The notes under the pieces were generated by a model, which was not told the origin of the DNA, ran no database searches, and worked only from the letters and a program-made list of their open reading frames with translations. A stretch of DNA of 64,000 nt from a virus: the IMG/VR virus record IMGVR_UViG_3300007616_000002, positions 12,682-76,681 of that record. One strand, 5' to 3'. Positions 1 to 64,000 of the stretch are shown here, piece by piece. Position numbers and translations under genes: made by a program. How positions within the stretch are numbered: position 1 is the first letter of the stretch; every line of letters starts with the position of its first letter.

Positions 1-361
1 CCGAGAGAGCATGACCCAGCAGACTCAGAGTACTACCAACGTAGGTGACCCTGAGATAGAACTGGACGATAACGAGGTCCTCAAGAAGGCCAAGAACTCC
101 AAGTCTGGAAAGAAGTTCGAGGCGCTGTGGAACGGTATCACCTCGGGTTATGATTCACACAGTGAGGCTGACCTCGCACTCTGTAGCTATCTGGCGTTCT
201 GGACTGGTGGAGACAAGAACCAGATGGACGACCTCTTCCGTAAGTCTGGTCTCATGCGACCGAAGTGGGACAACCAACACGCTTCGGACGGGGATACCTA
301 CGGCGACCTCACCATTCAGAAGGCGATTCGAACATCCGATAGTTTCTACGGGCAGAACTGA
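1..361 (+). CDS. C-terminal helical-bundle domain of an NrS-1-type primase-polymerase (probably 5'-truncated by the window edge)
   Basis: SEADLALCSYLAFWTGGD..QMDDLFRKSGLMRPKWD...TYGDLTIQKAI signature of the NrS-1 polymerase HBD; frame is open upstream of the ATG at 11. Confidence 0.8.
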   Translation, partial: RESMTQQTQSTTNVGDPEIELDDNEVLKKAKNSKSGKKFEALWNGITSGYDSHSEADLALCSYLAFWTGGDKNQMDDLFRKSGLMRPKWDNQHASDGDTYGDLTIQKAIRTSDSFYGQN

Positions 362-498
362 GAATTAGTACTGCCAAACTTTGTAAAGCTTTTTCCTGAA
401 ACCTTTTATAAGATTCAAGATTTTCCTTGACGGAGTAGGTAAACACACTCCGAGGCCAGCCACACGCGTGTGTTTGTATTTCTTTCAGAATAGCTGGA

Positions 499-535
499 CA
501 GCCAGTTGGCCAACCAGTAATCCAGCCAGTAATAC
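499..535. repeat. CAGCCAGTAAT tandem repeats, copy 1 (centromere- or iteron-like) in an origin-like intergenic region
   Basis: CCAGTAATCCAGCCAGTAATA at 514-534 is identical to 18638-18658. Confidence 0.75.
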
Positions 536-727
536 GCGCGTGTACACGTTCGTTTTGAAGTCTGTGACACTCAAGCGAGTGTGTGACTGACTCTTGCGAA
601 ACATTTATTATCCCCCCGACTCTATACTTGGGTAAGCACTGATGGTTGAGGGGCGAACCGGACGCCACGGAGAGATGAGGCGTCGTAAGGTTTATACCCT
701 ACCCGGTGCATAAAACTAAACACAAAC

Positions 728-1906
728 ATGAGTTTCCGAGACATTGCAAGCCAAGGCGCAGTTGACAGTCGAGAAAACAACGCAGATGATTCCGAAGATG
801 ACGGGCAGTCCGTCGAAGACTACGGCATCGACGTAGACTTCGATGAAATTGCCTTCGTCCGATGTTCGCCCACCGTCTTTGTGACGGGCGTGTTCCCGAA
901 CGAGGACGAGGGTAACCCCATCATCCGCTTCAAGAACGCGGACTACAACGACGGTCGATACGACCAAGGGTACCTCGGGCTGGTCATCGAAGACCCCGAG
1001 CCCATCGTCTCCGAAGACGAGGGAACTGGTGGCACTGTCATCCTGAAGACGGACGACCAAGACTCCACCGACTACCGAATGTTCGACTCCAACGACGACG
1101 AGACGAAGGTCGTGGAAGGCATGGGTGTCAAGTTCGGCAACAAGCTCTACGAGGGCGAGGTCCTCGAAGAGTTCTCCGAAGACCGTATTCTGCTGACGGT
1201 CAGCGGTGCTTCGTCCAAGAACGTGGCCCGTCGCCTCGACAAGAAGGGCGCTCTCGTGGCTGGCATGGACGAGGAGAACGGTGGCGTCAACGACGGCCTC
1301 ATCGAGTACAAGCCCTACGACCAGCGAGAAGACGGTCAGAACGAGGTCACGTCGCGCTACGCCCGTGACCCCGAACTCAAGACTGACCTCCACGAGACCC
1401 GTGTGGGCCTGTTCCTCGCCCGTCGTGAGGAACTGGACGACGAGAACACTGGCTACCTCGGTGCCGAAGGGCAGGGTCAGGAAGGAGACGGTCGTATTCC
1501 CCTCCTCGGGGAAGCACCTGACGGTGTGGACACGCACGCAGACCCCGATGAGGCCTCCTATGCGGAACTGGTGGCTGACGACAACCGTGGCGAGCGACCG
1601 ATGTACTGGTACGTCGTCTTCAACGTCGAGGCCGAGGAAGAAATCGAGATGGAAGAGACCGACGACGAAATCGTGGGCTACTCGTGGCTCGATGACGACT
1701 GGGACCAGTTCGACCCGAGCGTCGGCGGTATTCCCGACGACCAGTGGGAGTTCGTGGAGCACTTCGTGGAGATGGTCGATGAAGGTGAAGTGACTGACAC
1801 CTCCGAGGAGAACATCATCGCAAACATCGAAGACAACGCCGATGCCTTCGAGAGCGAGCCTGAGACGGACTCGATGGTCAACGCGATTACGAACCGCGTC
1901 GAATGA
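728..1906 (+). CDS. Acidic hypothetical protein (possible ssDNA-binding or replication protein)
   Basis: 392-aa ORF with strong haloarchaeal codon bias, TATA-like promoter near 691; function only inferred from context. Confidence 0.7.
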   Translation: MSFRDIASQGAVDSRENNADDSEDDGQSVEDYGIDVDFDEIAFVRCSPTVFVTGVFPNEDEGNPIIRFKNADYNDGRYDQGYLGLVIEDPEPIVSEDEGTGGTVILKTDDQDSTDYRMFDSNDDETKVVEGMGVKFGNKLYEGEVLEEFSEDRILLTVSGASSKNVARRLDKKGALVAGMDEENGGVNDGLIEYKPYDQREDGQNEVTSRYARDPELKTDLHETRVGLFLARREELDDENTGYLGAEGQGQEGDGRIPLLGEAPDGVDTHADPDEASYAELVADDNRGERPMYWYVVFNVEAEEEIEMEETDDEIVGYSWLDDDWDQFDPSVGGIPDDQWEFVEHFVEMVDEGEVTDTSEENIIANIEDNADAFESEPETDSMVNAITNRVE

Positions 1907-2046
1907 GCGACTACATCGTCGTGAGTGAGTACGGAACAGAGTACTCCACGCCGATGACACGACAACACGCCGTGGCAAAGGCCAACTCGCTCAACTGGTC
2001 AAAGATGCACGAAGCATCTGAAGCAGAGGCAGTCGAGGCCGAGTAA
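1903..2046 (+). CDS. Small hypothetical protein (47 aa)
   Basis: ATGA overlap with the previous stop; MSDYIVVSEYG...EAE*. Confidence 0.55.
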   Translation: MSDYIVVSEYGTEYSTPMTRQHAVAKANSLNWSKMHEASEAEAVEAE

Positions 2047-2059
2047 GGCTCCACTTGCG

Positions 2060-2070
2060 TTTTTTTTTTT
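2060..2070 (+). terminator. Oligo-T archaeal-type terminator
   Basis: 11-T run just after the stop at 2046. Confidence 0.6.
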
Positions 2071-2227
2071 GAGCAGATTACTTTCGATAGCGATAGCTAT
2101 TCAGCCTTGACAAAGTTACAGCAAGTAAACACACTGCGCTTCTTCTTATTGCACTCTCTTTCTTCATCTATCGCCACGAGATGTTCACACTTAACTTTAA
2201 CCCTACCTGTCCTTGATTGCCGGAAGA

Positions 2228-2242
2228 TTTAAGTCCCACCCG
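2228..2242 (+). promoter_or_regulatory. Viral promoter motif (TTTAAG..CCCG) for the RNA ligase operon
   Basis: TTTAAGTCCCACCCG preceded by purine-rich BRE-like GAAGA; one of about 30 copies. Confidence 0.75.
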
Positions 2243-2262
2243 ACACAACTCAAGGATGAAAG

Positions 2263-3162
2263 ATGGAAACGTATCCCAAGTTACGCTATCCCGGGGAAGA
2301 GGCCACACAAGGCCTGTTCGCCAGTGGTTCTATTGTTATACAGGAGAAGTTAGATGGTTCGAACTTTCGGTTTACGTGGGAACCCGATACTGGATTCACG
2401 TTCGGGTCTCGGCGGACTGAAGGAGAGGGTCTTCACCGTGACCAGTTTGCCGACGCTATCGAGTACGTCGAAGAGAACGTCAGTGAAGTCGAGCTACGGA
2501 GCCAGCACAACGAGTTCGGTAAGCTAGTCTACTTCGGTGAGTTCATGAACCCGCATACCATCTCGTATGACTGGGAGGGAACGCCCGACTTCATCGGCTT
2601 CGACGTATGGTCTGAGGACGCGCAGAACTTCCTCACAACGGGTCTTGTCCAATCCCTGTTCGATGGCCTCGACCTTCCCACTGCGCCGATTGTGACGACT
2701 GTGAGCGCCGATGAGTGGGACGACTACGACTTTGAGTGCCCCGAGTCCGAATACTACGACGGAAAGGCTGAGGGTGTGGTGTTCAAGAATCATACGACCG
2801 ACACTTACGGAAAGTATGTTCGAGAAGACTTCAAGGAGAAGAGCAAGCAGACCTTCGGACCCAGCAAAAAGTCCTCACTCAACGATACGGAGCGAATGGT
2901 CTACGCCTACATCACCGAGGCCCGTATTAGGAAAGCAATATATAGGCTTCAAGATGAAGAAGGTAAAAAGATTAGAATGGAGATGATGGCTGAAGGACTT
3001 CCGCAAGAAGTTATTTCGGATTTTGTAGATGAGGAAGGGTTTAACGTGTTTATGAATGAGAATTGGAAAATAGGAATTGGAGAATTCCGGTCAATAGTAT
3101 CTAGTAGATGTGCTGAAGTTCTTCGTCGTGAAGTAGATAAAAAAGTGAAGGAGGAGCTATAA
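2263..3162 (+). CDS. ATP-dependent RNA ligase (Rnl2-like)
   Basis: Nucleotidyltransferase motifs QEKLDGSNFRF (I), YFGEF (III), FIGFDV (IIIa), EGVVFK (IV), K (V). Confidence 0.88.
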   Translation: METYPKLRYPGEEATQGLFASGSIVIQEKLDGSNFRFTWEPDTGFTFGSRRTEGEGLHRDQFADAIEYVEENVSEVELRSQHNEFGKLVYFGEFMNPHTISYDWEGTPDFIGFDVWSEDAQNFLTTGLVQSLFDGLDLPTAPIVTTVSADEWDDYDFECPESEYYDGKAEGVVFKNHTTDTYGKYVREDFKEKSKQTFGPSKKSSLNDTERMVYAYITEARIRKAIYRLQDEEGKKIRMEMMAEGLPQEVISDFVDEEGFNVFMNENWKIGIGEFRSIVSSRCAEVLRREVDKKVKEEL

Positions 3163-3965
3163 TGCCTATAAAAATAACTTGTGATGAGTGTGGGGATGAA
3201 TTTACTGTTCCACCCTCGAATTCCGAGCAGAAATATTGCTCTCGTGAATGTTATTTATACAAAAATAATCCTAATAAAGAAGAAAAAGTTTCAGTCAATT
3301 GTGACTGGTGTGATAGTAATATCCAAAGAATACCGTCATTAGTAGAACGAACAGAAAATAACTTTTGTGACCAAAAGTGTTCTTCCAAATGGAGGTCTGA
3401 GAACTGGACTGGTGAACGTTCACCGACATATAAAGACGCATCTGTCGAATGCACGTGTGAATGGTGTGGTTCAGATTATGAAGAATGGAGTACTCGAAAA
3501 GAACGTACTCGATTTTGCTCTCTTGAGTGTCGGAATAAATGGCAATCTTCACGTGATGGACCCGAGCACCCACTGTACAAAGGTGGTAGAAAAGAATTTG
3601 GTGAAAATTGGAAAGAAATGAGAAGAGAAGCATTATCACATTACGGAGAAGAATGCAGTCTATGTGGAGCAGATTCATCTAATTCACTGATTGATGTTCA
3701 TCATATAATACCAAGATGGCTATGGGACAATGTTGATGATGCAGACAAACTATGGAATCTTACTCCACTTTGTAGGTCTCACCATATGAAAGTTGAACGC
3801 CAAACTGAGAAAGTTATTGAGAAAATGGCCAAAGAGGAGGCCGAGAATATCTTCATGGAGGAGAACTGGGAAATCGACACGGGTGAAACACTCTCCATCG
3901 TCTCGAACCGGTGCTCCGAGGTCCTGCGTCGGATGATTGACCAGAAAATCAAGGAGGAGCTATGA
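3162..3965 (+). mobile_element. Free-standing HNH homing endonuclease with CxxC/FCS Zn repeats, fused to a duplicate of the ligase C-terminus
   Basis: DVHHIIP...NLTPLCRSHH; repeated CxxC and FCSxxC; AT-rich; last 46 aa match the ligase end at 28/46 positions. Confidence 0.85.
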
Positions 3966-4225
3966 GTAGCCCTGTAATTTGTGAAGACTGCGGAAAGCGG
4001 GTCTCTATCTGTGCTGTCTCAACTGAGTCAAAGGAAGAATACAAGAAAAGCTACGGCGGATTCGTCCAGTCAAAAGGTGAGCGTGTGTCGGTGAGACTTG
4101 GCCTCGCCTGTGTTTGTACGGTCTACACCGGGCATAAATTGAGATATGAAGGGCTAGATTCGGGAACATTCAAAGAGAAACCCGAGAAGTTCCCGGAAAA
4201 TTGGATTAAGGTGAAAGATGACTAA
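3962..4225 (+). CDS. Small Cys-rich hypothetical protein
   Basis: CEDC...CVC; ATGA coupling. Confidence 0.6.
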   Translation: MSSPVICEDCGKRVSICAVSTESKEEYKKSYGGFVQSKGERVSVRLGLACVCTVYTGHKLRYEGLDSGTFKEKPEKFPENWIKVKDD

Positions 4226-4607
4226 AGAGTACACCATCGAGGTTGATGTGGATGGGGAGCCCACTGAGGTAACCCTCTCTCAGCCCCAAGGAATAGAGTT
4301 TATGCACATAGTGGCGACGATGCCCGATAGCTTCTCTGAAATGGGGCCTGAAATTGACCTTGATTCAGATGATGTTGATTGGTTACAGGCCCTTCTGGAG
4401 GTTACAACAGACCTTAGCCGCCGTGAGATACAATCTGGTATCTCTGTCGAAGACCTCAATAAACTAATTGGTGCCTCAGCAGAAGTGTTCGCAGGTGAAG
4501 AACCTAGCACACCCAGCGATAGTTTTCGAATAGAACGGTCTGAAGGACCGTTCGAGGCGTTTGAGCTTGACAGTGATGGGTCTGTTGACACGGATGAGTG
4601 GCGATGA
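4218..4607 (+). CDS. Hypothetical protein (weak resemblance to tail-assembly chaperones)
   Basis: 129-aa acidic ORF overlapping both neighbours. Confidence 0.6.
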   Translation: MTKEYTIEVDVDGEPTEVTLSQPQGIEFMHIVATMPDSFSEMGPEIDLDSDDVDWLQALLEVTTDLSRREIQSGISVEDLNKLIGASAEVFAGEEPSTPSDSFRIERSEGPFEAFELDSDGSVDTDEWR

Positions 4608-5014
4608 GTGAGACCACCCAGTGCCCTCTTGAAGGTTTGAAAGAAGATTCAGATGGATGTGATGGGCAGGCAAATCTACTGTTTGACGGCTCGTTGTACT
4701 GTCCAACATGTGAAAACATGTTTGAAACAGAGTACACCCTTCGGGACGAAGATGAGAATATGTATGCAGAAGAAGTTCGAGACCTTCTGGAAGAAGACGC
4801 TGAAGTAGTGTATGAAGAGTATATCCGACTACTCGACCTGTATTACAAGAAACCTTTAGGATTCCCCGATGAAGGGCTGTATCAACGCTTTCAGTGCATA
4901 TTTCCTCTGCTTATTGTAAAATATATACAAACTATGAAATCGTACCAAGAGGAAGTAAATCGAGAGATTAGAAACCAACTTCGGAGACAATCAATAAATA
5001 AAAAGACAGTTTGA
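4604..5014 (+). CDS. Hypothetical protein with N-terminal Cys cluster
   Basis: C..C..CPTC; ATGA overlap. Confidence 0.55.
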   Translation: MSETTQCPLEGLKEDSDGCDGQANLLFDGSLYCPTCENMFETEYTLRDEDENMYAEEVRDLLEEDAEVVYEEYIRLLDLYYKKPLGFPDEGLYQRFQCIFPLLIVKYIQTMKSYQEEVNREIRNQLRRQSINKKTV

Positions 5015-5038
5015 CTACGAGTTTGTTAAGAAGAAAGG

Positions 5039-5053
5039 TTTAAGTACCACCCG
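5039..5053 (+). promoter_or_regulatory. Viral promoter motif TTTAAGTACCACCCG
   Basis: Consensus copy 33 nt upstream of ATG 5072 (near-leaderless). Confidence 0.8.
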
Positions 5054-5071
5054 AGACTATTTTCGGGCACA

Positions 5072-5530
5072 ATGAACGACGAAGAACGAATTGATGCTGT
5101 TTTGAGCGCGGTGGCAAACGTGCTCCTCGATAAAGGTGATGGGTATAGCGTCGGCCAATTGGTGGCTGACCTCGAAGGAGATGGAAATACACATGAGTCT
5201 GACCCGTACCACGTGTGGGACCGGCACTTCCTTCAAGACATGGAGAAGCAAGCTACTGAATGGCGAGACGAGCCCCGTGACTTCGAAGAGGTAGAGAGTC
5301 TCATGGACGCCTTCTACGAGTACTGGTCCGAAAATACGGAGAAGAAATTCTGCCAGATTGTATGCATGGCACACGCTATCGAGAATGGAATTAGTGGATA
5401 TAATGATGAATCTCCGTATCAGGAACCGATAGATAATCTTGGGGATGACCAGTTACGACGGTATCTAAACAAGCGCCTCGAAAAAGAGGACTTCGAAGTT
5501 GAAGCCGCGGAGGCTATCATCAATGAGTGA
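5072..5530 (+). CDS. Hypothetical protein
   Basis: 152-aa acidic ORF behind a consensus promoter. Confidence 0.7.
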   Translation: MNDEERIDAVLSAVANVLLDKGDGYSVGQLVADLEGDGNTHESDPYHVWDRHFLQDMEKQATEWRDEPRDFEEVESLMDAFYEYWSENTEKKFCQIVCMAHAIENGISGYNDESPYQEPIDNLGDDQLRRYLNKRLEKEDFEVEAAEAIINE

Positions 5531-5744
5531 CGGACTATCTCTCGAAGTAACCGCTGAGTCTGTGTTTGTTGTGGACTACACGGAAGAGGAGGTTAAAGAA
5601 CTTATCGAAGCAGGTCGAATCTCAGATGAGGAAGAGCTTATCAAAGAGACGAAGGGACAGCTTCGAGAAGAGATTAATCATCAGGCTAATGGTCGTGAGC
5701 TAAAGTCTGTTGACGTAACTGCTGAGGTGGTCGATGATGAGTGA
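5523..5744 (+). CDS. Hypothetical protein
   Basis: Acidic ORF; C-terminus VDVTAEVVD resembles LEVTAEVEE of 5882-6112. Confidence 0.6.
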   Translation: MSDGLSLEVTAESVFVVDYTEEEVKELIEAGRISDEEELIKETKGQLREEINHQANGRELKSVDVTAEVVDDE

Positions 5745-5880
5745 ACGATATGAGTGTCCCGAGTGTGGTTCTGTCGTAACACTCGACCTTGCTGGAGGGG
5801 GAACAGCCAACTTCGGAACGGCGTATTGCTCCGGTCGAGAAGAAGACCCGCACACAGCTACACTAATGGAGAGTGAATAA
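5737..5880 (+). CDS. CPxCG Zn-finger microprotein
   Basis: MSERYECPECGS...C...H. Confidence 0.55.
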   Translation: MSERYECPECGSVVTLDLAGGGTANFGTAYCSGREEDPHTATLMESE

Positions 5881-5881
5881 G

Positions 5882-6112
5882 ATGGGTGATATTACTATTA
5901 CGACGACTGTTCATGCATTGACTCAGAAGTCCCATGACAAAGAAGAACTACAAGAGCAGATGGACCGGTTGGGACTCGATAATATGGATGAATTTATCGA
6001 AATGGCTGAAACATCTGTCGAGTCACATCTTCACGAAAATGCGTTTGAGGAAGACGCACTCGAACTACTTGAAGTAACCGCAGAGGTGGAAGAAAGTGAC
6101 GAGTCTGCCTGA
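5882..6112 (+). CDS. Hypothetical protein
   Basis: Acidic ORF in operon. Confidence 0.6.
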   Translation: MGDITITTTVHALTQKSHDKEELQEQMDRLGLDNMDEFIEMAETSVESHLHENAFEEDALELLEVTAEVEESDESA

Positions 6113-6359
6113 CGAATTAATCGAGTATCACTTCGTTCTGAAGGACGGTGAGTCCTTCAAGGTCGATGCGGAGTACGTCGAGGTCGAGTACGGTGAGTCT
6201 GAGAAGCCCCATATCATGGCCGAGGTGAAGAAGTGGACGCTCTCGACCAAGACGTACTCACGTGAGATAACTGAAAGAGACGTAGAATCAGTGATGGCAG
6301 TTGTAAAAGACGAAGAGCGTGACAACGCGAAGTCGCTCATCAGCGGTAAAGACACGTAA
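6096..6359 (+). CDS. Hypothetical protein
   Basis: 87-aa ORF in operon. Confidence 0.6.
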   Translation: MTSLPDELIEYHFVLKDGESFKVDAEYVEVEYGESEKPHIMAEVKKWTLSTKTYSREITERDVESVMAVVKDEERDNAKSLISGKDT

Positions 6360-6422
6360 ACACACGCGCTACTCTTCTCAAACAGCGAAAGGTTTATTAC
6401 CCTCCCAACCCTCGTACTGTGT

Positions 6423-6911
6423 ATGAAGTTCAATCAGACCAAGAAGTCTATTGCTGAGAGAACTCGGACGACCAATCACGAGGGTGGGGAGGCGTTCGAA
6501 CCCGAAGATGTTCGACTTGGGCTTTATAAAGTCGTTATCAACAATCTTCTTGAAGACTCGTTCTACGAGTCCGACGAGGAGAGCTTTGACAAGGTGAAGT
6601 CACGTTTTGAGGAGTGTGTCATCGAGCACCCCGAGTTCGTGCTGAAGCTCGCCTACTGGGCCCGTGAAGAGGCGTACCTTCGGCAGATTCCCCAGCTACT
6701 GCTCGTGTTTGCGGCTAACAACGAGCACACGAAGGGGTACGTCCGTGAGTACTCTACTGGAGTCATGCAACGGGCTGACGAGCCGCTGGAGGTGCTTGCA
6801 ATGCAGGTGGAACTCTTTGGGACGAGTATTCCGAACCCTCTCCAGAAGGGTATCGAGGACGCACTGCACACGTTCGATGAGTACGAAGTGTCAAAATGGG
6901 ATACAGCATGA
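6423..6911 (+). CDS. Ro60/TROVE protein, N-terminal half
   Basis: TTNHEGGEAF, EDSFYES, LAYWAREEAYLR, QRADE, FDEY..SKW, all typical of TROVE domains. Confidence 0.88.
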   Translation: MKFNQTKKSIAERTRTTNHEGGEAFEPEDVRLGLYKVVINNLLEDSFYESDEESFDKVKSRFEECVIEHPEFVLKLAYWAREEAYLRQIPQLLLVFAANNEHTKGYVREYSTGVMQRADEPLEVLAMQVELFGTSIPNPLQKGIEDALHTFDEYEVSKWDTA

Positions 6912-7693
6912 GCTGGAATAAAGTTTCCAAGTCAGAGTGTACCGGTGCTCTGGTTCAGGCGAAGCAGGAGTTGGGTGAGTCGCCCAGCGTGTCCCAGTAC
7001 CGTGAGTTGGACCTACAACCAACAGTCTACACCATGCAAAATAAATTCGGTTCGTGGAACAAGGCGAAAAGGGCCGCTGGCCTGCAAGCTTGCACCAACC
7101 GTGTTGTGAGTGATGACGAGATAAGCATTGCCATCAACCTGTACGCAGGTGGACTGTCAGTCCGGGAGGTTGCTGATGAGTTAGAAGTCCAACCACAGAC
7201 AATCCATTACCACCTTCAGAATGAGGGGGTTACCGAGTCCATCTCTGAGGCTCTAAAAGGACGTGACCATAGCTGGGGAGACAAGATTTCGCAATCTCTG
7301 GAAGGTCATGAGGTTAGCGAATCAACTCGTGAGAAGATTTCAGAGACCCATACCGGGAAAGAGCCTTGGAACAAGGGAAAAACGAAGAAATCCCACCCAG
7401 ACGAAATCGACTACGGGCGCTCAGGTGAAGCGCACCATGCTTGGAAGGGTGGTATTAGTAGTGAGTTGAACCGACTGCGACAAACACCTGAGTACAAGGA
7501 ATGGCGTAAGTCAGTGTTCGAGCGTGACAACTGGACATGCCAAGATTGCGGTCAGAGAGGCGGTGAATTGAACGCGCATCATATCAAATCATTTGCGGAG
7601 AACGAAGACCTTCGGTTTGACGTAGATAACGGAGAGACACTATGCAAGGAACATCATATCGAGCGACACATGACGGAGGAGAGAAATGAGTAA
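6908..7693 (+). mobile_element. HNH homing endonuclease (HTH + NUMOD3-like + HNH) inserted in the TROVE gene
   Basis: FGSWNKAKRAAGL, HEVSESTREKIS, PWNKG, WKGG, RDNWTCQDCG...AHHIK...NGETLCKEHH. Confidence 0.9.
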
Positions 7694-8693
7694 CAAGAGC
7701 CGTGAGTTCAGCTACCGAGACCTGATGAATCTCGTCCATCCCAAGCCCCGAGACGACCTTCGGAAAGAGCTATTCAAGCGGATTGCACTCGGTGAACTGG
7801 ACGACCACCCCGAGGTCGAGCCGCTGAAACAGCACCGGACGTGGGAGGATACCATGTCGAACGACGATGACGACCGCTCGGAGGCAGAAAAGTTCCACGA
7901 CCGGCTAGACGATATGGGCCTCTTCGCCAAGATTCGGAACGTCCGGAACATGCTTGAGGCTGGGCTGGAGCCCGAGGTAATCCTCACAGACGAGGACCTC
8001 GATTCTGTTCCCCACGTCAAGCTGTTCCCGTTCCGCTTCTACCAAGCGTACAAGGCTGTAAAAGACGCTGGGTACCGCTCGACGTATCTCGATGTGTGGT
8101 TCGAGAACGCCATCGACCGGTCTGTCGAAAACGTTCCCGAGGAGTTCGGAGACACCTATGTAGCGGCTGACACCTCCGGGTCGATGACGTGGACGCCCAT
8201 CTCCGATAACTCGGACCTTACCCCGATGGAGATAGGGGCGCTCTTCGGCGCTGTGTGCGGTTCGAAGGGCGCAAAGGTGTCTGCCTTCGCAAGTACCCAC
8301 GAAGACGTTCAGTTCCACGCTGGCGAGCCTGTGCTCTCGATTCAGGACCGCATCAAGGAGGCCCCCGCAGGCGGCGGGACACACGGGTACAAAGTTCTCA
8401 AGACACTCCGTCAACGAGGAGAGAGTTGGGAGAACGTCGCACTCTTCACGGACACCCAACTTTGGGGCGGCTCGCTGAAGGAGGAGTGGGACAAGTACAT
8501 GCAGGAGGTCAATCCCAACGCGAGCCTCTACATCGTAGACCTCGCAAGTTACGGCGACCTCGTGGTTCCCGAGGGGTACGATTCGGTCTATCGAGTGTCG
8601 GGTTGGAATGAGAACATCGTAAAGCACATCCGGTACGCATCGGAAACGGATGCCGCGATTCAGGAAGTCGAATCTGTCGGCTCTCCTGAGTAG
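7686..8693 (+). CDS. Ro60/TROVE protein, C-terminal half with vWA domain
   Basis: RDLMNLVHPKP, TWE, RNVRN, LFPFRFYQAY, MIDAS DTSGSM, GGGT, FTDTQ, SGWNE. Confidence 0.88.
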   Translation: MSNKSREFSYRDLMNLVHPKPRDDLRKELFKRIALGELDDHPEVEPLKQHRTWEDTMSNDDDDRSEAEKFHDRLDDMGLFAKIRNVRNMLEAGLEPEVILTDEDLDSVPHVKLFPFRFYQAYKAVKDAGYRSTYLDVWFENAIDRSVENVPEEFGDTYVAADTSGSMTWTPISDNSDLTPMEIGALFGAVCGSKGAKVSAFASTHEDVQFHAGEPVLSIQDRIKEAPAGGGTHGYKVLKTLRQRGESWENVALFTDTQLWGGSLKEEWDKYMQEVNPNASLYIVDLASYGDLVVPEGYDSVYRVSGWNENIVKHIRYASETDAAIQEVESVGSPE

Positions 8694-8731
8694 TCGGAAC
8701 ACTTTTAACCCATCCGTTGCAATAAACGGAT

Positions 8732-9439
8732 ATGAGTTCAATCGAGAGCGTAGAAAACGTTGAAGAGCGAAAGGTAATTGCGGTTGATTTTGACAAAACC
8801 CTCACGACTGGAGAGGGTGCCGACTTTTGGGAAGACGACGAGAAAGAGTATCCCAACGAAGAAGTTATTGACTGGGTGAAAGAGATGTATCACAACGGAC
8901 ACGTCATCATTATCCATACCGCCCGACAGTGGGAACAGGCTTCTACTGTCGAATCGTACTTAGTCAAGTGGAACGTTGAGTACCATGGACTACGCTGTAA
9001 CAAGACCGGTGCTGACCTCTATGTTGACGATAAGGCTGAAAACGTCGAGAAGGTATCAAATTCGAATGAGGAAACTTCTGTAGTCGGAAAAGAGTCAGTC
9101 TCTGAGAAAAAGTGTGATATATGCTCAGAGAAGTTCTCGACGGACGATAATCGGACAGTGTGTAGTAAACACGGTGCTTTCTCAACTACCGAAAAGGAAG
9201 ATGAAGACGGAGAAGACAAATACATTGGAGAGGTGACATTCTTCAATGATACTGGTGGTTATGGGTTTGTCGAAGCAAAGGGTCTCGATAAAGAGGTGTT
9301 CTTCCATATGGAAGACCACGATTTTCCGGAACCGGAAGAAGGATACAAAGCCGTGTTCGAGGTCGAACAGCACGAAAAGGGTCCGCGGGTTGAGAAGTTC
9401 CACGAGTTAAACACCAACGTTTACTTCACGAAAGAGTAG
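8732..9439 (+). CDS. HAD-family (PNKP-like) phosphatase fused to a Cys/His knuckle and a cold-shock domain
   Basis: IAVDFDKTL, HTAR, YVDDK; CDIC..CSKH; FFNDTGGYGF..VFFHMED. Confidence 0.82.
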   Translation: MSSIESVENVEERKVIAVDFDKTLTTGEGADFWEDDEKEYPNEEVIDWVKEMYHNGHVIIIHTARQWEQASTVESYLVKWNVEYHGLRCNKTGADLYVDDKAENVEKVSNSNEETSVVGKESVSEKKCDICSEKFSTDDNRTVCSKHGAFSTTEKEDEDGEDKYIGEVTFFNDTGGYGFVEAKGLDKEVFFHMEDHDFPEPEEGYKAVFEVEQHEKGPRVEKFHELNTNVYFTKE

Positions 9440-9477
9440 TCGAAATACTTTTAACCCGCCCGGTCATCTTATCGGGT

Positions 9478-10413
9478 ATGAGTGAACCCCACCATTGGCC
9501 GCTTCATGCTGTCAAAGAATTTGAAAACCAGCATGATATAGACGTTATCGAGATTCGAGACTTTGGCTCCCGTTCGAACAATATGGATGGTCCCGACTCC
9601 GACAGGGATGCAATGTTCATATTCGACCAGCCCGCACTGGCGCACAAAACACTCGGTAACGAGGTCGACACGATTCATACCGAAAAGTATGACGTTGACT
9701 TCCACGGATGGAATCTTCGGAAATTCGCCAGCCTGCTCTCCGATTCGAACCCGCAGGCGCTCGATTTCCTTAACTCAGAGATTCAGTACCATACCGCAGA
9801 GCCGAAACACGCCATCAGTGAGCAACTTGAAGACCTTCGACTGTACGCAAATCGGAACTTCAATCCGATTCGACTCTACATGCACAACCGGTCGAAGGCC
9901 AAATCGAACTACGAGAAGTACGTTCTCCGAAAACTCATCGGACAGAACGGAGAGAGTGGCCAGTATATCATCGAAGGAGAAACGGATGAAAAATACGAGG
10001 TCACACCCAAAGGGGAAGACGCAAACCCGTACAACAGCATAGGAAAGAATAACGTCGGTGACGGAGAGAAGTTCCGACTAGCAACCACTGACCGGACAAT
10101 TCGGCGTAACCTGAAGGTCATTCAAGTGGTTCTCTATGCCCGTCACATCCGCAGAAGTAAGTCGCTTCCGCAGATGGACTTTGAGGAGTTCCTTGAGCAC
10201 AGTGTCGATTCTACCATTCAAGAGCGCGTCATGGACCTGCTGGAGATGAAACGAAAGGGTGAGGGAGATATGGAAGCAGGAAACCCCTTCGAAGACCTCA
10301 TTGAGAGTGAAATCAACTACGACGTTGACCATCAGAACCTCAACCAAGCAGGTATAGACCGTGAGATAGTCAATCAGTTCATCCTCGACATAGACGGTCT
10401 GCTCTACCGGTAA
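9478..10413 (+). CDS. RlaP / Nuc-transf-like Pol-beta nucleotidyltransferase
   Basis: FGSR..MDGPDSDRD..FIF, DFHGWNLRKF..LL..SNP..L.FL.S. Confidence 0.82.
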   Translation: MSEPHHWPLHAVKEFENQHDIDVIEIRDFGSRSNNMDGPDSDRDAMFIFDQPALAHKTLGNEVDTIHTEKYDVDFHGWNLRKFASLLSDSNPQALDFLNSEIQYHTAEPKHAISEQLEDLRLYANRNFNPIRLYMHNRSKAKSNYEKYVLRKLIGQNGESGQYIIEGETDEKYEVTPKGEDANPYNSIGKNNVGDGEKFRLATTDRTIRRNLKVIQVVLYARHIRRSKSLPQMDFEEFLEHSVDSTIQERVMDLLEMKRKGEGDMEAGNPFEDLIESEINYDVDHQNLNQAGIDREIVNQFILDIDGLLYR

Positions 10414-10441
10414 GAGAAGTAAACACACTGATTCATTACCC

Positions 10442-10627
10442 GTGATTGAACCCACAAACGTAGACATTGGCGATTGGCTTACAGTATCTGACAAAGACTC
10501 CCGGTACAACGGTGAGCAAGGGCGAGTGCTTGCAATCTACGAAGACCACCTGATACTGGAGATTCCCGAGGAGAACGGGTGGTCGATTACCCTTGACTTC
10601 GACCTCGGCCAGCTTTCACGAGCGTAG
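10442..10627 (+). CDS. Small SH3/KOW-like protein
   Basis: IGDWLTV..SRYNGEQGRVLAI. Confidence 0.55.
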   Translation: MIEPTNVDIGDWLTVSDKDSRYNGEQGRVLAIYEDHLILEIPEENGWSITLDFDLGQLSRA

Positions 10628-10712
10628 CACACGGCGTGTGTTTGTCTTCTTTTGGTAGTCAAAGGGGTCACCCGGAAAGTTTATAATCCCCCCGAACCAA
10701 AAGTCTAACAGA

Positions 10713-12647
10713 ATGAGCACAGGAGAGTTTAGCTTTGGCGACAAAGCAACCGAAACTGCCACAGAATCTTCTAACCCTAACTCTGAGGCAGAGACGGAGC
10801 TTGGTGATTTTGAGGACGCTGAGACCACCTCTGATGAGGTCGAAGAAAACGTAGGTTCTGAGGAGCCCGACGAAGCGGCCAGTTCTGAGCCTGAGTACAA
10901 CTATACCCTCCATAGTAACGTTATAGAGGACCTTGTAATGTACTCTCGGTCCGCGCAGGCAAAGAACGAGCCGCAGTTTGTTTTGACGACGCTGGGTTAT
11001 CTTACCGGTCTGATGGAAAACCCGCACCATTACGTTTCTGGTGTCATTATTGGAACATCTTCTTCAGGGAAAACGCATATGCAGGACAAAGTGGAGAAGT
11101 TGTTCCCCGAAGATTGGATGTATAACTTTACCACGGGGTCGGACCAGACACTCGCCTACGACAGTGAGTGGGATGAGAGTCGTATCGCATCACTGGACGA
11201 GCTTAATAAGGTCTCTGAGGAACTGACGGAGATTCTGAAGTCCGTTCACGGCGGTGACGAGAAGTTCAAGCGGAAGGTCGTTCAGGACTGGCGAAATGAG
11301 GAGATGAAGACACTCGAACGTGAGGCTCTCCCGTACTGGTTCCTGTTCGCACAATTCGACAGTGACTTCGAACTCTGGAATCGACTTTTGAAAGTGCCTG
11401 TTCACGAGGGTCAGGCAAAGAATGAGGCCGTGCTGAAGCTCCAGTTCGACCACCACAATATCGAGTTCTCAGACTCACCGTACACGTATGACTTCGAGTT
11501 CACCGACGGGAAGATGGCGCTTCAGGACCACATCGCCAGCCTGCCCAATAACTCGTGGGTCAAACTCCCGGCGGGTGAGGAGAAATTCAACGGGTTTGAC
11601 GTGGCGTCAACTGTCCAGTCTATCTTCGACACTCAGCGAAGTGAGACTAACCGTGTTGCGGGTATGGTTGCAAATCTCGTCCGAGCGTCGGCCCTACTAA
11701 ACCACAAAAACCGAGAGAAGACGACGATTCACATCCCTAACGAAGGGGAAAAAGACGTTATCGTCGCAGAACCCGAAGACGTTGCGAACATCCTCGCGTG
11801 TCGTGACGTTCTTTTGGCAAGCACACACGAACTCGACCGCAAGAAACAGGCTATCTGTTCTGCTATCGATTCGAAGGGTGGGACCCAGAACATGGCAACC
11901 ATCCCTGATATTGTAGAGTACCTTCGACAGGGTAATGCTCCCATCGTCAGCCGAACGCAGGTCGAGAAAAACCTCAACCAGATGATAGACCACTATCTAA
12001 TCGAGAGGTATGAGGGGGCGAGCGAAGACGGTCTCAACATGTACAAGTTCATGGGGTGGCACAACATCGGTGCTATCCGAACTGACGAACAGTTCCAAGA
12101 GCGTTTCGAGGGGATTCAGAACCCGATTACGGGAGAAAACTTCCTCGAAGCCGTCGAGCGCCTCAACGATGACATTCTCCCGGGTGCAAGTGATTTCACA
12201 CAGGAGGCGACAGTGCAGTCGGATACGGGAAGTTCTGGTGGACAGGCAACGCTTGGTACATCGGACAGTTCAATCGACCTCGAAGCGCATGAGGAGGCTG
12301 TCAGAGCCGCTATGAAGTCCGCCATCGACGGGGTGAAGTTGGAGAACCTAGACGAGTTCGAGCCGTCCCTGTACGCTATGACTGGCGTTGCCGACCTCGA
12401 ACACGAGCCGTCTGACCCCGACCCCGACGTTGAGGATACCATCTTCGACCCGGAAAAGGGTATCTGGAACCGTCCTGACGTGAACGACAACTGGGTCACC
12501 TCGGAGAAGGAAGCCTACGACGCCGTGAACGAGACCATCACCGACCTCCAGAAGAAGGGTGTCTTCAAGATGGACATTCACGAGACGAACGAGGCAACTG
12601 AAGCTGTCGAAGCGACTGTCTCTGTGATGAGCAAGGACCAGCTATGA
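10713..12647 (+). CDS. AAA+ ATPase with wHTH, putative replicative helicase
   Basis: Walker A GTSSSGKT, Walker B IASLDE, ELWNR arginine finger; helicase role inferred. Confidence 0.7.
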   Translation: MSTGEFSFGDKATETATESSNPNSEAETELGDFEDAETTSDEVEENVGSEEPDEAASSEPEYNYTLHSNVIEDLVMYSRSAQAKNEPQFVLTTLGYLTGLMENPHHYVSGVIIGTSSSGKTHMQDKVEKLFPEDWMYNFTTGSDQTLAYDSEWDESRIASLDELNKVSEELTEILKSVHGGDEKFKRKVVQDWRNEEMKTLEREALPYWFLFAQFDSDFELWNRLLKVPVHEGQAKNEAVLKLQFDHHNIEFSDSPYTYDFEFTDGKMALQDHIASLPNNSWVKLPAGEEKFNGFDVASTVQSIFDTQRSETNRVAGMVANLVRASALLNHKNREKTTIHIPNEGEKDVIVAEPEDVANILACRDVLLASTHELDRKKQAICSAIDSKGGTQNMATIPDIVEYLRQGNAPIVSRTQVEKNLNQMIDHYLIERYEGASEDGLNMYKFMGWHNIGAIRTDEQFQERFEGIQNPITGENFLEAVERLNDDILPGASDFTQEATVQSDTGSSGGQATLGTSDSSIDLEAHEEAVRAAMKSAIDGVKLENLDEFEPSLYAMTGVADLEHEPSDPDPDVEDTIFDPEKGIWNRPDVNDNWVTSEKEAYDAVNETITDLQKKGVFKMDIHETNEATEAVEATVSVMSKDQL

Positions 12648-12853
12648 AGGAAGAAAAAGTTAACGTTAATATTAACGTGACTGATACAGACGAAAATGGA
12701 AATCAACTCGTGGTTATAAGTGTCAACGGTGACGTTACAAAGAGCGAGGTAGAGGAAGGTAAGAGCTATGCAATTTCTATCAAAAAGACTGTTGAAGTAG
12801 AACAAACAGATGGAGTGATTGCGGCCGTCAAAGAACTGCTGGGTTTGTACTAG
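12644..12853 (+). CDS. Hypothetical protein
   Basis: ATGA overlap. Confidence 0.55.
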   Translation: MKEEKVNVNINVTDTDENGNQLVVISVNGDVTKSEVEEGKSYAISIKKTVEVEQTDGVIAAVKELLGLY

Positions 12854-12895
12854 AGCCCACAACATTTATAACCCACCCGTCCCAAATACGGGTGA

Positions 12896-13075
12896 ATGAA
12901 TACTAACGAAGGTTCTGGTCTACGTGGTGCTCTCTCGGAAGCCGAACGAGAGCGTGAGGCAGTAAAACAAATGTTTCGAGAGGATACCGGTGCTGATTCT
13001 GTTCGATTAGAACACAGTAACATGGGTACTACTGTCCATCTCGTCTTCCGGAAGGATGGTGATGGTGAACTATGA
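12896..13075 (+). CDS. Hypothetical protein (59 aa)
   Basis: Follows promoter motif near 12864; ATGA overlap with the next gene. Confidence 0.55.
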   Translation: MNTNEGSGLRGALSEAEREREAVKQMFREDTGADSVRLEHSNMGTTVHLVFRKDGDGEL

Positions 13076-13689
13076 GTGATAAGATTATCTATGCACTGAC
13101 AGGTCTTCCCGGAGTTGGGAAATCGTCCGTGGCCGAGCGGCTCGCAAACTCCGGAAAGCTCCCCATTGTGAATATGGGTGAGGAGATGAAAAAGCAGTAT
13201 CAGTCTATGCCCATCTCAGGCCATCATGATGATGTTCCGCAAGGAACGTGGGAGATGGCCCAAGCACTTCGTGACAAGTTCGGTCCTGAGGGCCCGGCAG
13301 TAGCGTCTGTATCTCGTGTTGGTGCCGCTCTTGTTGAGCATGACCGTGTTGTCGTTGACGGTATCCGAAGCATCGATGAAGTGTGGCTATTCTCTGACAT
13401 GTTTATCGATGCAGACGTACATCTCATCAAAGTCACAGCCGACTATGACACCCGTCTCGACCGGTTCTATGACCGAGGAGACTACGCTCGGTATGATGTG
13501 ATGAGTGGCTCCACACAGCGTGTGTTGGCTGAAAAAGACATGAACGACCGGACGGAAAGAGAAGCCGAAGAGGGACTCCGTAACGCAATTGAGGAAGCTG
13601 AGTATGAAATAGATAACAGCGGGTCTCTGAAAGACGCAGAAGAACAGTGTCTTGACCTTCTGGATGAGCTAGACCCTATTCACGGGTGA
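13072..13689 (+). CDS. P-loop nucleotide kinase (dephospho-CoA/NMP kinase-like)
   Basis: LTGLPGVGKS, VVVDGIRS..E, R..R, IDNSGSL. Confidence 0.8.
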   Translation: MSDKIIYALTGLPGVGKSSVAERLANSGKLPIVNMGEEMKKQYQSMPISGHHDDVPQGTWEMAQALRDKFGPEGPAVASVSRVGAALVEHDRVVVDGIRSIDEVWLFSDMFIDADVHLIKVTADYDTRLDRFYDRGDYARYDVMSGSTQRVLAEKDMNDRTEREAEEGLRNAIEEAEYEIDNSGSLKDAEEQCLDLLDELDPIHG

Positions 13690-13693
13690 TACA

Positions 13694-14137
13694 ATGAATA
13701 CGATGAAAGACCTCAAGCAAGAGGTTCTCAGCCGTCTTCAGCATCTTGACGGGCGGTACTTCGAATCCATCAGTACCATCTCAATCGAAGAAATGCTGGG
13801 AATTGTGGAGATAGAGGAGAAATATCATCCAGATATTATCAACGGCTCGTTACTCGATTTGGAGCACGAGTTCTGGGACGACTACATCCGAGAAATGCAC
13901 TCAGAGAGAGCAATTATTGAAGAGTGTGACGTAGCAATCCGTCTCCTGAAAGACGAGGGGAAATTCAGAATGGTCGAGCCTGTTGACGAAGAATTGACAG
14001 GAACAACTGTCTACGTAGAGCAGTCTCACAAGAGTACTCAGGATTTTGACATTGAGGTTGAGGAAGAAGCAAACAGCGCCGTTCTCCGTATCACCACCGA
14101 AAAAGGAGTATACGGCGTTGTCATGAAACCGTTGTAG
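13694..14137 (+). CDS. Hypothetical protein
   Basis: 147-aa acidic ORF. Confidence 0.6.
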   Translation: MNTMKDLKQEVLSRLQHLDGRYFESISTISIEEMLGIVEIEEKYHPDIINGSLLDLEHEFWDDYIREMHSERAIIEECDVAIRLLKDEGKFRMVEPVDEELTGTTVYVEQSHKSTQDFDIEVEEEANSAVLRITTEKGVYGVVMKPL

Positions 14138-14181
14138 CTATCACAACCCTTAATACGTACCCGACTAAAGAAGAAGGTACG

Positions 14182-14805
14182 ATGAGCAAAACACACGACC
14201 CGCGAGAAGGATTGACTCATGATATAGTTGAAGGTCAAGTGTACGGTGACAAGCGTCAAGCGAACTATGACGGTGACGTAATCGAAGGATATGACGAGCG
14301 CCTTCGACTCGTTTACGTGGACGATGAACGAGTTCTGCTCCGGTCTAACGATACCATTGACCGAGGGAATCACATTGGACGCCATCACTACCGCTGTGAG
14401 CACCGTGAGACGTTCGAGAAGAACGCAGGCGCTGGACGATACCAACTGCTTGAAGAGCCCACAGACCCGCCGAGAATGCCGACTGACGGTGTATCATCGA
14501 CTCTCACTGTGTTGAAGCGTCTCCAAAGCATGGAGCAAAACGAAGCACAGTCTGGCGGTGGTCGGAAATCGAAACATCGACTTGAGGCGTTTACAGATGC
14601 AATCGAAGCCATCTCCGAGATGGACCCCACCTCAATCGACTGGTCATCAATCAATGGTGTCGGTAACAAGACAGCCGAGAACCTCAATGAAGCGGGGTTC
14701 GAGACCGACGTTGATGTACAATCTGCCTCGGATGAGCAGTTGCTTGATGTGGGTGGTGTTGGGTCAAAGAATCTGAAGAACATCAAGGAGGTTGCAGGAC
14801 TCTAA
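14182..14805 (+). CDS. Protein with C-terminal tandem helix-hairpin-helix motifs
   Basis: INGVGNKTA...LLDVGGVGSK. Confidence 0.75.
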   Translation: MSKTHDPREGLTHDIVEGQVYGDKRQANYDGDVIEGYDERLRLVYVDDERVLLRSNDTIDRGNHIGRHHYRCEHRETFEKNAGAGRYQLLEEPTDPPRMPTDGVSSTLTVLKRLQSMEQNEAQSGGGRKSKHRLEAFTDAIEAISEMDPTSIDWSSINGVGNKTAENLNEAGFETDVDVQSASDEQLLDVGGVGSKNLKNIKEVAGL

Positions 14806-15077
14806 TGGACAAAACTGAACGACTTCGCAACGCAGACTTCCTCCAAATTGCTGTTCACTTGCTTGAGAGCGGCGAGCTTCAGAGTGCAGAGGAAGCAATC
14901 TTCGATGTTGCGATGGAACTCCACTATACGGAGTATGACCGCCAAGCAAACACACTGCTCGGTGCGGCTTATCATGTTCACTTCGGCCGGGTCGAACGAG
15001 CACAGCGTTTCGTGGGTGAGGTCTTTGAGTGTCTGACTCAAGGACTTCTGACTTCGGTTGAGCGACCTGCGCTTTAG
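14805..15077 (+). CDS. Hypothetical protein
   Basis: TAATG coupling. Confidence 0.55.
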   Translation: MDKTERLRNADFLQIAVHLLESGELQSAEEAIFDVAMELHYTEYDRQANTLLGAAYHVHFGRVERAQRFVGEVFECLTQGLLTSVERPAL

Positions 15078-15120
15078 CCGTAAGGTTTAAGACCCACCCG
15101 ACTCTATTTTGTGGTAAGTA

Positions 15121-15330
15121 ATGAGCGAAGAAACTTGTCTTGACTGCGGTAAGCCTCTAGGTAGTACGATTGTGAAGTGCCACGACTGCGGTGGGAAGAG
15201 TCGTCGCGGTGGGAAGGCTATTGCTCCCCATCAATGGCAAATGCTTCTGGGCGTCGAGCCTCAGAATCTCAAGAATCTTGACTACGACTCTCGGAAGTAC
15301 GGAACCGACGCGTGGGAGGAGTCTCATTAA
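15121..15330 (+). CDS. Zn-finger microprotein
   Basis: CLDCG...CHDCG; promoter at 15086-15100. Confidence 0.65.
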   Translation: MSEETCLDCGKPLGSTIVKCHDCGGKSRRGGKAIAPHQWQMLLGVEPQNLKNLDYDSRKYGTDAWEESH

Positions 15331-16049
15331 TGGAGGTGGAAGTAATCGAAGAGGCCACTTCACCTGAGCCTGAGAAGGCTGTTGCACTCGGAGCACGAAA
15401 CGACTACTACTCGGGTAACATTACGGACGACGACTTTGAGGAGGTTATGAGCGCCATTGAAGGCGACGAAATCGATGAGAAGCTGTACAACCTCCTCGTA
15501 GAAGAACTACTTCAGAAAGAGCACTACGGTCCGTTCGAGCACCCGCAAATCATGTTTCACGTCGAGGGCATGAGCCGTGTCACGATGGCTCAGATTACCC
15601 GCCATCGACACATGTCTTTCGACATTCAGTCGATGCGATACGTTGACTTCGAGGACGCGGATATTGCGGTTCCGAAGTCGTTGACTGACGAAGACCACTT
15701 CTCTCGGGAGACTGGACTGGTGTGGGAAGACAACGAGTACGACCCGAGCGATGCCCTTCAAATATTCGAGCGAGCCGTCGACAACTCTGTGACGGCCTAT
15801 AACGAGATGGTGAAGATGGGGGTCCCTCGTGAGGATGCTCGATACGTTCTTCCACTTGGTGCGAAGGTCAACGTCACGTTCAGTGGTAACCTCCGGACGA
15901 TGCTCCACGTTGCGAACATGAGAGGGAAGGCAGATGCTCAATGGGAGGTTCGAGAACTGACTGACTGCGTGTGTGAGCACCTCGATGACTGGGCCCCGAG
16001 AACGATGAACTACTTCGATGAGAAGGGACCGTTTAAGCTGGGGATGTGA
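15330..16049 (+). CDS. thyX: Flavin-dependent thymidylate synthase
   Basis: HYGPFEH, SR..AQITRHRHMSFDIQSMRY, EDARYVLP, AQWEVR. Confidence 0.95.
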   Translation: MEVEVIEEATSPEPEKAVALGARNDYYSGNITDDDFEEVMSAIEGDEIDEKLYNLLVEELLQKEHYGPFEHPQIMFHVEGMSRVTMAQITRHRHMSFDIQSMRYVDFEDADIAVPKSLTDEDHFSRETGLVWEDNEYDPSDALQIFERAVDNSVTAYNEMVKMGVPREDARYVLPLGAKVNVTFSGNLRTMLHVANMRGKADAQWEVRELTDCVCEHLDDWAPRTMNYFDEKGPFKLGM

Positions 16050-16108
16050 TAGGTTTAAAGCTGTTCGAAAAGTTTAAGTCCCTCCCGAGCATTTTCTCTG
16101 ATAAGAGA

Positions 16109-16339
16109 ATGCTACTGGAAATAAAGTACACTGACGGAACGATAAAGCGATTCGGACCGAAAGAAGACGCTGACAACGAACTTTCTTACAAAGTCTTCAC
16201 GGAGAGTCGATTCTTGGCTATCCGAGAGATTACCGACGACGACCCGGATGAAATCGGAGTGGTGGAACGGTACGACACCATTCGGAAAGTCAACCTCGAC
16301 CTCGTTCGAGAGTACGGCTTCGTTGATGAGGATAAGTGA
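16109..16339 (+). CDS. Hypothetical protein
   Basis: Follows promoter motif near 16073. Confidence 0.55.
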   Translation: MLLEIKYTDGTIKRFGPKEDADNELSYKVFTESRFLAIREITDDDPDEIGVVERYDTIRKVNLDLVREYGFVDEDK

Positions 16340-16944
16340 TGATTGGTTGGGCTCTCTTTCTCCTCGATAAGATAACTCGTGGGCCGTCGAGTGGTGTACT
16401 TTCGGACAGTGAAATCTGGGACGAATTTGCTTACTCCGACTTTGATATTCACCCGCTCACCACGGAGCAGGTTCAGCCTGCATCAATCGACCTTCGTCTC
16501 GGAAACGACTTCAAGCGTCTGAAAGCCAATCCGGGGATGGAGACCATTGATACGAGTGAAGATTCAGAACAGAGTTTTGAATCATTTACAGACGACTCCG
16601 TGGTCCTCCAGCCCGGGGATTGTATCCTCGGGACTACCAAAGAAGTGGTGAACATGCCTGCTCACCTACTGGGTGAGATTGAAGGTCGGTCAAGTCTCGG
16701 TCGACTCTTTGTCGAGGTTCACAAGACCGCAGGAATAATCGACCCCGGATTCAAAGGAGAGATAACCCTTGAGTTAGAAAATTGTGGCCCGAATCCTATT
16801 AAACTTCATGAAGGTCAACGAGTTTGCCAAATGATTATAACTCGTCTGAATAAACCTTGCGAAGAACCTTACGGTCAAAAGAAAGATACTAAGTACCAAG
16901 GACAGACCGGAGCAACTGGAAGTAGACTCCATCAGGACGCATAA
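16336..16944 (+). CDS. dcd: dCTP deaminase
   Basis: QPASIDLRLG, EGRSSLGR, AGIIDPGFKGEITLEL, KYQGQ. Confidence 0.93.
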   Translation: MMIGWALFLLDKITRGPSSGVLSDSEIWDEFAYSDFDIHPLTTEQVQPASIDLRLGNDFKRLKANPGMETIDTSEDSEQSFESFTDDSVVLQPGDCILGTTKEVVNMPAHLLGEIEGRSSLGRLFVEVHKTAGIIDPGFKGEITLELENCGPNPIKLHEGQRVCQMIITRLNKPCEEPYGQKKDTKYQGQTGATGSRLHQDA

Positions 16945-16946
16945 CA

Positions 16947-17099
16947 ATGCTCAGATGTGCACGGTGTAGAGATATTATTCGAGGTACGAAATCTGATGGA
17001 GTAACGGGGTTTTCTATCTCATCTAGATTCGCCAGCCGCTCCGGAGACCTGTGTGGGAGTTGCACAGACGACTTCGTTGAGTTCATCGAAGACGACTGA
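16947..17099 (+). CDS. Zn-finger microprotein
   Basis: CARC...LCGSC. Confidence 0.5.
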   Translation: MLRCARCRDIIRGTKSDGVTGFSISSRFASRSGDLCGSCTDDFVEFIEDD

Positions 17100-17272
17100 T
17101 GTACGAGGGAAAAGAGTGCATCCGGTGTGGGTCTGAGGAGTTCGAAATAAACGTCATGGCGATGGGTGAGCTAACCCTCGGAGACGTGAACATGGAACGA
17201 ATAAACGCCGGACTCGACCCGCTCTGTTGTCTTGAGTGCGTCGAAAAGTGGCCGTCTCCACTCCCGAATTAG
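17099..17272 (+). CDS. Zn-finger microprotein
   Basis: CIRCG...CLEC. Confidence 0.5.
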   Translation: MYEGKECIRCGSEEFEINVMAMGELTLGDVNMERINAGLDPLCCLECVEKWPSPLPN

Positions 17273-17301
17273 CAGAGATTTTTGCTATAGCGTCATACGG
17301 T

Positions 17302-17703
17302 TTATTCACCGAGCCCGTATCCGAACTCTTCTAAAACATCTGACACCCCATCGGTGTCGAGGTCATCGTTCTGTCGCAAGCCGTTCATCACAACCGCCTC
17401 ATACACATCGAGTTTCTGCACCTCGTCTGAAGTAAAGTGGTCCTCCATCTCACGGACCATCGCCGTGAGGTCCTCGGCTGTCTGGTCGAGCATGTACATC
17501 GTCTTGGCAGTCTCTCTGAGATACTTCACACCATTGCCCTGTCTCCTGAAGATGAGCGGTATATCACCGCCGTCGAAGGGGGTTTGTCGGGCCTCGGGGG
17601 TGGGGGTAGCCACCTGTGTTTGTGTCTCCTCGGGCCCATCAGACGACTTCGCTGATGAGAGACCGTCGTCGCCGTCGAAACTGTAGTGGTCTTCTTTTGC
17701 CAT
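17302..17703 (-). CDS. Small ParA partner (candidate centromere-binding protein)
   Basis: Translationally coupled to parA; disordered acidic N-terminus plus compact C-terminal domain, the usual adaptor layout. Confidence 0.6.
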   Translation of the reverse strand: MAKEDHYSFDGDDGLSSAKSSDGPEETQTQVATPTPEARQTPFDGGDIPLIFRRQGNGVKYLRETAKTMYMLDQTAEDLTAMVREMEDHFTSDEVQKLDVYEAVVMNGLRQNDDLDTDGVSDVLEEFGYGLGE

Positions 17704-18581
17704 CAGGCCACCTCGGTTTTCTCAACGATACTCCCGTCATCCAGAGAGAACTCACCGTCGATGAGACCAGCTAGCTTGTCGAACTGGTCGAGCACGTCCG
17801 ACTCGTAGTCACGAAGGTCGTGACCGTCGGAGTACTCGTAGATGGACTGGTTCTCACGCCATGCACTCTTCAGTACGTCACGCTGTCGAACGTCTATCGG
17901 AAGCACGAGCCTGCCACTGTCGTGCAGGTCAGAGCGAACGTTCTCGTAGATGTTACTGTCACGCACTCGATTGGGGACGAGACCTAGGATTGACAACGAG
18001 ATAGAGTCATCAATTCGTTGCAGACCCTTCTCCATCGCGCTGATGGTATCCTCCAGCCCGCCGACCGAGACACGCCCTTTCTCTGTCAATTCAACGGGCA
18101 TCAGCACGTTTCTCGTAGCGATGAGCGCATTGTTCACCACAGTCCCCAGACTCGCCGGACAGTCGATGAGGAAGTAATCGTAGTCCTCTGACAGTCTCTC
18201 TATCTCCGGTCGCAGTAAGAACTCTGCGCCACTGATATTCTCCAGAGCGATTTGCTTGTCGATGAACGCGAGGTCTTCGTGTGCGGGAACCACATCGAAG
18301 TCCTTCTGTTCGACAATCACCTCGTCCAAGTGTACATCCTCGTTCATGAGCACATCGACAATCGTAGTGCCCTCTGACTGCTTGTACTCCGCGAGGCCCA
18401 CATGGTTGGTCAGCGAGGCTGGCTGGGCATCTACGTCAACCAGCAGTACATCATGGCCTCTCCGACCGAGGGCCGCTCCGACGTTCAGCGTCATGGTCGT
18501 CTTGCCGTCTCCACCACTCTCGGACCACACCGATATAGCTCGTGGCATACCAGTGACCACCATTCCATCTGTATTAAACAC
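17703..18581 (-). CDS. parA: ParA/Soj-family ATPase
   Basis: SGGDGKTT, LLVDVDAQ..LT, YDYFLIDCP, NALIA, VPN. Confidence 0.92.
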   Translation of the reverse strand: MFNTDGMVVTGMPRAISVWSESGGDGKTTMTLNVGAALGRRGHDVLLVDVDAQPASLTNHVGLAEYKQSEGTTIVDVLMNEDVHLDEVIVEQKDFDVVPAHEDLAFIDKQIALENISGAEFLLRPEIERLSEDYDYFLIDCPASLGTVVNNALIATRNVLMPVELTEKGRVSVGGLEDTISAMEKGLQRIDDSISLSILGLVPNRVRDSNIYENVRSDLHDSGRLVLPIDVRQRDVLKSAWRENQSIYEYSDGHDLRDYESDVLDQFDKLAGLIDGEFSLDDGSIVEKTEVA

Positions 18582-18614
18582 CCGTCAGACACGCGGCATA
18601 CAGCGCCACCTGAA

Positions 18615-18660
18615 CAGCCAGTAATACAGTTGGCTGGCCAGTAATCCAGCCAGTAATATA
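18615..18660. repeat. CAGCCAGTAAT tandem repeats, copy 2, upstream of parA
   Basis: Three CCAGTAAT units; 21-bp identity with 514-534. Confidence 0.78.
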
Positions 18661-18839
18661 GACAACTGGAAGTCCAGAGCGGGGACTCTCCGGACAATCA
18701 ACCAAGCAATCTGTTTGTCCGTCTACCACCTCCCCGCATTGTATTGTATGACGAACGGGTCAACCGGCTGTAGAGCAGTCGATAAACCATATTCCGCTAT
18801 ACCAAAACTATTTGACCCTGCTCGACTTATTTGCACATA

Positions 18840-19313
18840 ATGGTAGGAAAACTTGACGAGGCGTATCTCACGGAATTACAGCAACGGCAACGTCCTGAAG
18901 GGCAACAATCGCTTTTTGAAGACTACAAACACAGTGCGACTGCTATCGCTGTCGTGACCGCCCCGACCGGTGGGATAGTTGAAATCTGCGATGAGTTCAT
19001 GCCGGAGCTAGGGATGCCGCGAAGTGTGTTGGATGACTTCCAAAAGCTCAGAAGCCAGATGAACGAAGTGAGCGGGGTCAAAGAACACAACAAGGCATAC
19101 GAGCGGTGTGACCTCGATTCGGAGTATAGAACGTACCTCAAGCTCAACAGTGATGCTCAGGAGGCCGTAGAATCGGTTGTGAACCGGTTGGAGTCAGGTG
19201 AGTCTATCACCCTCGTCTGCTTTGAGAAATCCCCCAAGCGGTGTCACAGGCACGTTCTGAAGGAAGAAATAGAAAAGCGTCTTGGAGAGAGGTCTCAGGC
19301 TACGAAGTCGTAA
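18840..19313 (+). CDS. DUF488-family protein
   Basis: PELG.P, ITLVCFE...CHRHVL. Confidence 0.75.
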   Translation: MVGKLDEAYLTELQQRQRPEGQQSLFEDYKHSATAIAVVTAPTGGIVEICDEFMPELGMPRSVLDDFQKLRSQMNEVSGVKEHNKAYERCDLDSEYRTYLKLNSDAQEAVESVVNRLESGESITLVCFEKSPKRCHRHVLKEEIEKRLGERSQATKS

Positions 19314-19658
19314 TCGTCCGACTCATCGAGCCGGAACTCTTCCATCTCTTCGCCCTCACCTGCTGAGCACTCTCCACAAAACAGTTCGCCGTTTACTTGA
19401 ACGAGGTCTGAACCGCAGTTTGAACAATCCATAGGTAAACCTATTAGCCGGGCAGTACTTAAAACTTACGATTAAGGTGAAACTGAAGCCTACTCCTCTT
19501 CGAAGTAGTGGTCGTACTCACCATCCACCCACTTCAACCGCCACTCTATGTCCCGATACTCAAGCTCTTCCGTCTGAATCTCCGCGACTTCATTGAGGCG
19601 CTCCCAGTATTCGTAAAGCACATCGGGTTTGGAGGGTGGATTAAAAAGTTTTGGCTCC

Positions 19659-22238
19659 TTACGCGCAGGGTGAGTGGAAGCAGTTCGGGCAGATAGTACA
19701 GCCTTCACCGTCGTCTTCCATTTCAGTGCCACACTCCTCACAGAGTTCTTCGCCAGTCTCCACGTCGAGGCCCAGTTCTTCGGCGGCCTCCGCGGTCATC
19801 TCACCAGACTTATAGAGGTCTTCGAGGGTCTGGTGAATATCATCGTCCGTCTCGTCAAGCTTGTTGTCACGTCGGACGGTCTTAACCTGCTCGTTCCGAG
19901 AGCCGTCACGATAGAACGTGAGCCCCTTCGCAGGTGCGCCGATGTTCTGGTCCTCGTCACTGATAGCTCGCATGAACGAGGTGTACACGTCGGCTCGTGT
20001 GGCGTCGTTGGGGGCGTTGATGGTCTTCGAAATACCAGAGTCGGTGAACTCTTGGAACGACCTCTGCATGTCCGTGTGCTGGAACGATGTAAGCTCGTTC
20101 GTCGTAACGAACACGTCAGCGATTTTATCGGGAATCGAAAGGTCCTGCGGGCCCTCGAAGTCGTTCGTGGCCATAAGTTCCTGCGCCTCGGCCTTCACTT
20201 CTTCGGGGTCGTAGCCGTTCTCTTCGAGGACCTCACCGAAGTAGTCGTCAAACTCGACCAGCATGTCGTCACCCTGTACGTCATCACCGACGTTCTTGTA
20301 GTTCACGACGTTGAACAGGGGCTCACACCCACCAGTCGTGTTGCCGAGCATCGACGTGGTACCCGTCGGTGCGATAGTCGTCGTGTTGTGGTTACGGATT
20401 TTGAAGCCACCTTCCCAGTCGTCAGCGTCCTCGTAGGTGTGCTTCTCGAACCACTCGGGGTACTCAGTCGGGCTCGCATACTTGGACTCGTCCCAGTACT
20501 TGAACGTGCCACGCTCCTTGGCCAGTTCGTGCGAGACCATCTTGGACTCACGGTCGATTTCGTGCATGATGGCACGAGCGACCTCGTAGCTCTCGTCGGA
20601 GCCGTACTGGAGCCCCATTTGGAAGAGCATCTGAGCGAAGCCCATGATACCCAGACCAATCTTTCGCTGACCTTTCACACGGTCGGAAATCTGGTCTAGC
20701 GGGAACTCGGACTGTGTGACAACGTTGTCGAGGAATCGAGTACCTGACTCGATGACGCGCTGGAACTGCTCGTTGTCGAGCGCCTTATCGACGTATTCGT
20801 GGACAAGCTCTTCAGTGTCAGCCTCAGAGATACGGCTGTCAGGCTGGTTCTGAAGCCACTGGCCGTAGGTGACGGCATCTTGGTTGAGCATCAACGAGAG
20901 ATTGATGTGACCAAGGTTACAGGCCTCGTGCTCACTGAGCGGCTGTTCGGCGCAGGGGTTGGTGGCCTCGATGGCGTGCTCGGGGTACTCTTCCACGTCG
21001 AAGCTGTGGTCACGGTTTGTCTCGTCGTAGTAGAAGAGACCGGGCTCACCGTTACGCCACGCACCGTCGATGATGAGGTCGAAAACAAACCGGGCGGGAA
21101 GCTCCATCTCTTCGACTTCTCGAAGCTTGTACTCGGACTCCTCAATCACAACTTCCTCAGTGAAAGCGGGGTTGGAATCTTCGGGGGCATCTTCAAGCGG
21201 GAACTCTTTGTTTCCGTCAGCATCAACGACCCACGTTTCAGTTTCATCGGTGAACGAGTCTTTCCACTTCTCAGCGACGGAGACCTTCTCACCAGCTTCG
21301 GGGTCCCACGCCATAATCTCGTCGGCGTAGTCTCGCCAGAAGTTCTCCTTGACGAGCTTGCCGGACACACCGTCTTCCTGTGCGTCTTCCCAGTCCTGCG
21401 GATTGTTCTCGAACTCGGGGTTGTAGAAGTTTGCCGTCTCTTCGACTACCTCGAACGCCTCTTCGTAGTCGCTCTCGGGGTCGAAGAACGTGTACGTGCC
21501 ACCGTGCTCGACAGCCTTCTTGAAGTCGTCGGTGACACCGACTGAGATGTTGAAGTTGTCCAGTTCTCCTTCCTTTCGCTTGGCGCAGATGAATCGACCA
21601 ATGTCGGCATGGTCGATGCGAAGGATTCCCATCTGTGCCCCCCGTCGTTTTCCGCCTTGTTCCACAGTCCCACATGTTGTATTAAACACCTCCATGAAGG
21701 AAATGGGACCCGAGGAAACGCCACCAGTCGATTCAACGATAGCGCCCTGCGGGCGTAGGTGCGAGAAGGAGTAACCGACACCGCCGCCGGACTTGAAAAT
21801 AAGCGCCGCGTGGCGTGCGGAGTCAAAGATGTGGTCCATGTCGTCCTTCGGTTCGAGGACGAAACATGCAGAAAGTTGCTGAAGGTCGGTATCAGCGTTC
21901 ATCAGCGTGGGCGAGTTCGGCATGAACTGCTGGGTCTCCATCAGGTGCTGGAACTCGTCGGCCCACTCCTGATACTGTTCTTGCGCTTCGAGTGTGTTCG
22001 GGTCGTCTACATGGTCGAACTCGGCCTCTGCGACGTTACTGGCGACTCGCTCGAATAGCTCTTCAGGCTCTTCAATCACCTCACCATCACCATCTCGCTT
22101 CAGATAGCGAGCCGGGAGAATGTTATAGAGGGCGTTATCAGTAAAACCCTCCATCGGCTCGGGGATGGACTGAATCGGCGTTTCGATTGTCTGAACTTGC
22201 TCTTCGGCTTCAACTTGAGTGTCTGCGTTCGTGCTCAT
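19659..22238 (-). CDS. nrdJ: Class II (B12-dependent) ribonucleotide reductase
   Basis: PNSPTL, LSACFV, GGGVG, TNPCAEQ, CNLG, TIAPTGT, C-terminal CxxC..CxxC. Confidence 0.95.
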   Translation of the reverse strand: MSTNADTQVEAEEQVQTIETPIQSIPEPMEGFTDNALYNILPARYLKRDGDGEVIEEPEELFERVASNVAEAEFDHVDDPNTLEAQEQYQEWADEFQHLMETQQFMPNSPTLMNADTDLQQLSACFVLEPKDDMDHIFDSARHAALIFKSGGGVGYSFSHLRPQGAIVESTGGVSSGPISFMEVFNTTCGTVEQGGKRRGAQMGILRIDHADIGRFICAKRKEGELDNFNISVGVTDDFKKAVEHGGTYTFFDPESDYEEAFEVVEETANFYNPEFENNPQDWEDAQEDGVSGKLVKENFWRDYADEIMAWDPEAGEKVSVAEKWKDSFTDETETWVVDADGNKEFPLEDAPEDSNPAFTEEVVIEESEYKLREVEEMELPARFVFDLIIDGAWRNGEPGLFYYDETNRDHSFDVEEYPEHAIEATNPCAEQPLSEHEACNLGHINLSLMLNQDAVTYGQWLQNQPDSRISEADTEELVHEYVDKALDNEQFQRVIESGTRFLDNVVTQSEFPLDQISDRVKGQRKIGLGIMGFAQMLFQMGLQYGSDESYEVARAIMHEIDRESKMVSHELAKERGTFKYWDESKYASPTEYPEWFEKHTYEDADDWEGGFKIRNHNTTTIAPTGTTSMLGNTTGGCEPLFNVVNYKNVGDDVQGDDMLVEFDDYFGEVLEENGYDPEEVKAEAQELMATNDFEGPQDLSIPDKIADVFVTTNELTSFQHTDMQRSFQEFTDSGISKTINAPNDATRADVYTSFMRAISDEDQNIGAPAKGLTFYRDGSRNEQVKTVRRDNKLDETDDDIHQTLEDLYKSGEMTAEAAEELGLDVETGEELCEECGTEMEDDGEGCTICPNCFHSPCA

Positions 22239-22270
22239 GTTTAAGATATTTACGGATTTGTCCCTTGTCT

Positions 22271-22285
22271 CGGGTGGTACTTAAA
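22271..22285 (-). promoter_or_regulatory. Viral promoter motif for nrdJ
   Basis: Reverse complement is TTTAAGTACCACCCG, identical to 5039-5053. Confidence 0.8.
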
Positions 22286-22546
22286 CCCTTCGTTACGAAA
22301 ACGCGAGAGGGGTCCCCAATCGTATATAAATTCAGTGACTGGAACCCGTCTATGCGTTTAGAAAGGAGTGTGAGATACTGGTGTAGACCAGTAGTTCAAC
22401 GGGTGGAGGGACACGCCCGTAATGGGCACGTAACATGGTAAGCAGAGATAGTTTTTAAGTGGCCCCCCAAACTGTGTTGGTCGAAGGATTTATATACCCT
22501 CCAGAGTGTAGCGGTAAGTGCGGCAAAAAAGAGAGCGGGGGTCTTA

Positions 22547-22566
22547 AACAAAGGTAAACACACTTG
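22547..22566. repeat. AACAAAGGTAAACACACTTG, copy 1 (extended GTAAACACAC motif)
   Basis: Exact 20-mer repeated at 34290-34309. Confidence 0.75.
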
Positions 22567-22658
22567 CGACAGCATTGTCTGGACGGTGCTATCCCTCTTC
22601 CCCGTTGCTGTCCTCTGGGGAAAGGCTTAAGTCCCGGCCGTTCAAATAGTCTGATAAC

Positions 22659-22991
22659 ATGACTGAAGAAGACGAGACTGTTCCGGAGCGTTTACTTGAC
22701 CCGGAGTGGCGGATGCAAAACATCTTGAAGTACGCAACAGAAAAACGAGAAGACACAGACGTAATCGTGCAACATCCTGTTCGAGAAGAGTCTCCCGAAA
22801 GTGTTGATGCTGAGTTCGTTGAGGTGATGGGACTTTCTGTCGGTTCCAATGGGAACGGTGTTGTGACTATTCAGAACACCACTTCTGACACTTCCATGAC
22901 CGAGCGATTCGTCGCTTTTGATGCGGAACTAATTGATGGCCTCGTTCAAGCACTCGAAGATGTTAAGCGCAGGGAGAACACCGATGAGTAG
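22659..22991 (+). CDS. Hypothetical protein
   Basis: 110-aa ORF after promoter motif. Confidence 0.65.
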   Translation: MTEEDETVPERLLDPEWRMQNILKYATEKREDTDVIVQHPVREESPESVDAEFVEVMGLSVGSNGNGVVTIQNTTSDTSMTERFVAFDAELIDGLVQALEDVKRRENTDE

Positions 22992-23601
22992 ACCGTTGGT
23001 TATCTCTATCGAGGGGATAGACGGCTCGGGGACAACCAGTGTTACTGATGCCGCACAGAAGCGGTTCAAAAACGTCAAGACGACAGCAGAGCCCGCTGAG
23101 CAGTTCTACACTGGTGAAGCTACCCGAAAGGCCATCAACGACAACAAGACGCACCCGATGACTGATTTTCACTTCTTCATCGGGGACCGGGCCTACCACA
23201 TCGAGAACACCATCAAGCCCGCGCTTAAGGCCGGGCGAACTGTCATTACGGACCGGTATCTCCACTCGACGTTCGCGTATCAGCAAGTAAATCTAGATGG
23301 TGTTGTCGATGAGCCTGAAGAGTACATCCATGAGTCCATGAAAGAGTGGGTTCTCTATCCCAACCTCACTATCCTTCTTGATGTTCCGGCTGATGTGGCC
23401 GCTGAACGAACATCTGACGATGACAAGTACGAAGTGTCATCTTTCCAGAAGAAGGTTCGGCAGAACTATCTTGACCTCGCTGAAGACGACCCGTCCGTCA
23501 TTACCGTCGATGCGTCTCAGCCCAAGGAGAAGGTCATGATGGAGTCGTTGACCATTATCGAAGAAGCGATGACGCAGATGCACGAAGAGGATGGGTGGTA
23601 A
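22984..23601 (+). CDS. tmk: Thymidylate kinase
   Basis: IEGIDGSGTTS, AEP, DRAYH, ITDRYLHSTFAYQ. Confidence 0.92.
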   Translation: MSRPLVISIEGIDGSGTTSVTDAAQKRFKNVKTTAEPAEQFYTGEATRKAINDNKTHPMTDFHFFIGDRAYHIENTIKPALKAGRTVITDRYLHSTFAYQQVNLDGVVDEPEEYIHESMKEWVLYPNLTILLDVPADVAAERTSDDDKYEVSSFQKKVRQNYLDLAEDDPSVITVDASQPKEKVMMESLTIIEEAMTQMHEEDGW

Positions 23602-23602
23602 C

Positions 23603-23800
23603 ATGGCCAAGCTCACGCACATCAACAACGGGAACGACTGGGAGGCTATTTATATCGAGGGTGAGAAGGTCACGGACCAGCATCTCGGACGACTCTGGCC
23701 GAAGAGCGTTCTCGACCTCATGGTAGCGCATGACATTACAGAGACAGAGACAAAAACTGAACCCGAGTTCGAGTTTCCGGAAGTTCTGGAAGACGAGTAA
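23603..23800 (+). CDS. Hypothetical protein
   Basis: Small acidic ORF. Confidence 0.55.
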   Translation: MAKLTHINNGNDWEAIYIEGEKVTDQHLGRLWPKSVLDLMVAHDITETETKTEPEFEFPEVLEDE

Positions 23801-23860
23801 ACACAGTGCGTTTTTCACCGGGTCGAAAGTATTAAGTACCACCCATTCAAATAGAAGGTT

Positions 23861-24010
23861 GCCGCAAACGCGTGGTAACTCCGTCGTAAAACTAAGTCCC
23901 GTAAACCTCGGCGGTTAATAACGTCGGGCTATGGACGAGCGTGCGGGTGACGGCCCACTGGTGTTGGAAGACTTCGTTGCGCGGAGTGGCGAGCCTAACT
24001 CGCCAACGGT
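23861..24010 (+). ncRNA. Candidate structured ncRNA upstream of tRNA-Leu
   Basis: Starts about 25 nt after the TATA motif at 23831; GCCG/CGGT ends, ACTCCG/CGGAGT, GGCGAG-cctaa-CTCGCC hairpin; no credible ORF. Confidence 0.5.
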
Positions 24011-24017
24011 TTCAGTT

Positions 24018-24100
24018 GGAGGTGTACCCAAGTGGTCAAAGGGGCACCGTTGAGGGCGGTGTGGCGTAGGCCTTCGCAGGTTCGAGTCCTGTCACCTCCA
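24018..24100 (+). tRNA. tRNA-Leu(GAG)
   Basis: GGAGGTG/CACCTCC acceptor, CACCG-ttGAGgg-CGGTG, long variable arm, GGTTCGAGTCC. Confidence 0.93.
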
Positions 24101-24101
24101 T

Positions 24102-24311
24102 ATGAAAGAAGACCAGACGGCTGAACTGAGGCACATACTGAGTTTCGTCCAGTCACATCTCGACAAGCACGACGTTCGAATGAGTAACTGTAGCTACGAC
24201 ATTGTGTCCCACACGGATACAGAGCCCGGACGTGTTCCAGAACCTGATTTCGAAGTCACAGGACAGGAAGTAGAAGTCTCGTTCAAGTACACGGTTCCGT
24301 TCGAGGAATGA
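24102..24311 (+). CDS. Hypothetical protein
   Basis: 69-aa ORF directly after the tRNA. Confidence 0.55.
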   Translation: MKEDQTAELRHILSFVQSHLDKHDVRMSNCSYDIVSHTDTEPGRVPEPDFEVTGQEVEVSFKYTVPFEE

Positions 24312-25105
24312 AATCCCATCTACTGGCGGGACAACGGAGGTTTTACGAGTGTGACAGCGAGCATAAGCTCTTTCTCGGCGGCCGTCGTTCGGGAAAGACT
24401 CATGCGCTTGCTTTTGAAGGAATTGAAGCCTCGATAGAGCACGGCCTCGATGTGTTGTTACTTACTCAGCGGGAGATGATGGCACAAAACGCGGTCGACA
24501 CCGCGAGAGAAATATCCTTCGACCAGTTTAACCAGATGAGTTTGAAAACTAATGGGAAATTAAAGCTGAAGTACAAAAATGGCGGGACGTTTCACGCCAA
24601 TACGTTTACTCGTGTCACTGGGGGGCTGAGAGTCAACCATTATGATTTACTTCTAATTGATGAAGTTCAGGAGATTGACCCGGACAACCTGAGAAGCCTC
24701 TACAGATACACGTATGAAATGTCTCCGAAACTGTTTGAGGGATTCTATGCGGCTGGAACCCCGTTAGACGGGCTAAATGAGCCTCTTGAATTTTTGAGAG
24801 ATGAAGAATTTGTGTTTATGCCTGTTTCAACCATCGAAAATTCAATGATTAACCATGAGGTGGTGCAAGAGCAACGACAAAGGCTTTCTGAAGTAGAGTT
24901 TCGAAAGCGGTTCATGGTTGGTCTCAATGTAGGTGGTCATATGCTCTTTAATATTGAGCAAGACGGAGAACGTCTTCATCAGTGCATGTTGTGTGACTTT
25001 GAAGAAGCAATTCCGCTGAATTTCCCCGATGAGAAGGTGTCTGCGGTTGAGGGGTATATCTTCGGAAAGGCACAGAAGTCATCCTGCAATAAGCAAAAGG
25101 TTTAA
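24308..25105 (+). CDS. Terminase-like ATPase domain protein lacking a nuclease domain
   Basis: GGRRSGKT, LLLIDEVQ, AGTP; only 265 aa. Confidence 0.7.
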   Translation: MKSHLLAGQRRFYECDSEHKLFLGGRRSGKTHALAFEGIEASIEHGLDVLLLTQREMMAQNAVDTAREISFDQFNQMSLKTNGKLKLKYKNGGTFHANTFTRVTGGLRVNHYDLLLIDEVQEIDPDNLRSLYRYTYEMSPKLFEGFYAAGTPLDGLNEPLEFLRDEEFVFMPVSTIENSMINHEVVQEQRQRLSEVEFRKRFMVGLNVGGHMLFNIEQDGERLHQCMLCDFEEAIPLNFPDEKVSAVEGYIFGKAQKSSCNKQKV

Positions 25106-25124
25106 TACGCACCCGACTAAATAC

Positions 25125-25547
25125 ATGTATATGAACACCGAAGAAGAGTATCCGAATATCAAAGAAGTACTCAACAATAGCAGTAAGGTGGCCAACGCTT
25201 ACTGTGCGGCAAAGTACGCCATCTGGCAAGTTGGATATGTGCTATTCCTGCTTATCGGCGGAGTAGCAACAATCCTTGTCGGCATCGCTTTACTTATTTT
25301 AGCCGTCCTTGAAAAGATATTAAAGCTTGTTGGAGAGGGTGTAGATATAGCGTCCGACAAGCTTAGTGTCAGTGACGCTGGGTCCCAAGTGTCTGAAGCT
25401 ATCGAAAGTGGTCACGAGAAGTCCAAGGAAACACCCGTTGTTCGACGCATCTGGGGTGAGTGTCCTGTCAGTATCAAGCAGGAGCCGAAGTGGTTCGAGA
25501 CAATCGCTGACACTATTGAACGAAAGCTAGACGACCTGTTCCATTAG
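25125..25547 (+). CDS. Membrane protein
   Basis: Long hydrophobic segment; promoter near 25101. Confidence 0.65.
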   Translation: MYMNTEEEYPNIKEVLNNSSKVANAYCAAKYAIWQVGYVLFLLIGGVATILVGIALLILAVLEKILKLVGEGVDIASDKLSVSDAGSQVSEAIESGHEKSKETPVVRRIWGECPVSIKQEPKWFETIADTIERKLDDLFH

Positions 25548-25568
25548 GCAATAGAACAACCACATTGT

Positions 25569-25686
25569 GCCGTCGTTGAGCAATGGTAGCTCGCCGGTCT
25601 TGAAAAAACGATGGAATTAATTCCATCGTAGCAAGATAACCGGCGTCTGAAATATTGGCATAGGGGTTCGAATCCCCTCGACGGCG
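25569..25686 (+). tRNA. tRNA-Ser(TGA) with 33-nt BHB intron at 37/38 (intron 25605-25637)
   Basis: GCCGTCG/CGACGGC acceptor; CTTG/CAAG central helix with two 3-nt bulges; long variable arm; G73. Confidence 0.88.
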
Positions 25687-25689
25687 TTC

Positions 25690-26292
25690 ATGAACGATAT
25701 AGACCTCTTAGAACTCGCTGAAAAGGTTGGCGAGGACTTTCCGATGGATTTTAAATATCAGGTATACGATGAAACGGCCCGATTCAGAGAGGTGCTTCGT
25801 ATTGGTCTGAACGCACAGTATGTCGATGGGAGTGAACAGCCAGTCACAGGGGAGGTAACCGTCACACCTGAGATAGTCACAGACTCGAATATTAACCCAC
25901 TGGAACTTCTCGAAGGGCAGATACAGAAAACACATAGAAGTGTTATAGAGAACTCTTCCGACAAGATAGAGGTCAACGGTCACGAGATTCAAATACAGAT
26001 GACACACGGCTTCAGGGCGACGTGTCTCGATACTGGTGTGGAACTGTCCGTCCAGCCGGAAGAATACAAACACACGCCGCCAGCTACTCTCCACGTAGAC
26101 GGGGTAGATGAAGCTCTGACGGTAACAGACGCCACTGTGTTTGATGACTCCCGAGACCTCCCATACCACATCAAGGAAAAGTTGTTGATGTACGTCGTCG
26201 GCTGGGCGATGGAGTACTCCCCGGATGAATGGTTTAACCAACACTCGGGCGAGTTGTTGGTTAAGTCTACCGAAGGGCGTCGAAAGATTTAA
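25690..26292 (+). CDS. Hypothetical protein
   Basis: 200-aa acidic ORF. Confidence 0.65.
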   Translation: MNDIDLLELAEKVGEDFPMDFKYQVYDETARFREVLRIGLNAQYVDGSEQPVTGEVTVTPEIVTDSNINPLELLEGQIQKTHRSVIENSSDKIEVNGHEIQIQMTHGFRATCLDTGVELSVQPEEYKHTPPATLHVDGVDEALTVTDATVFDDSRDLPYHIKEKLLMYVVGWAMEYSPDEWFNQHSGELLVKSTEGRRKI

Positions 26293-26313
26293 GTACCCCC
26301 GGGTTATACATGA

Positions 26314-26462
26314 GTACACAAGGACGTGTCAGACCGAGGTGACGCTTGGAAGACACGGGCAAGGGAAAAAGGTCACCATCCTGATTCCCAATAGTCATAC
26401 GGTGATGGAATTGAGATGGAACCCCGTCATTAGTCGTAGACACTGGGGAATTAATATTCCCC
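26314..26462 (+). ncRNA. Candidate structured ncRNA upstream of tRNA-Asp
   Basis: Behind promoter at 26288; CGTGTC/GACACG crossing GGTGAC/GTCACC; GGGGAAT-taat-ATTCCCC. Confidence 0.45.
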
Positions 26463-26465
26463 GTT

Positions 26466-26538
26466 GCCGGGTTAGTTTAGTGGCCTAAAATGAGGCACTG
26501 TCACTGCCTCGCCGCGGGTTCGACTCCCGCACCCGGCG
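26466..26538 (+). tRNA. tRNA-Asp(GTC)
   Basis: GCCGGGT/ACCCGGC, AGGCA-ctGTCac-TGCCT, GGTTCGACTCC. Confidence 0.93.
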
Positions 26539-26748
26539 TTTCCCCGAGCCGATAGCGGACCCTACGCACACATCGCTACACTTCAACTCCACGGCTCATG
26601 CAAGCTTTGCTTCGGGTCATCCGGTCCGTGGTGTAGGTGCAGGGGAAATTGGGTTTGGGCGGTGCAACTCCGTCCTGCCTGCGATAGACGCCTCACGGTA
26701 CATCGCAAATTTCCACAGTTAGGGGGCTAACATCCCCATATCACTGTC
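26539..26748 (+). ncRNA. Candidate pseudoknotted RNA plus a module with a T-arm-like hairpin
   Basis: TTTCCCC/GGGGAAA, GAGCCG/CGGCTC, GCGGACC/GGTCCGT; GGGCGG-tgcaact-CCGTCC. Confidence 0.5.
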
Positions 26749-26750
26749 TC

Positions 26751-26824
26751 GGACGGGTAGCATAACTGGGAATGCACTCCCATGAATCGGGAGACTGATG
26801 TAGGTTCGAATCCTACCCTCTCCA
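26751..26824 (+). tRNA. Atypical tRNA-Phe(GAA)
   Basis: Cloverleaf with CTCCC-atGAAtc-GGGAG; C4:C69 mismatch, A32 and T37. Confidence 0.7.
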
Positions 26825-26827
26825 TTC

Positions 26828-26901
26828 GCTCCCATAGGGTAGCTGGCCAATCCTGTCGGCCTTTCGAGCCGACGACGTGGGTTCGAGTCCCACTGGGAGC
26901 A
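26828..26901 (+). tRNA. tRNA-Glu(TTC)
   Basis: GCTCCCA/TGGGAGC, TCGGC-ctTTCga-GCCGA. Confidence 0.94.
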
Positions 26902-26902
26902 T

Positions 26903-27071
26903 GAGCCGAGACCTCACTCGGTGGAGGCCGTATGACCATGCTCCGAGAAGGTGCGCTGACTACCCTGCGTAAGCAGGTTACGCGTGTCCACGATGGGCGT
27001 GGGTGCGGCAAGTAAAGGGGAGTGAAGCCAAGGTTTGCGGACAACTGGCCATTGTCGCGGCGAGCGGCCCC
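26903..27071 (+). ncRNA. Structured ncRNA, family member B
   Basis: GCCGTAT/GTGCGGC, CCATGCTC/GGGCGTGG, TGTCC/GGACA; shares GCYAAGGTTTGCG(G)ACA with 28053-28206. Confidence 0.55.
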
Positions 27072-27089
27072 AATTACCGCTATACAAAC

Positions 27090-34530: not shown

Positions 34531-34782
34531 ATGCAAAAGTTTGTTGTAAAAGTTCGAGAACGTGAGACTGAGATGGTGCGTGCCATGCGAGCTAGTTCGG
34601 TTGATGAAGCAAAGCGAGCCTTCACTGAGGGTGGTATATTCAGCCATCTCGAACTGCTTAGTATCTATGACTTCGGTGATTATGTTGAGAACTTCGAGCA
34701 GAAAGTGGAGTACGCCAATGGAATGGTCCGATTTGGCGAGCGAGCGTTTCAGGATAAGCGTAACGTTGGTGAGTTCAATTAA
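34531..34782 (+). CDS. Hypothetical protein
   Basis: After promoter near 34501. Confidence 0.55.
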   Translation: MQKFVVKVRERETEMVRAMRASSVDEAKRAFTEGGIFSHLELLSIYDFGDYVENFEQKVEYANGMVRFGERAFQDKRNVGEFN

Positions 34783-35168
34783 TGGGCGTCGAGGTATACG
34801 TTGCCAGCGACGATGATGAACTTCTAGGAAAGCTAAAAGAAAAGTATCCCGAGCAGTCGTTCCTCACCAACGACTCAGACGCGGAAGCTGAGCCGAGTAA
34901 GGTTGTTTCAGCCTCTCACGAGGTGGTCGAAGAGTCGGATGGTGTTCTTGTTGTCTACGATGGAAGTGAGGATTACATTGCAGATGTGCTGGTTCGGACA
35001 GCCTACGAGCACGGAACACCGGTAGTCGTCTATAACGACACTGATGAAACCGTTGAACCGTGGTTGGCCTATCACACTCGGTACGTTGATGACCGTATCT
35101 CACAGGCAGTTCCGTGTCTGTTGATGTATGCTGGTGTGTCTGCGGAGCAGGTCGTCAGTAAGGGTTGA
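34782..35168 (+). CDS. Degenerate NDT-like protein (paralogue of 31227)
   Basis: VYVAS, VVEESDGVLVV, AYEHGTPVVVY, PWLAYH. Confidence 0.6.
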   Translation: MGVEVYVASDDDELLGKLKEKYPEQSFLTNDSDAEAEPSKVVSASHEVVEESDGVLVVYDGSEDYIADVLVRTAYEHGTPVVVYNDTDETVEPWLAYHTRYVDDRISQAVPCLLMYAGVSAEQVVSKG

Positions 35169-35214
35169 GTGAGGCGTAACATTTAAGACCCATCCGACCA
35201 TCTTTTTGGTCACG

Positions 35215-38200
35215 ATGGGTATTCGAAACTTCGCCAACTTAGCTACTGAAAAAGAGCCGTTAAAGCTCACTACTGCGGAATATACTGTCGAAGACAGTGG
35301 GAGCGTTCGTGATGAGCCGATTGTTCACCTCATCTGCCGACGCCCGAACGGGAAGCGTCGTCATATCGAGGTAGAGGGGTTTTACCCTTCGTTCTACATC
35401 ACCGGAGAAGAGTTCCTTGAGAACAAGACTGAACTCATCAACGAAGGACGTATTCGGTGGATGGAAGTTCCTGAGTCGATGGTCAACAAAGAGGACGACA
35501 GGGAACTCTTTTTCCAAGATTCCGTTCGGATGATGGACGACGGGAATGAAGTGCAAACGCTTCACGACGAGAAGCTGGTAAAGATTGTCTGCGGCATCCC
35601 CAAGCATACCTCTAACCGAAAGAACGGTGGACTGTCGGACTACTTCGACCAGACGTGGGAATCTGACGTGTTCTTCACCCAGCGTTTTCTTATCGACACC
35701 GGAGTCAAGACGGGATTCCGCGCCCCCGTTGGTGAGGACCGAGTTCACTTCTCCGAGCTTGAGCCGCTCAGCCCGGAAGAGACACCCAACGTCGAGTCAC
35801 GAACAATATATCTTGACATTGAGGTGTATAGCGATGGGGAGTTTCCGGACCCGACGGAAGCTGAACAACCCGTCACGTCTATCTCTGCTTACGACAGCTA
35901 CGATGACGAGTACAAGGCGTGGATTCTGCATACTGAAGAGTGGGCAAACACAGTGCCGGGCGGCTACGGAGGCAGTGAAGAAGACTTCGAAAAGATGGAG
36001 GACCACTTCGAAGAGCAGTACGACGAGCGGTGGCCGGGGACGGAGGTGCGTGTGTTTGCCGATGAATCATACCTGTTAGACGACTTTCACGAGTATGTCA
36101 TAGACCGCCGTCCCGACATTATGACGGGCTGGAACGCGCACAAGAACGATATTGGGAACGGGTTCGATTTCCCCTACCTCATCAACCGTAGCAAGGCTGT
36201 GAACGCGTGGAACGTGAACGACTGGTCTCCCCTTCACAACGGCAATGTCTTCGTCACACGGGCTGGGAGCGCCGTCGTAGAGGGGATAGAACTCTTCGAC
36301 ATGCTCCGGGCCTACGAGAAGACACAAATCCACGAGCTTGACCAGAAATCACTCGACTACGTTGCCAACAAAGAACTCGGGATGGGGAAAGAGGATATAG
36401 ACGACCTCAACGACGCATGGGCGTGGGAGCCCACCAAATTCCTGATGTACAACATTAGGGACACCGAGGCAGTCGTTGAGATTGAAGAATCGCAGTCGGT
36501 CATCTCGATGTACGACCACCTTCGTGACGTGACCGGGCAGTTGTACTCCGAGTGTCACCACAACATCTCGATGATTGACATGTTGTTCCTGCGTGACGCC
36601 TTCGAGAAGAACATCGCTCTGCCGACCTCAGAGAAGCCCAACGTGCGTCATTATCACGGAGCAAAAGTGTTCACGCCCAGCCCCGGTCGCTCCGAGAACG
36701 TCTTCTACCCCGACTTGGCGAGCCTGTACCCCAACCTCTTCTGGGCGACAAACATGTCCCCCGAGACTGTCATCGGCAACTACGAGGACTTACAGGCGTC
36801 CGACTACGCCGAGGAGGACTGTTTCGTCGTCTACTGGGACCCCAGAGACGAGGAAATGAAGAAGGACGACGACACGCCTGACTATGTTGCTGACCAGCAC
36901 GACGAGGCGCTCTACGTCATCAAGCCCGACATTAAGAAAGGGTTCGTGCGCGACAGCATCGGCAGTCTTATTGATATGAAGTATTTATATAAAGGCACTG
37001 ACAAATATGGTGCTGTTAAGCGCGTGACTAACTCTTGCTTCACCCCCGATACTGAAGTCATGACCCCTGACGGTGTTCGGAATATTCGTGACCTTGACGT
37101 TGGTGATAAGGTGTACTCACTAAATCCCGACACCCATCAGATGGAGGTCAAACAAGTTACTGAACTCATCGAAAAGCCCGATTACGACGACGAGTTAGTC
37201 ACCATTCAGAATAACACTATCGACCTGAAGGTAACTCCTGACCACCGCCTCTATACCAAGCGACAGCGCCACAGCGACGAGTTTGAGGCAGTCGATGCTG
37301 GAGGCCTCAACAGTTGGACGAGCTATGAGATGGCTACTGACTGGTCTGTGCGGGAGAGTGGTGGTGTTGGTCGGATTGACCTTGCTGAGTACGTTAACTC
37401 GGACTTCGAAGTGACCGAGACGGATGGTGTTGAGTACATTCGCAACGCAGAGACGATTAATGGTCGCCCCGGATGGGTCAAGCGGTATTACTCCGAGGAA
37501 GAGATGGCCAAGTTGGTTGGCTGGTTCGCAACTGAAGGACATTCGGTCGTTAGCTCAAGTTCGAGAGTCGCTATCAGCCAAAAAACCCCTGAACATTTCG
37601 AAGAGGTGGAGGAGTGCCTCTCGTCTACGGGACGATACGTCTCTAAAGACGCGAATGGGTTCAATGTGCACAATCGCCTTCTCGCTGAAGCCACAAGGAA
37701 CATGTGCGGCGAATCCTCGTCAGAGAAGAAGCTCCCCGAGTGGGTGTTTGAGACAAAAGCATCGACGCGGAAAGAGCTTCGTAGCGTCCTCATGAAAGGA
37801 GACGGAGACTCGGACGCTAACCGATTCAGCACCCAGTCCAAGAAGCTCCGTGACCAGTTCCTCCAACTCTGTTGGGAACTGGGTGACCCCGCGCAGTACA
37901 ATCGTGATAGCGACGTATGGTGCGTTTACTTTGGCGAAAAGAGCCAGTCGTTCCGCATGAATCGGTCGGGTAACCGTGAGGGAGACGGTAACACCGAACA
38001 GGCCGAAAACGGCGTCTATTGTGTGCAAGTCGAGGATAACCATATGCTCGTGGCAGGTCGGAACGGGAAATTTGTCAACATTTTTAATTGTTACGGCGTA
38101 ATGGGCGACTCAGACACATACGGGAAAGGTTTCCGACTCTTCGACGTTCGTATTGCAGAAGCTATCACGCTCGCTGGCAGAAAGGTGCTGGAGTTCACCG

Positions 38201-39231
38201 CGAAGCAGATTCGCAACTGGCTCCAGAATAACGGCTTCCCCGAGGCCGAGATTGTCGGCGGCGACACGGACTCTGCGATGTGTTCTGTCCCCGGCTACGA
38301 CATAGACCCCGAAGATATTTGGGCCGACTTCGTGCGTCACCAGAACGGAGAGCCTGTGCAGACACCCATCTTCAAGTCCGCAAAGTATGCCAACGACTCC
38401 TACGACGAGTTCATGGCAGAGACGTTTAACATCGAGAAGTCTGAGGGCTACGAGCACAAGATGGAAGTCGAAGTCGAGTGTGTGGCCGACGCGCTCTTCT
38501 TCAAGAGCGATTACGACGCCGACAACCCTGAAGAAGTCGGCAAGAAGAAAAGATACTCGCAAACTGTTGTCGTAGATGAGGATGATGGAATTATCGAGAA
38601 CCCCGAGGCAGAGCACACTGGGTGGGACCTCGTTCGTTCTGATGCCTCTGGTGTCACCAAATGGGCCCAAGGACAGGTTCTCACTCTCATCCTGAAATCG
38701 GATACACCGAAGGATGACACGCTAGACTTCCTTGAAGAATCTGTCAATTATCTTAAGAACGGTGACCTCGACGGACTTTCCGAAATGGCAGGCAGAGAGT
38801 TCACGATGGAGGATGTGGGCATACCGAAGTCTATCTCGTCGGCCCCGCCCGAAGAGTATGGTGTCGATGATGAGACGGGAGAAAACACACGTACTCCGCA
38901 CCCCCACATCCGTGGAGCGAAGTACGCAACCCAGAACATCCCTGACGAGAGCATCGAGCAGGGGGCGAAGCCGTACCTCTACCATGTCGAACGGATGGGT
39001 GGTGACTATCCCCAGACCTACACTGCCGACACACTCGAAGACGGGAACATCGTGGACGCCATCGCGGTCGAGAACCCGAGCAACATACCGAACGAGGCTC
39101 GTATGGACTGGGACGTGATGGTCGAGAAACTGCTCAAAAATCCGATAAACGAGATTATCATGACGATGGGGTGGACTTGGGAAGACGTAACAAACGAAGG
39201 ACGGCAAGCAGGACTGGACGCATGGGCATAG
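35215..39231 (+). CDS. polB: Family B DNA polymerase with intein
   Basis: ExoI LDIEV, ExoII GWN..FDFPYL, DLASLYP, KRVTNS/CYG, GDTDS. Confidence 0.96.
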   Translation: MGIRNFANLATEKEPLKLTTAEYTVEDSGSVRDEPIVHLICRRPNGKRRHIEVEGFYPSFYITGEEFLENKTELINEGRIRWMEVPESMVNKEDDRELFFQDSVRMMDDGNEVQTLHDEKLVKIVCGIPKHTSNRKNGGLSDYFDQTWESDVFFTQRFLIDTGVKTGFRAPVGEDRVHFSELEPLSPEETPNVESRTIYLDIEVYSDGEFPDPTEAEQPVTSISAYDSYDDEYKAWILHTEEWANTVPGGYGGSEEDFEKMEDHFEEQYDERWPGTEVRVFADESYLLDDFHEYVIDRRPDIMTGWNAHKNDIGNGFDFPYLINRSKAVNAWNVNDWSPLHNGNVFVTRAGSAVVEGIELFDMLRAYEKTQIHELDQKSLDYVANKELGMGKEDIDDLNDAWAWEPTKFLMYNIRDTEAVVEIEESQSVISMYDHLRDVTGQLYSECHHNISMIDMLFLRDAFEKNIALPTSEKPNVRHYHGAKVFTPSPGRSENVFYPDLASLYPNLFWATNMSPETVIGNYEDLQASDYAEEDCFVVYWDPRDEEMKKDDDTPDYVADQHDEALYVIKPDIKKGFVRDSIGSLIDMKYLYKGTDKYGAVKRVTNSCFTPDTEVMTPDGVRNIRDLDVGDKVYSLNPDTHQMEVKQVTELIEKPDYDDELVTIQNNTIDLKVTPDHRLYTKRQRHSDEFEAVDAGGLNSWTSYEMATDWSVRESGGVGRIDLAEYVNSDFEVTETDGVEYIRNAETINGRPGWVKRYYSEEEMAKLVGWFATEGHSVVSSSSRVAISQKTPEHFEEVEECLSSTGRYVSKDANGFNVHNRLLAEATRNMCGESSSEKKLPEWVFETKASTRKELRSVLMKGDGDSDANRFSTQSKKLRDQFLQLCWELGDPAQYNRDSDVWCVYFGEKSQSFRMNRSGNREGDGNTEQAENGVYCVQVEDNHMLVAGRNGKFVNIFNCYGVMGDSDTYGKGFRLFDVRIAEAITLAGRKVLEFTAKQIRNWLQNNGFPEAEIVGGDTDSAMCSVPGYDIDPEDIWADFVRHQNGEPVQTPIFKSAKYANDSYDEFMAETFNIEKSEGYEHKMEVEVECVADALFFKSDYDADNPEEVGKKKRYSQTVVVDEDDGIIENPEAEHTGWDLVRSDASGVTKWAQGQVLTLILKSDTPKDDTLDFLEESVNYLKNGDLDGLSEMAGREFTMEDVGIPKSISSAPPEEYGVDDETGENTRTPHPHIRGAKYATQNIPDESIEQGAKPYLYHVERMGGDYPQTYTADTLEDGNIVDAIAVENPSNIPNEARMDWDVMVEKLLKNPINEIIMTMGWTWEDVTNEGRQAGLDAWA
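37036..38088 (+). mobile_element. Intein (351 aa) with LAGLIDADG domain in PolB motif B
   Basis: CFTPDTEV.. block A, VTPDH block B, LVGWFATEG / MKGDG, VYCVQVEDNH block F, terminal FN then Cys+1. Confidence 0.93.
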
Positions 39232-39303
39232 CGTAGCACACTGTGTTTACCTACTTTGTTAACCGAAACACTTAAGTGCTACCCGAGCAAACTTTTGGGT
39301 GTA

Positions 39304-39525
39304 ATGGAATACGACCGTACCCAAGTTCAACTTTTGTTTCAAGATTATGGGGAACTCATGTTCGTTCTCGAATCCGACCGCGAATACGAACTTCACACTG
39401 GCAATGTAGAGTTCGAGGACGAGCAGATGGTTGCAAAGGGGTTCAACGAATCCACTGGAGAATACGAGAAAGTCTGGATTCCCTACGACACTATCGAGCA
39501 TGTAAAGACTCACGAGGCACTGTAA
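39304..39525 (+). CDS. Hypothetical protein
   Basis: After promoter near 39271. Confidence 0.65.
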   Translation: MEYDRTQVQLLFQDYGELMFVLESDREYELHTGNVEFEDEQMVAKGFNESTGEYEKVWIPYDTIEHVKTHEAL

Positions 39526-39543
39526 CGCGCAAAAAATTTTATC

Positions 39544-39996
39544 ATGGCCTGTGGTACTGCCTCTCATGAGTCGCCCTCCCGGTTCAACTCCGAAGAGCGA
39601 CGCCTAACTACAGATATTCTACACATGTTACACAAAGACCCGGTGGCGCTGAACGACTCGCTTATCGAAGTAGACGGTGAAAAACTCGAATACGAGAGTC
39701 TGTCCTTCTGGAGCGATACGTTTCGGAATGCAGACCTTCTACAGTATCAAGAGAGTGATGTACGTCTTATGCCTACTAACACTCCTGAAACGACAACGTT
39801 CGAGATTACAGTAACCGTAGCTGACGTACCGGAGTATCTTGAAACGTTCTGGGAGACAGGAGAAAGGTTTTCAATATACGTTGAAAACGAGTACTTTGAC
39901 CTCTCCGTGGATAACGCCCGGATAGAGGGGCTCGATGACGGAACTGTAACAATCGTCGCAAACGTTCGCTGGAGGGCTATGAGTAGTGTCTGTTAG
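39544..39996 (+). CDS. Hypothetical protein
   Basis: 150-aa acidic ORF. Confidence 0.55.
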   Translation: MACGTASHESPSRFNSEERRLTTDILHMLHKDPVALNDSLIEVDGEKLEYESLSFWSDTFRNADLLQYQESDVRLMPTNTPETTTFEITVTVADVPEYLETFWETGERFSIYVENEYFDLSVDNARIEGLDDGTVTIVANVRWRAMSSVC

Positions 39997-40015
39997 AGCA
40001 TCTTCTGCTTCGCGG

Positions 40016-40387
40016 ATGGATTTGTACCAAGTCGAGGTTGATGGGTTTCCGTTCTTCGCTGAGCAGTTCGAATGTTCGAGAGAGGTTGAAACCACACATG
40101 CTGGAGTCGGTAATGGCGGAATGGCACAAGGAGCTATGGTGAACCAGACCTCTGTAACCGGAAAAGTTGTTTTTGAAGGCCAATTTATACACGAAGAACT
40201 CAATAATATATTTTTCTCCAACAAGACGCCGGAACCAGTCGAAGTTGAAGTAAAGTCATTGTTCGCGGATGAAAATCATGCCACATTTATGGAGGCGATG
40301 GCAACTTCAATACACCAGACTGCTGAGTCGGGAAGTAACAAAGTAGAAGTAGATATAGTCTCTAAAGATGTTACGCAATTGACGTAA
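40016..40387 (+). CDS. Hypothetical beta-rich protein
   Basis: ORF in operon; start uncertain. Confidence 0.55.
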   Translation: MDLYQVEVDGFPFFAEQFECSREVETTHAGVGNGGMAQGAMVNQTSVTGKVVFEGQFIHEELNNIFFSNKTPEPVEVEVKSLFADENHATFMEAMATSIHQTAESGSNKVEVDIVSKDVTQLT

Positions 40388-40471
40388 CTTTTAGCGAAAG
40401 ATTTAAGTCCCCCCGGACTCAATTCTTGAGTACGTTATGGTACTTACGTCTTTTGGTTTAGGGTGGTCTCC

Positions 40472-41056
40472 ATGAGCCGTCAGAAACGTGGGTTAGATTA
40501 CGAACATAAGTTGGCGGCTGGTATTTTCGAACTGAGCGAAGGAAAAATAATTCCGATACGCTCGGGGTATTCTGGAAACCAATCAGTTCCCTCACCAGAC
40601 CTTCTTATCCCGTTTGGTGGAGCACTGGCCGCAGTAGAGGCCAAGACAACTTCTTCTGACACGTCTCTGATAATCGAGCCTGAGGACATTGAGGATATTG
40701 CGTTCTGGGCCCTGCGTATGTCGGAGGTTCCGACGTATCCGTATCTTGCAATCAAGTTCAACCGACGTGTTGTGTATGTCACACGTCTCACTCGTGTGAG
40801 TAACACGAAAAAGTGCTTCGAGAAAGAGGTTGAGAAGTGCCCGTTTGACGCGACTGTGACGAAGACTGGAAACTTGAGCTTCAGAAAACCGGACACAGAT
40901 GAGTGGTCCTCGGTGAAGGGTGCTGACGGACCTAACGGGAAGAAAGACGCCCATATGGTCCTTGAGTCACTCCGTGACGACCAGTTCGAACACCCGTCTG
41001 TGATAGAGGTACTGAATCAGAAAGAAGAGTACTTCGAACAGTTCGGTGACGATTAA
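40472..41056 (+). CDS. hjc: Archaeal-type Holliday junction resolvase
   Basis: G..YEHKL, RSGYSG, PDLL, AVEAKTT. Confidence 0.82.
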   Translation: MSRQKRGLDYEHKLAAGIFELSEGKIIPIRSGYSGNQSVPSPDLLIPFGGALAAVEAKTTSSDTSLIIEPEDIEDIAFWALRMSEVPTYPYLAIKFNRRVVYVTRLTRVSNTKKCFEKEVEKCPFDATVTKTGNLSFRKPDTDEWSSVKGADGPNGKKDAHMVLESLRDDQFEHPSVIEVLNQKEEYFEQFGDD

Positions 41057-41061
41057 TTTCG

Positions 41062-41451
41062 ATGACAACGGCTATCGATTTCGAGATGCTCCTCGATGCG
41101 CTTGACCAGAACGCAGAGGGGTATGTTTACGTCATCAAGCTCCGTCGCTCTGACGACAAACTATACTACTATATTGGAAGTGTCACATCTGGTCTCGATG
41201 GACTAAAAAAGCGAATCCAGTCCCACTGCCGACTCAACGGTGAGTGCTCTGCCCCAGTCCGAGTAAACGGAACTGAAGTACTTCTGGGAAAGCGAGACGA
41301 TGTTCGCAAGGGAGAATACGAGTTTGTCTCCGTCGAAGAAATAGAACCCGTCTACACATCTAGAGACCGTCACATCCGGGAACTGGAGCGTCAGAAGTCG
41401 ATGGACGTGGCGTTTGAACACGGAACGAAGAACGTCCTCGGCGGTAAGTGA
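41062..41451 (+). CDS. GIY-YIG-like nuclease
   Basis: GYVYVIKL..YYIGS..KRIQSH..ELE..NVLGG. Confidence 0.7.
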   Translation: MTTAIDFEMLLDALDQNAEGYVYVIKLRRSDDKLYYYIGSVTSGLDGLKKRIQSHCRLNGECSAPVRVNGTEVLLGKRDDVRKGEYEFVSVEEIEPVYTSRDRHIRELERQKSMDVAFEHGTKNVLGGK

Positions 41452-41493
41452 CGAGAGCGAAACTCTTTTATATAACACCCTTCTACCTCAAAT

Positions 41494-41662
41494 CGCCGTG
41501 GCAACCCCGCGGTGAAATGGGTAGGTTCTTGCACTGCCACTCCATTTCGTTACAAACGGCCTGAGCCGCCGCTGAGCGGTTTTCTCTTCACCGAGATGGA
41601 TACCCCTCGTTAACTGAAAATGCTCGTCAGGAGCCGCTCCTCGGCCTGAGATAGCGCCACAA
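41494..41662. ncRNA. Candidate structured ncRNA between convergent operons
   Basis: GTGGC/GCCAC, CGGTGAA/TTCACCG, GGGTA/TACCC, GAAATGG/CCATTTC, GAGCGG/CCGCTC; TATA at 41465. Confidence 0.45.
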
Positions 41663-41676
41663 CAGAAATACACCTT

Positions 41677-41991
41677 TCATCCGTCGAGTAACTCGTCCTC
41701 TGTGTACTCGTAAGCTTGCTCAAACCCACCGGGTAAAATCGGCTTGTTCGAGTGGGCGTATCTGTGCTTTTCCGAGCCACAGAACCTGTTTTCGTAGAAG
41801 TCAGTAGAAATTTCATCAGTTGGGTCACGGTCGGCGCTAAGCGCGTGTTTATCCTCTCCCCGAAAAACGCGATAACATACGTCGCAGACTAACTCGTGTG
41901 TGTTGACCCATAAATCACCTTCTTCACAGTTTGGACATTCGCCCTCAGTTACGTCGTAGTTGTCGTCCTTGAGACTCATGGTCACTGCCAT
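41677..41991 (-). CDS. Zn-ribbon protein
   Basis: CPNC...CDVC. Confidence 0.65.
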   Translation of the reverse strand: MAVTMSLKDDNYDVTEGECPNCEEGDLWVNTHELVCDVCYRVFRGEDKHALSADRDPTDEISTDFYENRFCGSEKHRYAHSNKPILPGGFEQAYEYTEDELLDG

Positions 41992-42734
41992 TATGCATCG
42001 TCCACACCAGCTTCAACGATTGATTCGAGGTCCTCGTTCATCCCTTCACGCAGGTCTGCGAACTCTTCGAACATTTCTTCGGGAGTCTCGAACCACTCGG
42101 GTGAGCTACTGACTTCCCACGTCTCTGAGTCTGGGTGCATCTTGATGACTTGACACTGGTCAATCTCGATATTGACAGCGTTCTTGTACGCAGTCAACTG
42201 CATTTTATGCTTGTCGTAGACCCGCTTGCTAGTCTTTAAATCTGCCAGTGTCACCTTTCCGTCCTTGTCGATGTAGAGCATGTCAAATTGACCTGCATAT
42301 CCAAGGCTCGTATTCTGGACGAAGCATTCAACGTCGAGAACAGAGTCATGGTTGATGCCATGTTTTGCCTTAATCTCTTCCCACGCTTCTTGTGCCCAGA
42401 ATAGATTCGCTCGGTATTCTTGCCATGAACCGTAGTCTGTTCCTTTTTTGAGTTCCTGTTCAGCTTCCTCCTCGTTGTGGCCCCCAATATCTTCCTCGGC
42501 AAATGGGTCCAGAAGATGATAGTGAATAAGGGTACCACGGTAACTTTTAAAATTCAAAATATTCCTCCAATGTGGTCGTCCGCCAGTTCCGTCGTTCCAC
42601 TGCTTCCATTTCTTTAGCCCTTCAGGTGTCGGCTTAGTATCAAGTACTGTCGTAACAGATGGGAGGTACATTTCGTGTTCATCAGAAAAATAAACACGAC
42701 CAACTCCCTCTAGTGTTCTTCGTTCTAGTCCCAT
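41991..42734 (-). CDS. PD-(D/E)XK exonuclease (Cas4/RecB-like phage exonuclease)
   Basis: LPSVTTVL, RGTLIH, YAGQFD, ADLKTS, QLTAY. Confidence 0.88.
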   Translation of the reverse strand: MGLERRTLEGVGRVYFSDEHEMYLPSVTTVLDTKPTPEGLKKWKQWNDGTGGRPHWRNILNFKSYRGTLIHYHLLDPFAEEDIGGHNEEEAEQELKKGTDYGSWQEYRANLFWAQEAWEEIKAKHGINHDSVLDVECFVQNTSLGYAGQFDMLYIDKDGKVTLADLKTSKRVYDKHKMQLTAYKNAVNIEIDQCQVIKMHPDSETWEVSSSPEWFETPEEMFEEFADLREGMNEDLESIVEAGVDDA

Positions 42735-42788
42735 TTATGAGCGAAAGTTGAGTCGGGTGATACTTAAGTCTTTCGGTAAAGTAATATT

Positions 42789-43448
42789 TTACTCAGCCGG
42801 ATGTGCGGGACACTCCATTCTCTCATTTGATTCGGCTTTAATATGACAAGATTGGCATAGTACTACTATATTTAGTTGGAAGTTAGAATCTTCAACGGTG
42901 AAATATTCACTCTGTATAAATGCTCTTCTGGGCAAGATGTGATGAGCGGAGAGCCTTCTACCGTTTTCCTCTTCTGTTTTCCCGAAGATTTCACACTCTC
43001 CTCCGGCACGCTCCCATGCTTCTTTTCGAACATTTATCCAATTTGACCCAAATTGACGATATTTACCATTTCGGTAATTAGGGTTGTCCTCACCGGACCA
43101 CTTCCTTGCCCTCCAATCTGATGTACATTTTGTACTGCAAAATTGGCGCTCTTGGTCCTTTGTCCGAGACTTCATTTGTTCAAACTCTGTTTCACATTTT
43201 TCACAAGTTACCATGACTCGGTTATCGGACTCTCTGTATTTTGCTGAACAAGACCTATCACAAAATTTTTTCTTTTCTGAAGGTCTATACGATATTTCAT
43301 TTCCACAGTATTTACAATTATCTTTTATTAAATTCTTTTGAAATTCATCATGGCATTCTTTACTGCAAAAAAGGTTATTTGAGCGATTTAACTCATTTGG
43401 CTCACGATGTATTCCTTTAGAGCAGTGAGAACAATTAGCTTTGACCAT
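42789..43448 (-). mobile_element. Free-standing HNH homing endonuclease with Zn repeats
   Basis: FCSxxC repeats, SAHHILP...NIVVLCQSCH; AT-rich; same family as 3162-3965. Confidence 0.85.
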
Positions 43449-43550
43449 ATTAAGCAATTCTTTTTATAACATATAAATCTTTCGCCTGAGTACGCTCCTT
43501 GGTAAAAAGTTACCGAAACGTTTAAGTACTGCCCGGTACAAAAGGGGTAT

Positions 43551-44285
43551 ATGACGAACCTAACTGACATTACTGGCGTGAGCGAGTCTCGCGCTGATGA
43601 CCTTCGTGAAGAAGACTTTGTGACCGTAGACGACGTTGCTAACGCAACTGAGAGTGAGCTTACTGAAGTCTCCGGAATCGGTGGCGCGACTGCCCCTGAC
43701 CTCATTCAAAGTGCCCGAGATGTTATTCGTGGTACTGTTGATGATGAAGTTGAGGAAGAAGAAACAAACACAGATGGCGATGCTGAGCCTGAAGAAGAGA
43801 CTGAGGAAGAGTTCCCCGACATAGATTCGACTACTGAGGAAGAAGAAGTGACTGTCGAAGACCTCGAAGAAGTTAATGGAGAAGAGCCGGAAAACGAGCC
43901 GGACGACGAACTGTCTGTTGAAAGTGACGACGGTGAACCTGAGAACGTGGATGTGACTCCCGAAAAGTACGATGTATCAATCGAACTGAAGAACGAAGAA
44001 CAGTTCGACTATGTACTGTATGCGCTCATTGACATGCGACTTGGCCGACTCAACGTCACCTACGAGCAGGAATCTATTTCAGTCGAACTACTAAACGAGT
44101 TCCGACCGCTGGGTGGCGCTGGGAGTGTCACTATCAGTCTAACAAGTGCAGAACTAAACGCACTTCACGCACTCCTAACACAGACTGCAACAGCGTATCA
44201 GGGTGAGAGTGCTGTCGAGGCGTTCAATGCAGTCCGAGAAGTAAAAAATCAGGTTCAGGATGCCCGTGAAGAGTACCTTCTCTAA
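43551..44285 (+). CDS. HhH-domain protein with long acidic linker
   Basis: LTDITGVSESRA...LTEVSGIGGATA. Confidence 0.75.
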   Translation: MTNLTDITGVSESRADDLREEDFVTVDDVANATESELTEVSGIGGATAPDLIQSARDVIRGTVDDEVEEEETNTDGDAEPEEETEEEFPDIDSTTEEEEVTVEDLEEVNGEEPENEPDDELSVESDDGEPENVDVTPEKYDVSIELKNEEQFDYVLYALIDMRLGRLNVTYEQESISVELLNEFRPLGGAGSVTISLTSAELNALHALLTQTATAYQGESAVEAFNAVREVKNQVQDAREEYLL

Positions 44286-44288
44286 AGG

Positions 44289-44636
44289 TTAATCTTCACC
44301 AAACCGTTCGAGAATATCTTCTATTTTCCGCTCGACCTCTAAAATACGCTCTTTAAGGTCCTCTCGTTCTACAGAAGAGTCATCCATGTCGTCTTGTAAC
44401 TCTTCTACTTCTTTTTTCAGTTCCGATACTTCTTTAACGAGTCCAACGTGGAGGGGATTGTTTTCCTTTCCGAAGATGGCGGCCTCTTTTTGCCCTTGTC
44501 CTTCTTCAAGCTCTTTGAGGCGGCTGTGGGTATTATAAAGTACCCAGAAGAGAGCACCACCGATTGTGCTAACCACAAGGGAAATTGCCGCCAACGCCGC
44601 ATGAACAGCACTCCACGAAAAGAGTGGTACCAACAT
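44289..44636 (-). CDS. Membrane-anchored coiled-coil protein (lysis-cassette candidate)
   Basis: N-terminal TM segment plus heptad repeats. Confidence 0.6.
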   Translation of the reverse strand: MLVPLFSWSAVHAALAAISLVVSTIGGALFWVLYNTHSRLKELEEGQGQKEAAIFGKENNPLHVGLVKEVSELKKEVEELQDDMDDSSVEREDLKERILEVERKIEDILERFGED

Positions 44637-44694
44637 ATCAGTAAATTAGTTTTTCGACCAGAAACCGCAACTGTGTTTGATTTTTCTTGCGATA

Positions 44695-44970
44695 CTATTT
44701 ACCTGAGTTTCTGTACGCTTCGAGTGTGTCTGTTCCCCAGAGCCATGTAGCGGCCATGCCAACGACGAGGGCAACGAGAGCGAACCACTGTTGTGTAATC
44801 AGCGATAGGCTAAGAACACCTGCGGCTCCCAGACCGACGATGAGCATAAATCCAATGAGAACTGCTGTCGTGATAGCTGATGAAAGATATGTCCATCGTG
44901 TATCTGTATTTGTTGTTGTTGCGTCAAGGTCTATGCTTTCTTGGTCTTGCTTTTCACTTTCTGTGTCCAT
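44695..44970 (-). CDS. 2-TM holin-like protein
   Basis: Two TM helices, at the end of the tail operon. Confidence 0.55.
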   Translation of the reverse strand: MDTESEKQDQESIDLDATTTNTDTRWTYLSSAITTAVLIGFMLIVGLGAAGVLSLSLITQQWFALVALVVGMAATWLWGTDTLEAYRNSGK

Positions 44971-45063
44971 ATTTCTAACTACTGTATCCCTCCTTGATTG
45001 AGATACTCATCGCTCACGTAAGGTGGTAAGCAGAGTCCGCCTTTAAAAAGTCTCAGCGGTTAT

Positions 45064-45543
45064 TTACTTCGTCACGTTCGACATATTCTTGCTTTCATCT
45101 ATGTCAAACGTATTCTTTGCCCACTCTTTACCTTTCTGTGGGTTCCAGTCAACGCCGTTGTAATGGTCTCTGGGACGAACCCACGGATTCAACTCGTAGT
45201 GGGCCCAGACAGCTACACCATCTTCATGCGGCCAGAGACGGACGTGATACTGGTACTCTCCAAAGAACCCGTTCGGGACATACGCATAGCTTGCACGCTC
45301 ATAGACGCGCTCACCGTCCTGTGTCTCTCTCCACTTGAGTGCGGCGAGGTTCCGAGAGTAGACGTTCTCCATCGACTGAAGCTCTTCAACTACGTCTGCA
45401 ACGGTTCGGTCAACAATTACCCCTGTATAGGTTCGGTTTTGTCCCTTTTTGGAGAACATAATATCTTTTCCGAACCAAGATTCTTCATTTTGTTCAAATA
45501 TTGGTACTACAATCCGACGGAAGGTATTAAGGTCAGGGTACAT
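45064..45543 (-). CDS. Hypothetical protein
   Basis: QYHVRLW...AHYELNP..HY. Confidence 0.6.
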   Translation of the reverse strand: MYPDLNTFRRIVVPIFEQNEESWFGKDIMFSKKGQNRTYTGVIVDRTVADVVEELQSMENVYSRNLAALKWRETQDGERVYERASYAYVPNGFFGEYQYHVRLWPHEDGVAVWAHYELNPWVRPRDHYNGVDWNPQKGKEWAKNTFDIDESKNMSNVTK

Positions 45544-45547
45544 GCTT

Positions 45548-46240
45548 CTAAATTTGTACCCAACTACTTCCGTCCCAATATTGGACGTTAGATGGAATGT
45601 TCCCACTGCCGTATTTTACGACTTTTTCGTTCCAAGAAGAACCATCGTAGATTTTGGCAACAAATGCTACCTGTATAGACTGTTCTGATGAAGATGCTGA
45701 ACCTGCGGAATTATATACATTTACTCGGTAATAGTTCGCCTTTCCGAGAGTTGGGCTAGAATCAGTGTACGAGGTCGAATCAGCCGAAATATCTGCTATT
45801 TGTGATAGTGAGCCACTGCTTGTACCACGGTATATTTTAAATCCACTTTCATTATCAGAATTATCACTCCACGTAAGCTCAACAGAGGTTGCGTCAGGCG
45901 ATGAGAGTGATAAGTTAGATGGAGCAGATGGTGGTGCTTTATCAGTACTAACTGTTATTACACTTGAATCAGCCGATTTATGCTCAGTTTTGGCAGTGAC
46001 GTAGAAATCATACGTAGTGTCCGATGAAAGACTAGATACAGTATAAGATGTACTAGTTACATTTCCATCTTTAGTCCATGAAGAAGTTGATGATTCTCTA
46101 TAATATATATCATATGAATCAGCATCAGAAGAACCCCAATCTAAAACTACAGACGAAGAATCTTTTCCATCTTCGTGTAATGGGCCGGGAAAACTTAGGT
46201 CAGTAGTAACACTGACTTCGGTGGATAGGCTTTCAGTCAT
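45548..46240 (-). CDS. Fibronectin type III repeat protein (tail or adhesin)
   Basis: Two FN3 repeats (LDW..YDIYY, LTWSDNSDNESGFKIYR). Confidence 0.8.
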   Translation of the reverse strand: MTESLSTEVSVTTDLSFPGPLHEDGKDSSSVVLDWGSSDADSYDIYYRESSTSSWTKDGNVTSTSYTVSSLSSDTTYDFYVTAKTEHKSADSSVITVSTDKAPPSAPSNLSLSSPDATSVELTWSDNSDNESGFKIYRGTSSGSLSQIADISADSTSYTDSSPTLGKANYYRVNVYNSAGSASSSEQSIQVAFVAKIYDGSSWNEKVVKYGSGNIPSNVQYWDGSSWVQI

Positions 46241-47052
46241 TGGTCAGATGATGCTATTCTATAATAATATTTTTCTCCATTTGAAACTGTACTATCCGTG
46301 TAAGAGGTTGTATTTCCTTCAATAGAATCTATTTGAGTATAGTCACTTTGAGTTGAGCCAGAACTTTCTGAACGATATATATTGAATGAAGTAGCATATT
46401 CTGCATCCCAAGACAAATATGAGTCATTGTTGCTAAGAGAAGCACTAACATTTGTAGGTTCAGATGGTGGTACAGTTTGAGTTATATCGTCAATATAATA
46501 GACCATATCACCATTATAGCTGGAAGATTCTATATAAATACTGTCTAATGTAAGTTCTTTATTAATACTTCCCATTGAATCACTATTCCAAATCTCACCC
46601 GTATCTTTTTCAATAACTCTTGCATCTAAAGAGTATCCGTCATCTGGATAAAACTCAAATTCTATTCTATATTCTACGTTTTCAGTGAGGTTACTAAATC
46701 CGAGAGAATCATACATACTATCATACCAATAATGTACATCATCATCATCAATGGAAAATTCTAATTGATTATAATCCCCAAATACAAGTCGAAATTCGCC
46801 ACCATTTATCTTTGTAAAAAGTATATCAAAACTAACTATTCCGCCTGCACTGGTATCAGGATAATGGAACGAAGCTGAAGATTCACTGTAAAGGTTGGCA
46901 TCAGTAGATGATGTACAAGATACTTTTAGCTGTTGGCTTCCATCAAAATAACCCCAATTACCTGTTTCTATGTTAGCCCCTACATAGTAGTCATTAACAT
47001 CCCACCTATCAAGGCCGTTTTCAAAGTCTTCTATTATTTCTGTAATAGCCAT
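46237..47052 (-). CDS. Lectin-like plus FN3 domain protein
   Basis: IIEDFE N-terminus, C-terminal FN3 (LSWD..FNIYRS..YTD..YYYRI). Confidence 0.7.
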   Translation of the reverse strand: MAITEIIEDFENGLDRWDVNDYYVGANIETGNWGYFDGSQQLKVSCTSSTDANLYSESSASFHYPDTSAGGIVSFDILFTKINGGEFRLVFGDYNQLEFSIDDDDVHYWYDSMYDSLGFSNLTENVEYRIEFEFYPDDGYSLDARVIEKDTGEIWNSDSMGSINKELTLDSIYIESSSYNGDMVYYIDDITQTVPPSEPTNVSASLSNNDSYLSWDAEYATSFNIYRSESSGSTQSDYTQIDSIEGNTTSYTDSTVSNGEKYYYRIASSDQ

Positions 47053-47055
47053 AAT

Positions 47056-47736
47056 TTACGAAGTATCAATCCACACGTCGTTTGTACTTGGACTGCTCGG
47101 TGATGAAGACTGAACGAATATATTTGAGCCGTCTACACTATCAGCGTCAATTCCACCACCACTTCCTTCATCATTCTGTGTTAAAATGGGGCTTCCACCA
47201 GCAGTGGTACCGCTGTTCAGAGATGCTCCTGTAACAACATCGACCGATTCAGGAGCAACATCATGTGAAGATTTGTAGTGCTCATGTACAGCCTGTACTA
47301 GCTCCTCGTAGTTAGGACTCTCTCCAGTAAAGGAACCCTCATCTTCTCTTGCATACACTACATTAGAGTCTTCATTTTTCTCATGGACACACTGAGCACA
47401 GACTACTGTCTTTTGCTTACCATTGATTTTGTTGTACTCTACGTACCCGTAACATCCATCATATTCTCCATACTCAACTACTCCGATGTACAGCCCGTCT
47501 TTAGTTTTAATACTAACAACCGGGTCTACCAAGTCCCCAGAAACTTCACGGAGGACTGATTGAGCTTCCCATTCGTTAAGAGAGCATGTTTCTTTGATTA
47601 GCTCGACCGACTCCTGCTGTGTGAAAAGCTCTCCTTCATTTTCATGAAAGGCGTTTGCGGCATCCCGAACGTTCTGATACGTGAGTTTTCTCTCACTTTC
47701 AGATTGTTCAAGAATTTCTTTTGCGTTTTCTGACAT
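47056..47736 (-). CDS. Tail-fibre-associated protein
   Basis: GSGGGIDADSVDG repeat and P...DVWIDTS end. Confidence 0.6.
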   Translation of the reverse strand: MSENAKEILEQSESERKLTYQNVRDAANAFHENEGELFTQQESVELIKETCSLNEWEAQSVLREVSGDLVDPVVSIKTKDGLYIGVVEYGEYDGCYGYVEYNKINGKQKTVVCAQCVHEKNEDSNVVYAREDEGSFTGESPNYEELVQAVHEHYKSSHDVAPESVDVVTGASLNSGTTAGGSPILTQNDEGSGGGIDADSVDGSNIFVQSSSPSSPSTNDVWIDTS

Positions 47737-47744
47737 ACTAACTT

Positions 47745-47942
47745 TTACTCTTCAGTTTCTTCTGCAAGCTCTTTGGCTTCTTCCTGCTGTTCTCGCTGGC
47801 GCTCTACTTGACGGTATGTATCGTGTATAATCTCTTCAACCTCGTTGCGTAGCTGATTCTCGTACTGTTCTCCGAGCATTTCTGAAAGCTGTTCGTGTAG
47901 ACCCTCGTGAAGACTCGAAACGTTGACTTCAATTTTAGACAT
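47745..47942 (-). CDS. Small coiled-coil protein
   Basis: Own promoter motif near 47975-47988. Confidence 0.6.
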   Translation of the reverse strand: MSKIEVNVSSLHEGLHEQLSEMLGEQYENQLRNEVEEIIHDTYRQVERQREQQEEAKELAEETEE

Positions 47943-48012
47943 GGTTACGTAGTACTCTTGTTCTCTTTTTGAATCCGGTTACTTATAAATCTTTCGGTAG
48001 TGATTCTAACTA

Positions 48013-49584
48013 TTACAGTGCAGAACCCTCTACATATTCTCCTTCGATAGAGAGGTTTCCGTTTGTTCTGTCGAGGCTCATCCTATCTTCACCGTTCGAC
48101 TCGTCAGACCAAACCATCGAATCTGTATCTCCGTGATACCTCATTCCGAAGTAACTTCCTTCTCCGAGCTTAAGCAGAGCATCTTCCAAGTCGAGATTCA
48201 TCGACGGAGTTCCAGTGTCCGCTGTATCTGAACCCGGAGATATTTTCACAGTCCCGGAGCCGTCGTCAGGCCCTTCGAATGTGAAGTTGTTAGCCTTCCA
48301 AGTATCTGCTTTATCAGCACGAAGGAACTGTGTTACTTCAAGGCCTTCGAACAAATCAGCGTTTAGTCCTATCCACTCACTGCCGTTGTCGTACTTCACC
48401 CTGCCCGTATCCGAGGCGATAAACACACGGTTTTTCGTTCCTTGGCTCGGGAGATTACTCTCTGTGTTTGCTATTATTTCACTGGCATCTGAATCCGCTA
48501 TTTCCTCAAGGCTAGTCGTCTTGGTGTGATGGTCGTCAGTGTTTACGCCTGACAGTTGGCTGTGGGAAGTAACTCCGATGTTCTTCCATGAGCTACCGCT
48601 GTCATACTGTATTATTCCAGTGTTTGATGAAATGAATACAGTTCCGGATGAACCCGCTGATGGCCGATTGGACTCATTGTCAATGATAATATCTGACGCA
48701 TCTGAATCGTCAAGTTCATCCAGAGAGACGGTCTTTGAGTGGTGGGCGTCTGCTGTCCCTTCGTGTTGATTGAGTTCGGTCTGTGTAGCCGGGTCGAATC
48801 CGAGGTCGGAAGGTGAGATTTTAGACGCGTCGAGGGAGAGACGAATCCAAGAGTTTCCATCATCGTAGTAGACAGACTGTGTGTCTGTCTCGAAGAATAT
48901 CCTACCCTCTTTACTTGCTGTCGGTCGATTACTCGAACTGTCCTCTATAAGACCAGTTACACCATCAACGTCATCATCTCTGAGACTCTGTATTCCTGAG
49001 TACTTCCAGCCAGATTTAGTGTAGTACCAAAGACCCTGAGTGTCAGAGCTATCTCCGGTAATGTATATTATATTACCTTCACCACTTTCAGCCTTTCTAA
49101 CTTCACCGTATATTGGGATTCCAAGGTCGAGAAACGAGCGGAATCGACCGACTTCAATATCTGGATTCCTGTTCTTGAGCGATTGGCTGTTGCTAGAAGT
49201 ATCTATTTCACCAAGTAGAAGCTCATCAGAACTGGCATTAGCATCGTTGGTATAGACATTAATCAGCGGACTATCATTACTCCCAACATTCCCATCCAGA
49301 TATACATAATTTACTGTGCTTGAAGAAAGTGGAATTGTTTCACTTGGAACGTGAAGTGCATACAGCGCGTGTAGAACGCTCTCACCGTTTCCTTTACTGG
49401 ATTCATCTTTCAGGACAAACGCTTTTCCAGTCGTCACATCTGCTGTGAGATTGCTATAATCTACGTTCTGGAACTCCAATCCAGTTTCTACATAATCAGA
49501 CAGGTTTGAATGTCCGACGTGTGCCGCGAAGTCCTCTGCAAATCCTTTATCACCACTTTGTGGAAACGAATTTTGTGTAACCAT
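48013..49584 (-). CDS. Tail fibre protein
   Basis: Repeated RP.A..GR.F..DT...YD.G..W units, HH motifs. Confidence 0.75.
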   Translation of the reverse strand: MVTQNSFPQSGDKGFAEDFAAHVGHSNLSDYVETGLEFQNVDYSNLTADVTTGKAFVLKDESSKGNGESVLHALYALHVPSETIPLSSSTVNYVYLDGNVGSNDSPLINVYTNDANASSDELLLGEIDTSSNSQSLKNRNPDIEVGRFRSFLDLGIPIYGEVRKAESGEGNIIYITGDSSDTQGLWYYTKSGWKYSGIQSLRDDDVDGVTGLIEDSSSNRPTASKEGRIFFETDTQSVYYDDGNSWIRLSLDASKISPSDLGFDPATQTELNQHEGTADAHHSKTVSLDELDDSDASDIIIDNESNRPSAGSSGTVFISSNTGIIQYDSGSSWKNIGVTSHSQLSGVNTDDHHTKTTSLEEIADSDASEIIANTESNLPSQGTKNRVFIASDTGRVKYDNGSEWIGLNADLFEGLEVTQFLRADKADTWKANNFTFEGPDDGSGTVKISPGSDTADTGTPSMNLDLEDALLKLGEGSYFGMRYHGDTDSMVWSDESNGEDRMSLDRTNGNLSIEGEYVEGSAL

Positions 49585-49585
49585 T

Positions 49586-49972
49586 TTACTCTGTCACCGT
49601 AACCTTAAATTCAAACACTTTGTTGTCACCGCTGTCTATTGTAACTGCATTACCACGGACTTCTCTGTAGATTAGAGTTCCGTCCGAAGAAAACAGACCA
49701 AACTCTACAACATCAGAGCCTGCTGTCACTTCTGTTCCGCCAGTAATGGAAATGGTGCATCGTATTTCTCCGGTATTTGAGGTCGCCTCGATTGTGACAT
49801 TTCCACTTGATTTTGACTGCCGATACTGCTCGTTTGCAAGTTGTGTGTCAGACTTTTTCACCGAATCGTTTCCGGTTCCAACTGCAATAATATCTATATT
49901 TTCGTTATAACTCCCATCTACGGAGCGTGTAGTGAACCAGTCCTTTCCAACGTCTGTAATTGCGTGTGCCAT
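49586..49972 (-). CDS. Tail-collar or fibre-base protein
   Basis: ITDVG..IAVGTG..DTQLANE..EFGLF. Confidence 0.7.
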   Translation of the reverse strand: MAHAITDVGKDWFTTRSVDGSYNENIDIIAVGTGNDSVKKSDTQLANEQYRQSKSSGNVTIEATSNTGEIRCTISITGGTEVTAGSDVVEFGLFSSDGTLIYREVRGNAVTIDSGDNKVFEFKVTVTE

Positions 49973-49975
49973 AAA

Positions 49976-50641
49976 TTACTGCAATTTCCAGCTACCGTCG
50001 AGGGTAATCTCGTCTGTCCCGAGGCCAGATGCAGATGAGATGACCTTTGTCTCGGTTGCATCAATCTTTACATTTGCACCTTCAAGAGTTACCACCGGAG
50101 TACTCGATAGTTCTACACCTGATGGGTCCGCCAATTCTGCAACATCGTCTACAACACTGGATAGAAACCCAACATCTGTATCATCAATACGCACTCCGTA
50201 TTCGTTATTTTGAAAGTCTTCATCGATTATTACGTTTTCAGGGTCCGTCCCAACAGCAGAGCCGATTGCAAACTTGAGACCCGGTTTCGTGCCTCGGCCA
50301 CGGAATGATTGAACAATACCTTTGAGGTATGCTCTGTACTCCTCATCCGAGCGACCACGACGCTTTCCGAGTTCTCCGAACTTTGAGCCTATCTTTTCGA
50401 GGTCCGACGAATGTGCTTCATCAACGTGCCGGGATTGAAGTACGTAATCGAGGTCCGCATCGAACTTTTTTATTTCCGACTCATGTGCATTTATGAAATT
50501 GGCAAACACAGATGGATTGCCTTCTTCATCCTCCACTTTGAATATCTGGGGGAAGTAGTCGATAATCCGCTCATCGACAATTGGCTCATAGTCCCCGCTG
50601 TAAGAACTCCAGCCGTAATCGTCAGTTCCGTATTCAGGCAT
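49976..50641 (-). CDS. Baseplate wedge protein (gpI-like)
   Basis: DLEKIG..RRGRSDEEYR..RGT..GL. Confidence 0.72.
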   Translation of the reverse strand: MPEYGTDDYGWSSYSGDYEPIVDERIIDYFPQIFKVEDEEGNPSVFANFINAHESEIKKFDADLDYVLQSRHVDEAHSSDLEKIGSKFGELGKRRGRSDEEYRAYLKGIVQSFRGRGTKPGLKFAIGSAVGTDPENVIIDEDFQNNEYGVRIDDTDVGFLSSVVDDVAELADPSGVELSSTPVVTLEGANVKIDATETKVISSASGLGTDEITLDGSWKLQ

Positions 50642-50651
50642 TCTCTACTGT

Positions 50652-50996
50652 TTATTCCTGCTTTACCCACTCTGGCTCTGTGGTGTACTCTCCGACTTCC
50701 GGTGCCGGAAGGTCGGTTTCTGCTTGTCTCGGAATAGGAATTGAACCGTTAAGGCCGAGGTCGTACTCTCCATCGTCAGTTTCGATGTGCCCAGAGTCTG
50801 TGTGAAGCTGAATGAGATTTGAAATAAGTTGCCTCAACTCTTCCTGAACTTCTTCTTGCTCGTCAATAAGTGAGTTGGCAGTCGATGTGTTTACGTCTGC
50901 GTCCGAGAAGGCTTCTGCTTGGTCTGAGAGTTTGCTAATTTGATTCGACAACCTGTGCATATCGGAGGCTATCTGAGAAGCGTCTTGTTCTTGCAT
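50652..50996 (-). CDS. Hypothetical coiled-coil protein
   Basis: Own consensus promoter at 51027-51041. Confidence 0.6.
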   Translation of the reverse strand: MQEQDASQIASDMHRLSNQISKLSDQAEAFSDADVNTSTANSLIDEQEEVQEELRQLISNLIQLHTDSGHIETDDGEYDLGLNGSIPIPRQAETDLPAPEVGEYTTEPEWVKQE

Positions 50997-51049
50997 GAAA
51001 AGATTAAGGTTACTTGTGTTTTTAATCCGGTGGTACTTAAATCTTTTGG

Positions 51050-53201
51050 TCAGAGTGCCGCACCTTCCGAAAAGCTACCCTCGATTGAGAAGTCTCCGGA
51101 GTTGTGAGTTTTTGCCTGAACAGAACCATCTGTCACAAATGCTATTTCATCATTTCCAACAGATGAATGATAGCCACCACCTGAGTTCTATGTATGTGGA
51201 GTTTCCACCCTTTTCGTTCTGTGCTTCCACTATATTTGTGTACACTGCTGGAGCACCTATCCCCGTCCCAGCGTCAGTTGACGCTGAACCCGAAATTCCA
51301 TTAACATCAACTTGTGATGGTGATATATTTGATGAATTTATGGCAGAGCGTGCTTCCGAGTCTGTATATTTCGACATTGAAACATCACTGTATGATATAT
51401 TCGAAAGATGGACCCCATCAAGTGTATCTGCGTCTAGTCCGGAGCCAGAGCCTTGTTGAACTCTTGACTGCGGGATATGAGAGTTTGAAGTGTCCCAAAT
51501 TGTTGTTCCCGAATCAATAACATCTCCACCGACAATCAAGTCACTGGTGACATTGATAATTCCGCTCACATCAAGGGAGTAGTTCGGGGATTGATTATTG
51601 ATTCCTACATTATTACTCTGGTCCATGTATAAGGTAGTACTGGAAGTACTACCTGCCCAGAATCTAACGGGAACTGAATTATACCGGAGTGTATAGTGAC
51701 TTAGCGACCCTCCAGTAGAATCGGAGAATTTTATTGTGTCAGTTGTTCCAGTTTTATTAAAGTCTAGCGTTCCCTGCATTGAGTCACTTGAATCAGACCG
51801 GAGGAACTGACTCGAATCAAGCCCATCAAGTGTATCGGCATCTCCAGCAAGGGAAGCAGTCGCACTCAGTTGCTCAATTTCAAGGATGGACTCCTCAGAG
51901 CGTAGTGTGACAGTTCCCCCATCACCCATTTCAGTAGTTTGAACCTTGAGTGTGTCACCGGAACTGACTTCGATAGTCCGCATGACCATGTTCGAAGCTT
52001 CATTGTGTCCGGAGTTAGCTCGAATATACCCACTCAGACCAAATGTCTTCTTTCGTGTTCCATTTACATTGAGCTTGATACCGGGGTTAACTCTTGTGCC
52101 CGATGAATCATAGGCCAGAGAGACAGTCACACGGTAGGTTCCAGCCTCATTGAATGTGATGGTACCCGGAGAATTTGCTGAGTCGTGAGAGTACCCACCA
52201 TCGAGTGTATATTCGACGTTCCACGGAATTGTTACCCATGAAGTGGTGTTAATGTCCGTGGATGTATCAGATGACGATAGTTGGGCAATATTTTTCGATG
52301 TGCTAAGGTCACTAGCCTCGAACCCGTCAACCGTGTCTGCGTCAAGGCCAGACCCAGAGCCTTGAACGACATTGAAGTTATTCGACCCATCTTCAGACAG
52401 ATTGGAGCCGGCACTCGGTCGGGAGTGGTGGTCATTGCTCGTGACGTTTTGCAGGTCGGTGTGGGACACGTCAGTCTTTGAGAGCGACACATCACTCCAC
52501 GAGATATTGCCAAGCTCAACACCGTCGAGGGTGTCCGCATCCAGTCCAGAAGACTGAATCGATGAGGAGGGAATGTGACCAGCGGAGGAGTCCCAAATCG
52601 TTATATTTTCACTCGCCCCACTGCCGGATTTTATATCAGTCTCGATTCTGAGATTGCCGTCCTTGACTAAGGTTCCTCCGACAGCATCGAGGACGATGCT
52701 GTCAGGTCCGGAGCTAGAGGCAATTCCATCGTTTTCCGTTTTGAGGACGAGTGCGGATTTCTCACCAGTCCCATCACCGAAGTAGTCGTCGTGGAACTCG
52801 ATGAACCCTTGGTCAGAGCCGGAATTATTGTTCGACTGGAACGTAATTCCCGTAACCGACCCACCAGACGAATCTGGCTGGAAGTACAGGTCGTACCCGT
52901 TCATCGAGAGACGACTGTCTGCGCCTCCGAGGTCGGAAACACTCACATCTGACTGGGAGAGAGATACGTCACTCCAGTTGATATTCGAAAGCTCAACGCC
53001 GTCAAGGGTGTCTGAATCCAATCCAGAGCCGGACCCCTGCTGGACCGCACTCTGTGGAACGTGTCCGGCTGAGGCGTCCCACAGCGTCTGAGAGTTAGTA
53101 CTATCGGAAAGGTCGTTACCACTAACGTCGAGGGCACTGAGTAGCTCCCCTACGTCGATAGCGCGGAACTCTGCGTCTGTGTCTGAATCTCCAATAAACA
53201 T
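51050..53201 (-). CDS. Tail fibre protein with an apparent +1 frameshift near the 3' end (ORF as read stops at 51150)
   Basis: GSGSGLDADTLDG repeats; the +1 frame ends ..GDFSIEGSFSEGAAL*, matching the paralogue end GNLSIEGEYVEGSAL*. Confidence 0.72.
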
Positions 53202-53222
53202 AGTTTGTTACTCCTGTGTAAA

Positions 53223-64000: not shown

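What the first reader, a model, noticed from the sequence alone, without database searches (positions are those of the whole stretch)
2263..10413. Candidate virus-encoded Ro60 / RNA-repair system in an archaeal virus, possibly partnered with tRNA-mimic RNAs
Seen: within about 8 kb are an Rnl2-like ligase, a Ro60 (TROVE + vWA) gene, a HAD phosphatase fused to a cold-shock domain and an RlaP-like nucleotidyltransferase; the last three are consecutive. The same genome carries 14 tRNAs, two tRNA mimics lacking a normal anticodon arm and several structured ncRNAs. Established: Ro60 binds Y RNAs, bacterial YrlA RNAs are tRNA mimics, and Ro60, RlaP and RNA ligases co-occur in RNA-repair neighbourhoods. 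Inference: this is an end-healing, tailing and sealing module with an RNA-tethered Ro60 that counters host anticodon nucleases or remodels the tRNA pool. I do not know of such a Ro60-ncRNA system characterised in haloviruses.
Basis: partly seen in the sequence, partly recalled or inferred. Interest (0 to 1): 0.9.

Follow-up and report, generated by a model that had tools for sequence, protein, structure and literature searches.

The report
Halovirus Ro60, Y RNA, RNA-repair genes
An archaeal (haloarchaeal) virus carries a real set of RNA-repair genes and a Ro60 gene cut into two pieces by a selfish endonuclease gene, and its genome also encodes a tRNA-like Y RNA of the kind Ro60 binds in bacteria, a partnership I found no report of in archaea or their viruses.

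Summary
Window 2263-10413 encodes an Rnl2-family RNA ligase, Ro60 (TROVE+vWA), a HAD phosphatase fused to a cold-shock domain, and an RlaP nucleotidyltransferase. All have intact catalytic motifs.

Corrections:
- Ro60 is two ORFs (6423-6911 and 7686-8693), split by a free-standing HNH endonuclease gene (6896-7693). All 160 relatives I fetched are unsplit. Three metagenome runs carry the split.
- The RNA partner is not one of the in-window "mimics". A covariance model built from RNAs upstream of haloarchaeal Ro60 genes has YrlA order (T arm, closed acceptor stem, D arm). It also finds RNAs beside bacterial Ro60 genes. It hits one RNA in this virus at 28.6 bits, E about 1e-6. That RNA lies 0.9 kb before the window and 7.4 kb upstream of Ro60, starts at a viral promoter, and is followed by two tRNA-shaped RNAs. 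RtcB lies just upstream.
- Only one in-window anticodon-less tRNA mimic is verifiable (27090-27158).

Ro60-RlaP synteny recurs in HGTV-1-like viruses. I read this as a known kind of system, phage RNA repair plus a Ro60/Y RNA particle, in a new setting. The first stage noted the split and this system in other notes. Binding, reassembly of the halves and counter-defence are all inferred.

The parts
2263..3162 (+). Rnl2-family ATP-dependent RNA ligase (299 aa), ortholog of HGTV-1 gene 217
   Evidence: Pfam RNA_ligase at 2e-21 and phrog_548 over its full length. Motifs KLDGSN, YFGEF, EGVVFK and K..K are present. It is 46% identical over residues 1-299 to the HGTV-1 RNA ligase.
3162..3965 (+). HNH homing endonuclease ORF whose last ~52 aa duplicate the C-terminus of the ligase
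   Evidence: HNH hits in Pfam and PHROGs. The tail ...ENWEIDTGETLSIVSNRCSEVLRRMIDQKIKEEL resembles the ligase tail, and it matches the HGTV-1 ligase C-terminus at 50% identity.
6393..6399 (+). TATA-like box (TTTATTA after CGAAAGG), 30 nt before the Ro60 N-half ATG
   Evidence: Read from the sequence. It resembles the viral promoter consensus cgaaaNNTTTAAGTAcCCCCG, which occurs 14 times in the genome. That it acts as a promoter is inferred.
6423..6911 (+). Ro60 N-terminal half (162 aa, TROVE HEAT repeats), ending ...KWDTA*
   Evidence: Pfam TROVE profile positions 51-156 and phrog_850 positions 2-124. It is 60% identical to HGTV-1 gp129 residues 1-163. All 15 family-invariant columns are kept.
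6896..7693 (+). Free-standing HNH homing endonuclease gene (265 aa: HNH_repeat, NUMOD3, HTH, HNH) that fills the whole insertion and overlaps both Ro60 halves
   Evidence: Pfam and PHROGs. It lies in a different frame, and the Ro60 frame has 9 stops across the insert. There is no group I intron hit, no junction helix for an archaeal BHB (bulge-helix-bulge) intron, and no intein blocks. Contigs from 3 runs span both junctions.
7686..8693 (+). Ro60 C-terminal half (335 aa: rest of TROVE plus a vWA domain with MIDAS DTSGS), with its own ATG 5 nt after GGAGGAG
   Evidence: Pfam TROVE 273-360 plus vWA_Ro60, and phrog_850 positions 160-469. The family profile matches phage phiLo Ro60 (9KOP) at 7e-61, as well as Rsr 2NVO and Xenopus/human Ro60. 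All 31 invariant columns are kept. The junction was read.
8732..9439 (+). HAD-family phosphatase (small, capless, Pnkp-phosphatase-like), then a CxxC..CxxH segment, then a cold-shock domain
   Evidence: CSD at 3.6e-7. HAD_PNKP and Hydrolase_3 hits are weak and below cut-off. phrog_1238 at 4e-24 and phrog_415 (polynucleotide kinase family) at 2e-7. The CSD aligns to CspB with the GYGF and VFFH motifs. DFDKT, HTAR and K..YVDDK were read. The nearest relative has the HAD alone.
9478..10413 (+). RlaP (RNA-ligase-associated Pol-beta) nucleotidyltransferase
   Evidence: Pfam PF10127 at 94 bits against a cut-off of 23, and phrog_14344 at 1e-43. FGSRS...DSDRD read. It lies downstream of Ro60 in 13 related loci.

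Best explanation
The window comes from an HGTV-1-like tailed halovirus (Ro60 45% identical to HGTV-1 gp129). Embedded in its replication/early gene block is an RNA-repair and RNA-surveillance toolkit. It comprises an Rnl2-family ligase (seals 3'-OH/5'-P nicks), a Ro60 ortholog, a Pnkp-like HAD phosphatase tethered to single-stranded RNA by a cold-shock domain (3'-end healing), and an RlaP nucleotidyltransferase (restoring lost 3' nucleotides). Upstream of the window the same genome encodes RtcB (seals 2',3'-cyclic-P/5'-OH ends). It also has a promoter-driven ncRNA unit made of a YrlA-type Y RNA followed by two tRNA-shaped RNAs whose anticodon arm is replaced by a long bulged helix. The Ro60 gene was invaded by a free-standing HNH homing endonuclease gene. 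That gene supplies a stop, a Shine-Dalgarno-like GGAGGAG and a new ATG, so Ro60 is made as two polypeptides (162 and 335 aa). These most likely reassemble without a covalent bond into the ring, as the phage Aeh1 NrdA halves split by mobE do. Proposed working: the two-piece Ro60 binds the conserved bulged helix (..CGAG / 8-9 bp / WUACUUCG) of the Y RNA. The tRNA-like module of that RNA then brings the particle to tRNA-handling enzymes, or acts as a nuclease-resistant decoy. The ligases, phosphatase and RlaP rejoin tRNAs (the virus carries at least 14) cut during infection or spliced from intron-bearing precursors. Shown here: gene identities, intact motifs, the split, synteny in relatives, and the presence and fold of the Y RNA. 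Inferred: assembly of the halves, Ro60-Y RNA binding, the substrates, and any counter-defence role.
For: Domains and motifs are. The split is clean at KWD|..|KSRE relative to the intact HGTV-1 protein. The insert is filled by an intact HNH ORF in another frame. Both halves keep every family-invariant residue. Identical contigs spanning both junctions occur in 3 runs from 3 studies. All 160 relatives are unsplit. Synteny: Ro60 followed by RlaP in 13 loci including HGTV-1; HAD between them in the 3 closest loci; Rnl2 or RtcB within a few kb in 10 loci. RtcB is at L004:8453-9946. Y RNA: model R1 was built only from 11 haloarchaeal RNAs (32 pairs, 7 with compensatory changes). It hits L004:11626-11749 over its full length at 28.6 bits, E 1.6e-6 in 358 kb. 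The best non-tRNA score in the whole window with filters off is 15.8 bits, and a tRNA-dimer artefact scores 17.6. The de novo fold reproduces the 4-way junction with z -5.4. R1 also hits 46 of 50 haloarchaeal Ro60 loci, upstream and on the same strand, and 7 of 10 bacterial Ro60 loci. A consensus viral promoter sits 34 nt before the RNA's first base. Y-like hairpins lie directly upstream of Ro60 in HGTV-1 and L085-87. Precedents are PMC4201824, PMC12135203, PMC7824862 and PMC3045599.
Against: No expression or binding data exist, and no RNA run holds the sequence. In this genome the Y RNA is 7.4 kb from Ro60, not adjacent as in relatives, and the short hairpin found upstream of Ro60 in HGTV-1 is missing here. 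A split Ro60 has no precedent and could be inactive. No polynucleotide 5'-kinase, RtcA or archease was found in the 53%-complete contig, so the Rnl2 pathway lacks a visible healing kinase. The HAD hits to Pnkp-type models are below Pfam cut-offs. The genes are interleaved with replication genes: a prim-pol upstream and a primase-associated helicase-like ORF at 10713-12647. They are therefore a loose neighbourhood, not an operon. E-values from the short-calibrated model are rough.
Confidence: 0.6

Rival explanations
1. This is a maturation toolkit, not a repair or counter-defence one. RtcB and the Rnl2 ligase serve to join exons of the virus's own intron-bearing tRNAs. Ro60 with its Y RNA acts as quality control for misfolded viral tRNA and other precursors. 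The HAD and RlaP proteins trim and rebuild 3' ends during processing.
For: The virus encodes at least 14 tRNAs, including tRNA-Ser(UGA) with a 33-nt intron. RtcB is the archaeal tRNA-splicing ligase (PMC7790460, introduction). The HGTV-1 literature reads its ligases this way (PMC8651126). In haloarchaeal cells Ro60 and its Y RNAs sit at the end of large tRNA arrays rather than next to rtcB.
Against: One intron-bearing tRNA hardly calls for two ligase types plus RlaP and a phosphatase when the host already has a splicing ligase. In phages the same gene set is read as a response to host RNases (PMC7824862). This reading does not exclude repair, and the two overlap.
Confidence: 0.25
2. Ro60 was inactivated by the HNH insertion. 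The two ORFs are decaying remnants, and the neighbouring RNA genes work (or not) independently. There is no Ro60 particle in this virus.
For: The split is unique among 160 relatives. The Y-like hairpin found directly upstream of Ro60 in HGTV-1 and L085-87 is absent here. Homing endonuclease genes are abundant in this genome and also hit the ligase gene.
Against: Neither half has a frameshift or internal stop. All 46 family-invariant positions, including the MIDAS residues, are retained. Identity to the nearest homolog is the same for both halves, 76% and 70%. The C-half has an ATG with a GGAGGAG 5 nt upstream. A YrlA-type RNA is still encoded. Split enzymes of this kind can stay functional (PMC3045599).
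Confidence: 0.12
3. The insert is removed at the RNA or protein level (group I intron, archaeal BHB intron ligated by RtcB, or intein), so a single full-length Ro60 is made.
For: The halves are in the same reading frame. The virus encodes RtcB.
Against: No Rfam intron family hits 1-14000 even at E 10. The HNH ORF fills the insert, leaving no room for a ribozyme core. The junction regions are less complementary than random pairs, -13.5 against a mean of -19.8 kcal/mol, so no BHB helix forms. The HNH ORF is out of frame and no intein N- or C-blocks flank the junction.
Confidence: 0.03

Closest known systems
Bacterial and phage Ro60 (Rsr) with YrlA/YrlB Y RNAs, e.g. the Salmonella rsr-yrlBA-rtcBA operon, mycobacteriophage loci and Thermus phage phiLo phiRo60 with Yrl1/2 (PMC4201824, PMC7790460, PMC12135203)
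   Same: It has a TROVE ring plus a vWA/MIDAS protein; the profile matches the phiLo structure at 7e-61. The Y RNA has its ends in a bulged helix carrying a CGA(G/A) motif and a tRNA-like module in the order T arm, closed acceptor stem, D arm. RtcB is in the same genome. The same covariance model finds RNAs beside bacterial Ro60 genes.
   Different: The host domain is Archaea. Ro60 is in two polypeptides. The Y RNA is 7.4 kb from Ro60 and transcribed with two tRNA-shaped RNAs. The motif is CGAG rather than GNCGAA. There is no RtcA or RtcR. The effector, PNPase in bacteria, is unknown here.
Phage RNA-repair gene sets: Rnl1/Rnl2/RtcB with RlaP, Pnkp-type end-healing enzymes and ROT/TROVE (Burroughs and Aravind 2016, as summarised in PMC7824862)
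   Same: An Rnl2-family ligase, RtcB, RlaP, a HAD phosphatase of the Pnkp type and a TROVE protein occur together in a tRNA-rich tailed virus. HNH endonucleases are associated with the Rnl2 genes.
   Different: No kinase domain is found next to the HAD. The HAD is fused to a cold-shock domain instead. The genes are scattered among replication genes. This is an archaeal virus.
Halogranum tailed virus 1 (HGTV-1, NC_021328): gene 129 (TROVE), 126 (nucleotidyltransferase), 140 (RtcB), 217 and 233 (RNA ligases)
   Same: It has the same gene set and local order Ro60-(HNH)-x-RlaP-helicase-like ORF. The ligase is an ortholog at 46% identity. It has Y-like hairpins and a tRNA-shaped RNA with the UUACUUCG..AUCUGGA motif.
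   Different: HGTV-1 Ro60 is intact, with the HNH gene downstream of it. It has no HAD-CSD. It has a Y-like hairpin directly upstream of Ro60 but no full YrlA-type hit. Its tRNA-shaped RNA is annotated as 'tRNA-Asp + intron'.
Genes split by free-standing homing endonucleases: phage Aeh1 nrdA-a/mobE/nrdA-b (PMC3045599, PMC2988022)
   Same: An HNH-family endonuclease gene is inserted into a conserved gene, producing two ORFs with new stop and start signals and no intron or intein. The halves are predicted to assemble.
   Different: The target is an RNA-binding ring protein, not an enzyme of nucleotide metabolism. The virus is archaeal. Function of the split product is untested.

Membership tests
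Ro60 / TROVE (Rsr) | TROVE HEAT-repeat domain followed by a vWA domain | tested here: met
   Pfam TROVE on both halves plus vWA_Ro60. phrog_850 positions 2-124 and 160-469. The family profile matches solved Ro60 structures 9KOP, 9L5Y, 2NVO and 1YVP.
Ro60 / TROVE (Rsr) | MIDAS motif DxSxS..T..D in the vWA domain | tested here: met
   DTSGS at C-half residues 162-166, plus T232 and D256, all invariant in 41 homologs.
Ro60 / TROVE (Rsr) | One continuous polypeptide of about 500-540 aa forming a closed ring | tested here: not met
   There are two ORFs of 162 and 335 aa separated by an HNH gene.
Ro60 / TROVE (Rsr) | Binds a Y RNA | not testable with these tools
   A candidate partner exists. Binding needs pull-down or EMSA.
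YrlA-type Y RNA | 5' and 3' ends paired in a bulged helix carrying a conserved CGAA-like motif on the 5' strand | tested here: met
   AACGC/GCGUU and GGAAACGG/CCGUUUCC helices flank the ..CACGAG.. loop. The motif is CGAG, one base off the published GNCGAA.
YrlA-type Y RNA | tRNA-like module in the order T arm, closed acceptor-like stem, D arm | tested here: met
   GCGGGUUCAAAUCCCGC, then the 7-bp stem UCCGAGA..UCUCGGG, then a D-like arm. Full-length alignment to R1 and the same fold de novo, z -5.4.
YrlA-type Y RNA | Encoded next to the Ro60 gene | tested here: not met
   It is 7,355 nt upstream of the Ro60 start in this genome. Adjacency holds in 46 of 50 haloarchaeal loci and, for short Y-like hairpins, in HGTV-1 and L085-87.
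Rnl2-family RNA ligase | Nucleotidyltransferase motifs I (KxDGxN), III, IV and V | tested here: met
   KLDGSN, YFGEF, EGVVFK and KYVREDFKEK. Pfam PF09414 at 77 bits against a cut-off of 27.
Rnl2-family RNA ligase | Rnl2-type C-terminal domain and nick-sealing activity | tested here: inconclusive
   phrog_548 aligns residues 1-287 of 299, but there is no sequence hit to any solved ligase. Activity was not tested.
RlaP nucleotidyltransferase | PF10127 above cut-off with the Pol-beta GS..DxD motif, associated with RNA ligase genes | tested here: met
   94 bits against a cut-off of 23. FGSRS..DSDRD. The ligase lies 6.3 kb away and RtcB is in the same genome.
T4 Pnkp-type end-healing enzyme | HAD phosphatase with DxDxT | tested here: met
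   DFDKT, HTAR and K..YVDDK. The Pfam HAD_PNKP hit is 18 bits against a cut-off of 27.6, so assignment to the Pnkp subfamily is weak. phrog_415 at 2e-7.
T4 Pnkp-type end-healing enzyme | P-loop 5'-kinase domain in the same protein | tested here: not met
   There is no kinase domain in 8732-9439. The only P-loop kinase-like ORF is 13072-13689 (AAA_18), next to nucleotide-metabolism genes.
Free-standing HNH homing endonuclease splitting a host gene | Intact HNH ORF, with no intron ribozyme and no intein, giving two separately translated halves | tested here: met
   HNH_repeat, NUMOD3 and HNH with HH..N..H. No Rfam intron hit. No BHB helix. The ORF is out of frame, and stop and start are supplied at the junctions.

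The most novel reading that the evidence does not exclude
The virus runs a three-RNA 'Y RNA operon'. One promoter drives a YrlA-type RNA followed by two tRNA-shaped RNAs (L004:11802-11929 and 11934-12059). These two are circular permutations of YrlA: an open acceptor stem, with the Ro60-type bulged helix closed by a loop at the anticodon position. RNase P and RNase Z would cut them out like tRNAs. A two-piece Ro60 would load them, giving nuclease-proof tRNA decoys or repair scaffolds. The homolog in HGTV-1 has been annotated as an intron-bearing tRNA. This would be a new, permuted class of Y RNA, and the first Ro60 particle of Archaea and their viruses.
Probability: 0.3. Interest if true: 0.78.

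Novelty: new variant of a known kind. Interest (0 to 1): 0.64.

Why it matters
What Ro60 and Y RNAs do in prokaryotes is still largely open. It has been studied in three bacteria and one Thermus phage. This work places YrlA-type RNAs in a haloarchaeal virus, in its relatives including the cultured HGTV-1, and upstream of Ro60 in 46 of 50 haloarchaeal genomes, where they close large tRNA arrays. I found no paper in the held library linking Ro60, TROVE or YrlA with haloarchaea or haloviruses. If confirmed, the Ro60/Y RNA particle extends to the third domain, in organisms with good genetics. The tie between Ro60 and tRNA supply or repair becomes directly testable. The work also offers a natural two-piece Ro60 for dissecting ring assembly. 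It further suggests that at least one 'intron-containing tRNA' annotated in haloviruses may be a Y-like RNA.

Tried and rejected
- Megablast of the region against phage records found nothing.
- The search for related loci with the single protein found nothing. Only the alignment query worked.
Gene contexts of the best protein hits and assembly of the two halves therefore could not be examined that way.
- Rfam gave no Y RNA, YrlA or intron family at E up to 10 in window 1-14000, window 22000-36000 or L004.
- ARAGORN's intron solutions for the two tRNA-shaped RNAs ('tRNA-Ser(tga)' with a 41-nt intron, 'tRNA-Gly(ccc)' with a 33-nt intron, and 20+ nt variable arms) look forced. I found no bulge-helix-bulge motif at those sites, so I do not accept them as ordinary tRNAs. 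I cannot exclude it either.
- The second in-window 'mimic' at 27836-27915 gets no tRNA-model hit.
- The R1 hit at window 27188-27292 is the tRNA-His T arm plus the tRNA-Gly D arm. This dimer artefact was foreseen in PMC4201824.
- Sequencing runs: no RNA holder is listed.
- The read laying joint 6581->8027 (31-nt sides, 85% likeness) does not fit the insert borders. It is most likely a more abundant relative, not an HNH-free allele.
- The ORF at 10713-12647 was considered as a Ro60 effector. It looks like a primase-associated P-loop helicase instead.
- The 152-aa ORF after RtcB is not recognisably archease.
- No RtcA was found.
- phmmer of the ligase and of RlaP against solved structures gave nothing useful.
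- A BLAST for a homolog of the tetraloop tRNA-like RNA in HGTV-1 gave only T-arm matches.
- A second covariance model for the short Y-like hairpins was not built, because MAFFT misaligned their 3' strands.

Full report
**Origin.** The window is bases 12682-76681 of a 76,681-bp IMG/VR viral contig, about 53% complete. No phage record matches at the DNA level. The Ro60 C-half is 45% identical to gp129 of Halogranum tailed virus 1 (HGTV-1), and the local gene order is shared. I therefore read it as an HGTV-1-like tailed halovirus.

**The genes.**
- Pfam and PHROGs confirm an RNA_ligase/Rnl2-family protein (2263-3162), a TROVE protein, a HAD-CSD protein (8732-9439) and RlaP (9478-10413, 94 bits).
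- The catalytic motifs are intact: ligase KLDGSN, YFGEF, EGVVFK and K..K; HAD DFDKT, HTAR and K..YVDDK; RlaP FGSRS..DSDRD; vWA MIDAS DTSGS.
- The cold-shock domain aligns to CspB with the GYGF and VFFH RNA-binding motifs.
- A profile of the halophile Ro60 family matches the solved phage phiLo Ro60 at 7e-61, and also Rsr and the vertebrate Ro60 structures.
- The ligase is the ortholog of the HGTV-1 gene 217 ligase, 46% identical over its full length. The literature calls that gene an Rnl2-family ligase (PMC8651126).

**The split Ro60.** Ro60 is two ORFs, 6423-6911 and 7686-8693.
- Between them, overlapping both by 16 and 8 nt, lies a 265-aa HNH endonuclease gene in another frame, with HNH_repeat, NUMOD3, HTH and HNH domains.
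- Against intact HGTV-1 Ro60 the break is clean. HGTV-1 reads ..KWD-RP-SRE... The window reads ..KWDTA* and MSN-KSRE...
- The Ro60 frame carries 9 stops across the insert.
- The C-half ATG follows a GGAGGAG by 5 nt.
- No group I intron model hits. The two junctions are less complementary than random pairs, so there is no archaeal bulge-helix-bulge (BHB) helix. No intein blocks flank the break.
- All 160 relatives I fetched have a contiguous gene.
- Contigs from three soil-metagenome runs in three studies span both junctions without a difference. One of these runs may be the source of the contig, so at most two are independent. On this evidence an assembly artefact is unlikely.
- Both halves keep every invariant residue of the family. 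This argues against decay.
- The known parallel is nrdA of phage Aeh1, split by mobE and still functional (PMC3045599).
- In HGTV-1 and several relatives an HNH gene sits just downstream of Ro60. Here one has landed inside the gene.
- The ligase gene was hit too. The HNH ORF at 3162-3965 ends with a copy of the ligase C-terminus, as an earlier first-stage note proposed.

**Co-occurrence.** tblastn of the window's proteins on 160 Ro60 loci separates two groups.
- HGTV-1-like viral contigs share prim-pol .. ORF392 .. Ro60 - (HNH) - (HAD) - RlaP - a 600-aa ORF. RlaP follows Ro60 in 13 loci. Rnl2 or RtcB lies within a few kb in 10.
- The nearest relative, L085, has an intact Ro60, a stand-alone 118-aa HAD, a zinc-ribbon protein and RlaP. 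The CSD fusion is therefore specific to this lineage.
- The 644-aa ORF after RlaP resembles primase-associated P-loop helicases, so I count it as replication, not RNA.
- Upstream of the window the same contig has RtcB (L004:8453-9946), an unknown 152-aa ORF, an HD plus cytidylyltransferase-like protein and a SLOG-HD protein.
- RtcA, archease and a clear polynucleotide kinase were not found.

**The RNA partner.**
- The second group of loci turned out to be haloarchaeal chromosomes and plasmids: about 50 species of Halorubrum, Haloarcula, Halovenus, Natronomonas and others.
- In these, Ro60 sits at the end of arrays of 20 or more tRNA genes, between tRNA-Arg(UCG) and tRNA-Gly(GCC).
- Within the 550 nt upstream there are 2-4 T-arm-bearing elements that ARAGORN does not call as tRNAs.
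- They share a module: an outer stem, a 5' loop ..CGAG, an 8-9 bp inner stem, WUACUUCG ... and a 3' loop AGUUUCC. The copy nearest Ro60 continues with a T arm, a closed 6-7 bp acceptor-like stem and a D arm. This is the order that defines YrlA (PMC4201824).
- RNAalifold on 11 of them gives 32 pairs, 7 with compensatory changes.
- The covariance model R1, built from these 11 sequences only, finds such RNAs upstream of Ro60 on the same strand in 46 of 50 named haloarchaeal loci. It also finds RNAs beside Ro60 in 7 of 10 bacterial loci such as Chryseobacterium, Hymenobacter and Limnohabitans. This ties the family to bacterial YrlA.
- In the virus, R1 hits L004:11626-11749 over its full length at 28.6 bits, E 1.6e-6 in 358 kb and 6e-8 in L004 alone.
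- Scored with filters off, nothing in the window exceeds 17.6 bits, and that hit is a tRNA-His/tRNA-Gly dimer artefact.
- The RNA folds de novo into the same four-way junction (-54.4 kcal/mol, z -5.4, 0 of 200 shuffles fold as well).
- Its first base lies 34 nt after the start of a TTTAAGTA box. This box belongs to the viral promoter consensus, found 14 times in the genome before genes and tRNA arrays.
- The RNA lies 933-1056 nt before window base 1 and 7,355 nt upstream of the Ro60 start.

**Other Y-like RNAs.**
- A second promoter at L004:5418 precedes a short hairpin with the same module (5448-5530, z -5.05).
- HGTV-1 and L085-87 have such a hairpin directly upstream of Ro60 (z -2.8). The window lacks it: the 63-nt gap before Ro60 holds only a TATA-like box.
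- Right after the YrlA-type RNA come two tRNA-shaped RNAs, L004:11802-11929 and 11934-12059. They have normal acceptor, D and T arms, but a roughly 55-nt bulged helix where the anticodon arm should be. They also carry the ..(C/G)GAG-stem-UUACUYCG motif.
- Homologs of the second one, sharing UUACUUCG..AUCWGGA, occur in L086, L020 and HGTV-1, where it is annotated as 'tRNA-Asp + intron'.
- They read as circular permutations of YrlA. I hold this at about 30%, because noncanonical introns cannot be excluded.

**In-window tRNA-like RNAs.**
- 27090-27158 is a perfect cloverleaf with a GGAA tetraloop on a 5-bp stem instead of an anticodon loop (z -3.1).
- 25569-25686 is tRNA-Ser(UGA) with a 33-nt intron.
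- 27836-27915 is unsupported.
- None of these is YrlA-like.

**Reading.** This is a known kind of system. RNA-repair sets of ligases, RlaP, end-healing enzymes and a TROVE protein with a tRNA-like partner are described for phages (PMC7824862). Phage Ro60/Y RNA pairs are documented (PMC4201824, PMC12135203). Three things appear new:
- the archaeal setting: I found no paper in the held library linking Ro60, TROVE or YrlA with haloarchaea or haloviruses;
- the two-piece Ro60;
- the Y RNA unit unlinked from Ro60 and joined to tRNA-shaped RNAs.

Binding, assembly of the halves, substrates and any counter-defence role are inferences.

Noticed in passing
L004:11626-11749 (G000 contig; 933-1056 nt before window base 1): A YrlA-type Y RNA with T arm, closed acceptor-like stem and D arm, and with its ends in a bulged helix. 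It scores 28.6 bits with a model built from haloarchaeal RNAs, folds with z -5.4, and starts 34 nt after a TTTAAGTA promoter box.
   Followed up: yes
L004:11802-11929 and L004:11934-12059: Two tRNA-shaped RNAs directly after the Y RNA. The anticodon arm is replaced by a roughly 55-nt bulged helix carrying ..GAG-stem-UUACUYCG. The HGTV-1 homolog (L003:5537-5668) is annotated 'tRNA-Asp + intron'. They may be permuted Y RNAs or tRNAs with odd introns.
   Followed up: partly
L004:5448-5530 (and perhaps 5560-5715): A short Y-like bulged hairpin (z -5.05) starting at a second TTTAAGTA promoter. A longer and less clear element with CGAG-CGAGUCGG-AUACUUCG follows it.
   Followed up: partly
L169-L220 and L089-L138 (haloarchaeal chromosomes and plasmids): In about 50 haloarchaeal species Ro60 closes an array of 20 or more tRNA genes, between tRNA-Arg(UCG) and tRNA-Gly(GCC), and is preceded by 2-5 tandem YrlA-like RNAs. 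These may be a mobile 'tRNA array + Y RNA + Ro60' island. Some genomes carry two copies.
   Followed up: partly
window 27090-27158: A tRNA-like RNA with a GGAA tetraloop in place of the anticodon loop. ARAGORN miscalls it tRNA-Glu(ctc). HGTV-1 has a possibly related odd 'tRNA-Ile(gat)' that also begins ACGAG, with a 6-bp stem and a 5-nt loop (L165, minus strand, 825-895).
   Followed up: partly
window 2926-3965: The HNH ORF after the RNA ligase ends with a diverged copy of the ligase's last ~46-52 aa. The endonuclease element apparently entered the 3' end of the ligase gene and brought or left a replacement end.
   Followed up: yes
whole contig, 14 sites (e.g. window 5039, 26288, 27355, 34233; L004:5418, 11592): A conserved promoter-like motif, (g/c)ACCGAAAnnTTTAAGT(A/G)cCcCCG, lies before leaderless genes, tRNA arrays and the Y-like RNAs.
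   Followed up: partly
L004:10513-11580 and L004:6544-7524: An HD phosphohydrolase fused to a cytidylyltransferase-like (HIGH-type) domain, and a SLOG (YAcAr) domain fused to an HD domain. Both lie near RtcB, and their roles in RNA or nucleotide signalling are unknown.
   Followed up: no
window 26540-26750, 26903-27089 and 28053-28206: Spacers of 150-200 nt inside the tRNA array have no ORF or Rfam hit. An earlier first-stage note calls two of them a diverged ncRNA pair. They are not YrlA-like by model R1.
   Followed up: no
window 13072-13689: A P-loop kinase-like ORF (AAA_18 at 1.7e-11) next to ThyX and dCTP deaminase. It is probably a nucleotide kinase, but it is the only candidate for the missing polynucleotide kinase.
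   Followed up: partly

Follow-up and report, generated by a model that had tools for sequence, protein, structure and literature searches.

We found that nucleotides 2923-3818 of the window, the 64,000-nucleotide stretch of viral DNA analyzed here, probably represent an AT-rich mobile cassette, which combines the foreign last 78 codons of an RNA ligase gene with an HNH homing-endonuclease gene and which has taken the place of resident ligase codons 222 to ~250. The features of the locus, all on the plus strand, are listed below with the evidence behind each call.

2263..3162, plus strand: hybrid Rnl2-like RNA ligase gene, 299 amino acids, complete and closed by TAA (PF09414, AF2, invariant columns)
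2263..2922, plus strand: native ligase part, residues 1-220/221, GC3 ~0.7 (tree, composition)
2923..3159, plus strand: foreign replacement ligase 3' end, residues 222-299 (copy 1), AT-rich (tree, indels, composition)
3148..3164, plus strand: AAGGAGGAGCTA followed by TAATG, in which the ligase stop overlaps the HNH start (read from the sequence)
3162..3965, plus strand: HNH endonuclease ORF, 267 amino acids, reading in frame into the displaced ligase tail (Pfam, conserved columns, AF2)
3162..3818, plus strand: HNH core of the cassette, residues 1 to ~214-219 (alignment ends of relatives)
3819..3962, plus strand: displaced native ligase tail (copy 2) (composition, tblastn, tree)
3951..3965, plus strand: native AAGGAGGAGCTA followed by an ATGA-type overlap (CTATGA) of the HNH stop and the next ORF start (read from the sequence)
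3962..4225, plus strand: downstream 87-amino-acid ORF, its start embedded in the retained native tail (ORF call)

The virus record from which the window is taken is a single sequence of 76,681 bp with a GC content of 49.7%, and the window covers its bases 12682-76681. The nearest annotated relatives of its ligase and HNH genes belong to tailed viruses of haloarchaea, and judged by these relatives the host of the two genes is a 76.7-kb haloarchaeal tailed virus. The closest annotated ligase, at 46% identity, is that of HGTV-1, and searches of phage and plasmid collections returned no closer one. Matches to the HNH protein include genes of HRTV-28, HCTV-1, HVTV-1, and others.

The ligase ORF matched the Pfam family PF09414 (RNA_ligase) with 77 bits (E = 2e-21), and residues E28, K29, and D31, in the region of the KxDG lysine motif, are invariant in the family alignment. 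Its AF2 model (pLDDT 89.8) places helices at residues 188-298, and the top Foldseek matches to this model were full-length T4 Rnl2 (2hvr/2hvq; E = 1e-10). As modeled, the enzyme is Rnl2-like, with a nucleotidyltransferase domain and an all-helical C-terminal domain. We found 41 relatives with identities of 32 to 69%, and every column that is invariant in 35 relatives is retained in the window ligase. In Rnl2-type ligases, the C-terminal helical domain is required for the full ligation reaction, so truncation at codon 222 or 250 would disable the ligase.

The last third of the ligase family is a patchwork. Residues 196-222 (nucleotides 2848-2928) occur in at least three types that are discordant with the N-terminal tree, which suggests a recombination hot spot adjoining the cassette site. 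By sliding identity, the window ligase resembles allele P0002 in residues 1-195 and P0004 in residues 196-222, and allele P0010 is P0014-like up to residue 195 and P0002-like thereafter. One further ligase, at 4001-4947 of locus L090 on a scaffold binned as Candidatus Nanosalina J07AB43, is frameshifted at residues ~223-240; the break coincides with the region of the left cassette boundary and leaves the last 61 codons as a separate ORF, and it may be a sequencing error in an old assembly.

Base composition divides the locus into blocks. The GC content is 0.538 in the first part of the ligase gene (2263-2925), 0.368 in the rest of it (2926-3159), 0.382 over most of the HNH ORF (3162-3824), and 0.529 at the end of that ORF (3825-3962). 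The initial annotation had placed the AT-rich span at about 2926 to about 3825, and a two-breakpoint fit on third codon positions confirmed it with slightly shifted borders, giving a block from nucleotide 2923 to 3818 with a GC3 of 0.26 inside and 0.69 outside. The log-likelihood ratio of this fit was 55.6, compared with at most 11.4 in 200 shuffles.

Either side of the HNH core lies a ligase C terminus. The last 46 residues of the ligase and of the HNH ORF are identical at 28 of 46 positions, exactly as the initial annotation had counted, and BLASTP extended the similarity to 32 of 59 (E = 2e-17). At the DNA level, the 138-nucleotide tails share 82 positions (59%); by codon position, the identities are 33/46 (first), 37/46 (second), and 12/46 (third), and the last value implies that synonymous sites are saturated. 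The shared ending before the next start, also reported earlier, is indeed present in both copies, as the 12-mer AAGGAGGAGCTA at 3148-3159 and again at 3951-3962. It encodes KEEL and holds a GGAGG Shine-Dalgarno-like site. Read as four codons, AAGGAGGAGCTA forms a GC-rich end to the AT-rich cassette tail, which is consistent with, and at most suggestive of, selection for GGAGG before the HNH start; the overlap of the ligase stop and the HNH start may likewise serve translational coupling.

Phylogenetic analysis traced the two parts of the ligase gene to different sources. For residues 1-221, the nearest allele is P0002, which is 74% identical over the 221 residues and is the sister of the window ligase in the tree (73/97.6), and P0010 pairs with P0014 (100/99) within another clade (99/99). 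Forcing the window ligase and P0010 together in this N-part tree cost 85 log-likelihood units (AU p 0.0016). In the tree of residues 222-299, by comparison, copy 1 and the P0010 tail are sisters (98/91), and a clade of copy 1 and P0002 was rejected (AU p 0.002), the clades for these AU tests having been chosen after the alignment was seen. The discordance of the two trees indicates that the same type of tail sits on two unrelated ligase backgrounds. Two indels occur only in the window ligase and P0010: a one-residue deletion in "DEG-E" and an extra G in "AEGLP." In a sliding comparison with P0010, identities of 15 to 17 of 20 were reached only in residues 226-265, the likeness starting at about residue 226. 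Copy 1 has a GC content of 0.368 and a GC3 of ~0.25, the same composition as the HNH gene, and it retains D253, E257, E258, R276, S277, R282, and C283. These comparisons show the ligase to be a chimera whose 3' end shares its composition with the HNH gene and its ancestry with the P0010 allele, and they uphold the earlier proposal that the ligase had been supplied with a replacement end. No viral contig matched a degenerate pattern built on the cassette-specific peptide MEMMAEGLPQ.

The same data bear on an origin in place, by tandem duplication of the ligase 3' end followed by insertion of the HNH gene between the copies and by divergence. The two copies are collinear and end in the same 12-mer, as such an event would predict. 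Several findings nevertheless make it very improbable: a clade of copy 1 and copy 2 was rejected (AU p 0.02) and copy 1 instead joins P0010, third-position identity between the copies is about random, the composition of copy 1 is that of the HNH gene and not that of the genome, and copy 2 is shorter than the segment that was replaced.

Copy 2 has the characteristics of the former resident end. Ligase-like similarity starts at ~3804, corresponding to ligase residue 247; the composition changes at 3819, and from there the GC content of 0.529 and GC3 of ~0.8 are genome-like. With HNH residues 216-267 as the query, tblastn matched the RNA ligase gene of HGTV-1 at its 3' end (50% identity, E = 2e-7); in a separate search with the tail alone (residues 215-267), the sole match was the window's own protein. 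At M254, A255, A259, I262, E269, D271, M290, and I291, copy 2 has the family consensus and copy 1 departs from it. Copy 2 also carries F275T and R276L, which are absent from 36/36 homologues, R276 being invariant. Intact invariant residues in copy 1 and the loss of F275 and R276 from copy 2 are what one would expect of a copy 1 that now works for the enzyme and a copy 2 that was once the native end and is under relaxed constraint.

The initial annotation had also anticipated that HNH-free ligase alleles would resemble copy 2 more than copy 1. Among the available alleles the counts lean that way, copy 2 being the better match in 30 of 43 comparisons and copy 1 in 9, with 4 ties, but by small margins in comparisons that are not independent and with no allele above 74% identity. 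P0002, the nearest relative of the N part, barely separates the copies (27 versus 28 of 46), and the nearest tails to copy 2 are those of P0003 (70%), P0007, P0006, and P0002, a weak placement (87/84). As the closest allele for comparison reaches only 74% in its N part, the case that copy 2 is native rests mainly on composition, with the weak placement and small margins in addition. The genome-like composition and the HGTV-1 match show that the last 46 to 53 codons of the resident gene have been kept in frame downstream, where they now extend the HNH protein at its C terminus.

The stop codon of copy 2 overlaps the start of an 87-amino-acid ORF (3962-4225), which had no Pfam match and in which no similarity could be detected to the ORFs located after the ligase in other loci. 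In HGTV-1, the ligase overlaps a small downstream ORF in the same way (genes 217/218).

We assigned the second ORF to the HNH endonucleases on several lines of evidence. The Pfam HNH scores are marginal, with HNH_2 at 22.0 bits (cut-off, 21) and HNH at 17.8 bits, under its cut-off; zf_Tbcl_2 was matched too. Annotated halovirus HNH endonucleases were matched at E values down to 1e-22, 7557 relatives were found at an E value of ≤1e-3, and in an alignment with 41 relatives the columns C165, C168, H180, H181, C204, and H208 show no variation and N199 shows almost none. The AF2 model shows three zinc modules, an HNH fold, and then, at lower confidence, a helical hairpin made by the captured tail. 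The tail has no counterpart in these relatives: in all of the best 150 of the 7557, the alignment ends at query residue 225 or before, and free-standing HNH relatives stop 0 to 15 residues past the HHxKxE motif, with P0045, the closest of them, also lacking a tail. By these alignments, the ligase-like tail lies outside the HNH family, in agreement with the earlier claim that the HNH ORF had kept the original ligase end as its own tail.

A second HNH protein, P0044, shares 45% identity with the window HNH protein and likewise has a ligase-like C-terminal tail, which matches ligase positions 270-293 (hhalign probability 84%, E = 7e-6) and is joined at ligase position ~270. The recurrence of such a tail ties this HNH lineage to ligase 3' ends. 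The different join of P0044 argues either for repeated break repair with different right-hand joins or for a single event followed by deletion. With the HNH alignment as query, a profile search of viral contigs returned four distant loci, none with a ligase tail, and a metagenome search returned two loci, both irrelevant.

Two in-frame ligase-like tails on HNH proteins that are just 45% identical could also mean that the captured tail works as a domain of the endonuclease, for instance as a helical hairpin that contacts the ligase or its partners or that tunes the nuclease, and in the AF2 model the last HNH helix runs directly into the tail hairpin. We regard such an exaptation as quite unlikely, for copy 2 is altered at ligase-invariant positions with no sign of a new conserved pattern, most HNH relatives have no tail, and an in-frame join has a one-in-three chance and would also be favored by keeping the downstream start context.

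The two cassette junctions differ in kind. On the left, the conserved YITEARI motif is immediately followed by the junction, which falls within helix 219-233 of the modeled C-terminal domain and thus at a likely place for a homologous crossover and not at a domain boundary. The right junction is nonhomologous: the helix of the HNH motif passes into ligase-like sequence at about residue 215, which corresponds to ligase position 247. Between the two, native codons 222 to ~247-253 are missing, and the resident ligase gene would therefore have lost about 25 to 32 codons by replacement rather than received a clean insertion. The proposed insertion into the ligase gene hence stands as far as the foreign 3' segment is concerned, and falls as far as it implied that nothing was removed.

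Logan contigs from three runs, belonging to three studies, bridge the left junction (2381-3349 and 2576-3568) and the right junction (3549-4442, 3051-4600, and 3563-4236) with at most one differing letter, far from the junctions. As both junctions are bridged without difference in three runs, we rejected an assembly artifact. An intron- or intein-borne endonuclease was rejected as well: no Rfam family matched 1900-4400 at an E value of ≤1, the Pfam results for the ligase and HNH ORFs contained no intein or Hint domain, and the ligase stop at 3160-3162 precedes the HNH ORF, the flanking reading frames differing with the stop between them. The absence of splicing, as originally claimed, is in line with the lack of any matching intron model. 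A transposon-like insertion was rejected on the finding that no direct or inverted repeats flank the cassette.

We propose that the spare ligase tail and the HNH gene would have entered together by double-strand-break repair. A putative HNH cut in HNH-free ligase alleles near codons 247-254 would leave a left broken end that could invade the donor in conserved ligase sequence, with a crossover just past YITEARI. Repair would then copy the spare tail and, after it, the HNH gene, and the recipient's own tail would be where the right end is resolved or to which it is joined. Immunity of the carrier would follow because copy 1 is recoded, to the 59% nucleotide identity given above, and because only the right half of the site is left in copy 2. 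With the spare tail, the ligase would retain its essential C-terminal helical domain, and read-through of the old tail would end the ribosome at the old stop/start overlap, so that the start context of the next gene is kept. We infer from this arrangement that copy 1 may be resistant to cleavage and that translational coupling to the next gene may have been maintained, as the initial annotation had suggested.

Alternatively, a related AT-rich virus could have delivered the same segment passively, by ordinary or illegitimate recombination, with the HNH gene as a passenger that does not target the ligase and that is perhaps inactive or has another role. The last third of the ligase is mosaic even away from the cassette, as the P0004-like and P0002-like segments described above attest, HNH genes of the ligase-associated family occupy many different positions in haloviruses, and cleavage by the HNH protein is a prediction from sequence. 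Yet the catalytic and zinc-binding residues of the HNH protein are intact, a ligase-like tail is likewise joined to the second member of its lineage (P0044), cassette-type tails occur on two unrelated N-terminal backgrounds, and the right junction is nonhomologous and intragenic, as break repair at a cut site, but not a crossover, would predict. We therefore consider passive acquisition rather unlikely and favor entry of the cassette by break repair.

A bolder proposal is that the cassette is an autonomous homing unit that is now spreading among haloarchaeal viruses, with the retained tail serving both as a right homology arm and as an uncuttable half-site; we put this forward tentatively, giving it somewhat less than an even chance. 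If true, the cassette would be a natural cut-and-rescue drive, repeated invasions would explain the patchwork modules in the last third of the ligase family, and in-frame capture of the old tail would have been selected for keeping translation of the downstream gene coupled.

The distribution of the HNH gene is sporadic. More than 20 other loci with a ligase tail were examined, and each has one tail and no HNH gene beside it; in HGTV-1, the ligase directly precedes the next ORF with no HNH gene between them. Such absence is as expected of a homing element. A viral-contig search with the single ligase found nothing, the same search with the ligase alignment found only distant ligases (≤48% identity), all without an HNH gene, and a genome-contig search found ligases of ≤45% identity, again all without an HNH gene. 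Contigs of the three runs in which the virus occurs contained no HNH-free joint and show only the presence of the cassette form.

Contigs in the same three soil metagenomes carry other ligase alleles, one of them P0014-like, which align with window positions 2809-2859 and 3811-3863, so potential recipients or donors coexist with the carrier virus. A foreign contig in those runs matches copy 2, up to position 3863, at ≥80% identity, and none matches copy 1.

Temperate phages and islands whose attachment sites lie in tRNA or protein genes restore the 3' end of the gene into which they integrate. As in the window, the incoming DNA brings a replacement 3' end and the target gene stays whole. Those elements differ in using an integrase and short identical attachment sites and in leaving the displaced end as a short, near-identical repeat, whereas the window cassette has neither an integrase nor a flanking repeat and its copies are 59% identical.

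By our comparison, the closest known design is that of the mobile endonuclease ORFs (mORFs) of fungal mitochondria, as in atp6 of Allomyces macrogynus (Paquin, Laforest & Lang 1994, as cited in PMC3630166). Hybrid genes of this kind are described for atp6, atp9, cox2, and nad3 of Glomus sp. (Beaudet et al. 2013, PMC3630166), in the order of gene core with an in-phase foreign C terminus, endonuclease ORF, and native C terminus, and cleavage of the empty allele by the endonuclease is reported there for Allomyces atp6. As far as that account describes the mORFs, the two systems agree in four respects: the endonuclease ORF occupies a site in the 3' part of a protein gene and has neither intron nor intein around it, the foreign C-terminal segment continues the native core in phase and yields a full-length hybrid gene, the native C terminus is displaced downstream of the endonuclease ORF, and the two C termini are strongly diverged at the DNA level. 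They differ, on the same account, in that the window nuclease belongs to the HNH enzymes, with three zinc modules, and not to the LAGLIDADG or GIY-YIG enzymes, and its host is a haloarchaeal virus and not an organelle. The window nuclease ORF also has its own start, which overlaps the ligase stop, and it absorbs the native tail together with the stop that overlaps the next gene's start. Cleavage of an empty allele has been demonstrated for Allomyces (PMC3630166), whereas for the window nuclease it is a prediction.

The free-standing endonucleases of T4-type phages, SegF, SegG, and MobE, practice intronless homing with co-conversion of flanking markers (PMC2988022, PMC2790892). From what these sources describe, they resemble the window HNH gene in being free-standing HNH or GIY-YIG genes that adjoin or lie inside a conserved gene, are sporadic, and replace the flank with donor sequence. 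They are described as sitting between genes or splitting a gene into two working halves (Aeh1 nrdA/mobE), unlike the window cassette, and as described they carry neither a duplicate gene end nor a displaced native end. Our literature search found no account of the spare-tail design in phages or archaeal viruses.

On the usual view, a homing endonuclease can persist in essential or useful genes only with the help of an intron, an intein, or an intergenic site. A recoded spare gene end would be a third way for a homing endonuclease to live in such genes. By sequence comparison, this design, previously documented in fungal mitochondria, here appears with an HNH enzyme in an archaeal virus, which suggests that it is general. 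Cassettes of this type could drive 3'-end mosaicism in viral genes, and cut-and-rescue designs would find a natural template in them. A candidate target site for the HNH endonuclease can be predicted from the right junction.

Two further HNH genes were noticed in the window. Another AT-rich island (GC, 0.36) contains a free-standing paralogue of the cassette HNH gene (42789-43457, minus strand; 27% identity, E = 3e-21), upstream of a 247-amino-acid ORF (41991-42734) that resembles Cas4/RecB-type nucleases; the paralogue stops 15 residues past the HNH motif and has no captured tail. An unrelated HNH gene (6423-7693), with HNH_repeat, NUMOD3, helix-turn-helix, and HNH domains and a genome-like GC content, is preceded by a 162-amino-acid ORF.

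AT-rich DNA also occurs elsewhere in the window. A 350-bp stretch at 4770-5119 (GC, 0.40) spans the 3' end of ORF 4598-5014 and the spacer that follows. The longest AT-rich island, at 45370-47119 (1.75 kb; GC, 0.37; minus strand), encodes serine/threonine-rich proteins that resemble fibronectin-type repeat proteins, and the neighboring 523-amino-acid protein (48013-49584, minus strand) contains an internal repeat of ~50 residues. Together, the island and its neighbor are probably a tail-fiber or host-range module of foreign origin.
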